From Selaginella moellendorffii (lineage: Eukaryota > Plantae > Lycopodiophyta): a stretch of 64,000 bases of DNA. The notes beneath the pieces are model-generated. The model searched no databases, was not told where the DNA came from, and saw nothing but the letters and a program-made list of their open reading frames with translations. The DNA is taken from assembly GCF_000143415.4 (NCBI RefSeq), contig NW_003314334.1:451614-515613 (forward strand), given 5' to 3'. This document shows positions 1-64,000 of the stretch, piece by piece; the stretch's first letter is position 1; the number at the start of each line of letters is the position of its first letter. Position numbers and translations under genes: made by a program.

Positions 1-47
1 CCCTCGGCTCCCTGGACCTCCAGATACTGCCTCGCCGTCCACTCCAT
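1..47 (-). CDS. 5' end of a TWD40-1-like WD40 protein (TPLATE/TSET complex); continues beyond the left edge of the window
   Basis: Reads MEWTARQYLEVQGAEG, resembling the MEWATVQHLDL start of plant TWD40-1 (recalled). The duplicate at 5774 lacks 10 nt here and is frameshifted. Confidence 0.55.
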   Translation of the reverse strand, partial: MEWTARQYLEVQGAE

Positions 48-269
48 CGCTGCTAAAACCCTATAAACCCCCTTAGATCTGCGTCACACCTCTAGCGCCA
101 TCGCGTCGCTCCCGGATCCACATCCACAAAACCCTAGCTCACCTCGCGCGAAGCTCCCACAAGCTATACTACTGCCAGTATAGAGCTCGCACCACATTCC
201 ACTCCGGAATTCCAAGTGATTAAAATCCAACGGTGCAGATTTCCGAGCCCTAGGGCTTAGGGTTTATCC

Positions 270-1226
270 ACTCCCTCGACGCGCGCGGGCGACTCCTGCC
301 TCCTAACGCATCAGCGCCAAGACTCACGGCTGGTATGCTCGGCATTCCCTTTCCTGCCTTCCATTGCCCCAGATGGGATTTTCGAGCCAGGGGAATTGGA
401 TCGGTCGGGCCTAAAACCCGTGCTCTCCTGCTAGCCTTCAGGCTACAAATCCGTGCTCTTCCGCTAGCAGTAGATTCCAGCCAGGGGGATTGGATTGCAT
501 GCTCTTCTGCTAACAGTCAGGCAGTAGAAGATGGTTTCGAAGGAAAGGGAAGAAAGGAGTGGCTTTGAAAGCCTCGACTGCTGAAAGGCTGACAATGTGA
601 CGAAGAAGCCTCCTGCGAGAAAATCTAAACGGACAGCAAAGCCGCAAGAAGAGAACCAGGATAGATCCAAGCAGCAACCGGTGGCTGTGGAACAAAAGCC
701 CAGCGACACTACAAATGCCGCGAAGAAGCCTCCCAAGGGAGGAAAAGATGGTGGAGATTCGAAGTAAGTCCTCAAGAAGCAAGAAGAAGGCTGAAGTAGT
801 AGAAGCCATCGCCTGGCACATTCTCGAGATGATTAAGCTGGAAGGCATCATGAAGAAGGGGCTTAGTAAATCCGCTGGAAGAGTCCAGTCTGCTGCTGGC
901 TTGGAGAAGGAGATCGAGAGCTCCTCGAGAGTACTGCGCAGAGATTTCTCCAACAGAAAGCAAGGGACAAGTGAGCTTTCCGGCACAGCTTGTGAGCTAC
1001 AACGGCGTCAAACTGGACCAGTTCTCGCTCACTGCTGGCGACGCTAAGGCCGTAGACGTACTCTCCAGTACGCGTTCGAGGCCGGATGGTGGCGGCGTTC
1101 TTGTCGCGCTACTTCACCGAGGATGTGGACTACCGCTTCACGGCCAGGATGGAGGAGCAGCAACTCGACGCTGTTTCGTCCGGGAACATGAAGTGGAAGC
1201 AGTTCTGGCCAAACTTCCACGGCAAA
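270..1226 (+). pseudogene. Deletion-riddled relic of the topoisomerase IA gene
   Basis: Collinear patchwork of near-identical pieces of about 6000-8470 (EAIAWHILEMIKLEG, KSAGRVQSAA, LVSYNGVKLDQFSL, MVAAFLSRYFTE...QFWPNFH) joined by many internal deletions. Confidence 0.92.
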
Positions 1227-1578
1227 AGTAGCAGACATGCAACAGGTAGACGACTAGCTTTCCGGCCAAGGTTGATCGCCAATGTTAAACAGCTCTTTCT
1301 CAATTGTGTGAAATCCTTCTGTATATCACATCTTGGATCTGGATAGCCTTCATGAGCATGGAGGAATATAGACTCACGACTAGTACGAAATCATTTGGAC
1401 CACGAAGACTTCCGTATAGACGAATCCTTCACGAGTATGGAGGACTCTTTCTCCTTTTTCTTTTCCAGACGACTATTTCCGCCCCATTTTGCAATAGTGT
1501 CATATTCCATGAGAGCTTTTGACTTGTAAAGGTTGCTCGACATAAAAAGGAAAGCAGTTCGAGCAGAGCTTCGCAGGC

Positions 1579-3806
1579 ATGGGAGGGGCTCTTGTTCTTG
1601 GTGCTTATGTGATGCTCTGCATTTCAGCTTGTATACAGGCATGGGAAATGTATGAGCTCCAGGCTTTGCTTGCGTTTAAAGGAGGTTTATCAAATCACAC
1701 TGCTCTATCCGGCTGGACAATGGATAATTCTCACAATCTCTGTGTGTCTTGGGAAGGAGTGACCTGCAGTAATGTTACTGGTCACGTTATAATGCTCGAT
1801 TTGGGGGGTCTCAATCTCGAAGGAATAATCAGTCCGGAAGTATCCAGGTTGAAAAATCTGGAGGTGCTTGACCTCTCTTTGAATAACCTGGTTGGCCCTC
1901 TACCAAAAGAGTTTGGAATGATGAAGAAACTGAAAACGTTGTATTTGCCATGTGAAATTCCGGAATTTATTGGCAATTTATCATCGCTCGAAGTTATTTG
2001 GGCTGACATTGCATACCCAGGTCAATTGGGCAGCTAACAAACCTACGTCGTGTTGAAATTTCCTTTGGCTATATTTTTTGGTCAATCCCTGAGGAACTTG
2101 GTAATTGCAGTAAGCTGGAGGAGATACACATTTTCCCTGATAACATTATTGAAGGTTTTATACCAGTGTCACTCACGCTTCTACCTCTTCTCAAAGTTTT
2201 GTCTTTGAGTCATTTGAATGGTACGGGGGCAATCCCAAAAGAAATATGGAACTTGACTCATTTGGAGGATCTTACTCTAAAACATTGCTCCTTGACAAGC
2301 TCATTTCTATCAAGTGATATTCCATCATATTCAAGTAATTTCCAGCGTTTAAATCTCAGTTACAACATGTTCAGTGGTACGATACCACTCAGCTTAGGAC
2401 AAATGGGAGGACTAATCGACCTTAACCTTAGGAATAACAGGTTCACAGGTAGTATACCAGCTAGCTTGGGACATCTATCAAATTTAAATGAGCTACACTT
2501 GGGTAACAATTTGTTGACTGGTGCCATACCAATGAATTTAAGGCAGCTATCGAATCTGAAATTTCTTGAGTTGAGTAACAACAGCTTGAATGGCAGCTTA
2601 TCATATATCTTGACAACAACTTCAGTTGAATACTTGGATCTATCAGACAACAAATTCAACGGACATATGCCACCCATTTCAAGGGACATGCAATTCCTAT
2701 TTTTGTCAAACAACATGCTCACTGGGGAAATACTGGGAATAAGTATTGGGCCTTTGTGTAATTTGAATTACCTGGATGTGAGTGGTAATAGATTAGTTGG
2801 GGGTTTGCCAAATTGGCTCAAGCACTGCACTAATCTAATTTTTCTTCGGGTTGATAATAACTTTTTGAGTGGAAAGCTTGGAGCAGATGTCTTCAAAAAC
2901 ATGACAAATCTTCAATATATTTCACTCTCATATAACAAATTTGAAGGTGAGCTACCAGAAAGTCTATCACAAAAAGTACAGCACATTATCATCAGTGATA
3001 ACAAGTTTTCTGGCAAAATTCCTTCATTTCTTTCACATTTCAAAAATCTCACAGTGCTAATCATTGGTGGAAACAGATTCCATGGCCCAATACCTGATTG
3101 GTTGTGGAACATGACCCACCTTCACATCCTTGACCTCTCCCACAACAAGTTTGAAGGAAGTCTTTCACGTTCTCTAAGCCAATTATATGCATTCAAACAT
3201 ACCAATGGTATTCCTGAATGGAGACCTATAGGATTGCTTAGGAAAACATTAATGCTTATGGTCAAAGGAAGAGAATGACAATTTCCATGTTTTGATCCAT
3301 CAAATACCGTCCTTGATTTGTCATCCAACCAATTGACAGGAGTGATTCCTCCAAGTTTGGGTGAGTTGGTTAAACTCCACATCCTCAATCTCTCCAATAA
3401 TCACTTTTCTGGAAACATTCCCCAAACTCTGGGCAAGATGGTACAGTTAGAGCAACTGGACTTCTCCTTCAACAACATTACTGGACCCATCCCCAACACG
3501 TTTCAAGAAATTCATTCACTATCAGTTCTGAATCTTTCATTCAACAGGCTTGAGGGCAAGATTCCATTTGGCTTGGGGCAGATGAGCACATTTGATAAGT
3601 CAAGTTATTTGGAAAATCCAGGCTTATGTGGAAAGCCACTTGACAAAGAGTGTTCTTGTAATAGCAGTTCCACGTTAATGGTTTATAAGCATTTCAACAG
3701 TAGCAGCTGGTGGTGGGAAAATGTGTCATTGTGGGCATTTACATTTGGCTTCACTATTTCATTGATTTCACTCGTTTGGGCATGCATATTTGAAGCATAT
3801 ATATGA
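1579..3806 (+). pseudogene. LRR receptor-like protein pseudogene
   Basis: Signal peptide, LRRNT (C-x-W-x-GVTC), plant LxxLxLSxNxLxGxIP repeats, NPGLCG cap and TM segment. Frameshift near 2010 and in-frame TGA at 3276-3278. C-terminus (WWWENVS) resembles the gene at 33457-36273. Confidence 0.85.
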
Positions 3807-3879
3807 ACATATTTACGAGGGGTTAAGGTTTATCAACGAAGATACTGCTTGGCTGCGACAAGCTTGTCGACTAGTAATG

Positions 3880-4200
3880 AGTACAATGAGAGCTCTCAAG
3901 CTGGTCCTCAGCAACATTTATCTTCCATTGCCACAAGTAGGGTATCGTGTGGGATTTTCGGGCCAGGGGCGATGGCAGAAATTAAGAGTAGAAAATGAGG
4001 CTGAGAATGTGATGGATCTCTAGAGGGAGACCTATACCATAGAAATATAAGAAAAATGCTAGATCCAAGCAGCAGGCAATGTGATGACACTACCAATGCC
4101 GCGAAGAAGAAGGAACGAAAGAAGATGGAAAGCCCCAAGGAAGTTGTAGCTCCAGAATGCAAGAACTGGATCAACCTAGTGTTCATGTAGCTAAGAGACA
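3880..4200 (+). pseudogene. Older degenerate fragment of the topA 5' region
   Basis: Similar to about 6055-6670 (gagagctctcaag, tcgtgtgggattttc, gccaggggcgatgg, aatgccgcgaagaagaag). Confidence 0.65.
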
Positions 4201-4819
4201 AGGGTGGGAAAAGATCACAAATGAACCAAGTGATTACAAAACATGACAAGTGATGGACGTTCTCATATTGAAGGTTGCATCGGTGCTGGGAACTTTGAAG
4301 CAGGGAAACTAGTGAGGGACAGGGGACTCGTGGAAGAGCTCCACAACTTGCTCTGCCTTTGGGCACAGCAGGATTGTGGAAGGTGTGTGCTTCTGCAATT
4401 TTTCTTTTCTCTATATGTTGGACTGTTTTTCTTGCTCAAGCAAGACGATGAACAAACGTTTCCAATAATGCAAAGCTGCTAATCTTCCATGTGACACAGT
4501 TTCTAAAGGCTGCTGGAGATTTCCACCAAGAAGAAATTGGCCAAGTAAGTTCTTCTAAATGTAATATCGGTTTTGAAAATGTTTGGTGCTTGTCCAGGGT
4601 TCCTTTGATGAACTCCACTCCATTCCCATGACATTGTGATACTACTTGGAGGGCCTTCAAGACTGAGATCGACTATCCTCAAGCTTTACTCCAAGAGACT
4701 TATCCTTCAACAGATCACAAACGATCAACGAGTATATTTTGCTTCTTTCTTGTTCCGTGTGACTGCCCTCCAGATACGCACTTGAGATCCAGCTTTGGTT
4801 TGAGATGCTAGCGGCTGAT

Positions 4820-5120
4820 CAAGCACTGATTTGGAAGGAAAGGAGTGGCTGTCAAAGCCAAAAGCCAGCAGACATCCGAGGCTGAGCAAAATCCTCTCTA
4901 GACGCAAGAAAAGAGCTGAAGTAATACCTGCAACTGCCATCAATTACGATAGAACAAGAAGTAAGAGTTGCAACTGCCATCGATTCCTCCAAAGAGACAA
5001 TAGAACAAGAAAACGGGCTGCTCTCACAGGAAAGGTGGGTGGCCGTGGTGGAGTCTCCTGCCAAGGCCAAAACAATAGAGAAGTACCTGGAAGAGAACTA
5101 CGTGGCGAGCTATGGTGACA
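4820..5120 (+). pseudogene. Degenerate topA fragment (Toprim start)
   Basis: gtggtggagtctcctgccaaggccaaaacaatagagaagtacctgg...gcgagctatggt matches the VESPAKAKTIEKYL...ASYG region at 6740-6822. Confidence 0.8.
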
Positions 5121-5149
5121 TACGAGACCAAGCTGAAGTTAGCACAGGT

Positions 5150-5774
5150 CGAGTGACCTCCCTGGAATAGATAAGTGATCTTCGGGACAGGGTATACTAC
5201 ATTGAGCCAGAACCTTAGCAACATCCAAACTTTCAACGCCTAGAAGAAAAAGAAAACAAAGAGGACTTAATGAAACTACCCGTATATTGAATAACCAGTA
5301 TTATGTTACCTGCAGACTCGAAGAAGTTCGCACACATCCTGCACCATGCCATCCTTTGAAAGAGTCACAAGTAACCACAACATAGAATGCCAGGAAAGAG
5401 CTGATACTGGATTTGAACCCGCTTGAGTGCTGCCAAGTTTAATGAGCATTTAGCATCCAGAAGCAAACAGGTAAACAACTACAACCAAACGTGACGCATC
5501 AAAAGTTTATCTTGATACAAGACAAAGACTTACCATTTAAATACGTTCCAAAGAACAGCCACGGTCGAAGTTGTATCGCCATCTCTTCTGAGATCCTGTC
5601 TGTTTTCTTGGCTGGAGAATAAAGAAAATGCGTGTGCTCGGTATCTAGATCCCACGACTTAATGCTCCAATCCTGGGAGGAAAAAAAAAAACGCGAAGAG
5701 CGCCTGCGAGTGATGAAATGCTCCACACTGTGGCCGGCTCTCGGCTCCCTGGACCTCCTCGCCGTCCACTCCAT
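5150..5774 (-). pseudogene. TWD40-1-like (TPLATE/TSET WD40 subunit) pseudogene with internal deletions
   Basis: Pieces DWSIKSWDLDTEHTHFLYSPAKK..PWLFFG, GSTQAGSNPVSALSWHSML..VTLSKDG, ANFFESA|GVESLDVAKVLAQ and VYPVPKI match recalled plant TWD40-1 motifs in order (EDCTIRSCDFETEQ, GITQVGSQPITSISWLPML, ESIDIPRILSQ..YPLPRI). Frameshifts present. Confidence 0.75.
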
Positions 5775-5977
5775 CGCTGCTAAAACCTATACCCTTCGAT
5801 CTGCGTCAGACCTCTAGCGCCATCGCGTCGCTCCCGGATCCACATCAACAAAACCCTCGCTCACCTCGCGCGAAGCTCATTCCAGTTCCATTCCGGAATT
5901 CCAACTAATGAGAATCCAACGGTCCAGATTTCCGAGCCCTAGGGGTTAGGGTTTATCGACAAAGATGCCGAGGCGCG

Positions 5978-8900
5978 ATGGCGCTGCTGGGAATGAATCT
6001 CTCCCTCGACGCGCGCGGGCGAATCCTGCCTCCTAACACATCAGCGCCGAGAATGGGAGCTCTCAAGGCCAGCAGTTCTCTGTTCTCGCGGCTGCTGTGC
6101 TCGTCCTCGGCGGCATTCCTTCCTTCCATTGCCCCAGGTAGGATTTCGTGTGGGATTTTCGAGAGCGGGAGCCAGGGGCGATGGGGGATTGCACAGTCAG
6201 GCCACAAATTCGTGCTCTACCAATTCTCCAGAGATTTTTCTTCCGCTAGCAGTAGAAGATGGTTTCGAAGGAAAGGGAAGAAGGGAGTGGCTTTGAACGC
6301 GTCGACTGCTGAAAGCCAGCAGACTGCCGGGGCCGAGAATGTGGCGAAGAAGTCTCCTGCGAGAAAATCTAAAGGCACAGCAAAGCCGCAAGAAGAGACC
6401 CAGGATCCCCAAGCGATAGATAAGAAAAAGGCCAGATCCAAGGTGGCTGTGGAACAAAAGCCCAGTGACGCTACGAATGCCGCGAAGAAGAAGAAGAAGA
6501 GCGAATCGAATGCTACGAAAGAAGATGACGGAGGAAAGGTGAAAACTGCTGCTAAAACAACGAAGCCCAAGGATGCCGCGAAGCCGAAGCCTGCCAAGGA
6601 AGGAAAAGATGGTGGAGATTTGAAGGAAGCTCCAAGTAAGAGAAGCAAGAAGAAGGCTGAAGTAGTAGCTGCTACTACCATTGATTCCACCATAGAGACG
6701 GGAGAACAAGAGAACGGGGCCGCGCTCTCTGGAAAGGTGGTGGTCCTGGTGGAGTCTCCTGCCAAAGCCAAAACGATCGAGAAGTACCTGGGAGAGAACT
6801 ACGTGGTGGTGGCGAGCTATGGTCACGTAAGAGACCTGGCAGCACGCTCCGGCTCGGTCCGTCCCCAGGACGACTTTGATCTGGTCTGGGAAGTCCCGGA
6901 CACTGCAAAGTCGCGCTTCAACCAGATCAAAACAGCGCTCAAGGGAGCACAGGCGATGGTTCTAGCTTCTGACCCGGACAGGGAAGGAGAAGCCATCGCC
7001 TGGCACATTCTCGAGATGATTAAGCTGGAAGGCATCATGAAGAAGGGACTGAAGATCCAGAGGGTGACATTCAACGAGATAACCAAAACGGCTGTCCAGC
7101 AGGGAATGAAGTCACCCCGAAACATAAGTCAGGAGCTTGTGGACGCGTACTTGGCGAGACGAGCACTCGACTATCTCATCGGTTTCGACATCTCTCCGCT
7201 CCTGTGGCGGAAGCTGCCGGGTAGCAAATCCGCTGGGAGGGTCCAGTCTGCTGCTCTGTGTCTCCTCGCTGACCGGGAGAAGGAGATCGAGAGCTTTACT
7301 CCTCGAGAGTACTGGACGGTGGAGGCAGAGATTTGTCCAGCAGACAGCAAGGGACAAGTGAGCTTTCCGGCACGACTTGTGAGCTACAACGGTGTCAAAC
7401 TGGACCAGTTCTCGCTCACAGGTAGCGAGGCCGAGGCTGCTGCCAGCTACATCGGGCAGAGCTCCCTCAAAGTTGATGGCATGAAGAACAGTGTTGTACG
7501 AAGGAATGCTCCGGGACCGTACATTACATCCTCGCTACAGCAAGACGCATCAAGCAAGCTTGGATTCGGTGCTTCCAAAACGATGCTTCTGGCGCAGAAG
7601 CTTTACGAAGGTGTCAAGCTTCCAGATGGTGAACTGGTCGGTCTCATAACTTACATGAGGACGGACAGCATGCAGCTGTCGGCTCAAGCCATCGAAAGCA
7701 TTCGAAAGTTTGGCGAGGAGAGATATGGCAAGAACTACGTCCTCAGCAGTCCCCGGAAGTTTTCATCCAAAGTGAAGAACGCCCAGGAAGCTCACGAGGC
7801 AATAAGACCGACAGGCATCGAGCGAATTCCATCGGAGCTGGCGAAAGTTTTGGAGCAGGATGCGTTGCGGCTGTATGCTCTCATCTGGAGGAGAACGATG
7901 GCGTGTCAGCTGGAGCAAGCCGTGTTTAATCACGTTTCTCTGGACGTGGAGGACCCGAAAGGCGTTGTGAGGCTGCGATCGACAGCATCGACCATGGAGT
8001 TTCCAGGCTTTCAGATCGTCTACAGAGACAAAGACGCCCTTGCCGGTGACAACGAAGACGAAGAATCAGCCACGGAGAAGAAGCTTCCATCTCTCAAAGC
8101 TGGCAGCTGCGTCTCAGCCATAGACGTCAAGCACAAGCAGCACTTCACGGAGCCGCCACCTCGATACACCGAAGGAAGCTTGGTGAAGAAGATGGAAGAG
8201 CTTGGCATCGGGAGGCCGTCGACGTATGCTCACGTCCTCAAGACTCTCCAGCTGCGGCAGTACATGCAAATCGAGAAGCAGCGGATCATCCCACGCGTTC
8301 GAGGCCGGATGGTGGCGGCGTTCCTCTCGCGCTACTTCACCGAGTTTGTGGACTACGGCTTCACAGCCAAGATGGAGGAGCAACTCGATGCTGTCTCATC
8401 TGGGAGCATGAAGTGGAAGGAAGTGTTGCAGCAGTTCTGGCCAAACTTCCACGACAAGGTGACGTCCACGGCCAAAGTTCCGACTCAACAGGTAGCGGAC
8501 ATGCTCGCCAGCCTCTTCTCGGACAAGCTCGCTGGAAAAGACAAGACGTGCCCGAATTGCCACACCGGCGAGCTCCAGCTCAAGCTCACGAAGTTTGGAA
8601 CTGGCTATTTCCTCGGCTGCAATCGCTATCCTTCGTGCCACTACAGCAACAGCCTCGACAAGGACGAGGAGGAGGAGGAGGAAGAATGCGGCTCGCCGGT
8701 GGCGAAATCCAGGAGCAAAGTTCTCGGGGTGGATTCCAGCACGGGGCTTCCGGTCTTGTACAAGGAGGGGCCGTATGGAGACTACGTGCAGATTGGCGAG
8801 GATGCCAAAGGGAAGCTCAAGCCAAAGCGAGTGAGAGTTCCCGAGAGCATAAACTACAATGCCTTCACCCTGGAGATGGCGATGGAGCTGATGAAGTATC

Positions 8901-9115
8901 CCAAGGAGCTGGGAGTGGATCCGGAAGGAAAGCCGGTGATGATCGGGATCGGGAGGTTTGGGTGCTACATCCGGAGGGAAGGCTACTCCGTTTACGTCCC
9001 AAAGGATCAAAAGGTGGAGGAGCTGACGCTGGAAATGGCGCTGGATATTTTTGTCAAAGGGAAGGAGGATCGTCGAAAGGTGAGGAAGTCACCAGTGAAG
9101 ATTGCATTTGCATAG
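5978..9115 (+). CDS. topA: DNA topoisomerase I, type IA (bacterial TopA-like), probably organelle-targeted, intronless
   Basis: Toprim VESPAKAK/SYGHVRDL/DPDREGEAI, SAGRVQS, catalytic LITYMRTDS, AQEAHEAIRPT, GIGRPSTYA, C4 zinc ribbon (CPNC..GCNRYPSC), C-terminal GPYG/GRFG repeats, and a Ser/Arg-rich transit-peptide-like N-terminus. Confidence 0.95.
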   Translation: MALLGMNLSLDARGRILPPNTSAPRMGALKASSSLFSRLLCSSSAAFLPSIAPGRISCGIFESGSQGRWGIAQSGHKFVLYQFSRDFSSASSRRWFRRKGKKGVALNASTAESQQTAGAENVAKKSPARKSKGTAKPQEETQDPQAIDKKKARSKVAVEQKPSDATNAAKKKKKSESNATKEDDGGKVKTAAKTTKPKDAAKPKPAKEGKDGGDLKEAPSKRSKKKAEVVAATTIDSTIETGEQENGAALSGKVVVLVESPAKAKTIEKYLGENYVVVASYGHVRDLAARSGSVRPQDDFDLVWEVPDTAKSRFNQIKTALKGAQAMVLASDPDREGEAIAWHILEMIKLEGIMKKGLKIQRVTFNEITKTAVQQGMKSPRNISQELVDAYLARRALDYLIGFDISPLLWRKLPGSKSAGRVQSAALCLLADREKEIESFTPREYWTVEAEICPADSKGQVSFPARLVSYNGVKLDQFSLTGSEAEAAASYIGQSSLKVDGMKNSVVRRNAPGPYITSSLQQDASSKLGFGASKTMLLAQKLYEGVKLPDGELVGLITYMRTDSMQLSAQAIESIRKFGEERYGKNYVLSSPRKFSSKVKNAQEAHEAIRPTGIERIPSELAKVLEQDALRLYALIWRRTMACQLEQAVFNHVSLDVEDPKGVVRLRSTASTMEFPGFQIVYRDKDALAGDNEDEESATEKKLPSLKAGSCVSAIDVKHKQHFTEPPPRYTEGSLVKKMEELGIGRPSTYAHVLKTLQLRQYMQIEKQRIIPRVRGRMVAAFLSRYFTEFVDYGFTAKMEEQLDAVSSGSMKWKEVLQQFWPNFHDKVTSTAKVPTQQVADMLASLFSDKLAGKDKTCPNCHTGELQLKLTKFGTGYFLGCNRYPSCHYSNSLDKDEEEEEEECGSPVAKSRSKVLGVDSSTGLPVLYKEGPYGDYVQIGEDAKGKLKPKRVRVPESINYNAFTLEMAMELMKYPKELGVDPEGKPVMIGIGRFGCYIRREGYSVYVPKDQKVEELTLEMALDIFVKGKEDRRKVRKSPVKIAFA

Positions 9116-9481
9116 TTAGTGTTCAATTAACTTCTCTCACTAATGTTTCTGAGGTAAAGCGGCTTTCCAAATCACTATATAATGTTTCCAAAGATTATTT
9201 CGCAATTGTTTGAATTTGTGTGGATCACATCGGTGTCTTCTCTTTTCTGACGAGCATGCATTTTTGGTCACGAAGACTGCCATATTCGGAGAAAAGCTTC
9301 CAGTACGCTAACCAGGTTTGTTCTCATTTATTTCGTTTTATTTTTTTCTTTCAGGTGAAACGCTCTGATGAGATGCTTCTCCAACTCCGGACCAACTCTA
9401 AAGAACAGGACTCGCATTGACAGCATCGGCTGTAGAGCGCAACCCAAAATGAGCAATCTTTGGAGTTCCTTCTCCAATTGC

Positions 9482-9525
9482 GGTGTTGTTGTGGTTGTTG
9501 TGGTTGTTGTGGTGGTGGTGTTGTT
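9482..9525. repeat. (GTT/GTG)n microsatellite
   Basis: ggtgttgttgtggttgttgtggttgttgtggtggtggtgttgtt. Confidence 0.9.
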
Positions 9526-9655
9526 TCGTCGCCATTCCAAGTTAATGCTTTAATTAAGTTTGATGCATAAAGTTAGAGAAAATGAATATTGTGGCAAATG
9601 CTCTAAGTTGGAAAACAAATTTAAAATTGATGGTATCTAACATAATAACAACCTT

Positions 9656-11100
9656 CTAGAATAATGTGTGGACAATGTCTCTAACGCTCGTGGTGTTGCC
9701 ACTGCTGTTACAAATGCCATGGCTGGTTTGGCATTGGACCGGCCTGGATTCACATGCTCCTGTCCAAAAACTCGCGGCAAACCACCACTGCTGTTGTTGT
9801 TGCTGCTCTTGATTCCCCAAGGCTCTCGACGCGTCCATGCCTGAAAATCCTATGCTACCGTTTGGACCAAACTTAGGACTCGGCTTGGTTCTCAGCTGCG
9901 GCACTGCCTGGATGATCTCTTTGAAGCAGAGGGGGAAACCTCGCGGGCGGCTTCTGAAGCTGCTGCTGGGCCACTGCCTCGACGTTTCTGTAGTTTTGGA
10001 CCACGTTCCTGTGCTGCTGTAGTTGTACGTCGTGACTTCGTGAAAACTTTCGAGACAAGAGCCGCAGGAGCAGCAGACGTGCTGGATGGCACTTCGATGG
10101 CAAAAAGTTGCTGTGATGCCTCGGCCCTTGAAGGAATCTTTTGTTCCACGGGCTCGGTTCGTAAGCTGTCAGGTCGTGAAGTCAGACTTCTCGTGCTATC
10201 CTGGAGCCAAAACCTTGCAACAAAGTCCCAGGCCGGACGCTTGAAGTTTGCACCGAACAAGGCGAGGCTTTGGGCGTAAGAACCACAACATAGAATCCAT
10301 CAGCATCACGAGGCAGCGCGGGAATAATTTGTGCGACAACAGCTTCATCAAAAGGCTCAGAAGGACGTGGCACGATTCTCATTCATAATAAGTAGTCCGC
10401 GTCCCTTGAGAGAGGCAGCATTTCATAAAGAACCTGAAAGTAACACGCACAGGCAATGAATGCGATTAATAAAGCGCAAACAGCAGCGTTTTTACCTTCC
10501 TGAATTTTGAAATCGTTTCCAGAACTTTGAAATGGAATGGTCGATGTCGTTTTTTTCCATACGCTAAACCAGCCCCGGGCGTTGCATCAGAGCCTTGCTG
10601 TTCAGAAGACTGATTGCCTTTGCGTTGACCATTGAGCAGCTTTTCGGGCGATGTCCTCGATCTTTGGCCTGTTTCATCAGTGCAACTGTAAAACTGAATT
10701 TGCAAGTTTAACAAGCTCAGACCTGTTTGTGATCAATTGTCCTCGGAGTGTTGTATTTCATAGCGTTGCTGCGAATTAAATTAACATCCCTCTGCAATAG
10801 GCACAGTTAGTCAATAATTCCAGGAAGAAATATAAGCTTTCACCTCAAAAAGTTCAATCGATTTTGGAGAGTTTCTTTTGAAGTCCATGGGCTCCTTGAT
10901 GATGTCAAGGTAATCTGCAATGAAACCAAATAAGTGACTTTGCAAACACAGATACCACACAGATGAACAAACCTCTTCAGGATTGGCAAAAACTCTGTAT
11001 GAGAAATCATAAGCAATGCTCGTTCAAACAAAATTAAAAACAATCATAAACACACTTTTGGAATCTCTCTTCCAGCACCTGCGTTGAGGAGTACCATTCT
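9656..11100 (-). pseudogene. Plant bromodomain-containing protein, probably pseudogenised and 5'-truncated
   Basis: Spliced pieces YRVFANPEE, DYLDIIKEPMDF and RDVNLIRSNAMKYNTPRTIDHKQ, then SYAQSLALFGANFKRPAWDFVAR (family motif YARSLARFAATLGPVAW). Frameshifts and stops downstream of the bromodomain. Confidence 0.7.
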
Positions 11101-11159
11101 CAAGCAGTCTTGGAAGACTGTAAATGCACCTATTAATTCTCACAACTATAAAAATCCAA

Positions 11160-12210
11160 GAGCAAACCCAACTGGAACATGTAAAGGGCTTTAAATGTAT
11201 AATAGAGGGATAGTGGGTACATAAAACGTTGCATTGTTTTGCATTTGGCTTTAGTCTAAGCCTAACTTACTAGCTGGTGAAATATCCTCCTATGTTGAAA
11301 TAACATTACTAATTATACATGATTATAAGTTGGAAAGGATTAGTCTATTAGTTTAAGTAGTCATTGCTATGCTTTTTCATAAATTTTTTTTAGATTGGAT
11401 TCAATGCAAACTTGAGGTTTAATAAAGTTGAGTCTAAAAAATTATTAAGGACAAATGATCAAATATGTAAATCATCTTTTCTTCTGTAAAAAATAATTTG
11501 CAACACGGGGTGATCTTATTATTTATTTTTACATAATGCAATTGAGAGTTCCTATAATGGTCTTATGAGTGGTGTTTAATGAATTGGAAAGAGGTGAAAT
11601 GATAAATTATTTCACTTAGACTTATCATCAAAAGGCTTGAGTTGGAATACTTAATTCTTTTCTCAGAAACATTCTTATTGTTCTATGAGGAGCTTAGTGC
11701 TAGATTAGTTTTACGTTTAGTTAAAGGGAGAGTAGCATTTATGTTGCATCTTGTTATTTAAAATTAGCATTTGATACTAACGTAAACCTTTGTAATAATT
11801 ATATAGGCTTTACTTGTATTGTTCAATTAATGATTAAATCATTAAGAATCTTACTTTATGATTGTGAATAGTGTGTTCATGAAATTATTTTTTGACCCAG
11901 GGTGGTTAATAATGATACTAATCATATAGTGAATATTGATAGACTAATCTCAATAAATGCAAGTTAACAATATAAATTTCTTATCACCATATTAAAATAT
12001 GTTTGACTACATAACAATTTAGGATTTCCTTCTTTAGTGCCTTTCTGGTATAATGTGTATATGTTAACAGTAGTTTAGATGGGTAATTAATTTTTAATAA
12101 AAGGTTTAGCAATACTAATCTCTTATCAACATGGCAGTAAAAGGAGAATGTAATCGAAAGGATTTATTGATAAATAACTTTGATATCCATAGTTATATTT
12201 GTGATACTTT
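11160..12210. mobile_element. AT-shifted ancient fragments of the LTR family found at 40326-48000
   Basis: 11955-12207 aligns with about 40897-41003 plus 41980-42109 (ttaggatttccttctttagtgcc; ttgatatccatagttatatttgtgata vs ttcgatacccgaagtcacattcgcgaca). 11190-11295 is an inverted piece (taggcttagac, tacccactatccct). Confidence 0.7.
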
Positions 12211-14227
12211 CCAAGTTTCAATTGCTTCCATCTGAAGTTCATTTTCATAATTGATTGTTTAAACAAAACAAGATGATAACTCTTGGTGGAAGATAAAAGT
12301 GCAATCATTTATATGCTCTAAACTAGGACACAAACATATTGAGTCCTTATTAAGGCAAAAATTTCATGTTAGTTTTGCCAATTTTCACCCTTTTTATAAA
12401 TTAAAATTTGTAAAATCCAAAGTTATCAATTTATAAACTTGAAATTTTTATTTAGTCTCCAATCCACCTTACAAGCTGAGATTTTTCTTATTTATTAATA
12501 GACTGACTTAAAAATTGAAAAGATTCTATAAGCATTACTTTTGAGTTGAATTTATCACTACACGTAGACAATTTAATACTATGTAATCCAATAGTTTTTA
12601 GAATACTATATGAATGAATGAATGAATAGACTTCCTATGAGTTTAACTTCTTTGTTTTTACAAATAAAGAAGTATTACAAATTAGAAGTATTAATCCTTA
12701 GAAAATAAGACATTCACCGTTGGGTGAATTAATATTGGAAAAAAATTTAGTATGTCTTAGTTATAAAACAAATTAATTTAATATACAAATTAATATTTTT
12801 AACTTTAGTTGGAGTGTTAATTTTTTTTTCAACCAGTCTTTAAAATTGGCTATATTTTGAAGTGCAAGCCCAAAAACTTGGAGATGTCTATATGAAATTT
12901 CTACCCTAGTCCTACTATAGAATGATATTATAAAAATTTAAATTCTTTCTATTGTGACTTTAAGTAAAGTTTGAGTATAATATTGGATATTTTGATTTTT
13001 TCCTTCTGTATTCAAACATTTTTTATTGTTAGAAGGCATTTCTCAATATGATTCCAAGTATATATTAACACAAGTGTTATAAACAACCAAAGAAAATGAT
13101 TTGAGAGATAATTTATTACAGTTATGATATAGAGGGAAAGAGCCTATGAATAATAATGCAATTTTTTTTATTAGTGAAAGGTCTTAAAATACTTGGGGTT
13201 AAATGTATTGGGAAGTTCAAAAAGGTTTCAAGTCATTACATATCCATATATTGATATTAACATTTGGTAGATCGGTTTGCTCCACTAAGCTAGACTTAAT
13301 GGGTAAAGTGTCAAAAAAGTAAGGCTTTTGGAATCTATAACTTCAATTCATAAAGTTTAATAAACAAGAATACACTCTATTTTGTAATTGGTTAGTAATT
13401 TTGGGATATTTAGAGTTAAACATTTTTAGGTTTGAATAATATTGATTGAATTACCTTCTGGGAAGTTTAAATGTAAAATTTTACAAATGTATAGTGATAT
13501 ATCATATCATCATGTATAGCATGGTTAGAATGTATAGAAAGACACTAGATAAAGCTGGGAAATGTAAAAAAGGAAGTTAATCTTTCTATAATAGATCTTC
13601 CTTTCTTTCTTTTCTTTTCATTCCATTTCTTCTTTTCTTTTTATATCTTTTATAGATCAATCCAATTTAGCTTTTGAAATACACTTATACTTTATATAAT
13701 CATCTTCCTTTAAGATGACCCATATTATAATCAAGTAAAATATAAAATCTTATTTTGAAGTAAGACTTTTGGGAGAAGAAAAACTAAGTGGCTTCAACAT
13801 TTTCCATTTTAGCGATTTGGCCAACTTTATAAACGAAATTGTTTGAGTTTATGATATAAAACCACAAGGTCTCAACAAAATATCACTCTTTATTAGAGCA
13901 TAATACAAGGCATGATGAAGACATGATATATGTATAAAAAAGAAGATGTCACATTATATTGCTTTATCAAGTTATATTAATAACAAACTCCTAGACTTTA
14001 CTATTAGATTTTTACTATGTTTTCATTTTATATTTGGATTTACCAATTAACTTTATGAGGTGTAAAAGCATAAAAATTATTAAAATTATACAAAAGTAAA
14101 AATTTAAAGTGTAATGATATTACTTTACTTTATGTATACTTTATGACATAGTACTTTAAAACTAGAGTAATTAAAATTTAATATGGTATATAATTTATTA
14201 TAATAAATATTAATCCTATATCTAAAC

Positions 14228-15094
14228 ATGAAGGCTGTATATTTATTCTTACTAATTTTATTTTTAGGAATATTTACTAAGAGAACTAAACTTGATATTG
14301 GAGATTCTGATATTTTAGATGAACTTGTACTAAATAATATTGTAAACACTTTTGCAAAAGCAATTAACACTATACCAAATTGTAGAATTCCATTAGGTCA
14401 AAGTGTAAATGGAAGCTTAAATGTTAAAACAACAAATATTTTATATGGTATTTTTATTTTAGATACAATTGAACAATTTTGTCCCATATATAATGAAGGC
14501 AGTTTAGATGCAGGATCAATTATAAGAACTTTATTATATGATATGTTACGAGAAAATTATAAAGATATGTTAATTTTTTGTGCTTCACATGTTATTATAA
14601 GTAAAGGACCATTTTATATTTATTATTTTATAAATAATTATAATTTACCAAAATCACAACAAATGACAATAAAAAATACTGATTGCAATATTTTTAAAAA
14701 TATATTAATAGGTGGATATTTTAATATGCCACACCAATACTTGCTATCTACACAATATTTAATTTCCTTAAACCAAAAAGCTTATTTTTATGTGAGTATT
14801 GATTGTAACTTATTAATATATTTCAATAAAAACAATATATGGTCTTCGAAAACTTCAAATAAAGGCATTAAATGTATATTAAGATTACAAGAAGATGGAA
14901 ATTTGGTTTTATATTCTTACAATAAAAAAGTTGTTTGGACTACAAATACATATTGCAAATATTTAAATTGTTATGAAAATGCATATTTTATTATTCAAAA
15001 TGATTGTAACTTAGTTTTATATTTTACATATCAAAAAAGATTTAGCATTAAACCATTATCAACACCGGTATGGGCATCAAAAACATTTTGTTAA
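14228..15094 (+). CDS. Secreted protein with C-terminal bulb-type (GNA/B-lectin) mannose-binding domain
   Basis: Signal peptide MKAVYLFLLILFLGIF. Three QxDxNxVxY-like subdomains (SIDCNLLIY, QEDGNLVLY, QNDCNLVLY) with following W(S/T/A)(S/T)xT motifs. 288 open codons. Confidence 0.8.
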   Translation: MKAVYLFLLILFLGIFTKRTKLDIGDSDILDELVLNNIVNTFAKAINTIPNCRIPLGQSVNGSLNVKTTNILYGIFILDTIEQFCPIYNEGSLDAGSIIRTLLYDMLRENYKDMLIFCASHVIISKGPFYIYYFINNYNLPKSQQMTIKNTDCNIFKNILIGGYFNMPHQYLLSTQYLISLNQKAYFYVSIDCNLLIYFNKNNIWSSKTSNKGIKCILRLQEDGNLVLYSYNKKVVWTTNTYCKYLNCYENAYFIIQNDCNLVLYFTYQKRFSIKPLSTPVWASKTFC

Positions 15095-15252
15095 TCTCAA
15101 TTATATATATGAGAATATGAATAATGTATTCTGAGTTTAATTTGAATAACCTTTAAATAGATAATCTGTTGATATCTTTTCGAGCTCCTGCGATTTTGGA
15201 GTTTTAAAAGAACCCTAAAAGTAAATGATGTGAGAGAACAAATGGTCTTTCA

Positions 15253-17130
15253 ATGCGAAAATGCCCAAATTTTCAACTCCTCCAGGCTTCCTATGCCTCT
15301 CTACTCAAGCAATGCGAAACTCCCTGTGATCTTAGAACTGGCAAGAGGGTCCATGCAAAGATCCAGGCCGATGGCTTGCAAGCCGACACCTTTCTCGCCA
15401 ATCTCGTTGTCCAGATGTATGGAAAATGCGGCAGCATCCATCAGGCAGTCTCCACTTTCCAGTCAATTGTGAGGAAGAACCTTTTCTCCTATGCAATTCT
15501 CATCACAGCTCTCGACCAGCATGGCGATTTTCGTGCGGCGATCGAAGCTTACCGCGCCATGGACAGGGGTCTCGTCCCGGACGACGTGACCAACGTTGCC
15601 ATCTTGGCTGCGTGTTCCAAGCTCGGGGATGTGAGCGCTGCTAGATTACTCCACAAAGAGATCGTGAATCGGCACATTCGCCTTGGGACAAAAGTTTACA
15701 ACTCGCTGATCACAATGTATACTAAATGTGGTAGCGTAGAAGACGCAAAGGGGATCTTTGATCAAATTCCAGAAAGAAACTTAATCTCTTGGAATGCAAT
15801 GATCTCAGCATTTGCCAGGTCTGGGCAAAGTTTCAAGGCAGTTGAGCTGCTAAGGAGGATGGAGAATCAAGGAGAGAGACCCGACCGCTATACATTTTGC
15901 AGCATTATCACAGCTTGTTCTTTCACCGGGAGTGATGTTATTCTTGGAGCATCTTCTTGTTCTAGTTCTCTTGGAGCTACTGGGAGAATGATCCACGAGA
16001 GAGTGATTCTACTGGGACTGGAATGCGACGTTGGTGTTGGAACTTGTCTTACGAGTTTCTACTCCAAGATTGGTCAGATCGATCAAGCAAGAAGACAATT
16101 TGACAAGACGGAGTTAAAGAACGTTGTCTCGTGGAATGCTATGCTTGCAGCATATGCCACAGCCGGGCATTTGGGAGAACTTTTGAAGCTCTATCGCATA
16201 ATGGAAGTGGAACCTGACTCCACAACTTACTCCATTGTTCTTGGTGCCTGCGCGAGCAGTGGATATTTGGAGCAAGGCCGACGAGTTCACGAGAGGCTCC
16301 TGCAAAACACCCCGGACATGATCACCTCCGACTCGATCGTACAAAACTCGCTACTAAATCTCTACGCGAAGTGTGGAAGGCTGGACGAATCCACCAAGGT
16401 TTTCGAGTCGTTTTGCTCCAAGAACACGGCTGCCTGGAACTCACTCATCGCAGCTCACGTCCAGTCCGGAGATCCAAACACCGCCGCCAACGTCTACAAG
16501 CGATTGCTGCAAACTCCGGATGTAATGCCGGATGCTTTCACCTTCTCCACAGTTCTTGGAGCCTTCACAGCTCTCGGGGCGATCGACGAGGCCGCGCTCG
16601 TTCACAAGGAAATCGTTTCCAGAGGATTCTCCAAGGACGAAATCGTGCTCAAAGCTCTCCTCAACACTTATGCCAAGTGTGGAAACCTGGAGAACGCGCT
16701 GGAAATCTTTAAAACCATCAAGATCAGGGATACCATCTCGTGGACTTCCATGATCCTTGGATACGCTCAACACTGCCAGGTTCCGCAATCCTTAGAGCTC
16801 TTCCGGGAGATGATCCACCAAGGCTTGAGCCCCGACTACGTAACTTACACTAGCATTCTCCACGCCTGTGGCCACGAAGGCCTCTTCCACGAAACGCTAG
16901 AGATCCTACGGTGGATGGAGCGCGACTATGGCATCCAACGGACGCTGGAGCACTACCACTGCGTCATTGACATGCTTGCTCGCCTTGGTCAGCTAGACGA
17001 GGCCGAGGAGCTCCTCAAAGCCATATCTTACGAGCACGAGAGTGATACCATCGCTTGGATAAGTCTGCTATCGGGCCTTAAAACACAGCTAGATGATAAC
17101 TTTCGTCAACAAATGATTCGCAGCTCGTAG
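15253..17130 (+). CDS. PLS-class pentatricopeptide repeat protein ending in a partial E domain (no DYW)
   Basis: Repeated NSLITMYTKCGS / SWNAMISAFA / TFxxxLxAC motifs, then EHYHCVIDMLARLG..AWISLL. Confidence 0.92.
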   Translation: MRKCPNFQLLQASYASLLKQCETPCDLRTGKRVHAKIQADGLQADTFLANLVVQMYGKCGSIHQAVSTFQSIVRKNLFSYAILITALDQHGDFRAAIEAYRAMDRGLVPDDVTNVAILAACSKLGDVSAARLLHKEIVNRHIRLGTKVYNSLITMYTKCGSVEDAKGIFDQIPERNLISWNAMISAFARSGQSFKAVELLRRMENQGERPDRYTFCSIITACSFTGSDVILGASSCSSSLGATGRMIHERVILLGLECDVGVGTCLTSFYSKIGQIDQARRQFDKTELKNVVSWNAMLAAYATAGHLGELLKLYRIMEVEPDSTTYSIVLGACASSGYLEQGRRVHERLLQNTPDMITSDSIVQNSLLNLYAKCGRLDESTKVFESFCSKNTAAWNSLIAAHVQSGDPNTAANVYKRLLQTPDVMPDAFTFSTVLGAFTALGAIDEAALVHKEIVSRGFSKDEIVLKALLNTYAKCGNLENALEIFKTIKIRDTISWTSMILGYAQHCQVPQSLELFREMIHQGLSPDYVTYTSILHACGHEGLFHETLEILRWMERDYGIQRTLEHYHCVIDMLARLGQLDEAEELLKAISYEHESDTIAWISLLSGLKTQLDDNFRQQMIRSS

Positions 17131-17221
17131 AATACATTGGCCATACAATCAAGGATCGATCGCATCAGAAGATAAACAAACTTTACATTGGCGATGAAAA
17201 AATCGAATTTTTGGCAGCGAT

Positions 17222-18575
17222 TCACCCCCAGTAGTCACACTTGACGTGTTTGGCGAACCAAATCGCGATGTCTTCCACACAAGCTTGCGCAAGCTTCGTG
17301 TCGAGGAAGCAGTCGATGGTCGCAAAGCCATGGACGGCGTTCCTGTACGTGAGAAAGCTCGCGTCCACGCTCACCATCTTGAGAGCTTGGACGTAGGCCG
17401 CCGCGCGGTCTCTCAGCATGTCTAGCTCGGCACTGATCACTAGCGTCGACGGCATCTTGGAGAGGATCGAGCTGCGAGAAGAGCTGCGAGGATCGATGGA
17501 GCTAGCTACCGCGAGATGTTCTTCCGGGAGAAACCAGCTCCAGGCCAGAGCCAACATCTCTCTGTCCAGAAAATACGCATCAGCCAGCGAGATCTCTGAG
17601 GGAAGAGGCGTGCTTCCACCCAGCAATGGATAAATAAGAACCTGGCTCACGACTTTCAGCGGCTCTAGTTCCAGCTTTAAACTTACACACGCCTGGGAGA
17701 CTTGCTCGGCGATGGTTCCTCCAGCTCCAATCCCCATCAAAGCACACCTGGTGGATCGAAGAAAGGTGTAAGAACTTTGAAGAAATTCAGTAAAGTTTCT
17801 CTTTTTCTATCTTTTCTTACCTCGAGTAATCAACGTGAGCGGAGATCCATGGATCCGCTGGCATTTGTCCAAAGCTCTCGATGATCCCGTGAGAGACAGC
17901 CGTGGCTGGAAACGCGGCTAGATTTCCCTGCTTTGCTAGCCACTTGAGCGTGAAGATCCCATCGTCTCTTGGAGCTGGGAACTTATTGTCTGGAGCGAGA
18001 CGATAGCCCACCGCGATCACGATACACTTGCAAGCTTTGGCGATCCTCCGGCAAAACACGTCGTTGGAGGAGGAATCCTTGCTGCCACTCACGAAAGCCC
18101 CGCCATGGAACTGGACTATCACTGGAAGCTTGACGTGTTCTTGCTTGCTCGCTGGAAAGTAGCCGCCAGAGAACTTGAGAGCTTCTTCCAGTGCCAGGAG
18201 CTTCTCATTGTCGGAATTCCCATTGCTGCTACCGACGGAGCTTCCATCCGAGAGCTCCAGCGAAGATCTCAAGGATTCCTCGTCCCCTGGCGCTGTGTGA
18301 TCTCGCGGCAGCCATCCAAATCCCTTGCTGCCCGCCGCGTCACTAACCCCGAGACAGTGGTGAGGGAGGAAGATCCGAATTGCCACCCCGGTCGCTGGAT
18401 CAATGATGCAATCCTTGGTCGCTACCCCGTCGACGAAGGAAGCATTGGGAGGGACGCGAGTGTTACTGCCCTGGGCGGCTCGATTCGACACCGCCCTTCC
18501 ATCTCTCATCACCACGCATCGCCGGATGGATTGCTTGTAGCGCCAGCTCGAGATCTTGAGACCCAGATTCAGCAT
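17222..18575 (-). CDS. Carboxylesterase/GID1-family (HSL-type) alpha/beta hydrolase, CXE11/16-like; exons 17821-18575 and 17222-17747
   Basis: LPVIVQFHGGAF..GS, DVFCRRIA, GYRLAP..FPA, ELDMLRD, AVHGF. GT-AG intron at 17748-17820. The nucleophile elbow reads GIGAG. Confidence 0.9.
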
Positions 18576-19029
18576 TCCTCGACCGATTCTTCCTCAATTC
18601 CCATGAAAACGTATCCAATCGCTAGCAATCACTGCCTGTCGCACCGCTCACAGCTGAAATTTCTTACCCGGGGCATTGGATCCAAGAACGCGAGGTCGAG
18701 CGAAATCGAGCGCGTCAGCAGCCGCCGGCGTAGACCGGGTAAGCGCCAAGAAGATTGGAAAACCCTAACAGGGAGAAAGGAGACACCGAGGAAGCAACGG
18801 CGATAGAAGAATAAGAACCCTAGAAGCAACCATAGCCATGCACGAGGCACACGTCAATGCCCGTCAACTCCGGGGGGCTTGAAGAGCGCGGTTATTTCGC
18901 CGACGTTACCATGACCAAGTTACCATTACCATTTTTGGTACCATTACCATTATCCTTTTTTTCCTTGCCCTACAGTAAAGCTCTGTGTCTAGGGTTCTTG
19001 GGGGAGGCATCGATCGCCAAGCGCTTGCC

Positions 19030-21025
19030 ATGGAGGACTAGTAAGAAATTCTCTCCTCCGTGCTTAGATTTTGATAGGCGGCCCGCATTTGCAGCGATCG
19101 CGACGAGGGCGGGCAGCCAATCTTCGATCCAGACGAGGATGCAGCTGAGGAGGAATGGCAGCAACCCCCAATTGAGGATGATTGGCAGCAACAGGAGGAA
19201 GACGATCAGCCGCAGCGGCGAGAGGAATCGCCGTCGTCGGCGCACGGCGGCGCTGGATCAGACGATGGCGATGCCGAGGAGGCGTCCAAATCTGAGAAAC
19301 CCCGGAAGAGGCTTGTCAAGAAGAGCGCTATTGGGCAATCCAGCAAGGCCGGCAGGGATGACGAGCGCAGGAAACCCAGGGAAGAAAGGAGAGAGCGATC
19401 GTCGCGGCTTTTCAAGCATGATCGAGGTGGAAAGGAGAGTGAGATGAACGAGATGTGGAACTCGGTTGCTGGAGGGAATGACTCCGAGGTCGGTGACAGT
19501 TCTTTCTTTTCTCCTTTCTTTTCTTTTGGTTGTCTAAAGTTCTTTGCTTTCTTCTAGGATGACAATGAGGGGCAGCGAACTCAAGCTGATATGGCTTTCA
19601 TTGACGACACTGGAGTGGAACCAGCAGCTCATTACATTGGCAGCGATGATGAAGCTGGCTCGGCCGGAGATGCTCCACAGGTGCTGAGAATTTTTTATTT
19701 GTCAAGTTGTCTGTGACAGTTGAGCTCACCACGTTTTTTCCTTGTACAGGCAGAAGAAGGCGAAGAGGAGGACGACTTGAAACGGATATTTAAGAGCGGG
19801 AAGAAACGAAAACAGGCTGGACAGACAGACGAAGAGATTGCAGCTCTGGTGGAGCATGTTATTACCAAGTTAGCGAACGCGGCCGAGGATGACATAAAAC
19901 TAAACCGGCGATCAAAGCCTGCCATCAACAAGCTCAAGCTGCTTCCGACGCTTGTGAACTCGCTGCAAAAGTAAAGTGAACATCGGTCGCTGGTTCTCGA
20001 TTTCTAATTCGTTTTTCCAGACGCCAGTATCAGAATGAGTTCCTCGATCGGGGTGTTCTTGGCTTGCTAAAGTCGTGGCTTGAGTCTCTTCCGGACGGTT
20101 CTCTGCCGAACATGAACGTTCGTACCGCAATTCTCCAGCTTCTCACGGACGTAAGCAGACACTGATTCTTTTTTTTCTGATTGCCTCAAAAGAGTGTGTG
20201 TGTTTTGTAGCTGCCAATCGATTTGGAGCACGAGGACAGGCGAGAGCAATTAAAAAAGAGTGGTCTTGGAAAGGTATGGCCTTGACATCATTTAGCATGT
20301 CATGTTAATTTTCTTGTCTGTCACTTTAGGTGGTGATGTTCTTGTCAAAGCTGGATGAAGAAACGCCTAGCAACAAAAAGCTGGCCAAAGATCTCGTGGA
20401 TAAATGGGTATGCTTTTAGCAAAGCCGAGTGTGTGATTAAGCTGTTCTCTTTGTTTGCCTTTTTGCAGAGCCGGCCACTGTTTCAGAAAAGCACTCGTTA
20501 CGAGCACCTGAGGAATTACGATGAAGAAAGGCCTATCGCAAGAAAGGCACAACCGAAAAAGTAAGAACAGGGAGGGGCCTTTTCCCAGTGCTAACTTGTT
20601 CCTACAGGCGAGTAATGCGCAATTCTGTGGAAGACGATTTGCTGGACGATGGATCCGAGTGAGTAGATCGAATGGCTGTTCTGATATGGTGCTAACGTTT
20701 TGTGCTCTCCAGGGAAGCAAAGCCTGGCCAGCCCGGCTACAGGAACCACGCGTCTCGTCCGGAAGCAGTGGCAATGGACTTCGTCGTTCGTCCGCAGTCG
20801 AAAGTGGACATGGACGAGATACTAAACAGTCGCAAGCAGCAGCAAAAGGCCGAAACAAAGCGCTCGAAGGTAAGCGAACGAGTGTTCTTAGCTCCGGGAT
20901 TCTCGTTAACCCGATCTTTGATCCAGATGAACAAGAAGTTGCAGCAACTGAGAACTCCCAAGAAACGAAAGTTGCAAGCCGAGAGGATCAGTGTGGAGGG
21001 ACGTGGTCTCGTAAGAACTGTGTGA
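19030..21025 (+). CDS. IWS1: Transcription elongation factor IWS1 (Spt6 interactor, TFIIS-N domain), multi-exon
   Basis: Acidic N-terminus MEDY|DRDEGGQPIFD.., KPAINKLKLLP, EFLDRGVLGLLKSWLESLPDGSLPNMNVR, EQLKKSGLGK|VVMFLSK, C-terminal ISVEGRG. Short GT-AG introns. Confidence 0.92.
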
Positions 21026-21173
21026 GTAAAGGCCTCTTCGCCTGTAACTCTGGAGACCATCTTCTTCTCCAAATGCAAGTTAAGGAACCAAGATAGCTTT
21101 CTCTGTAAAGATAAGATGGTTTCAAATCATTTGATCAACCAAAATTTAAACCACAGAGCATACCACTCAAGTT

Positions 21174-22682
21174 CTACTGGTAAAAGCTCATCTCCTTGCT
21201 GGATTTCTTCACATTGGCTTTATACCCCTTCTCGATGTCCTTGGCAAGAACTATGTATCGGTTCTTTCGCACTGCTTGTATCCCAGCTTCCTGGCAAACG
21301 GCTGATATCTGGAAAGCACAAGAATTGTTCGTGAGTTTTTCCTCTTCTAAATCGCAACGCGAGCGCTTACTTCGGCTGCCGTGATCTTGTCCGGCCTCGA
21401 AATAAAGTCCTCGAAATCAACTTCATCGCTGAGGTTCATCTTGGACGTGCAAACCTGGAAAATGAGTCGCTTCTCTCGCTTATCTGGATAGGGGAACTCG
21501 ATCTTCCTGTCGAGTCGTCCAGGCCTCAGTAGAGCAGGGTCCAAAGTATCGGCACGATTTGTAGCCATGATAACCTTCACATTGAGACTTTGATCGAATC
21601 CATCCAACTACAAGAGAACACTTTCAGCAAAGGTAGAAAATCTGAAAAAAAAACCGAAAGAAAAGAAACCTGAGTAAGAAGCTCCATTAAAATCCGCTGC
21701 ACTTCCCTGTCTGCACCATTTTGAGAATCAAAACGAGCAGTGGCGATGGCATCCACTTCATCGATGAAGATGATGGCCGGCGCATTTGCTTTGGCAAGCT
21801 TGAAAACATCGCGCATCATCCGTGGACCCTGCACAACGTTTGAACGTTGAACCCGAAAGGTTGAGAGCTTTCGACGAGAAAGAGTAGAAACTTACCTCTC
21901 CAAGGTACCTTTGAATAAACTCCGATGCCACAACCCGGATGAAAGCAGCCGAGGTGTGATGCGCCACGGCCTTGACGAGCATGGTTTTGCCAGTTCCCGG
22001 AGCACCATACAACAAAACCCCCTTGGGCGGATCAACTCCGAGTTGCGCGTACAGCTCGGGATGGGTCAGTGGAAGCTCCACAACTTCTCGAATCTCTTGC
22101 TTCTGGACTTCTAATCCCCCGATATCCTGGAAAACGAAAGAAAAGTTTTAGCAAAGGTGGTGAAAGCTTCTCTCCAGGAAAAAAAGAAACGAGAAAAGAA
22201 GATCAAAGGTGGTGTGAAGTTTGTCTGCAAAAGAGAAGAAAAATCGAAGGAACTTATACCGCATACGTGACGTCCGGCCTGAGAGAATCCGTGAGGAGCG
22301 TCACCGAAGAGTTCACCTCCAATGAAAGAACATCCATGAGAGCAAACGAGTGCGTATGGAGAGCAACCGAGCTCCCGGGCTTGAGAAGCTCTCTGTTGAC
22401 GGTGCTCTGGATCCGAACATACCGCGGCGTGTTATTCCACAAGACAATCGCATGATCCCCATCGATCACCTCCATCAAGAGCCCCAGCATAAGCGGCACG
22501 GATCGAAGCATCGCTAGCTCTTCACTCGCGAAAAGGATCTGGCGCCGCGCGAATCTCATCTCCGTCTCCATGCACTCTAATCGGGTGTCGCGGTACCTGA
22601 TTTCGTCCTCCAAGGCCTTGAGCCGGAGGTAGACCTCGCCATCGCCCGCGGCAGCACATTGCCTTCTATCGACCAGCGCCAT
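21174..22682 (-). CDS. RPT3: 26S proteasome AAA-ATPase subunit RPT3 (6B), divergent paralog; exons 22260-22682, 21896-22126, 21670-21828, 21371-21607, 21174-21308 (394 aa)
   Basis: Walker A GAPGTGKT, Walker [47 protein letters not shown]-terminal HbYX FYQ. All exons splice in frame. Confidence 0.9.
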
Positions 22683-22779
22683 TGAATCAAAACCCTAAAG
22701 AAAGCTCGTTTGAATAGATTGCCGCCCTTGTACTCCTTTTGTGCGAGAGAGAGAGAGAGAGAGAGAGGGCGAGCGAGCT
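22683..22779. promoter_or_regulatory. 97-bp head-to-head intergenic region with telo-box and (GA)n tract
   Basis: aaaccctaa at 22691 and a GA repeat at about 22745-22767, between the RPT3 ATG (minus) and the orphan gene ATG (plus). Confidence 0.55.
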
Positions 22780-23449
22780 ATGGCGGACGGATCGAAATCC
22801 CAGAAGAGCGATGCGTCGTCTTCCTCACTGGCGCCGCATCCTGGCACTCCGATTCGAGAGGTATCTCAGCTGGATTTGTGATATTTCGAGAATACCATGG
22901 CCGATCTCTCCCAAATCTCTAGAGTTCTCCTCCGACTGCTCGAAATCCCGGTGCTCCAGCGTCGACAATGGCCACTGCTCCAGCCAGAGATCAGGTATCG
23001 GCACGACTTTCTAGCGGTCTTCCATGGCGCTCATCGAAAATGATCTCTATAGGTCCCTCTTGGCGTCGCGGCATCTGCTGCTCCAACCGGCAACCAGGTA
23101 TTGCTACGAATTTCTCGAAATTTCTCCTCCTCGACCATGCATTTCTCCCCTCGATCATCCTAGGTGCCGGCGTCGATCGATATCGTCGACCAGGTACCAT
23201 CGCAACCCGGAAAGCTCTTCTCGTGACTCCATTCTCTAGGTATCTCGACTGGCCATTGCCCGTGAGGCTGCGATCTCCCGCGGAGAGATTCGCCAGTGGG
23301 AGATGGAGCTGGAGAAACGAACGCTGGCCGCCATGGGAAGGCTCCAGGAGTATGACAACGCCGCGAAGAGGATGGGAAGAGCCGAGAAATCGCAGGCCAT
23401 TCGCAACAGGCTCCGGGAGAAAGTGCTGGCCCGCTCGAACGAGTGCTAG
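22780..23449 (+). CDS. Unknown 145-aa protein; 5 exons (22780-22860, 22923-22994, 23053-23097, 23164-23193, 23240-23449), all introns phase 0
   Basis: Canonical GT-AG sites give one continuous ORF (MADGSKSQ...PIRE|SSPPTARN..RDQ|VPLGVAAS..GNQ|VPASIDIVDQ|VSRLAIAR..LARSNEC*). Structure is conserved in the paralog at 49651. Confidence 0.75.
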
Positions 23450-23529
23450 TTCGTACCAGTACGGCTCTATTTTAGGGTTCTTCGTGTACGGTATGGCCCT
23501 CTGTTTTTAGGGCTCTTCGTCTAGGTATT

Positions 23530-24260
23530 TTGAGAGCTTCTCAGTGGACATAGCTCCGAGTGCTCCTACGTGCTTGTGATCCTCAACTATCGCCTGCCAT
23601 CGCTGGCGGCATTGCTGTGGCAGAGAGGTTTGATCCAAATCTTTCGCGGATGGCGAAATTGTTTTCCCTTGTTTCTTGCAGCTAGGTTGCGAATGTGCGC
23701 CGATGGGGGAGCTAATCGGCTCTACAACGAGCTGCCGTTGCTTCTGGGACAGGAGGAATCGATCGTGAGACAGAGGTGAGATGCATAAATGTAAAATGAA
23801 TCGAATGAGATTCTCCCTTGTGTAGGTTCATACCCGATGCGATCATTGGGGCTTTGGACTAAGTGAGGCAGTTCTACGAATCAAGAGTTTGATTTCTGGC
23901 AAGTTTGTTTCTTCTTTTTCTTTTCAGGGTACTGTTGTTCTAGACAAATCTCACGACCAAGACACGGTAGATCTTCACAAGTGCATATATTTCGTCGCCG
24001 AGAAATCCAGCAAGTATCAATGTAAGAACTGTTTAGCCGTTCTTCTTCGTTGTTTTCTTTGTTTGGCTTCTTCTTTACTATGTGTTCTTCGTAACAGTTG
24101 AATATCTTGGTGGTGGGAGCGTTGGGTGGAAAACTTGATCATGAGATGGGAAACATCAACGTACACTTTTCTTTCAGGAGCTTCCGGATCATGGTCTATT
24201 TTCTTCCTAGAGACGTTCTTCACACCATCCCGGGATCATTCCTCTCGGCAGACCCTGCAC
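23530..24260 (+). pseudogene. Thiamine pyrophosphokinase pseudogene (copy A)
   Basis: YVLVILNYRLP..LW, RMCADGGANRLY, FIPDAIIG, SHDQDTVDLHKC, VGALGGKLDHEMGNIN. The DLDS motif is deleted, there is a stop, and the C-terminus is missing. Confidence 0.85.
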
Positions 24261-24489
24261 GGCAACATACACATGACTCATTCGTAAAATACTTCCACCA
24301 TTCCTCTCGATAAAATCACTGTTTCCTCGTTTACTTTCACTTTCACTTTCTTCTTTTGTTCTCATAGTGATCTCTTCGCCTGTAACTCTGGAGACCATCT
24401 TCTTCTCCGAATGCAAGTTCAGGATCTCGAAGCCCAAAGTGGTTTCACATAATTTGATCAACCATAATGAAGATGAAATTTAAACCACT

Positions 24490-26190
24490 CAATGCTACTG
24501 GTAAAAGGTTATCTCCTGGATTTCTTCACGTTGGCTTTATACCCCTTCTCGAAGTCCTTGGCATCGGTTCTTACGCACTGCTTGCATCCCAGCTTCCTGA
24601 CAAACTGCTGATATCTGGAAAGCACAAGTTCGTGAGTTTTTTCTTGTCAAAAATCCTAGTGAGCGCTTACTTCGGCAGCCGTGATCTTGTCTGGCCTTGA
24701 AATGAAATCCTCGAAATCAACTTCATCGCTGAGGTTCATCTTGGAGGTGCAAACCTGGAAAATGAGTCGCTTCTCTCGCCTATCTGGATAGGGGAACTCG
24801 ATCTTCCTGTCGAGTCTTCCAGGCCTCAGTAGAGCGGGGTCCAAAGTATCAGCACGGTTTGTAGCCATGATAACCTTCACGTTGAGACATTGATCGAATC
24901 CATCCAACTGCAAGAGAACGCTTTCAGCAAAGGTTTTTAGAAAATGGAAAGGAAAGAAAAACCTGGGTAAGAAGTTCCATTAAAATTCTCTGCACTTCCC
25001 TGTCTGGGCCAGTTTGAGAATCAAAGCGAGCAGTGGCGATGGCATCTTATCCCAAAAGAAGTAAAAACATTGCAGAAGCCCATCACCAGTCAACCTCAAA
25101 CAAGTGACAGTAAAGTAAGATGGATTTCACAAAGCCTCCTTTGCAATTATGCTGAGTGGTTGGAGACCATGGGGGTGGTGGTACTTGTTTCAAGGATGGT
25201 GTAAGAGAGCTCTTTGAAACTCTGGAGTTGGTTCTCTACAAAAACCTCTCCTTATGGTAATCGAAGTTTCTCACTGTCTATATTGTGTCTAATCTTCACA
25301 AACATCCAGGCATAAAACTTCTGCCATCCCGGCCCTATTTTTTGTCATAACCGCCATAGCAAAGCTTGCAACGTGCCATCGAGAGCTCTTGCCTAGAGCT
25401 TGAGTCCTAAGGCTACTTCATCGATAAAGATGATCGCTGGCGCATTTGCTTTGGCAAGCTTGCCATCGCGCATCATCCGTGGACGTTTCGACATGAAAGT
25501 TCTCCTGTTGAGAGCTTACAAAAAATGAGTAGAAAGAACTTACCTCTCCAAGGTACTTTTGCACGAACTCTGGTGCCACAACCCGGATGAAAGCAGCGGA
25601 GGTGTGATGTACCACAGCCTTGACGAGCATGGTTTTTCCAGTTCCCGGAGCACCATACAACAAAACTCCCTTGGGTGGATCGACTCCGAGCTGCCTGTAG
25701 AGCTCAGGGTGCGTCAGCGGAAGCTCCACAGCTTCTCGAATCTCTTGCTTCTGTATCTCTAAGCCCCCAATTTCCTGCAAAACCAAAGAAAAGTTTTGGT
25801 AAAGTTTCTAGAAAAGAAAAATGATAAGCTTGAATGGAAGAAAACTAGATCAAAGGTGGTGTAAAGTTTGTCTGCAAAAGAGAAGGAAAACAAAAGAAGG
25901 AACTTCGTACCGCATATGTGACCTCCGGTCTGAGAGAATCCGTGAGAATCGACACCGAAGAGTCCACCTCCAATGGAAGAACATCCATGAGAGCCAATGA
26001 GTGCCTGTTTACACCAACCGAGCTCCCTGGCTTGAGAAGCTCTCTGTTCACAGTGCTCTGGATCCTAATATACCGAGGTGTATGCTCCCACAAGACAATC
26101 GCGTGGTCCCCATCGATCACCTCCACCAAGTGGCCTATGCATAGTGGCATGGACTAGGATCTGGCGGCGTGTGAATCTCATCTCCTGCAC
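24490..26190 (-). pseudogene. RPT3 pseudogene (copy 2)
   Basis: Homologous exons. About 370-bp foreign insertion at 25047-25414 in exon 3, small deletions, and loss of the 5' end. Confidence 0.9.
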
Positions 26191-26550
26191 TCTGATGAAT
26201 TTAGCCACAAGTTAACTTAACTGTCCGATTATCCACAAATTAGCTCAAAGTATTTAATTTAGTCCTAAATCAAATAATAAAATTAACATATTAATATATT
26301 ATTTTATCTAAATTAATTAATTTGGTGCTAAATTAAATAACTTGAGCCAACTTCTAGTCGATGTAATAAATTTGGTCATAATTTATATACTTGTAAACAA
26401 CTCATTTGATTTTGATAAGTTTATTATATTTTTTAATTAATATGTTCACTCAAATTATTTAATTTACCCCAATTAATTTATTTTGCCCTAATTTGAAAAA
26501 CATATTCTAAATGAAGTAAGAGCAAATTTATAATATTGAAAAATTCATGA

Positions 26551-29500
26551 TATGAGGGCAACTGTATAGCTACGATGCCATATACTATTATTAACGTAAT
26601 GGGATTTTGGTAGCTGTCGGATTGGTTTCAATTCGGACTACTCATTCTTATATATAAACTAGGGTTTTTGGGTTAATTGATAATTCCATGCACTCACATT
26701 AGTGGAAGTGAGGGGCAACTTTAATTGTTCATGAAAAGGGTTTGGATTTAGGATTTTGGTTTAGATCTAACTTCTATATCTTCTAGATTTAATTTTTTCC
26801 ATTTCCTTTCTTTTGTTCTTCCCTTTTAGATTTTTGTTTAGATCTAGCTTTTTGCATTGTTTAGATCTACCATTTCCTTTTAGCTTTTTGTCATTTCTTT
26901 TCTTTTGCTCTTTCTTTTTTGTTTATCTTCATAGCGAATCAACAATCTCCTCCTTTGACGCTAGAGTAGCAGTTGGTCCAATTGCTTGATGGTATGCACT
27001 TGCAATTGAACAACCAAACTCAATTGATGGTAGCATTCACGGCATGTGGTCCAACTCCTCCTACTCTTGGTGCCAATCCTTGTGTTCGTCTGGAGTTCTT
27101 TCATGGGAATCTTGGGGATAATGTGTACCATTGTGTAAGCAACCAAAGGGAACGACTTGAGAGACGATCCATAAGGGTTCAAATATAGAGGGAAAGGGCC
27201 CATGAAAAAGAGTGCACCCCCTTTTCCAATTGGTTAAGGGTCTTGGGATAGTTGGAGTTAAGCGTCCTTGGGTTTGAATAATACTGAGCTGGGTGACCTC
27301 CCGGGAAATCCAAACTCAGGAGCTTACATTTGGTATCAGAGAGGTCTCGGGTCCAACTCTGTTGGTTGGCTAAGGGAATCGCACCACATGTTGATTGACA
27401 TCTAGCTGGTCCAGTTTGCTCCCGCTGGGCTCGACCCGAGGGGTAGGGTGTCAAGAGAGCGGGGCTCTCGGGAGAGCTGCGGCTCTCAGCTTTCGTTCAC
27501 GAGGGCGTGAACTTGCAGGGAAGCGTGGTGGATTGTAAGCAACCAAAGGGAACGACTTGAGAGACGATCCATAAGGGTTCAAATATAGAGGGAAAGGGCC
27601 CATGAAAAAGAATGCACCCCTTTTTCCAATTGGTTAAGGGTCTTGGGATAGTTGGAGTTAAGCGTCCTTGGGTTTGAATAATACTGGGTTGGGTGACCTC
27701 CCGGGAAGTCCAAACTCATGAGCTTACACATTGGTTCGATCACTTCACGGTGATTGCCACATATCATTTTTGGGATGATGCTTGACATTTGTGTGAGTTT
27801 CCCACATGTTTCCAAGGGATGGCATTGTAGTGGTACAATGGATTGAGTGTAACCACTCGTGGGGATTAGAGTGTTCTTTCAGACGTTTTCAAATGTGCCT
27901 TCGGACATGCAGACGATTGTGATAATGCCTTTCAACAATTGCATCGTCTTCGCCAAGGGCCATCTGAGTCGATGATGCAATTTGGCGTTCATTTCTGAAG
28001 TCTTTTACTTCGTGCGGAGCCCAATATGTCGGAGCGGATCAAGCTAGAAATGTTGTGGCCAGCACTTTGTCAAGATCTTGTTAGACTTGTGCATGCACTT
28101 GCTCCTGCCACTCTTGACGATGCTCTTCGCTTGGCACAACGTTATGAGACATCGCTTCTTCCACTTCTCACTGCACGTCCTTTAGCTCTACTTCCTATGA
28201 GTGATGGTCCTATTCCAATGGAGGTTGATGCTGCTGCTACTCGAGTCCAAGGACAAGGGCGAGGACGTGGTCATGGCCATGATGTTCGTTGCTGGGCATA
28301 TGATGAAGTTGGTCATACTTATCGGCGTTGTCGGTGCTTTCTAGATTGGTGACCTCCATTTTCTGTGTGGAGACCTTGGCGTCAACAACGTCCCGTTGGT
28401 GCTGCTGCAGTGGAAGGTTTGGACACCACGGTACATCTGGGAAACAAGGAGTCGCGCAAGTGATGGAGGGACCTTGCGAGAATAAATTAGTGACCCCTCC
28501 ATCTTTCTTTCGGGAGTATCATTAAAGGGTTCACTCAGCATCAATTCATCTAGTGTTTACTTTCCAAGCTCATTTTTATAAGAGATCTCCTATTATTCTC
28601 TCCATGTTGGTTGATATAGGTTCGAATTTATCTTCTATTGCTCGACCTGTTGCCACACGTTGTGGTCTACACTTGCATCGTGTGGCGAACCCAATTTTCA
28701 TTCTTTATGGCAATAGCCGTACACATGTATATGCATGACATGAGGCGGATTTGGTTGTGCTGTGGGCAATCTTGAGCTTGACATTGCGGGTGGTGCCGAG
28801 TCAAGCTTTTGACCTCATTCTTGATATGGATTGGTTGCAGTGCAATCATGCCAAATGTGACTTTAACGCTTCTCCCCCTTGTCTCATACTTCCTTATGTT
28901 TCATCCATTCCTCTCACTTCTGTACCTCTTCGTCCCTTTACCTCTACCTCTGCTTCCATTACTTTTGTTCCCCCACTATTTTCTCCTATGTTTCCATCTT
29001 GTTCTGCTCTTCCTTTTTCCGATCCCTCCAACGATCTTTGTGTTGTAGCTGTTGACCAGCTCACGAAGGAGTATTTTGATCTTTTTGAATTTGACTTATC
29101 GTTTGGGGCCAAGATTGCCACATGTCATCCCATTCCAACTGGGGATGCTCATCCGATCAAGGTTTTGATTCATCGTAAGTCACCCAAGGAGATCAAGATT
29201 TTCTATGCAAATGTCAAGGAGATATTAGAGAAGGGTGTTATTTGGAAGTCGCAGAGTCCTTGGGCATGTGAACCTCATCTTGTGACGAAGTCTAATGGGA
29301 GTATTCGTTTCTGCATTGATTATCGTCCATTAAATGAAGTGACGATCCCAGATGTGTACCCTCTTCCTCACACTACGGATCTCTTAGATCGTCTAAGGCG
29401 AAGTGGTTGGTTCACCAAGCTAGATCTTGCTTTTGGGTACTGGCAAGTATTGATAGCCGAAGAAGATATTCCTAAGACCGTTTTTCATACACCGTTTGGT

Positions 29501-32004
29501 TTGTACGAGTTCTTGGTGATGCCGTTTGGTTTGAACAATGCTCCAGCAACTTTCCAATGGATGATGGACGAAGTTCTTTATGATATGCCAAAAGTGACTG
29601 CTGACTTCATTGATGATGTCTTGATTCACTCGGAGGGGACGTGGGAGGAGCACATTCGTGATGTGTGTAAAGTGTTGGATCAGTTACGGGATGTTAGTTT
29701 AAACTTGAAGCGATCAAAGTGCGTGTTTGGGTCCAAGGACACAACTTATCTTAGGTACTGTATTTCTCGTGAGGGTTTCAAGTTGATCCTGACAAATTTG
29801 TAACCGTTCTAAAGTTCCCTACTCCGAAGTGTGTGAATGATGTGCAGCGCTTCTTAGGCAAGGTGCAGTATCTCGGTTGTTTTGTGGATCATCTTTCTGA
29901 TTGCACTGCACCATTGCGAGCGTTGCTGAAATCATCAACGTCATCTTTCATCTGGTCTTCAGATTTTGAGCAGGCGTTTGTGGATCTCAAAGTGTTGTCT
30001 GGTTTTGGCATATCTTAACTACACTCGACCTTTTATTTTGCACGTAGATGCTTCTGATATTGGTCTTGGAGGTGTGTTAATGCAAGAAAGCCCAAGTGTG
30101 CCTGGTTAGCGTCATCTTATTGCATATATAAGCCATATGTTACAACCAGTAGAGGTGAACTACTCCACGACAAATAAGGAGTGTTTAGCGGCAGTTTGAG
30201 GTTTCGAGAAACTTCATGCATATTTACATTGTTCTCGAGCGTTACTTGAAGGTGACTATGCTGCCGTTACTTCATTATTGAAGCGGAAGAACATGGTTGG
30301 TCGTACGGCTCAGTGGGCTTTGAAGCTTCAAATATATGATTTTGATGTTGCTCATCGCCCAAAGAGTTCTATGGCTGATGCTGATGCCCTTTCTTGAGCT
30401 CCTCTTCCTTCTCCACTTTCTTCTCATGTTTCTAATAAGCCTATTATTCTAGCATTTGTGGATTTTCTAGGTGAGGCGATTGCTGTACTTGACATTCAGT
30501 GTCCACAAGACGCAGAGCAAGATCTACATTCTTTTGATGAGGTTCGCAAGGCTCAAAAGATTGAGCCATAGATTCGAAGGCTTCGAGATGCATTTGAGGA
30601 TCTTGTATCACCTGCTGATGACTTGCCTTTCCAGCATTTACATTCTCAATATCAACTTGAAGATGGCCTTCTTTATTTTGTGGGGACAGATCCTAATGAT
30701 CATTTATGACTAATGGTGCCTTCTGTCTTTATTCCGCGGTTTCTCCATGCCTACCATGATTCTCCTGTTCTAGGTGGGCATATGGGACATCGTCGTGTGA
30801 CCAAGAACCTACGCAAGTCTTTTTATTGGCCGGAGAGGCGACGTGATGTTATCTGGTATGTGCGTAGCTGCGTTTGGTGCCAAGCTCGTAATACTCCCCC
30901 TTGTGCTGCGGAAGGATGGTTGGAGTCAATTGCAGTTTCCCGTCCGTTTGAGTTGGTGGCATTTGATCTTATGGGACCTTTTCCACGGTCGACTGCTGAC
31001 AATGAGTATATTATTATTGCTTCTGACTACTTGACTCGTTGGGTGGAAGTTGGTGCTCTTGCTAGCACCTCTGCAACAGCTGTTGGATACTTCCTCCTCA
31101 ATCGAGTGGTATTCTAGCATTCTTGTCTAGAGCAGATTCTTTCGGATAATGGTCCTGCATTTATGGCTGAGGCATTTCATATTTTGACGTCTCGGTTGGG
31201 GATACGCCACACTTTCACGAGTGCTTATCATCCACAATTAGACGGTCTAGTGGAATAGCTTGTTTGGACATTCAAAGGGATGATTGTGAAGTATATGAAC
31301 TTTTAGCATTCGGATTGGGATGGTTATTTGTTGTCTCTTTGGTATGCCTATGTCATAGAGGTGCAGAGTTCTATTGGTGCTTCACCATATAAACTTTTAT
31401 ATAGTCATAATCCAATATTATTAATGGAGTTGGGTTTACTTTTGCAATTGCCACGAGCTCCCGATGCTAGGTCATGGGATCAATATTTGATGAGCATTCT
31501 TTCACTTGTCCAAGCAGAGTCTGCCGAACACTTAGGCTGCGTACAAATGGGACAACAATGGCGCTACAACTCCCATTATCGTCCACCTGCAGAGTACACC
31601 GTATCGGGTGTTGCAGCAAGTTGGACCGCAAGTTTATAAGGTTCGGCATGATGTCCAATAGGCCAATCCTTCGGAGATTGTGCATATGCAGCAATTGAAA
31701 CTCTTCATACAAAGGGATCAAGAGCAGTTAATACCATTTACAAACCCGCCAATGCCTCCTTTTGACGTTCCTCCAGATCCCGGCCCATCTACAAGAGAAC
31801 CCTGACAACCTTCCGAGAGGAGGGGATGATGTGAGGGCTAAGTGTACGGCTATGATGCCGTATATTAATATTAGTATAGTGGGATTTTGGTAGCCGTTGG
31901 ATTTGTTTCAATCCGGACCACTCGCTTTTGTATATAAACTAGGGTTTTTGGGTTAATTAATATGTACATTTCTGTATTCCCTTTCTATATTCCATGCACT
32001 CACA
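26551..32004 (+). mobile_element. Ty3/gypsy LTR retrotransposon, defective (copy A); LTRs 26551-26698 and 31830-32004
   Basis: T(G/A)TGAG...CTCACA LTRs, ATGA on both flanks, tRNA-Ala-like PBS (TGGTGGAG in copy B), PPT gagaggagggga. Order gag, PR (LVDIGS), RT (FCIDYRPLN, MPFGL, FIDD), RNase H, INT (H..GHMG..C..C, DLMGPFP). Many stops. Confidence 0.95.
27134..27728 (+). mobile_element. Cassandra-type TRIM carrying 5S rRNA-derived sequence in each LTR
   Basis: 195-bp LTRs 27134-27328 and 27534-27728 (TGTAAGC..GCTTACA), 5-bp TSD CATTG, PBS TGGTATCAGAG. LTR core agttaagcgtccttggg..taatactg..tgggtgacctcccgggaagtcc resembles 5S boxA-IE-boxC. Empty site at about 54048. Confidence 0.92.
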
Positions 32005-33456
32005 ATGAGAACAATTTTATAATTTTAAGAACTTCAACAAAGTCAAATTTGTAATTAAGCTAAATTTAAGAGGTATATATATAATTTCCCTAAAAAATCT
32101 CAATGAATATTCTCCCTGGTACAAAGCAAGATTAAGGTTCTTGAGCAGCTATGCACTGTTTGGGCGTGGCCAAGTACTGAGCTGGATTGACAAATCCACA
32201 TTCCTGGATCATGGTTGAATTTACCAAAGGACTTAGTGGTAGAATTGAAACCACTCAAATCCGTTACAAATCTCTTACAACAACATAATCAGGCCAGGTG
32301 ACGCCATCAGACCGCGATAGGTGCAAACTAGGGATTTCCGAGATTCGCTTGGTCCCAGGATCCGGCAGACACAGCGATCACAGAGATTAGGTTTACATGG
32401 CCATTGTGCAGCTTATGGCGCCTGTGATTCTTCTCATCTCTCTGCTGCTGCTGGAGGCGCCAATAAGGTGGTGAGTTTTGTCATTCGATCTTGAATTTGA
32501 TCCAGGTTTTCACATTTCATTCATCTAGTTGCATGTCCGTGGACACCAGACTGTGGCCAGTCTCCTGGTTAGTCTGGCATGTGACAGGGTTTTGGTAAAG
32601 GTCTGAGGTAGGATTCTCAACTTGGAACGAACCTCCTAGTGTGTGATACTCTCTGTACTTACAGAAATTGATTTTAGGCACTTACTTCAGTCTGGCATGA
32701 TATTCTTCACCTTCAATCCCAGACTTGCACAATGTGGCCGAATAATGGAACTTTGGAACAGAGAAGACACACTCTGTTGGCACTGGCCTCTGGGTACTTG
32801 TCAGTCATCCTTGAGGCATCGTTTAGCTTCTCATTTTGAAGGGAAAAAGCGAAGGAGATATGTATCCCATCAACTGCGATATTTTTTGAGAAGCTGGGAG
32901 CAGTAGTAAAGCTGAGTTGCTTGAAAGCGGCGGTCTCTTTCTTGCGGCTTTTTTGAAGGTGAGATCTTGAGGGGCTTCTGCCCTTGGCTTCAATGATTGC
33001 TGAGCAAGTTTAGGAAGGGCCTCATGAAACTTCCGGATGGATTTCTGTAGAGGAAATCATTTTACGTGAACAACCTGTCTTGGGAACTTTATGATCAAAG
33101 CTCCTTGCAGTTGTGTTATGGGACTTGAATAAGCCACTAGAAAGAACTCCTGGGGGTTCGGTAAGTGTTTTAACGTTTTATTCTTTTGGTGATGATAACG
33201 TGATGTGATATTATAAGTGATATGGTGATCATCCTACTTGATCCTCTCCAATAAGCAGATCTTCGTACAAGCCGCAGTGACAAACTGCGTTTTCTTTTTC
33301 ACTAGGATGATAAGAACAAAAGTGCAGCTCTTTAAAATGAGCATGGTTTTCCTATTAGGTGGTGATCTGAGGAACCTTGGTCACCAGCAACTGGCCAGCT
33401 GATCCTCGTATGTACAATGAACATTTGGACGATGGTTCGATAGCTCGTCTGGCTGC

Positions 33457-36273
33457 TTACAGCTGCCTCCAGCGTAGCATCAACCACAACAAGCAGAAGC
33501 TAATGGAGGAGGACAGTGCGAAAGAAACAGGTGACACATTTTCTTCCCACCAGGTCTCGTTGGAGTCCGACTCAGAGATGCTTCCAGCTCCCACATGTCC
33601 GGCTGCTCCTGATTCTGTTTCGTGGCATTGTTTGGAGAGTGGGCGACCACAGAGGCCGAGATTTCCGATGAAGCTTGAGTTGTCGAATGTGTCAAAGTGC
33701 TTCTTCTGCGGGATCTCACCCTCCAGCTGATTGAAAGACACGTTGAAGGAGGCAAGCGAGTCGAGATTTGCGAGTAAGGTTGGAATGGAGCCTTGCAGGT
33801 GGTTGAAGGACAGGTCGAGCTGCTCCAGTTGAGTGATTTTCCCATAGGAACTTGGAATCTCACCACTAAAATTGTTGTGGGACAGGTTAAGGTAACGAAG
33901 GCCAACGAGGTCGCCCATGCTTACAGGAAGCTTGCCAGTCAGCTGATTCGTCGATAAATCCAGCAGAGTCGTGGTGCGTAAGACGTACTGGTATGGAGCA
34001 AATAAATTGCCTTTCACACTGAGGAACAGGTCTTGATATAGTCGATCGGCACCCGCAGCATCGCCCTCCGATGTTAACTTGAAACCCTGTAGATTGTTGA
34101 GGGTGGCGGGCAGTGATCCTTCAAACTGGTTATTTGATAAGTCGAGCACCTGAAGTTGGGTGAGATTCCACAGCCAATCCATGGATGTCAAGGAACCACG
34201 GAAGCTGTTGTTCCCCAAGCTTAGCACTCTCAGCGTTTGGTACTTTCCCAGAGATGAAGGGAGCTCACCAGTAAACCTGTTCCCCCGCAGATCAATCAGC
34301 TCGATGGAAGTTGCGTTTAACAGTGGAAACTGGCCTTGGAAATTGTTGAGTGAGAGCGAGAGGATCTTCAAAGAGGACAACTTCGAAATGTTCATACCAA
34401 GCTCTCCCTTCAGTGAGTTATTCCCAACCTTAAGGCGCTCCAACAAGGTGCAGTTCTCCAAGGTAACCGGAAGGTTCCCAGTCAGTTTGTTTCCTTCTAC
34501 TCCCAGTGCTTGAAGGCTTTTGCATATTGTACCAATTTCATCCGGGACTCTTCCACTAATGGCATTCTTTGACAGGTCCAACTGCTTCAATGAACTGCAG
34601 TTCCCAAGGCTTCGAGGAATTTCTCCAATGAGCAGATTCTTGGATAGATCCATTTGAGTCAACTTCTGAAGCTTCCCGACGATGGAGGGGACTGTCCCGC
34701 TGAAGCTATTACTAAACATATAGAGAATTTGGAGCTGGGAAAGGTCGCCAAGTGACTCAGGTATTGAGCCTGTGAATTTGTTTTCGTGCATCCTCAGATC
34801 TGTCATCTGTGTCCAGTTTTCGAATGACAGGTGGGAAATCCTTCCGGACAGAGAGTTCCTGTGAATGAACAAATCCTGGAGCTTGCTCAAGCTTGTGATC
34901 GACTGTGGTACGGCTCCATGCAAGTTGTTCGTATCAAGGAATAAGTGCTGCAGATTAATGAGTCGTCCCAGATCTTGTGGAATTTCTCCGTCAAACAGAT
35001 TGGATCCTAGATTCAAACGCTCAAGCGCTGTCAGATTTGCCAGCTCCTTGGGAATGCTTCCTCGGAAAGTACAAATTCCCAGGTCTAGATTGGTCAGCGT
35101 TGTTACGTTGCCAATCCTTGGTGATAAAGTGCCGGTGTTGTTCTTCGTCAGTCCGAGTTCAGCCAAAGCCAATGTGGTTAGCGGAAGCCGAAACAATGAT
35201 GATGGGATAGGACCATCCAGATTGGGGGACCAGCCGATATCCAACCATTCTAGCTGGCTGCAATTGCCTAGCTCTTCTGGGATCTTGCCGGTGAGCCTTT
35301 GGGATCCATACAGGGAGAGGGCTTGCATGTTCTGAAGCTGACCGAAGGAACTTGGAATCTGTCCACTCAGGGAATTTCCTCCCAGAAACAGCTCGATGAG
35401 CATTGAGCAATTAGCGATGGCCAGTGGAATATGTCCGTCCAGCTGGTTTTGCTCCAGATGCAGCACCTGAAGATTCTTCAATCGTCCAAGCTCTTCTGGA
35501 ATTGGACCCTTCAAGCTGTTGACTCCCAGCCAGATCTCCTGCATGTTGGTACAATTCCCAAGAGAAGCTGGTAAACTTCCTGACAAGTGATTGCTACCCA
35601 AGGCAATCAGCTCCAGCTGGGGCAACACTCCTAACTCTGGTGGAATTGAACCCTCCAGCATGTTGGCCTGGAGAACAAGCACCTGAAGATTGCTACAGTT
35701 GCTGAGTTCCCTGGGAATGATGTTGGTGAGATTGTTCATGTGGAGTGCCAGAGTTTCGAGCTTCTTGAGGTGTCCGAGCATAGCAGGTATTCCACCGCGA
35801 AGTTTGTTGTACCCGAGGTTGAGATATGTCAACTCTTGGATGGTTCCAAGCTCTTCTGGAATTTGGCCCTCGAGCTCATTGAAGTTCAGCGCCAGAGTCC
35901 TCAGATTTTTCAACTGGCCGAAGTCAAGTGGTATCTTCCCCGACAGGTTGTTTCGACTCAGATTCAGAACTTTCAAGCTACCAATGCTTCCAAGAGAAGA
36001 AGGGAGGATCGTACCTTGAAGCATGCAGTTGGAGAGATTGATACCCACAACACTGAGATTGTCAGAGTCACAGATTATTCCGCTCCAGCTCGAAGAACAC
36101 AAAGAAGCTTTCTTCTTGCGCGTCCAGTTCGCCAGGACTCCTGAAGCATCAGCAGTGATCCCGGACTTGAAGTTGAGCAAAGCCTGCATTTGGTGGTCAC
36201 TGTGATTGATAGTCAAAGCTTGTCTGACTGGCAGGAGCAGCAGCAGCAGCATCAGCATGTCACAGAATGCCAT
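33457..36273 (-). CDS. LRR receptor-like protein, 938 aa, intronless
   Basis: Signal peptide, LRRNT, many LxxLxLxxNxLxGxIP repeats with an island domain, GNLGLCG cap, acidic juxtamembrane region, TM segment, short tail, no kinase. Confidence 0.93.
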   Translation of the reverse strand: MAFCDMLMLLLLLLPVRQALTINHSDHQMQALLNFKSGITADASGVLANWTRKKKASLCSSSWSGIICDSDNLSVVGINLSNCMLQGTILPSSLGSIGSLKVLNLSRNNLSGKIPLDFGQLKNLRTLALNFNELEGQIPEELGTIQELTYLNLGYNKLRGGIPAMLGHLKKLETLALHMNNLTNIIPRELSNCSNLQVLVLQANMLEGSIPPELGVLPQLELIALGSNHLSGSLPASLGNCTNMQEIWLGVNSLKGPIPEELGRLKNLQVLHLEQNQLDGHIPLAIANCSMLIELFLGGNSLSGQIPSSFGQLQNMQALSLYGSQRLTGKIPEELGNCSQLEWLDIGWSPNLDGPIPSSLFRLPLTTLALAELGLTKNNTGTLSPRIGNVTTLTNLDLGICTFRGSIPKELANLTALERLNLGSNLFDGEIPQDLGRLINLQHLFLDTNNLHGAVPQSITSLSKLQDLFIHRNSLSGRISHLSFENWTQMTDLRMHENKFTGSIPESLGDLSQLQILYMFSNSFSGTVPSIVGKLQKLTQMDLSKNLLIGEIPRSLGNCSSLKQLDLSKNAISGRVPDEIGTICKSLQALGVEGNKLTGNLPVTLENCTLLERLKVGNNSLKGELGMNISKLSSLKILSLSLNNFQGQFPLLNATSIELIDLRGNRFTGELPSSLGKYQTLRVLSLGNNSFRGSLTSMDWLWNLTQLQVLDLSNNQFEGSLPATLNNLQGFKLTSEGDAAGADRLYQDLFLSVKGNLFAPYQYVLRTTTLLDLSTNQLTGKLPVSMGDLVGLRYLNLSHNNFSGEIPSSYGKITQLEQLDLSFNHLQGSIPTLLANLDSLASFNVSFNQLEGEIPQKKHFDTFDNSSFIGNLGLCGRPLSKQCHETESGAAGHVGAGSISESDSNETWWEENVSPVSFALSSSISFCLLWLMLRWRQL

Positions 36274-36411
36274 ATGGCTCAGGCTCTTGAGCGCAATTGT
36301 GGTGCATGGAGAAGGTTATAAGAATGACAATACCATTCTTATAGTCTTCTCCATACACGATAGTTGCGCTGGGGTCTAATGTCTACTAATGTCCATCTTG
36401 AGTGTTAATCA

Positions 36412-36466
36412 ATCCCATCCACCTTTAAGACTTTGGATGACAGGAAGTCTTAAAGGTGGATAGGAT
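36412..36466. repeat. Inverted repeat / hairpin
   Basis: atccacctttaagactt-N11-aagtcttaaaggtggat: a perfect 17-bp stem, extendable to 22 bp with one mismatch. Confidence 0.85.
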
Positions 36467-37537
36467 CGGAGAGATCTTCAAACTAAACACTCATTGTTGA
36501 CAACTTGGGGTCCCATTCACTGGGACAATTTCATCGACATATTCATACCAGGTTTCTCTGGCATGTGTGATGGTTTATATTCTGTGACCAGGAAGTGCAA
36601 GAGGGCCGTTCAAAGTGAACAAGTGGATGGCGCAGATTTTCTTTGCAGCTGGGATAGATGTTTGGGCACTTCAGACTGGCATGTAAGCCATCCCGGACAC
36701 ATATTAAACTTTTTGACACTTTTATAATTGGTCAGATTTTAAGGTCAGGAATTTGATTAAGTGTGTCAGTTTCTTGCAGTGATGTTTGTGCAGTAAAGGA
36801 CACTAGCCAGCAAGTCTTCACATGAATCCTGAGCTTTCTTAGTGTTTTGTTCGAATTGTGGTGCATGGAAAAGAATGGTACTGTCCATTTCATTCAAAGT
36901 CTCAAAGGTGGATGCCTTTCCGGGTCCGCTGCTGCAGCCTTCTGACAAAGAACTTCCTGTTCATATTTTGTACCTTGTGCATCTCTGGCATTCATCTAGA
37001 CAGAAAGATTGATTCCACACACGAGATGACTAAACCGACCCGTTGGAATCATCAGGCTCATTTCTTCAAAGGAAGGTCTGGAGATGTGAAATCAGGGTAC
37101 TTGCGTCTGGGGTGGGGACCCGACACAGGGTCCAAATCCGCCACGGTATCTACTTTCTTCGCCGTCCTTTGGGGCTATGGGATCCTTTCCGAATAAGATG
37201 TTTTCACTCTTCGCAACAGAATTGACAAGAAGCGAAATATTAACTAACTATTAACTGACTGATCTTGTAAAATGTTTTAACTAGTATGTACTGGACACTG
37301 TCAAATTCTCACGTCGGCTGCATTTGAACAGAAATGGAATATTCAGATGCAATTTTAACTGGCCTATATAATACCTATTTCACATTTGTGTAAATTTCTA
37401 TCTAACGGTGAGGATCATTTTTCCAGGCCAGAGAACCAATTAAAATTTTTGTTTAATCATCGCGCCTGGTTAAAGTCAATATTCTAGTCACTTCGCATTT
37501 TACAAAGGCTTGTGTCCGTTTTAGCGACCTCCACCGC

Positions 37538-37785
37538 ATGAAAGAGAGGCTGCTGCTTACTCAGTTGATCAGAAGCTGCAGCAGAGACAAGAATTTGGCA
37601 AGAGCAAAGCGGGTTCATGCCCAGATTGATTAGGGTCCTTACAGGGAGGATGTGTTCGTGGCGAATTTGCTTGTTGACATGTATGCCGCTATGGAAGCTT
37701 GGAAGAGGCAGAGCAGGTATTCAGAGGGATCAGGCAGTCGAACTTTTACTTGCAGAATGTCATTCTTCAGGGGTATGCCCAGATT
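37538..37785 (+). pseudogene. PPR (PLS) gene fragment
   Basis: LIRSCSRDKNLARAKRVHAQID*..DVFVANLLVDMY / SLEEAEQVF..NVILQGYAQ with a stop and a frameshift. Confidence 0.75.
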
Positions 37786-38639
37786 AGCAACATTTTGATC
37801 CCTAGCTGGCTAAAGATTGTTGCTTCAGTGATGGAGATTCCTGATAGTAACACTTGGATTGAAAATTTGTTATTGTTTGTTAGTGAGCAAGATGTGGAGG
37901 AGCATCATTGGTATCACGAAGAACAACATGCATTGTATGCCACAGATTTGTTGGCAGAGGTTCCAAGCCTAGCTGCAACTTTTGAGGATGGATCATAACA
38001 AGCTGCTGCCTATCATGCCCAGGAGCTTTAGCAGGCACAACAATTTTCATCACAAGCTGTTGTTGAGCAGACTTAGTCAGGTAGAATTTATTTTGTTTTC
38101 TCTACAATTTTTTTTCTAGTTTTGTGAATTTTATGTTCAGGTGCAAATGATATAGGCAATCTTGCATCTGTAAGGAGAGTCCACAAAGCTGATAGGGAGA
38201 GAAGTTGTCAAGAGATAAATTCAACAAACAATTCATAGAATTGGCAAGTGCTTTAGGTATATAGAATTGCTGATTCTTTGTTTGGTTACATTCAGACTTA
38301 ATTAATTCTGCATATCCAAATAGGCCAAAGAATGACATTTAGCCTTTGGTGGCTTGTGCATGTACAAAATATGTGCTAGGCAACTTGACACTCTAAACAA
38401 AATTGCATGTTGTAGACTCCACATATACTTGGTGCAAGTTATTGTGAGACACAAATCCCTTAGCCCCAAAGTGGAGCCAAAAGGGTGTTACATGGTAATG
38501 GTTGAAGCGAAAGCTAAACGAGCGTAACATGTTTGGACTAAAAACTCTGACTTGAAAGGTCGAGAGCGGGAGTGGGACTCCCAACAGAGTGCTCAAAGAA
38601 TGAGCATGAAGTGAGTCTCTAGAAAAGGGACACAAGAGG

Positions 38640-39050
38640 ACTGAGATGCACCCGAAATGGAGTCGGAGATGGACCGAGATGGAGTCCGAGATGGAGTCTA
38701 AGATAGACCCAAGATAGAGTCCGAGATAGAGTCCAAGATGGACCCGAGATGGACCCGAGATGGAGTCCGAGATGGACTGAGATAGAGTCCGAGATGGAGT
38801 ATGAGATGGACCCAAGATGGAGTTTGAGATGGACTCGAGATGGAATCTGAGATGGAGTCCGAGAAGGACCCGAGATGGAGGCCGAAGTCAAGACTGAGAC
38901 CGAGACCGGGACCAAGACCGAGACTGAGACCAGGACTAAGACTGAGACCGAGGCTGAGGCCGAGACCGAGACCGAGCCCAAGCCTGAGTCTGAGTTCAAG
39001 TTTGAGTTCGAGTCCAAGTTTGAGTCCAAGTTCGAGTTCGAGTCTGAGAG
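38640..39050. repeat. Compound minisatellite (gagatggagtcc 12-mer, gagacc 6-mer, gagttc 6-mer arrays)
   Basis: Directly visible tandem arrays that generate the low-complexity ORFs in the track. Confidence 0.9.
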
Positions 39051-40325
39051 GGTGAAAGCCTAAAGCTTTCGTCTCCTAGACCATGGGGGGTTTCGTGAGC
39101 TCCAAAAGTATAGTAGGGGGAGGACTCCAGTGGAGCTTGTTTAGCTAAGAAAGGCCAGTTTGACCCAGGAAGGCCATACCTAGGTGTTGGGTGATGGGAT
39201 AACCACTGGGAAGTCCAAGGCTAGAGTGAATATAGATCGACAAGCGGGGTAGCTTGGTGAAGTGTTCAAGAGGCGGCTTTAGTTCCCTCGGGAGATTGAA
39301 TGGCTGATGCTCCCAGTCCAAGTGTGGGTGGCACTACCTACTTAGATACCTAGCGTGGCTCAATGGAACCTCGCTCTAAGCCCACGGCTAGAGCACCAAA
39401 AGTTGGAAGGTGGGGAGAGTACCCATGAGGCTTGCATAAGGCCATAGTGTTCTGAAATGTTGTCCCAAAAGTCCCAGACTGTGAAAAGGAAGAGGAGTAG
39501 TCCTCTAGTGCAGTGACTAAGGATACAATCACGTGGTGAGGAAGTCTCAAAGGATAGTGGGACTTAGAGGTTGGGCCTACGGGCCTTGTTCTAGTGGTAG
39601 TGTTGGCGAACACAACTATGGACCGAAAAGGGACTTGGTGGGGACTGTAAAAAGGATATTGGGGAAGGTTGCTCCCTATGTCTGTGGGCATCTTAAGGAT
39701 GCTAAGGAGTGGATCTAGGATGGTCGCTCATGGATGAATGGCTCAGTCTTTGAGAGGAGATGGGACTACGATGTAGGTGGTGTTGGACCACCGGTGTGAC
39801 CAAGGGGAATGGGCATGGCCTTAGCGTAATGAGCTGGTATGTTGGTAGTACCTTGGGGTGTCGGTTATGGGACCAGACACATGGAGCACTTGGACCAAGT
39901 GCAAAGGTTGAGTGGCATGGGGGCCATTCTTGGGACTAGTAAGTCCCCAAGTCCGGATTAGGACTTAAGGAGGTTGTGAGTGAGACTCCTCCAAGTGATC
40001 AAAGGTGTGGCTAAGTGACTAAAGTAGAATGGAAAAATTAGTCGCTTATAGTTATTGTCTTGAAAGGCTCATCAACTTGGAGCAGTTTGGATACTGACAA
40101 TACACTCAATAGAGTTTTGGAATGTGAGCTTCTTCTCGAAGGGAAGATCCTTGCATGTTGTAAATGCGTGCAATGCCAGCTTTGATTGCTGAAAGCTTAG
40201 GCAGAAGAGCCCATCTTGGCAAGGAGCCAAACTCAGTGCCACAATTTTCTATTTGGATCCTTGTAGCCAATGTGAGACCAAAATCTAAGTTATCTCTCTA
40301 AACATCAATCAATTGGTGTAGTGCA

Positions 40326-43300
40326 TGTGGTTTTTACCCTTTATTTTATAGTGATTTACTATAGAATAACCACGAAGCGGAACTTAAACCCTTCATATGC
40401 CACATGTCATATGCCACATGTCTAAATGATAGTGGTGTGGAACACAAGTTTCAGGGCCTTGGGCCACTAAATGCAAGAACGGTGCCAAACTCCCAAGCAT
40501 AGAGCCAAGGAACAATGGCACTAGAGCACATAATGACTCTTGAGCATACAGCCCAAGGAAAGAAGGGACAGGAGCACAAAGTGACTTGGAATAGTCCTAG
40601 AGTATCCAGCATCCCAATGTCAAGATCAGCATGCAAAACAGAGCCAATGGAGTCTAGTGCTATTTTAACATACCGGTGGCCTAACACAAGGATATGGGTA
40701 TTCTACCAGCTAGCATGGAATGGAACTTAGGCTTAGACCCAAGCCGGGCACAGAACAAAGACAGGCACGCAAGCAAAAGTTAGACTATACCTCAAGTTGA
40801 CCTACCCACTATCCCTACTTTATATAGGCCCCCCTCTTAAGGAACGCACACTTTGGGCTTTCACCTTTAGCCTCCTTTAGACTTTCCCAACACTAGCAAG
40901 TGTAAGTCAACATCATGAGTTTCTCATCATCATGTTAAATATGCTTGACTAAATGACAACTTAGGATTTCCTTCTTTAGTGCCCTTTTGGTCTAAGTGCA
41001 CATGTTGTAGCGCACCTTATCTCTCTCCCCTTAAGCTAACTGGAAAAAGGGCAATTGCTTGATGAGAGAGCCCTTAGTGGCTATTTTATCCCCATTTATC
41101 CCCCAAGGTTCTAAGGATCCACGGTGACAGTATATCCAAATCTCATCCCATAATCACATGCGCTACACTCACCCCCCTCTTCAGAGATGTCAATGTCCTC
41201 ATTGACTATTGATTAACAACCCCTACTGAACCAAAGGGAACCAACACCTCCATTTCCCCCCTTCATTGACTATTGATTAACAACCCCTATTGAACCAAGG
41301 GGAACTAGCACCTCCATTTCCCCCCTTCAGAGATGTCAATGTCCTTATTGACTATTGACTAACAACCCCTACTAAACCAAGGGGAACTAGCACTTCCATT
41401 TCCACACTCAATCTACCAATCCTTTCATTGTGTAGACCATATTGACTATTGACTAACAACCCCTACTAAACCAAGGGGAACTAGCACTTCCATTTCCGCA
41501 CTCAATCTACCAATCCTTTCATTGTGTAGACCAACTATTCCATGTGAGGAAACTAGTCATCCACCCGTACTGCAGTCCCACGGTAGATACCGTGAGGCAA
41601 CTAGTCATGCACCCGTACCGCAGTCCCACGGTGGATACCTTCGTCCGTGGATACTCCACACAAGAGGAAGGACATACGCATGGATGCCCAATACGTATGA
41701 TTTCAAATTTAGGGGTAGGAATATACCTTGCTCAAGGGTATATTATACTTTTTTTTAGTAGCCACTAATCAATGGGAATCGAACCCGTGCCATTTGCTCC
41801 GATACCAACTATAACGCACCTTATCTCTCTCCCCTTAAGCCAACTGGAAAAGGGGCAATTGCTTGATGAAAGAGCCTTTAGTGGCTATTTTATCCCCATT
41901 TACCCCCATTTGGTGACAGTATATCCAAATCTCATCCCATGATCACATGCGCTACACATGTGATGACTAGTTTCTCAACTAGCTTAGGTGGAGACTGATA
42001 ATGGGTGGTCCAGCAATACTAACCTCCTACCATTGTGGTAGTAAGGAAAGAATATCTGAAAGGACAACTGATAGGTAACTTTCGATACCCGAAGTCACAT
42101 TCGCGACACTCTCCCCCCCTTAGGGAAGATCGACGTCTTCGTCGATGTATACTCGAGTCTAGAATACTGCCAAGAAAACAACTCCAAAAAAAGTTTATGA
42201 TATTCATATTATGTGAGAAATGGACCAACTTAAATGAGTTAGGGTAACCTCTTTGTCTAACGCAGATGCGCTACCAACTCAGACACCTTCCGGTCATCGC
42301 CGACAAGGAAATGACCAATGGAGTTAGCCACCCTTACTACTTTGGGTATCACCTAGCTTACAAAAGTGTGATACACCCCTACCTGCAGAGACATAGAGAT
42401 AAAAGCTAAAGGCCCTAACCCTCTGGGGGAAAAACCAAACCCGTTGGTAAGGTTTAGATAATCTACTATAAACAGGCAATTAGAGTTGTTTACACAGTTA
42501 TACCCTTTCAACGAAATAAGGAACATCGATAGAAAAGTGGGTGATGTGATCAGTCTATAGTAGCTACCCTATGACTAAAGATTTCACCATGCACACGAAA
42601 TGCTGAAGCTAATTTGCCTATACTAGCCCAAACTCAAAGATCAATAAATGGACAATATCAAAGTCATAAACAATGATATCTTAGAGATTTAATTATCAGT
42701 GAATAAAGCTTAGAACACAAAAGTATTCCAAGTAAGTTATCATCCGATAAACCAGTATTAGAGGATAGGAACCACCAATATCATTATATTTGGAAAACAT
42801 AAGAGTCATCATTTAACAAAATTCAATAGCCAATGTATCATCAAGGAAACTCAATGATAAAACTAAACAATCAAAGATTTTAGATAACATGCTAAACAAC
42901 TTATAAAAGACAATTAAAAGATCATAAGTATCATCGATTGGCAAGCAAGATGCTTGCAAATGTATCACCTAAAAGAAATAACATTTTAATCTATCAGAAC
43001 TAATGTGAGCAACAATCAACAACACAGAATGAATATGGGAAGACTAACAAACACTCGTTCATGCCAACTATCATACTAGTCAATTTGAATAAATCTTAGT
43101 CAATAATACCAAGGAACTAGAGTTGCTCAAGCAAGTGTCAACAACATCCTACCAATATCTCAAACTCCATAGACCAATCCAAAGCAAACCATAAAGAATA
43201 TGTGGTAATGCAAAAAGCCAAAAGCCATCAAAGAGAATAATTAACTCTCATGAAAGATCATCAATCATCCTATCAATGAAAAGATGCATAATCATTGTCG

Positions 43301-46300
43301 AAGAAAGAATCTACCATCCCGAAAAATGGCAAATCATTCTAGATCAACAATAATTAAGAAAAACTTTTGACAAGGATAACCAACTATCACTAATGATTGC
43401 GAGATGCAAATACTAACTTCAATATTAAAATTAAAATGCCTTCCCCAACAACTTTTAGCAAATGGAATAATGAGCACCAAACTCAAAGAACCAAAAGCTT
43501 AAAGAAGTCTATAGCTAAGTCTTGCCTAATAATGATCACAAGTCTTGCATAAATTAATTTCAATGCTAAAGAAGAAATCATGGTATAACCATTAATATCT
43601 TCTTCAACACATCCATAAATTAAACTTCATAATGCTAAAGCTAATGAAAAATATGTTTACTTTATTCCAAAAGCTAAACACAATGGAGCTATGCTCAACA
43701 AGTGATTATTAAACAATCCTCCATAAATCTATCTATAGCAAGACGTAACTCACTAAATAACAAGTACAAGAAAAACCATTAATGATCGATATATCTAAAC
43801 TAAAATCCAGCAAGGATTTAATCACTCAATACCAATCATTAACTCTTTTTCTTGTAAAGTTAGTATAGTTCACGACTGAATCACCTTTCAAGGAAAAGCT
43901 AAAACTCAACCCCTACTAAACAATCTCATATATAACACAATTAATTCAACTTGTTACTCAGTTCATTTGAAGGTCAATACAGTTGCTAACTAGCAAATGC
44001 ACAAATGTTAATAACACAAAGTTATAGCCAAATCATCAACACGATCTTCATCAAGACTAATGAAACTCAATATCAATTCTATGAAGAGACATTTCATTTA
44101 AATCTCAATATCAACAATGTCAATGATAAGGCATTACTTCAATGCCATCAACACTAGAACAAAACTAGAAAAAAACAAGAGTGAATCACCACTCAAAGTT
44201 TTCTAACAACCGAGCTAACCAAAATCAAAAATACCTTTGTTAGCATCTGAGACAAATCCTTCAACATTACTCAGTTACAGATAACACATCATCAAAGAGT
44301 GAATCACTACATCTAAGATTCAATGAAATCCAACACTACAAACTAAATGCAACCAAAAGATATCGACGAAGGTAGAGTTAACATACCAACATGGAAAAAC
44401 CATGTAAGCCTAATGACATGATCCTCCGTAACACTATCTAGTAAAGCAAACCCATCACTGTTATATCATCATTGAGCGAAGCAAGCGTCAAATAGTCCTC
44501 GACGAAGTCTACGAGCAATCACTAGTCGTAGAGCAACTAACAATCACTCTTCAACTTGCTTTCATAAGACCCAAACACTAAACTCATGTAATCAAGTCAT
44601 ATATTTGTCCAATATGAACATAATACCCTAGATACGAGATAAATATTCATGGAGAAGTATAAACTAAATGGCCACTCGAATTTAACTCAACCATAATAAA
44701 CTCACTAATGTATTTAGCCAATAGTTCTGAGCATGCCTTGAAGAGGCTAGCTATGCATGATCAACACTTAGTCAAAATTAAAGTGTAGACCATGAGATGG
44801 ACTTATATCAGTACACAACCTCCTTATAGACAAAGTTATAGTACGTATACCAATATCTCAACCTCAAACAACTAAGTTGGACTATCCTTAGCTAAGGCAC
44901 AGGGCTACCAAGACTAAGTCATGATCAGTGAGAACTCACTACTCTCATAAAGTCTAACAAAATACAAGGTGCAACCTGCCACCCAGCAAAATGCTACAAA
45001 AAAAAGGCACAAAGGTCACCTTTTTAGAAAAGTGTAAGGGCCACTTTTTTACACCAACTCTAGACTCTATCCAACTTAATTACTTTAGCCCCAAAAGTTA
45101 ACATTCCTTTCGGGTCACATCATACAAACTATCTACTAAGGTTTAAGCTAACTAAAGTTAACTCTAACCCTTTCACTAGTTTGTACTAATTTACGAAAAC
45201 GGAATGGTTTTCGGGCAAAGTGATTAACAAATCAGCCATTGAAAAAGCCTAAGAAAATTTGTGAAAAATTTCCATCTTAGAGAAAGAATGACTCTAAGTT
45301 TAGGAATATAAACTTTCAAACTCAACCAACTTCCTCCTACTAACAACTTCATATAAGTTCACTTCAACACAAATTCTTATAACCCAATAATATGCTTAAG
45401 CATTGACTTTGCCCATATCTCTAAATCCAACATCAACATCTACCAAAATACAAAATAAACATCCAAGGCTTAATCACGAAGACCATATCTTTGGATATCC
45501 ATATTGCACTAACACTTTTCTTCAACCACATTCAAGATCCAATGTGAAGCCAAAACACTAATAAGAAAAATGACATGAAAAATCAAGTTCTAAAGAAAAT
45601 TCCTCATCACTCGAAACTACAATGCCACTTCCACTAACACAAGTGCTAGCGGTGTCAATGCCTCAACTACACACCTTCTCCATCCAACAATCTACTCCAA
45701 ATGCTAACGGATCAACAGATGAGTTATAGCAAATGAATGTTACAACCCTTTTTCAACACCTCAATGAGCAAACTCAAGGAAACAAGGAACTAGCTTAAAC
45801 TTAGCATAATGATTCACCATTGAGAACTTAATCAAAGCTACTTCATTGTTACTACATGCAAGTAGACTAGTTTCACCATCAATCACTTTTGGGGTTGATC
45901 ATCATATAACCAAGCAACTTCGTAAACATATTGCTCACTATCACTTGAATATGATATAGAAATCATAATGACTTGATCATCAATTGAGCAACTTACGAGC
46001 AATGCCTATGTCATTACTTCAAAAGTTTAGACAAGTATCAAATTCTAACTTGATTCAACAAAATGCAACATAAATGCCACACCCCACTGATAGAGATTTA
46101 CAACACCTAACACTACTAACTTTTTGTTCACATGGACAAGCTTATATAACTCTCTTTCTAACCAACTTAAAACTCCAACACCAAGTTACTCAAGGAGCAA
46201 TAACAAGGTTCCCCGAAAAAGAATTGAGCATTGTAACTCAAGTCTTCCAATAGTAAGCCTAGATAAAATGGTTTAGCCATCCCATGACTCACCATTTACA

Positions 46301-48000
46301 AGATTATTATTTCCAACATGCATCAAAGTAGGGTCTCTTGATTGCATAATGTGAACACAGGCAATGAGTCACATCTCGTTGTGAATCATCTCTCCAAGAA
46401 GAGAAGATGATTTATGTGTTTGATCCTTCGTCCCTAACAATTCTCTGAGAGAGCATTACTTAAACTAATAAACTTATCCCTATAGTCTTGATTGATCCAC
46501 TCATAATCATGTCTAGGAAGGATCCACTAGTCCCGTGCTAAATAGTTACGGACCAGCCTATTTGCCACTCATAGCAAACCTAGGGAAAGTTTACTTTCAC
46601 CTACAGTACATGGAACAGCTCATAGAACCAGTGATAGGCTAACATTAATCCTGCCAACTCAAAGTGTAACCTTGAGTTGCTAATCTGCCTCACTCACGAG
46701 CCTAAGCAAAAACTCGTGCAAAATGGTACACCTCAAATCCCACTTCTTAGCCCAAGAGTAAGCTTACATTATTACAGTACAAAAAAGGTAACCAAATCCA
46801 TATCCAAGGAACTAATGCAAAGTCTTAGCACCCAAACTTGTACCCACTCAGATCATTGTTTTCATCTCTGCATATGCAATAAAACTAGTTGCCCAATCTC
46901 ATTAGATAGTACTCGCTGAGACGTATCCTTTAATACCGCACGTGGTTTTTACCCTTTATCCTATGGTGATTTACCATAGGATAACCACGAAGCAGAACCT
47001 AAACCCTCCATGTGCCATGTGTCATATGCCACGTCTCCAAAGGATAGTGGTGTGGAACCCGAGTTTCAAGGCTTTGGGCCATTGAATGCAGGAACAGTGC
47101 CAAACTCCCAAGCATGGAGCCAAGGAGCAATGGCACTAGAGCACGGAATGACTCCCAAGCATACAGCCCAAGGAGCAAAGGGACAAAAGCACGGAGTGAC
47201 TTGGAACAGTCCTAGAGTATCCAGCATCCCAATGCCAAGAACAGCATACAAAATGGAACCAAACGGAGTTTGGCGCTATTTCAACATACTGGTGGCTTAA
47301 TGCAAGGATATTCCATCAGCTAGCATGGAATGAAACTTAGGCTTAGACCCAAGCCAAACATAGAACAAGGATAAGCATGCAAGCGAGAATTAGACTAATT
47401 CTTAAGTTAGTCAACCATGCCCGACCTACCCACTATCCTTACTTTACATTTGGAACCCTCCACAAGCCAAGAACACACGCTTTGGGCTTTCACCTTTAGC
47501 CTCCTTAGTACTAGGAGTTAGTTTCTAGGACTAATTCAAAACTTACTAAATATGAAATGGTGTTAGATTGTGAATTTGGACACAAGACGAACACCATTGT
47601 GTTTAGGATAATTTTTACATTCTGTAAATATGCTAAATTAGCAAATCTAGACACTTTCCATAAATAGCAATTAGGACCAAAATAAGACTAACACAAAGGG
47701 CATAATAGCGAAGGTGTTTAGCAGACACTGTAAGCTATCATCTTCTGAGTATTGAGGGACTAAACTCAATATCACAGGGGTTCTCAACACTAGCAAGTGC
47801 AAGTCAACATCATAAGTTCCTCATCACCGTGTCAAATATGCTTGACTAAATGACAACTTAGGTGATGACTAGTTTCTCAACTAGTTTAGGTGGAGATTGA
47901 TAACAGGTCCTACAATACCGTGCCGTTGTGGTAGTAAAGAAAGAATATTTGAAAGGATAGTCAATAAGTAACTTTTGATACCCGAAATCACATTTGCAAC
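40326..48000 (-). mobile_element. Old degenerate LTR element (LARD-like); LTRs about 40326-42109 and 46941-48000
   Basis: Long diverged direct repeats. On the minus strand, PPT agggggggagag precedes TGTCGCG at 42109 and a decayed Met-type PBS lies near 46930-46938. The 4.8-kb interior is almost free of ORFs and has a strong A/C skew. Confidence 0.75.
41006..41956 (-). mobile_element. TRIM nested in the LTR; LTRs 41006-41167 and 41810-41956
   Basis: TGTAGCGC..GCGCTACA termini, TSD CATGT (41001-41005 / 41957-41961), minus-strand PBS tggtatcggagc, PPT agagggggtgag, internal tandem repeats at about 41180-41530. Confidence 0.9.
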
Positions 48001-48159
48001 TCTTGGAAAGCTATACCTTAACAACAACATTTAGGGGCAGCTTGTCAAATTGTTGTTTATTGTCATTTGTTGTACTAGAGTTATCTCTGGAATACATGAA
48101 CTAAAGCCCTAGTAGTTGTGCTATGGTTGATTGTGTTGGAACTTGTATAATTTATTGCT

Positions 48160-48720
48160 GCCTGGATGTTTGGGGGATACATAGGCAGGCCTACATGCTA
48201 TTGTCTCTTGATTTGGGTGTTCTAGTAGTTCTTGATCTTGTTATTGATGCTCCCATGGGCAGACAATTGTAGAGCCAAAAAATGAGAAACATAAGTAAGC
48301 ATGATATAAATTTCTTGATGAGGCAAAGCACAAGAAAGACAAACAAAAAACCTTGAACGCACTTCAATAGCAAGTTAAGATTTTACAACATGGTGAAACA
48401 CAAATTTCAAGCTAGAGAAGTGTATACCAACATGACTAAGAATGGGAAGAGAAAGCAGAAGAGTATGCCTCAAGATTTTGCAGTGTTTACTTGGGTAGCC
48501 ATTTGAGCCACTTGTTGTTAAGCTTAGCATGGAGCTCAATGATAAGGCGCTCTTCTTCAGGAGTGAAGGCACCATTCTTCAGATTGGGCTGTACATGATT
48601 ATTCATCATGCTTTTATCCAATTCTTGCTTTTGCAGACTCTCCAAATCCATTTGTTATATGTGCATTGCCAATTCGGCATCTTCTATGTGCAAGAGCCTC
48701 GTTCAATTGCAACTAGAAAG
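48160..48720 (-). pseudogene. GAMYB-like R2R3-MYB pseudogene
   Basis: NHVQPNLKNGAFTPEEERLIIELHAKLNNKW, intron, then NNKIKNY*NTQIKRQ*HVGLPMYPP (GAMYB Box1 RQRAGLPLYPP). Stops and frameshifts. Confidence 0.8.
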
Positions 48721-49650
48721 CCAAGTCTGAATTAGAGATTATTGCCATCACCCTATTTTATGAGCTTTGGGTTTTAAGGTTTTTGCTGTTTATTTTTTTT
48801 AGGGTAAGTTTGGTTGTAGATGATGCATCTTAATGACTACCTTCCCCTCAAACATTATGGGGCATTCTTCTTTCTTGCTTTTGCTCCTGTTCTTGTTCTT
48901 ATTCAACTGCTGATGCTACTGCAGGGCTAAATCTTTCACCTGCTACATCCACACATGGATGTGGCAGTGAGGCACTCAGCAGGTATGTGTCAATAAACAT
49001 GGATCAATTGATTGATTAACTGACTGTCTGTCTCAACCAGTTTAGGATAGCAAAGGTAGGGTTTTGTGGCAAGGACTTCTAGTCATGACAACAAGCTAAG
49101 ATTTAAGCTAGCACCTGCTTCAATCCAAGTTTGGTTCTTTTGGGGTCTTTTTTGTTTTAAAGTCTAGTGATTGGGTATTGCTAGGTTGTTGCTCTAAACA
49201 TCCACTTCATAGAGTTCAGATTGAAAGCTCATGCCTCATCTCTACTATTGTTGTTGCTATCATCTAGTTTAGCTTGAAGGCTCTTACCCCATCTATTGTT
49301 ACTGTTGTTGTCATCTTAATTTAATATAAACAATTTTGTTCACTAAGAAAGTCATTTAAAAATTAACTTGGCTGATAGAAGGGCTTTGTGGACGTGAAAC
49401 TTATCTAGTTCTAGACATTGATCTACACGTAGGTGTGCCCATGACCTCGTTTGCTTCTTCCCCAGGAACACAAAAGCTTTAAAAGTCGAAGGGTCATTTC
49501 GCTTTCCTCCCGGATTGCAAGATCAACACGCAGCCCCGCTTGGGACTTATATAAACTCATTAATTAAATTCGACGCCATGAAATATAAACCCTAAGAAAG
49601 CTCGTTTGAATAGATTGCCGCCCTTATACTTTTGTGAGAGAGAGCTAGCT

Positions 49651-50328
49651 ATGGCGGGCGGATCGAAATCGCAGCGCCGCAAGAAGAAGGTGCGATCCGG
49701 CGATGCGTCGTTGGCGCCACATCCTGGCACTATTCGCGAGGTATCTCAGCTGGATTTGTGATATTTCGAGAATGCCATGGCCGATCTCTCCCAAATCTCT
49801 AGAGTTCACCTCCGACGGCTCGAAATCCCGGTGCTCCAGCGTCGACAGTGGCTGCTGCTCCAGCCAGCGATCAGGTATCGGCACGATTTTCAAGCGATCT
49901 TCCCTGGCGCTCATCGAGAATGATCTCTATAGGTTCCTCCTAGCGTCGCGGCATCTGCTGCTCGAACCGGCAATCAGGTATTGCTAAGATTTTTCTCGAA
50001 ATTTCTCCTCCTCGACCATGGATTTATCTTCTGGTTCATCGTAGGTGCCGGCGTCGATCAATATCGTCGATCAGGTACCATCGCAACCCAGAAAACTCTT
50101 CGCGTAACCCCATTCTCCAGATATCTCGACTCGCCATCGCCCCCGATCCGGCGATTTCCCGCACAGATTCGCCAGTTGGAGATGGAGCTGGAGAAACGAA
50201 CGCTGGCCGCCGTGGGGAGGCTCCAGGAGTATGACATCGCTGCGAAGAGGATGGGAAGAGCCGAGCAATCGGATGCGATTCGCAAGAGACTTTGGGAGAA
50301 AGTCCAAGCCCGCGAGAATGGGCGCTAG
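49651..50328 (+). CDS. Paralog of the micro-exon orphan gene (exons 49651-49740, 49803-49874, 49933-49977, 50045-50074, 50167-50328; 132 aa)
   Basis: Same internal exon sizes (72/45/30 nt). N-terminal RRKKK. The last exon is in frame only from the acceptor at 50166. Confidence 0.6.
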
Positions 50329-50399
50329 TCCGGTACCACTGTACGGCATGATCCTCTTTACCCGATGTACGGTATGACCCGGTCTTCGTCTATTTTGAA

Positions 50400-51160
50400 A
50401 TGGAGCATTGCATGGGAGAGCTTCTCAGTGGATGCGGCGCCCATAGCTCCGACTGCTCCTACGTGCTTGTGATCCTCAACTATCGCCTGCCATCGCTGGC
50501 GGCATTGCTGTGGCAGAGAGGTTTGATCCAAATCTTTCGCGGATGGCGCGTCGCATTGTTTTCCCTTGTTTCTTGCAGCTAGATTGCGAATGTGCGCCGA
50601 TGGAGGAGCTAATCGGCTCTACAACGAGCTGCCGGTGCTTCTGGGACAGGAGGAATCGATCGTGAGAGAGGTAAGATTAATAATTGTTAGAGGTAAGAGA
50701 TTTTCCCTTGTGTAGGTTCATACCGGATGCGATCATTGGGGATTTGGACTCCATTCTCCCGCAAGTGAGGCAGTTCTACGAATCAGGAGTCTGGTTTCGT
50801 TCGTTTGATTTCTGGAAAGTTTGTTTCTTCTCAGGGCACTGCTGTTCTAGACAAATCTCACGACCAAGACACGATAGATCTTCTCAAGTGCATCTCTTTC
50901 GTCGCCGAGAAATCCAATGTAAGAACTGTTTAGCCGTTTTTCTTCGTTGTTTGGCTTCTTCTTTACTATCGCGTGTGTGTTCTTCGTAACAGATGAAGAT
51001 CTTGGTGGTGGGGCGTTGGGTGGAAGATTTGACCACAACATCAACGTACTCTTTTCCTTCAGGAGCTTCCGGATCATGGTCTATTTTCTTCCTAGAGACG
51101 TTCTTCACACCATCCACGTCTCGCCCGAGCTTGAAGGGCCAAATCCTCTCGGCAAGACTC
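50400..51160 (+). pseudogene. Thiamine pyrophosphokinase pseudogene (copy B)
   Basis: YVLVILNYRLP, MCADGGANRLY, FIPDAIIGDLDSI, SHDQDT, GRFDHNIN. Frameshifts and truncation. Confidence 0.85.
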
Positions 51161-51364
51161 AAATTCGTAAAGTACTTCCACCATTCCTCTCGATAAAATC
51201 ACTGTTTCCTCGCTTACTTTCACTTTCACTATCACTTTCTTTTGTTCTCACAGTGATTTCAAAGCAAGCATTAGGGGATCATTCGCTCCGTCAAGGCAAG
51301 CCTTCGTGGCGCTCGATTTTGGTGTTAGCTACCATGCCAGAGCTTCTTCGCGCTCCGTTTTAAA

Positions 51365-51660
51365 GGATTAACTTTGACATCATTTAGCATGTCATGTTGA
51401 ATCTTTTGTCACTTCGTGCAGCAACAAAAACTATCGTGGATAAATGGGTATGCTTTGAAAGTTTGATTAAAGCTGGGTTTCTTTCCCTTTCTGCACTGTT
51501 CCAGAAAGCACGCGTTACGAGGAATTACGACTCGCCTGTGAAGCAAGTTAGCACTGGGGAAAGCTGAGAACTTGCAAGCCGAGAGATTCAGTGTGGAGGG
51601 ACGTGGTCTCGTAAGAACTGTGTGAGTAAAGGCCTCTTCGCCTGTAACTCTGGAGACCTG
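51365..51660 (+). pseudogene. IWS1 3' fragment with internal deletions
   Basis: Matches pieces of 20280-21060 (gacatcatttagcatgtcatg; cagtgtggagggacgtggtctcgtaagaactgtgtga). Confidence 0.85.
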
Positions 51661-51746
51661 CAAAGGCAAGTTAAGGAACTCGAAGCCCGAGAGAGCTGCT
51701 TTCTGTGTAAAGATAAACTGGTTTCAAATAATTTGATCAACCTCAG

Positions 51747-53069
51747 TTACTGGTAAAAGGTCATCTCCTTGCTGGATTTCTTCACGTTGGCTTTATACCC
51801 TTTCTCGAAGTCCTTGGCAAGAACTATGTATCGGTTCCTACGCACTGCTTGCATCCCAGCTTCCTGACAAACTGCTGATATCTGGAAAGCACAAGTTCGT
51901 GGGTTTTTTCTTGTCAAAAGTCCTAATGAGCGCTTACTTCGGCAGCCGTGATCTTGTCTGGCCTCGAAATGAAGTCCTCGAAATCAACTTCATCGCTGAG
52001 GTTCATCTTGGACGTGCAAACCTGGAAAATGAGTCGCTTCTCTTGCCGATCTGGATAGGGGAACTCGATCTTCCTGTCGAGTCTTCCAGGCCTCAGTAGA
52101 GCGGGGTCCAAAGTATCAGCACGGTTTGTAGCCATGATAACCTTCACGTTGAGACATTGATCGAATCCATCCAACTGCAGGAGAACGCTTTGAGCAAAGG
52201 TTTTTAGAAAATGGAAAGGAAAGAAAAACCTGGGTAAGAAGCTCCATTAAAATTCTCTGCACTTCCCTGTCTGCGCCAGTTTGAGAATCAAAGCGAGCAG
52301 TGGCGATGGCATCTACTTCATCGATAAAGATGATCGCTGGCGCATTTGCTTTGGCAAGGTTGAAAACATCGCGCATCATCCGTGGACCCTGCACAACGTT
52401 TCGACACGAACGTTCTCCTGTTGAGAGCTTACAAAAAAAGAGTAGAAAGAACTCACCTCTCCAAGGTATTTTTGCACGAACTCTGATGCCACAACCCGGA
52501 TGAAAGCAGCCGAGGTGTGATGTGCCACAGCCTTGACGAGCATGGTTTTTCCAGTTCCCGGAGCACCATACAACAAAACTCCCTTGGGTGGATCGACTCC
52601 GAGCTGCCTGTAGAGCTCAGGGTGCGTCAGCGGAAGCTCCACAGCTTCTCGAATCTCTTGCTTCTGTAACTCTAAGCCCCCAATTTCCTGCAAAACCAAA
52701 GAAAAGTTTTAGCAAATCTGGTAAAGTTTCTAGAAAAGAAAAATGATAAGCTTGAATGGAAGAAAACTAGATCAAAGGTGGTGTAAAGTTTGTCTGCAAA
52801 AGAGAAGGAAAACAAAAGGAACTTCGTACCGCATATGTGACCTCCGGTCTGAGAGAATCCATGAGAATCGACACCGAAGAGTCCACCTCCAATGGAAGAA
52901 CATCCATGAGAGCCAATGAGTGCCTGTTTACACCAACCGAGCTCCCTGGCTTGAGAAGCTCTCTGTTCACAGTGCTCTGGATCCTAACATACCGAGGTGT
53001 ATACTCCCACAAGACAATCGCGTGGTCCCCATCGATCACCTCCACCAAGTGGCCTATGCATAGTGGCAT
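51747..53069 (-). pseudogene. RPT3 copy 3: N-terminal coiled coil lost, remainder (about 333 codons from MPLCIG) uninterrupted
   Basis: Exons splice in frame to MTFYQ*. Upstream of 53069 there is a frameshifting deletion and an AT-rich insertion. Confidence 0.75.
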
Positions 53070-56000
53070 GGACTAGGATCTGGCAGCGTGTGAATCTCAT
53101 CTCCTGCACTCTGATGAATTTAGCCACAAGTTAACTTAACTGTCCGATTATCCACAAATTAGCTCAAAGTATTTAATTTAGTCCTAAATCAAATAATAAA
53201 ATTAACATATTAATATATTATTTTATCTAAATTAATTAATTTGGTGCTAAATTAAATAACTTGAGCCAACTTCTAGTCGATGTAATAAATTTGGTCATAA
53301 TTTATATACTTGTAAACAACTCATTTGATTTTGATAAGTTTATTATATTTTTTAATTAATATGTTCACTCAAATTATTTAATTTACCCCAATTAATTTAT
53401 TTTGCCCTAATTTGAAAAATATATTCTAAATGAAGTAAGAGCAAATTTATAATATTGAAAAATTCATGATATGAGGGCAACTGTACGGCTACGATGCCGT
53501 ATACTAATATTAACGTAATGGGATTTTGGTAGCTGTTGGATTGGTTTTAATCCGGACCACTCATTCTTATATATAAGCTAGGGTTTTTGGGTTAATTGAT
53601 AATTCCATGCACTCACATTGGTGGAGGTGAGAGGCAACTTTGATTGTTCATGAAAAGGGTTTGGATTTGGGATTTTGGTTTAGATCTAGCTTCTATATCT
53701 TCTAGATTTAATTTTTTCCATTTCCTTTCTTTTGTTCTTCCCTTTCAGATTTTTGTTTAGATCTAGCTTTTTGCATTGTTTAAATCTACCATTTCCTTTT
53801 AACTTTTTGTCATTTCTTTTCTTTTGCTCTTTCTTTTTTGTTTATCTTCATGGCGAATCAGCAATCTCCTCCTTTGACGCTAGAGTAGCAGTTGGTCCAA
53901 TTGCTTGATGGTATGCGCTTGCAATTGAACAACCAAACTTAATTGATGGTAGCATTCACGGCATGTGGTCTAACTCCTCCTACTCTTGGTGCCAATCCTT
54001 GTGTTCGTCCAGAGTTCTTTCATGGGAATCTTGGGGATAATGTGTACCATTGGTTCGATCACTTCACGGTGATTGCCACATATCATTTTTGGGATGATGC
54101 TCGACATTTATGTGAGTTTCCCACGTGTTTCCAAGGGATGGCATTGTAGTGGTACAATGGATTGAGTGTAACCACTCGTGGGGATTAAAGTGTTCTTTCA
54201 GACGTTTTCAAATGTGCCTTCGGACATGCAGACGATTGTGATAATGCCTTTCAACAATTGCATCGTCTTCGCCAAGGGCCATCTGAGTCGATGATGCAAT
54301 TTGGCGTTCATTTCTGAAGTCTTTTACTTTGTGCGGAGCCCAATATGTCGGAGCGGATCAAGCTAGAAATGTTGTGGCCAGCACTTTGTCAAGATCTTGT
54401 TAGACTTGTGCATGCACTTGCTCCTGCCACTCTTGACGATGCTCTTCGCTTGGCACAACGTTATGAGACATCGCTTCTTCCACTTCTCACTGCACGTCCT
54501 TTAGCTCTACTTCCTATGAGTGATGGTCCTATTCCAATGGAGGTTGATGCTGCTGCTACTCGAGTCCAAGGACAAGGGCGAGGACGTGGTCATGGCCATG
54601 ATGTTCGTTGCTGGGCATATGATGAAGTTGGTCATACTTATCGGCGTTGTCGGTGCTTTCTAGATTGGTGACCTCCATTTTCTGTGTGGAGACCTTGGCG
54701 TCAACAACGTCCCGTTGGTGCTGCTGCAGTGGAAGGTTTGGACACCACGGTACATCTGGGAAACAAGGAGTTGCGCAAGTGATGGAGGGACCTTGCGAGA
54801 ATAAATTAGTGACCCCTCCATCTTTCTTTCGGGAGTATCATCAAGGGGTTCACTTAGCACCAGTTCATCTAGTGTTTACTTTCCAAGCTCATTTTTATAA
54901 GAGGTCTTCTATTATTCTCTCCATGTTAGTTGATATAGGTTCGAGTTTATCTTCTATTGCTCGACCTGTTGCCACATGTTGTGGTCTACACTTGCATCAT
55001 GTGGCGGACCCAATTTTTATTCTTTATGGCAACAGCCGTACACATGTATATGCACGACATGAGGTGGATCTAGTTGTGCATGTGGGCAATCTTGAGCTTG
55101 ACATTGCGGGTGGTGCCGAGTCAAGCTTTTAACCTCATTCTTGGTATGGATTGGTTGCAGTGCAATCATGCCAAATGTGACTTTAACGCTTCTCCCCCTT
55201 GTCTCATACTTCCTTATGTTTCATCCATTCCTTTCACTTCTGTACCTCTTCGGCCCTTTACCTCTACCTTTGCTTCCATTACTTTTGTTCCCCCACTATT
55301 TTCTCCTGTGTTTCCATCTTGTTCTGCTCTTCCTTTTTCCGATCCCTCCAACAATCTTTGTGTTGTAGCTGTTGACCAGCTCACGAAAGAGTATTCTGAT
55401 CTTTTTGAATTTGACTTATCGTTTGGGGCCAACATTGCCACATGTTATCCCATTCCAACTGGGGATGCTCATCCGATCAAGGTTCCGATTCATCGTAGGT
55501 TACCCAAGGAGATTAAGATTTTATGTGCAAATGTCAAGGAGATGTTAGAGAAGGGTGTTATTCGGAAGTCGCAGAGTCCTTGGGCATGTAAACCTCATCT
55601 TGTGACGAAGTCTAATGGGAGTATTCGTTTTTGCATTGATTATCGTCCATTAAATGAAGTGACAATCCCGAATGTGTACCCTCTTCTTCACACTACGGAT
55701 CTCTTGGATCGTCTAAGGCGAAGTGGTTGGTTCACCAAGCTAGATCTTGCTTCTGGGTACTGGCAAGTACTGATGGCCGAAGAAGATATTCCTAAGACTT
55801 CTTTTCATATACCGTTTGGTTTGTACGAGTTTTTGGTGATGCCGTTTGGTTTGAACAATGCTCCAGCAACTTTCCAGTGGATGATGGATGAAGTTCTTTG
55901 TGATATGCCAAAAGTGACTGCTGACTTCATTGATGATGTCTTGATTCACTCGGAGGGGACGTGGGAGGAGCACATTCGTGATGTGTGTAAAGTATTGGAT

Positions 56001-57958
56001 CAGTTACGGGATGTTAGTTTAAACCTGAAGCGGTCAAAGTGCGTGTTTGGGTCCAAGGACACAACTTATCTTAGGTACTGTATTTCTCGTAAGGGTTTGC
56101 AAGTTGATCCTGACAAATTTGCAATCGTTCTAAAGTTCCCTACTCCGAAGTGTGTGAATGATGTGCAGCGCTTCTTAGGCAAGGTGCAGTATCTCGGTTG
56201 TTTTGTGGATCATCTTTCTGATTGCACTGCACCATTGCAAGCGTTGCTGAAATCATCAACGTCATCTTTCATCTGGTCTTCAGATTTTGAGCAGGCGTTT
56301 GTGGATCTCAAAGTGTTGTCCGGTTTTGGCATATCCTAACTACACTTGACCTTTTATTTTGCCCGTAGATGCTTCTGATATTGGTCTTGGAAGTGTGTTA
56401 ATGCAAGAAAGCCCAAGTGTGCCTGGTTAGCATCATCCCATTGCATATATAAGCCATACGTTACAACCAGTAGAAGTGAACTACTCCACGACAAATAAGG
56501 AGTGTTTAGCGGCAGTTTGGGGTTTCGAGAAACTTCATGCATATCTACATTGTTCTTGGACGTTACTTGAAGGTGACCATGCTGCCGTTACTTCATTACT
56601 GAAGCGGAAGAACATGGTTGGTCGTACGGCTCAGTGGGCTTTGAAGCTTCAAATATATGATTTTGATGTTGCTCATCACCCAGAGAGTTCTATGGTCGAT
56701 GCTGATGCCCTTTCTCGAGCTCCTCTTCCTTCTCCACTCTCTTCTCATGTTTCTAATGAGCCTATTATTCCAGCATCTGTGGATTTTCTAGGTGAGGATT
56801 CTGTGCCGTCGGCGGTTGCTGTACTTGACGTTCAGTGTCCACAAGACGCAGAGCAAGATCTACATTCTCTTGATGAGGTTCGCAAGGCTCAAAAGATTGA
56901 GCCATGGATTCGAACGCTTCGAGATGCATTTGAGGATCTTGCATCACCTGCTGATGACTTGCCTTTCCAGCATTTACATTCTCAATATCACTTTGAAGAT
57001 GGCCTTCTTTATTTTGTGGGGACAGATCCTAATGATCATTTACGACTAATGGTGCCTTCTGTCTTTATTCCGCGGTTTCTCCATGCTTACCATGATTCTC
57101 CTGTTCTAGGTGGGCATATGGGACATCGTCGTGTGACCGAGAACCTACGCAAGTCTTTTTATTGGCCGGAGAGGCGACGTGATGTTATCTGGTATGTGCA
57201 TAGCTGCGTTTGGTGCCAAGCTCGTAATACTCCCCCTTGTGCTGCGGAAGGATGGTTGGAGTCAATTGCAGTTTCCCGTCCGTTTGAGTTGGTGGCATTT
57301 GATCTTATGGGACCTTTTCCACGGTCGACTGCTGGAGAAGGGAGAAAAAAAAGACAAGCTCGAGGATTCAAGCTTAGGAAAGTAAACTTGAGAGGTTCAA
57401 GGTTAGGACTGTATTCCTAACCTTGACGTGAGCAGTAGAGACTATAAAAGTAGGACTTAGAATGTTTTTAGACTGATCCCTAATACAAAATACATTGCAA
57501 TACATCGTCATTCTGCCTATCTCTTGGCTCTTCACAGCAATGTCTTACTTACCCATCGCCTTCAAGGGATCAAAGGCGTGGGACTAGCACCTTCAAGCAC
57601 TTGTTCACAGTCCCAACTTGGCTTGGCACAAGCAGGTAAGTGCATTCTTCTTGTAGTGTAGTTTTAGATTTAGGGACTAGATAAGATTTGAAGCTCCTAG
57701 GAAAATCTCGTGTGGACGTTTCCTCCCAGTCCAGAGATTCCAGGAGTTTTCACTGGCGACCACGGTGGGATAGAGCAGATCAAGACGATCATTTTCCCCA
57801 AAACTTCAAGGAAAACGGACCAAAGACGCTCAAGAAAATGGCATAGGAAGAAAAAGCCCCAAAAATCAAGAAAAACAAGACCGTAAAACAAAAACGGTGG
57901 AAGAGCATGAAGGAATGAAGAAAAAAAATGGAGCGTAAGACCAAAAGATGAAGAACAC

Positions 57959-58435
57959 TTGAAGATTGAAGCCACCCAAGTCGTGGAAAACTTGGAGCGT
58001 ACGCGTAACTGTTTTTGGCGAGAGGTTGAAGAAAGCGAATATTCCAAGAATCTGCGAGAAGGAAACGACCAAGGGAAAATTCTAGCGGCTGGAGATGGAG
58101 GAAGAATGAAAAAGCACGACTGCCCATTTGGAGACACAAGCTGTACAAGATACGAAGACTGCCTTTTGTGTGGTTTCAGAAATTGTGCAAAACCGTACAA
58201 GGAATGCTATCCAAAATGGCGATGTGACACTTGCAAGCAAGCAAAAGCTAGACTCCGAATCAAGGATGAAAATGCCACAGCGGGGAAGAGAAGAAAACGA
58301 GAAGAAATAGCCCAAGAAAACGACACTAAAAAGAGAGACGATAGTTTAGAACAAGCAGCGAAACAAAGCTTTAGTTGCTTACAAAAACTTCAAGAAACGA
58401 TTCTGCGACTCTTCTACAAATTGTCTAGCAAATAG
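57959..58435 (+). CDS. Element ORF1: Cys-rich putative zinc-binding protein (start uncertain)
   Basis: C-x6-C-x5-C-x2-C repeated twice, followed by the basic motif GKRRKR. Confidence 0.5.
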   Translation: MKIEATQVVENLERTRNCFWREVEESEYSKNLREGNDQGKILAAGDGGRMKKHDCPFGDTSCTRYEDCLLCGFRNCAKPYKECYPKWRCDTCKQAKARLRIKDENATAGKRRKREEIAQENDTKKRDDSLEQAAKQSFSCLQKLQETILRLFYKLSSK

Positions 58436-58456
58436 AAAGGATGCAAAAATGAGGAA

Positions 58457-59308
58457 ATGTTGAAAGAAAAATATGTTTACTTCGATTTCTTTGCAACTCG
58501 AAGAATCCTGACTTGGGTGTATCGCAGACACCTCTTTCAACAAACAATTGTCGAATTCCTAGGCATACACAAACATGAAACGTTTCAACCATTAACGCTT
58601 GCTTTCAACACTGATTTGACGAGAGTCATAGCAGCAACAGAGTGTGGTACCTTTGAACCACAAGTTCGTTGGTTTGTGGACACTCTTAGATTTAGAGATT
58701 TCGAAGAGAACGCGGAATTACTTTACCGACTTCTTCAAAGTCCTCTTCGCGTAACGCTACCAACAAGCACTCTTATCGAACTATATACTATAGCATATTG
58801 GCACCGTTTAGGACGGACGAGAATAGCTGGAGAATTAAGAAATCAAGGACAAGACCATCAACAAAATCGAATTCGGAATTCGAGATTAAGAAACCGACAG
58901 GACCCTGAACTTGAGTCAAGTTCAAGGGAACGACTTGGAAACTCGAGGATAACAAGTCGAAGGAGGAGAAATTTAAGACAGGATCACAATAGGCCAAGAT
59001 TAAATACAGTACCAAACTTCAACTTTGACACTGAGGTCCAACGTCGAAACCCCAGCTTAGAGCGACATATCACTCGCAACCAACAAGGAAGAGTGCGTCC
59101 AAGCAGTCTCAACATTTTAAGGAGTATTTTAGGAGATCCTGCATCAAGGATTCAAACTTATAATGCAAGAGTATTAATTGAGACTATCCCTTGGGAAGTT
59201 CGTGAAGCGATCGACTCTGATCGTGAAAGAGAACGTGCTATACGATTGAGGGCAGTAGAACGCTACCGACAAGAACAGCATCAGGGAAATGCACCATCAC
59301 GAAATTAA
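58457..59308 (+). CDS. Element ORF2: unknown 283-aa protein
   Basis: ATG-initiated long ORF with a globular-looking N-half and an Arg/Asn-rich C-half. Confidence 0.55.
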   Translation: MLKEKYVYFDFFATRRILTWVYRRHLFQQTIVEFLGIHKHETFQPLTLAFNTDLTRVIAATECGTFEPQVRWFVDTLRFRDFEENAELLYRLLQSPLRVTLPTSTLIELYTIAYWHRLGRTRIAGELRNQGQDHQQNRIRNSRLRNRQDPELESSSRERLGNSRITSRRRRNLRQDHNRPRLNTVPNFNFDTEVQRRNPSLERHITRNQQGRVRPSSLNILRSILGDPASRIQTYNARVLIETIPWEVREAIDSDRERERAIRLRAVERYRQEQHQGNAPSRN

Positions 59309-60012
59309 TCAAAGAGAAACTCGCGCTGGATAAACCCGCGCACACATAGGCTTAAAGCAGCAAGAAATTGCTGGAAACTATATTGTGACGTGTGAACGTC
59401 ATTAGAGACTAGAAACATACGAGAATTAGGACATTAAAATACAACTACTGCTGTATTCAGCACTTTCAAATACTACCAACGACTGAGAAACACAAACACT
59501 CATAGTGAGAGCTCGCATTCCAGTACGACCAACATATTGTAAGAGACTAAAACAATTGTTCAAGAATTCAGATAGGATTGGACTCCAGAAGAGAGTTGCA
59601 ATCGTTTGCATACCTGCTCGATCCCAAATTTGGAGAGCAGCACCAAATATCACTAGCGAACAGCTACACCGATCAATTTATGACACAACCGACCTCCTTC
59701 CAACAAACAAAATCGTGCTTACTTACACTACCAAATTTTTCAAATACAAGACCTTTCCTGAGCTAGACTCATGAAAGTGACCTCGAGAAGAAACTCGGGA
59801 AGAATCGAGAAAGAAAAACTCGATTGAAGACTCAAGACACAAGAGCTTGACTTCGCATTTCTACTACAAAAACAAACTTGCAGAAGACTCAAGACATAAG
59901 AGCTTGACTTTGCAATCTATGAAGAACAACAATTGACTACAGACAACTTAGGCAAAACATAAATTCAGGAAACTTACCTCAACAATCAAGTTGAGAAGAC
60001 TTAGCAAACTGA

Positions 60013-62393
60013 ATGTACAAACACAAACCAGACCCAATCAAGATCCGGGAAAGAGATCTTCGACAAAAGAATCGAGAAGTGAAAAAGGAAGAGATAGGAA
60101 AAGAGAAACTAGAACAACAACAGCAACAAATTTTAGAAACAATATTAGAGAAGTACGACAAGGAGGATAAAGAAATTCAAGTTGCCGAGTCAAGCAACTC
60201 AGCCAACGATAACAAAGAACTAAATAGTGAAGACGCCCCAAAGTTTGAGGCATTTGAAGAAGCCGAATACATAGTACCAAAGTTTTACTCAAATCCAGAC
60301 TCACCAGAACAACAATTTCACCAACAAAGTCTACAACTTCAAATGGCAATCATCAACCCAGCGACAGCCATAGGGAACATGATTTCCTATCCCATTTTTA
60401 CTGGTGGAAAAACCGAAGATGCAAACCAGCATCTTAAACAATTTGATCAAATTGTAAAGATGAACAAACAGGAAATGCATCGGGAAATACTTTTCCCATA
60501 CACACTTAAGGGAAAAGCACTCGATTGGCATAATACACTCGATGATGCTTTGACCCATGATGAAAAGGTCACACAATTCAAGGAGCAATTCCAGACTGGT
60601 GGAACTCCAGAAGAACACTATGAGATCATCAAAAACTTCAAGCAAAAATCACGTGAAGGAATTCAAGATTACACTCGACGATTTAAGTTTCATGCAAAGC
60701 GCTGCAAGGATTTGATAACAGATAAAGGAAAGAGCTTATCCTATATCCAAGGACTCAAAGAAATCTATAGAAACATGGTAGCAATTGCTGCTGCAACAGA
60801 GAATCCAGATGATGAAAGTGTTGATACACTCTCCAAAGAAATCCTCACATTGGAAAAGAGATTCAAGAAATTCACAAAAGCTATACCTTCACAAACCGAT
60901 GACGGTTCAGATGATGAAGAAGAGGAAGAAATACACATTAAGACAAAGAAGAAAACACCAAAAGACCAAGACTTGAAGGATATAATCAAGAAAATCTCAC
61001 AAACCGAACTCAAAGCAGGAGTGTGGTGTACAAAGTGTAAAAATGAAGGACATACATATTTGGAATGCAAATTTCAGCTTCCAAAATGTCAAATTTGTGA
61101 TAGAGAAGGCCATATAGCCAAGAATTGCCGATTTAGGAATACAATGGAAGTTTCAAGAATCGAGAATGCTCCTCGACAAGAGCCCAATCCTCAATATCAA
61201 GGAAACTGGAATCAAAACGTGCGACCACCACGAAATCAACCTCCAAGATATAACAATTATTATCAACGTGATGATAATTTCTATAATCAAAGACAAAACT
61301 ATTACCAGCGAGACAATAGCAACTACAATAGAATACCCCCTCAAGATCAAAGACCAAACAACTATCCTGAAATTATGGAAGAAACTACAATACNNNNNNN
61401 NNNNNNNNNNNNNNNNNNNNNNNNNNNNNNNNNNNNNNNNNNNNNNNNNNNNNNNNNNNNNNNNNNNNNNNNNNNNNNNNNNNNNNNNNNNNNNNNNNNN
61501 NNNNNNNNNNNNNNNNNNNNNNNNNNNNNNNNNNNNNNNNNNNNNNNNNNNNNNNNNNNNNNNNNNNNNNNNNNNNNNNNNNNNNNNNNNNNNNNNNNNN
61601 NNNNNNNNNNNNNNNAGCAAGACCACCTGCAGCACGGAATGTTGAGGTTGAAGTCGAAGACTCACAAACTTATGAAGAACCAGCAATACGAACTATCACG
61701 AGACAACAATACAAGTCTCAGCAACCAGATAATCTGGAAGAACAAGATTACAAAGATGAACTGGAAATTATCCCAGAAACCAAATGGAAGAAAAGCAAGA
61801 AAATACTTAAAGCAATTCAAGCTGAATTGCAAGCACAAGATCTAGAAACAATCAAAGAACACGACAAACAATCAAACAATCAAGAAACAAAAAGTTTTAC
61901 CCAAGAGGAGCTGGCACCTGTTCAGCAGAAAGAAAAGTTTCATGTGGAAGAGCAAGCTGAAGCAAGGTTGAAGCAAAACCTGGTGGAAGATGAACAGCCT
62001 GATCAGATTGAGCAACCAGCAGAAGAAGACAAAGACCTGCAGTGGATAAAGGAGTTTCAGACGCAGGAACTTGAGGTGGTGCTTCCGAAGTTTTGTGAGC
62101 AGACGGAGCAGAAGAAAAATTCAATGCCAGAGTTTGACGTGGAACAGGCAGTAGCTGGTCAAGCTGGCTTGGAGCAGAAAGCTGTTGTGAAGAAGAAAGA
62201 AGAAGATGTTAGACAACAAAGAGGTGTAGAAGTTCAGAACCTTGTGGAGCAGCCATCAAGAGGAGCCGTATACCCAGGCCAAAGTTTGCACTTGAAGGTG
62301 GCTGGTGTGAAGTTGGTGAAGAGACGAGGAAGTGTGTTTCTCAGGTTTTGGTGGGATAGAGGCAAGCTGGTTTCATCCTTTGTAGCTCTGTAG
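60013..62393 (+). CDS. gag: Gag (capsid-like domain, two CCHC knuckles, long Glu/Gln-rich tail), spanning the assembly gap
   Basis: FTGG..EDANQHL, FPYTLKGKALDW, KQKSREGIQDY..RF, CTKCKNEGHTYLEC, CQICDREGHIAKNC. The frame after the gap is open from 61617 to 62393. Confidence 0.8.
61394..61615. other. Assembly gap (222 N)
   Basis: N run. Confidence 1.
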
Positions 62394-63743
62394 GAGTAGA
62401 GGAAGTAAGTAGTAAAGCAGCAAAACTGAAAGCCGTCCAAGAGAAGTCGTGGCTGTTTCAAGTCGGATGTTTAAAGTTTCGAGAAGAGGCGTTTGTGCAA
62501 CTGATCTCGGGAAGAAGCTGGTCAAATTCAGATCACAAGACTTTGAGGAAGCAGCTCAAACTTATGAAGAGGAGGAAGAGGAGGAGGAACCGCATGAGGG
62601 AACAGCTACCCACGATGCAGCAATGGAGCAATGACTGCGGGACGCAGCACAAGGCAGTCGTGGGAGAGTGGAGAAGGGAGAAAAAAAAGACAAGCTCGAG
62701 GATTCAAGCTTAGGAAAGTAAACTTGAGAGGTTCAAGGTTAGGACTGTATTCCTAACCTTGACGTGAGCAGTAGAGACTATAAAAGTAGGACTTAGAATG
62801 TTTTTAGACTGATCCCTAATACAAAATACATTGCAATACATCGTCATTCTGCCTATCTCTTGGCTCTTCACAGCAATGTCTTACTTACCCATCGCCTTCA
62901 AGGGATCAAAGGCGTGGGACTAGCACCTTCAAGCACTTGTTCACAGTCCCAACTTGGCTTGGCACAAGCAGGTAAGTGCATTCTTCTTGTAGTGTAGTTT
63001 TAGATTTAGGGACTAGATAAGATTTGAAGCTCCTAGGAAAATCTCGTGTGGACGTTTCCTCCCAGTCCAGAGATTCCAGGAGTTTTCAACTGCTGACAAT
63101 GAGTATATTATTATTGCTTCTGACTACTTGACTCGTTGGGTGGAAGTTGGTGCTCTTGCTAGCACCTCTGTAACAGCTATTGGATACTTCCTCCTCAATC
63201 GAGTGGTATTCTAGCATTCTTGTCTAGAGCAGATTCTTTCGGATAATGGTCCTGCATTTATGGCTGAAGCATTTCATGTTTTGACGTCTCGGTTGGGGAT
63301 ATGCCACACTTTCACGAGTGCTTATCATCCACAATTAGACGGTCTAGTGGAACAGCTTGTTTGGACATTCAAAGGGATAATTGTGAAGTATGTGAACTTT
63401 TAGCATTCGGATTGGGATGGTTATTTGTTGTCTCTTTGGTATGCCTATGTCATAGAGGTGTAGAGTTATATTGGTGCTTCACCATATAAACTTTTATATG
63501 GTCATGATCCAATATTACTAATGGAGCTGGGTTTACCTTTGCAATTGCCACAAGCTCCCGATGCTAGGTCATGGGATCAATATTTGATGAGCATTTTTTC
63601 ACTTGTCCAAGCAGAGTCTGCCGAACACTTAGGCTGCGTACAAGTGGGATAACAACGGCACTACAACTCCCATTATCGTCCACCTGCAGAGTACACCGTA
63701 TCGGGTGTTGCAGCAAGTTGGACCGCAAGTTTATAAGGTTCGG

Positions 63744-63843
63744 NNNNNNNNNNNNNNNNNNNNNNNNNNNNNNNNNNNNNNNNNNNNNNNNNNNNNNNNN
63801 NNNNNNNNNNNNNNNNNNNNNNNNNNNNNNNNNNNNNNNNNNN
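63744..63843. other. Assembly gap (100 N); the paralogous position in copy A holds 54 bp (31647-31700)
   Basis: N run whose flanks match copy A. Confidence 0.95.
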
Positions 63844-64000
63844 CTCTTCATACAAAGGGATCAAGAGCAATTAATACCATTTACAAACCCGCCAATGCCT
63901 CCTTTTGACGTTCCTCCAGATCCCGGCCCATCTACAAGAGAACCTTGACAACCTTCCATTATTCCGAGAGGAGGGGATGATGTGAGGGTTAAGTGTACGG

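Follow-up and report, generated by a model that had tools for sequence, protein, structure and literature searches.

The element described here lies on the forward strand of the window, that is, the whole stretch of 64,000 nucleotides of Selaginella moellendorffii DNA that was analysed. It spans positions 57333-63088, as delimited by a pair of LTRs and the duplications next to them, and falls into a length class of 5.5-5.8 kb. Its 5' LTR (57333..57752) and 3' LTR (62669..63088), both in forward orientation, are 420 bp long, have TG...CA termini and are 100% identical, and a perfect 5-bp target-site duplication, ACTGC, flanks them on the left (57328..57332) and on the right (63089..63093). Inside the 5' LTR, a TATA-like motif, TATAAAAG, is found at 57443, and CAGGTAAGT at 57633-57641 corresponds to the consensus 5' splice-donor motif. 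A PBS-like 16-mer (57754..57769, forward strand) starts with TGG one base past the 5' LTR, and a short, PPT-like purine tract (62662..62668, forward strand) abuts the 3' LTR. A scan of the element against Rfam gave no match.

The insertion hit an older Ty3/gypsy element, whose left part (56476..57332, forward strand) contains an RNase H and integrase zinc-finger region (Pfam RT_RNaseH and Integrase_H2C2) and which resumes after 63093. The alignment with a paralogue of this host element agrees with the assignment; the paralogue is uninterrupted at 30975-31010 of the same window and carries a single ACTGC at 30992..30996 (forward strand), representing a paralogous empty site. An earlier note on this DNA had described LTRs without differences and a perfect duplication, and had read them as signs of a recent move. 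The LTRs are indeed identical over 420 of 420 bp, with ACTGC on both sides, and the element is a young insertion, with the reservation that in a draft assembly collapsed reads could explain part of the LTR identity.

The collection of family members that the same note had proposed yielded five further copies from the S. moellendorffii assembly (L001-L005), giving a census of six copies only, which are 5499-5818 bp long. The LTR pairs of the six are 100, 100 (one gap column), 99.5, 99.3, 96.6 and 96.2% identical, at least 99.3% in four of them; the splice-donor motif is present in all 12 LTRs, and the purine tract is the same in all copies. L001, L002 and L004 carry the PBS-like 16-mer unchanged; L003 has a single mismatch to it, and L005 has lost it by deletion. 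Perfect 5-bp duplications, located at different sites, flank the window copy, L003, L004 and L005, and those of L002 match in four of five bases; copies with matching duplications thus comprise four full-length and one internally deleted, and one of the five additional copies has none. A BLASTN map of the copies distinguishes subfamily A, composed of the window copy and L001, from subfamily B by a segment of the leader between the PBS and gag, and locates a further divergent segment in the leader of L002. The subfamily scheme rests on two A and three B copies.

The element has a long gag ORF (60013..62393, forward strand), which encodes a capsid domain and two CCHC knuckles as well as a stretch rich in Q, N and P and an acidic tail. 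Retrotrans_gag of Pfam is detected in it at 9.6e-09, and Ty3_capsid and the CCHC knuckle score below their cut-offs. The ORF is intact, with 793 codons, in L001 and L004. In-frame dN/dS of gag is 0.19-0.37 versus about 1 in the off frames, its synonymous share is 0.47 versus 0.19 expected, and its variants are distributed over the three codon positions as 50/38/95; gag is maintained under purifying selection. The dN/dS and synonymous-share tests also gave p=0.0016 for a frame of the gag tail with 9 stops, and therefore only signals with codon-position periodicity, those of gag and ORF1, are trusted here. The apparent selection signal of this second frame overlapping the gag tail, which has no such backing, was set aside.

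In the window copy, gag has one frameshift and is also interrupted by an assembly gap of 222 N (61394..61615). In the assembly, the open frame 5' of the gap differs from the one that matches the ORF of the relatives 3' of it, and since the part before the gap falls one base short of its length in each of the two intact relatives, one frameshift is independent of the gap-size estimate. It may be a read-end error beside the gap. That the youngest insertion has a frameshifted gag would otherwise mean that Gag was supplied in trans.

The gap had been named in the earlier note as a place where pol might lie. In L001, L002, L004 and L005 its edges are exactly 222 read bases apart, and these bases are Q/N/P/Y-rich and continue the gag ORF, so that no pol is hidden there. 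An artefact or mis-joined assembly, with pol inside the gap or LTR identity produced by collapse, is extremely improbable: the gap does fall within the element and L003 has a gap of its own nearby, but the four gap-free relatives contain no pol, the flanks, the duplication and the empty site are concordant, and the lengths are consistent among copies. Protease, RT, RNase H and integrase were not detected by Pfam in any frame or strand of the window element, and no pol domain came up in any of the six copies when every open stretch and the intact 792-aa gag ORFs were scanned, which extends to the family what the earlier note had said of the region after gag. As pol is missing from all copies and the duplications lie at different sites, this is a gag-only, non-autonomous family that moves, and it has transposed repeatedly in its pol-less form.

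The window element is most probably a recent insertion of a non-autonomous, gag-bearing, TR-GAG-like family that borrows its pol functions and for which the ORFs of the leader are dispensable in cis. The 5' LTR would drive transcription, the family's own Gag would package the RNA, and copying and integration would be performed by the protease, RT and integrase of an autonomous Ty3/gypsy-type element that makes 5-bp duplications. The leader would be a mosaic of exchangeable modules with family-specific orphan ORFs.

Searches for the autonomous partner returned the family itself. Word searches with gag gave only five annotated proteins, all from the gag-only family; a longer gag query, admitting proteins to about 1390 aa, matched only the family's own proteins, and the matches of a tblastn search of all collected DNA were confined to the family. 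In RefSeq, the family's gag genes go under the names of cellular proteins (involucrin-like and others), a mis-annotation that deserves flagging. The PBS motif was not found outside the family copies in the DNA compared, and the Ty3/gypsy host element does not share it. The first 11 nt of this PBS, which the earlier note had taken to be of the Arg-tRNA type, equal a string assigned to human tRNA-Arg (PMC11905727), in a comparison that contained no Selaginella tRNA. In a metagenome scan, 120 of 121 PBS matches were not tRNA genes, and the sole tRNA gene with the exact 15-nt 3' end was a tRNA-Asp(GTC).

TR-GAG elements, described in angiosperms in 2015, have LTRs, a PBS, a PPT, a 5-bp duplication and similarity to gag only (PMC4350172). 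They occur in several copies, some of them young, with no obvious autonomous partner, and their definition requires a length below 4 kb and one ORF only; the S. moellendorffii genome was screened for them under this 4-kb limit (PMC4350172). The present family resembles them in its LTRs with PBS and PPT, in the 5-bp duplication, in a gag without protease, RT, RNase H or integrase, and in its presence in at least two copies (six). It differs from them in length (5499-5818 bp versus at most 4 kb), in the presence of ORF1 plus ORF2 or ORF-B before gag instead of a single ORF, and in its 2.2-kb leader, its long-tailed gag ORF of 793 codons and its lycophyte host. LARDs are elements longer than 4 kb that depend on a partner in trans and have no coding capacity. 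The length above 4 kb and the need for a partner in trans (compare PMC4350172) are common to LARDs, other non-autonomous LTR elements of this kind and the present family, which, in contrast to LARDs, has kept a gag under purifying selection.

Another group for comparison is Selgy, a Selaginella-specific gypsy clade of about 5 kb with 4-bp duplications and a tRNA-Ala primer, which is filled by a polyprotein (PMC6317226, supplement 5). The host species is the same and the size similar, but the family described here has no polyprotein. Its duplications are of 5 bp rather than 4 bp, which makes Selgy an unlikely partner. Extra 5' forward ORFs have already been described in several plant Ty3/gypsy lineages (PMC6317226, supplement 5). 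In Ogre, TatII and Tekay, the interval from the PBS to gag holds an eORF-5'F of 250 codons or more on the coding strand; it contains no conserved domain, and its function is unknown (Neumann et al., 2019, PMC6317226). The PBS of Ogre, TatIII and Retand is of the tRNA-Arg type, and the elements with an eORF-5'F are autonomous, 7.7-24 kb long, with an extra archaeal-type RNase H in the pol of Tat/Ogre (PMC6317226). The present copies share with them the 5-bp duplication and, before gag, a forward ORF that reaches 250 codons or more (ORF2, 283 aa; ORF-B of L002, 308 codons), and their PBS may be of the tRNA-Arg type. They differ from Tat/Ogre in that no copy has an RT-RH-INT polyprotein or an extra RNase H. 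These lineages were compared by description, and the family has no pol by which to assign it to a lineage through RT, RH or INT.

The leader, about 2.2 kb long, contains the three same-strand ORFs reported in the earlier note, whose bounds (57959-58435, 58457-59308 and 59505-59774) rely on the bacterial starts TTG, ATG and GTG. When only ATG is accepted, ORF1 extends over 58106-58435 (109 aa) and ORF2 over 58457-59308 (283 aa), and the open stretch of ORF3 contains no ATG. The note had seen in them a multi-ORF cassette retained for an advantage to the element in anti-silencing, regulation or movement, comparable to viral accessory genes. On balance this is unlikely, although some observations speak for it: two open stretches, one of 290 and one of 174 codons, exceed the longest and the second longest in all 2000 dinucleotide shuffles, the youngest copy has ORF1 and ORF2 intact, and the splice-donor motif shared by all LTRs, together with the position of 22 of the 23 upstream ATGs between this motif and gag, would fit differential expression. 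However, the roughly 310 nt that precede gag contain no pyrimidine-rich acceptor to which the LTR donor might be spliced. ORF1 and ORF2 share a frame in both A copies, with one stop between them, in the contexts TAG AAA and TAG GAG; these are not known as readthrough contexts. Readthrough from ORF1 to ORF2 across these stops was rejected as unsupported. None of the leader ORFs matches a described domain, and no homologue or fold points to a function for the cassette.

ORF1 (forward strand), intact in the window copy and in L001, has nine Cys in its first 42 residues, followed by basic residues and a long helix. Its variants by codon position are 20/8/33 and its synonymous share is 0.44 versus 0.19 expected; it bears a real signature of purifying selection. 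This strong periodicity and the preservation of 8-9 of the 9 Cys even in the broken copies speak for the accessory-gene reading. ORF1 has no match in Pfam or PDB, and its AF2 model (pLDDT 72, helix 41-107) is confident only for one long helix. It probably is, or recently was, a genuine protein gene with a Cys-rich head and a long helix. A stop common to all three subfamily-B copies breaks it, and the B lineage thus kept transposing without ORF1, at least three times, which stands against the cassette reading. In a narrower version, ORF1 would be a selected, working accessory protein made from unspliced RNA, its Cys-rich head binding zinc and its long helix forming a coiled coil, gag would be expressed via the LTR donor, and ORF2 and ORF-B would be exchangeable second accessory modules. 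This is decidedly unlikely; if true, a non-autonomous element of a lycophyte would divide its tasks in the manner of a retrovirus.

ORF2 (forward strand) is an orphan found only in the window copy and L001, and it is nearly co-extensive with the segment specific to subfamily A (58471..59322, forward strand), in place of which subfamily B has an unrelated segment of ~547 bp. It carries a stop in L001, the sole other A copy, and its variants by codon position are flat (10/14/16); a selection signal (p=0.004) was set aside because it has no codon periodicity. The single-sequence AF2 model of ORF2 has a pLDDT of 45. Word search, exact look-ups, Pfam and PDB sequences gave no relative, and neither did an exhaustive HMMER search of 1.84 billion representative proteins at E<=0.001. 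ORF2 was probably a genuine open frame at the origin of subfamily A, with no demonstrable constraint since. Such an open but unconstrained frame, the sharp swap boundaries that nearly coincide with it and the other divergent segment of L002 would fit leader modules that template switching (transduction) had picked up as pieces of host genes or of other elements and that have no role for the element. This origin is nevertheless very unlikely, given that ORF2 has no relative in these protein searches and that no second copy of its segment occurs outside the family in 170 kb of Selaginella DNA.

In L002 the leader contains ORF-B, an intact ORF of 308 codons (307 aa), and tblastn with it identifies a broken remnant of its C-terminal half at 59327..59771 (forward strand) of the window. 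This remnant includes ORF3, has one frame change and no ATG, and is missing its N-terminal part; ORF3 is, by this alignment, best read as debris of the older, longer ORF. The retention claimed for the cassette is not supported: ORF1 is broken in subfamily B, ORF2 is confined to A and broken in L001, and ORF-B, a remnant in A, has stayed intact in only one of the three B copies. Codon periodicity indicates past selection on ORF1 (and gag); ORF2 is flat, ORF3 is broken and none of the leader ORFs is preserved in all copies. Since copies that lack or break each leader ORF have moved, none is needed in cis for transposition.

With this family, the gag-only lifestyle extends to a lycophyte, whose elements are too large to pass the definition of TR-GAG. 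The leader before gag can hold exchangeable orphan ORFs, one of them with past selection. Both subfamilies have recently been active in one genome, with ORF1 and ORF2 intact in one and broken or replaced in the other, which provides a natural case for asking whether the extra ORFs of plant retrotransposons do anything.

The element in the window (57333-63088, 5756 bp) is bounded by a 5' LTR (57333-57752) and a 3' LTR (62669-63088), both on the forward strand, 420 bp long, starting with TG and ending with CA. The two LTRs are 100% identical, as the earlier note had described, and ACTGC lies directly outside both ends as a 5-bp target duplication. A PBS-like 16-mer (57754-57769, forward strand) begins one base past the 5' LTR, and a run of seven purines adjoins the 3' LTR. 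The insertion point falls within the RNase H/integrase region (56476-57330, forward strand; Pfam RT_RNaseH and Integrase_H2C2) of an older Ty3/gypsy element, the host element. An uninterrupted paralogue of the host element, 26.3 kb upstream and 97-99% identical, crosses the site unbroken with only one ACTGC, at 30992-30996; this empty site proves the element boundaries and the duplication, so that the perfect duplication noted earlier is borne out.

The host element and its surroundings are present twice (about 22850-31300 versus 49730-57332 plus 63089-64000), in copies that are 92-100% identical, 26.3-26.9 kb apart and devoid of long intact ORFs, which could have arisen by segmental duplication or because one family inserted twice. 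The young element occurs only in the downstream copy, and beyond its insertion point the host element is interrupted by another assembly gap (63744-63843, 100 N). Elsewhere, the window contains PPR, LRR receptor-like and B-lectin genes. An intronless 1045-aa ORF (5978-9115, forward strand) with Toprim, Topoisom_bac, zinc ribbon and C-terminal repeats has, in a plant nuclear window, the full bacterial-type topoisomerase IA architecture, and its product may be an organelle-targeted enzyme. Direct repeats at 40323-40622 and 46938-47237, 87% identical, 6.6 kb apart and with no ORF of at least 200 aa between them, are probably an old degraded LTR element, and a tandem array of 103-nt units at 38643-38871 is surrounded by a stretch with strong GC skew.

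The view of the family rests on six copies, namely the window copy and five others (L001-L005), taken from assembly GCA_000143415.2 via annotated gag fragments and mapped by BLASTN. Searches with broken ORFs took each piece separately, and sequences were neither repaired, joined nor merged into a consensus. In their own locus coordinates, L004 (7561-13075, 5515 bp) has LTRs that are 100% identical with one gap column and a perfect duplication, L002 (7561-13075, 5515 bp) has 99.3% LTR identity and a duplication matching at 4 of 5 bases, and L003 (7582-13080, 5499 bp) has 96.2% and a perfect duplication. L001 (6883-12700, 5818 bp; LTRs 96.6% identical) lacks a target duplication and therefore probably arose by recombination of two copies. 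L005 (5757-8495, 2739 bp; LTRs 99.5% identical, duplication perfect) has lost internal sequence including the PBS, and this loss therefore probably came after insertion.

Pol is absent from all six copies, and the pol-less form is thus the form that transposes. The intact 792-aa products match only Retrotrans_gag and Ty3_capsid in Pfam, and the other open stretches of the window copy, on both strands, have no Pfam match, which agrees with the earlier observation that protease, RT, RNase H and integrase are missing. Nor is pol hidden in the assembly gap of 222 N (61394-61615), as had been considered: in L001, L002, L004 and L005 the BLASTN matches to the gap edges lie exactly 222 read bases apart, these bases belong to the gag ORF, and those of L001 translate as its continuation, rich in Q/N/P/Y. 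The gap stretch is coding, of low complexity and hard to assemble. L003 has its own N run (11180-11366) beside the equivalent place, and assembly seems to fail repeatedly in the Q/N/P-rich part of the gag ORF.

In L001 and L004, an unbroken 793-codon ORF extends from the gag ATG to the end-point of the window ORF 61827-62393. The frame open before the gap in the window is not the one that, after the gap, is homologous to this ORF, and ahead of the gap the window ORF lacks one base relative to both intact copies; the window gag ORF therefore has one frameshift, independent of the gap estimate, which adjoins the gap and may be a read error. Within the gag core, dN/dS is 0.19-0.37 in frame versus about 1 in the two off frames, the synonymous share of unique variants is 0.47 versus 0.19 expected, and variants fall 50/38/95 by codon position, a pattern indicating purifying selection. 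The acidic gag tail (330 codons) is open well beyond chance (0 of 2000 shuffles reach it) and has no clear periodicity.

Overlapping this tail, all five relatives have another open frame (123 codons, 110-aa ATG ORF; L001 11223-11591; L002 and L004 11589-11957; L003 11592-11960; L005 7008-7376), which in the window copy has one stop. A synonymous-share test favoured it as coding, but the same test also favoured a stop-filled frame, and this signal was not relied on. In a protein search, the gag protein matches only Selaginella moellendorffii proteins. RefSeq labels the annotated fragments (P0001-P0005) as involucrin-like, RNA polymerase II degradation factor 1-like, adenylate cyclase-like, bromodomain-containing protein DDB_G0280777-like and similar, names that are probably low-complexity misnaming of retrotransposon Gag.

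The BLASTN map divides the full-length copies into subfamily A (window, L001) and subfamily B (L002-L004). A has a specific segment of 852 bp (58471-59322, forward strand), almost co-extensive with ORF2, in whose place B has an unrelated stretch of about 547 bp; L002 differs in a further leader segment. The 3' part (window 61616-63088: gag tail, 3' non-coding region and LTR) is 95-97% identical across both subfamilies, versus only about 87-90% for the gag core and leader, an excess that could reflect recombination or constraint on cis-acting sequence. A 76-codon open stretch (66-aa ATG ORF) occurs in the LTRs of L001-L005 (e.g., L004 7657-7884) and is absent at that length from the window LTR.

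The three leader ORFs marked in the earlier note are indeed open stretches, but their bounds used bacterial starts; read from ATG only, ORF1 spans 58106-58435 (109 aa), ORF2 spans 58457-59308 (283 aa) and ORF3 lacks a start codon. In 2000 dinucleotide shuffles of the leader, the longest and second-longest open stretches never reached the observed 290 and 174 codons; the observed stretches are, or recently were, coding. The idea of a retained multi-ORF cassette is not supported, however, since ORF1 is broken in B, ORF2 is confined to A and ORF3 is a remnant. The selection check across copies gave codon periodicity for ORF1 and flat positions for ORF2.

ORF1 is intact in both A copies, which are 92% identical to each other here. 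The variants found across the five full-length copies number 20/8/33 at the three codon positions, and their synonymous share is 0.44 versus 0.19 expected, a sound coding signature. The protein has nine Cys within residues 1-42, then a basic stretch; residues 41-107 are confidently predicted as helix, and neither Pfam nor PDB has a relative. ORF1 is broken in every one of the three B copies, each of which has 1-2 stops and 0-2 frameshifting indels; they have one stop in common, so the B ancestor already lacked a full ORF1. After this loss the B lineage still produced three or more insertions, of which two are very young. The leader ORFs are dispensable in cis, and ORF1 may act in trans from A copies; an accessory-gene reading is possible for ORF1 only.

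ORF2 has no relative in a word search, an exhaustive HMMER search (1.84 billion representatives), PDB or Pfam, and its structure model is poor (pLDDT 45). Its sole counterpart, in L001, is 95% identical with one in-frame stop, and differences are flat across codon positions (10/14/16). A synonymous-share signal (p=0.004) was discounted, as a nine-stop frame elsewhere scores p=0.0016 in this test. ORF2 was open at the origin of subfamily A, with no sign of upkeep since. In both A copies, ORF2 follows ORF1 in the same frame after a single stop; readthrough was rejected as unsupported because the stop context is not known to be a readthrough context, and a shared frame is expected by chance in 1/3 of cases. 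ORF3 is homologous to the last 112 of the 307 residues of ORF-B, a 308-codon ATG ORF of subfamily B that is intact in L002 and is interrupted by stops in L004 (one) and L003 (two). Subfamily A keeps the equivalent of the C-terminal 160 residues of ORF-B, in a remnant that changes frame once and lacks a start. On the simplest interpretation, the B-like arrangement is older and the front of ORF-B was replaced by ORF2.

Transcription would start in the LTR (TATAAAAG at 57443). The LTR motif CAGGTAAGT is kept in 12 of 12 LTRs, and 22 of the 23 ATGs upstream of the gag ATG in the presumed transcript lie between it and gag, so some device is needed for Gag translation; no pyrimidine-rich acceptor occurs within about 310 nt of gag, and an Rfam scan of the element gave no match. 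The Arg-tRNA type that the earlier note gave for the PBS is tentative: the first 11 PBS bases match a string assigned to human tRNA-Arg (PMC11905727). In a tRNA scan of 120 metagenome loci, the sole tRNA gene with the exact 15-base 3' end was a tRNA-Asp(GTC). This gene lies at 1049-1124 (reverse strand) of L120, a 1.8-kb metagenome contig with 55% GC, and its 3' end plus CCA is the exact complement of 18 bases in the PBS region.

Members of this family are gag-only LTR elements, and they have integrated repeatedly with 5-bp duplications. The family's own Gag would package the RNA, and an autonomous Ty3/gypsy-type element would supply protease, RT and integrase. Gag protein searches, and tblastn and PBS-motif searches over about 170 kb of Selaginella DNA, found no such partner. 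Selgy, a Selaginella-specific clade, is an unlikely helper because it makes 4-bp duplications (PMC6317226, supplement 5). The closest known kind is TR-GAG (PMC4350172); the family departs from its definition in only two respects, exceeding the 4-kb limit and having more than one ORF. In autonomous elements, extra 5' forward ORFs 250 codons or longer have been described for Tekay (33%), TatII (23%) and Ogre (21%) (PMC6317226), whereas the Selaginella family is without pol. It is a lycophyte family of gag-only elements, larger than TR-GAGs, whose leader ORFs are orphan and exchangeable.
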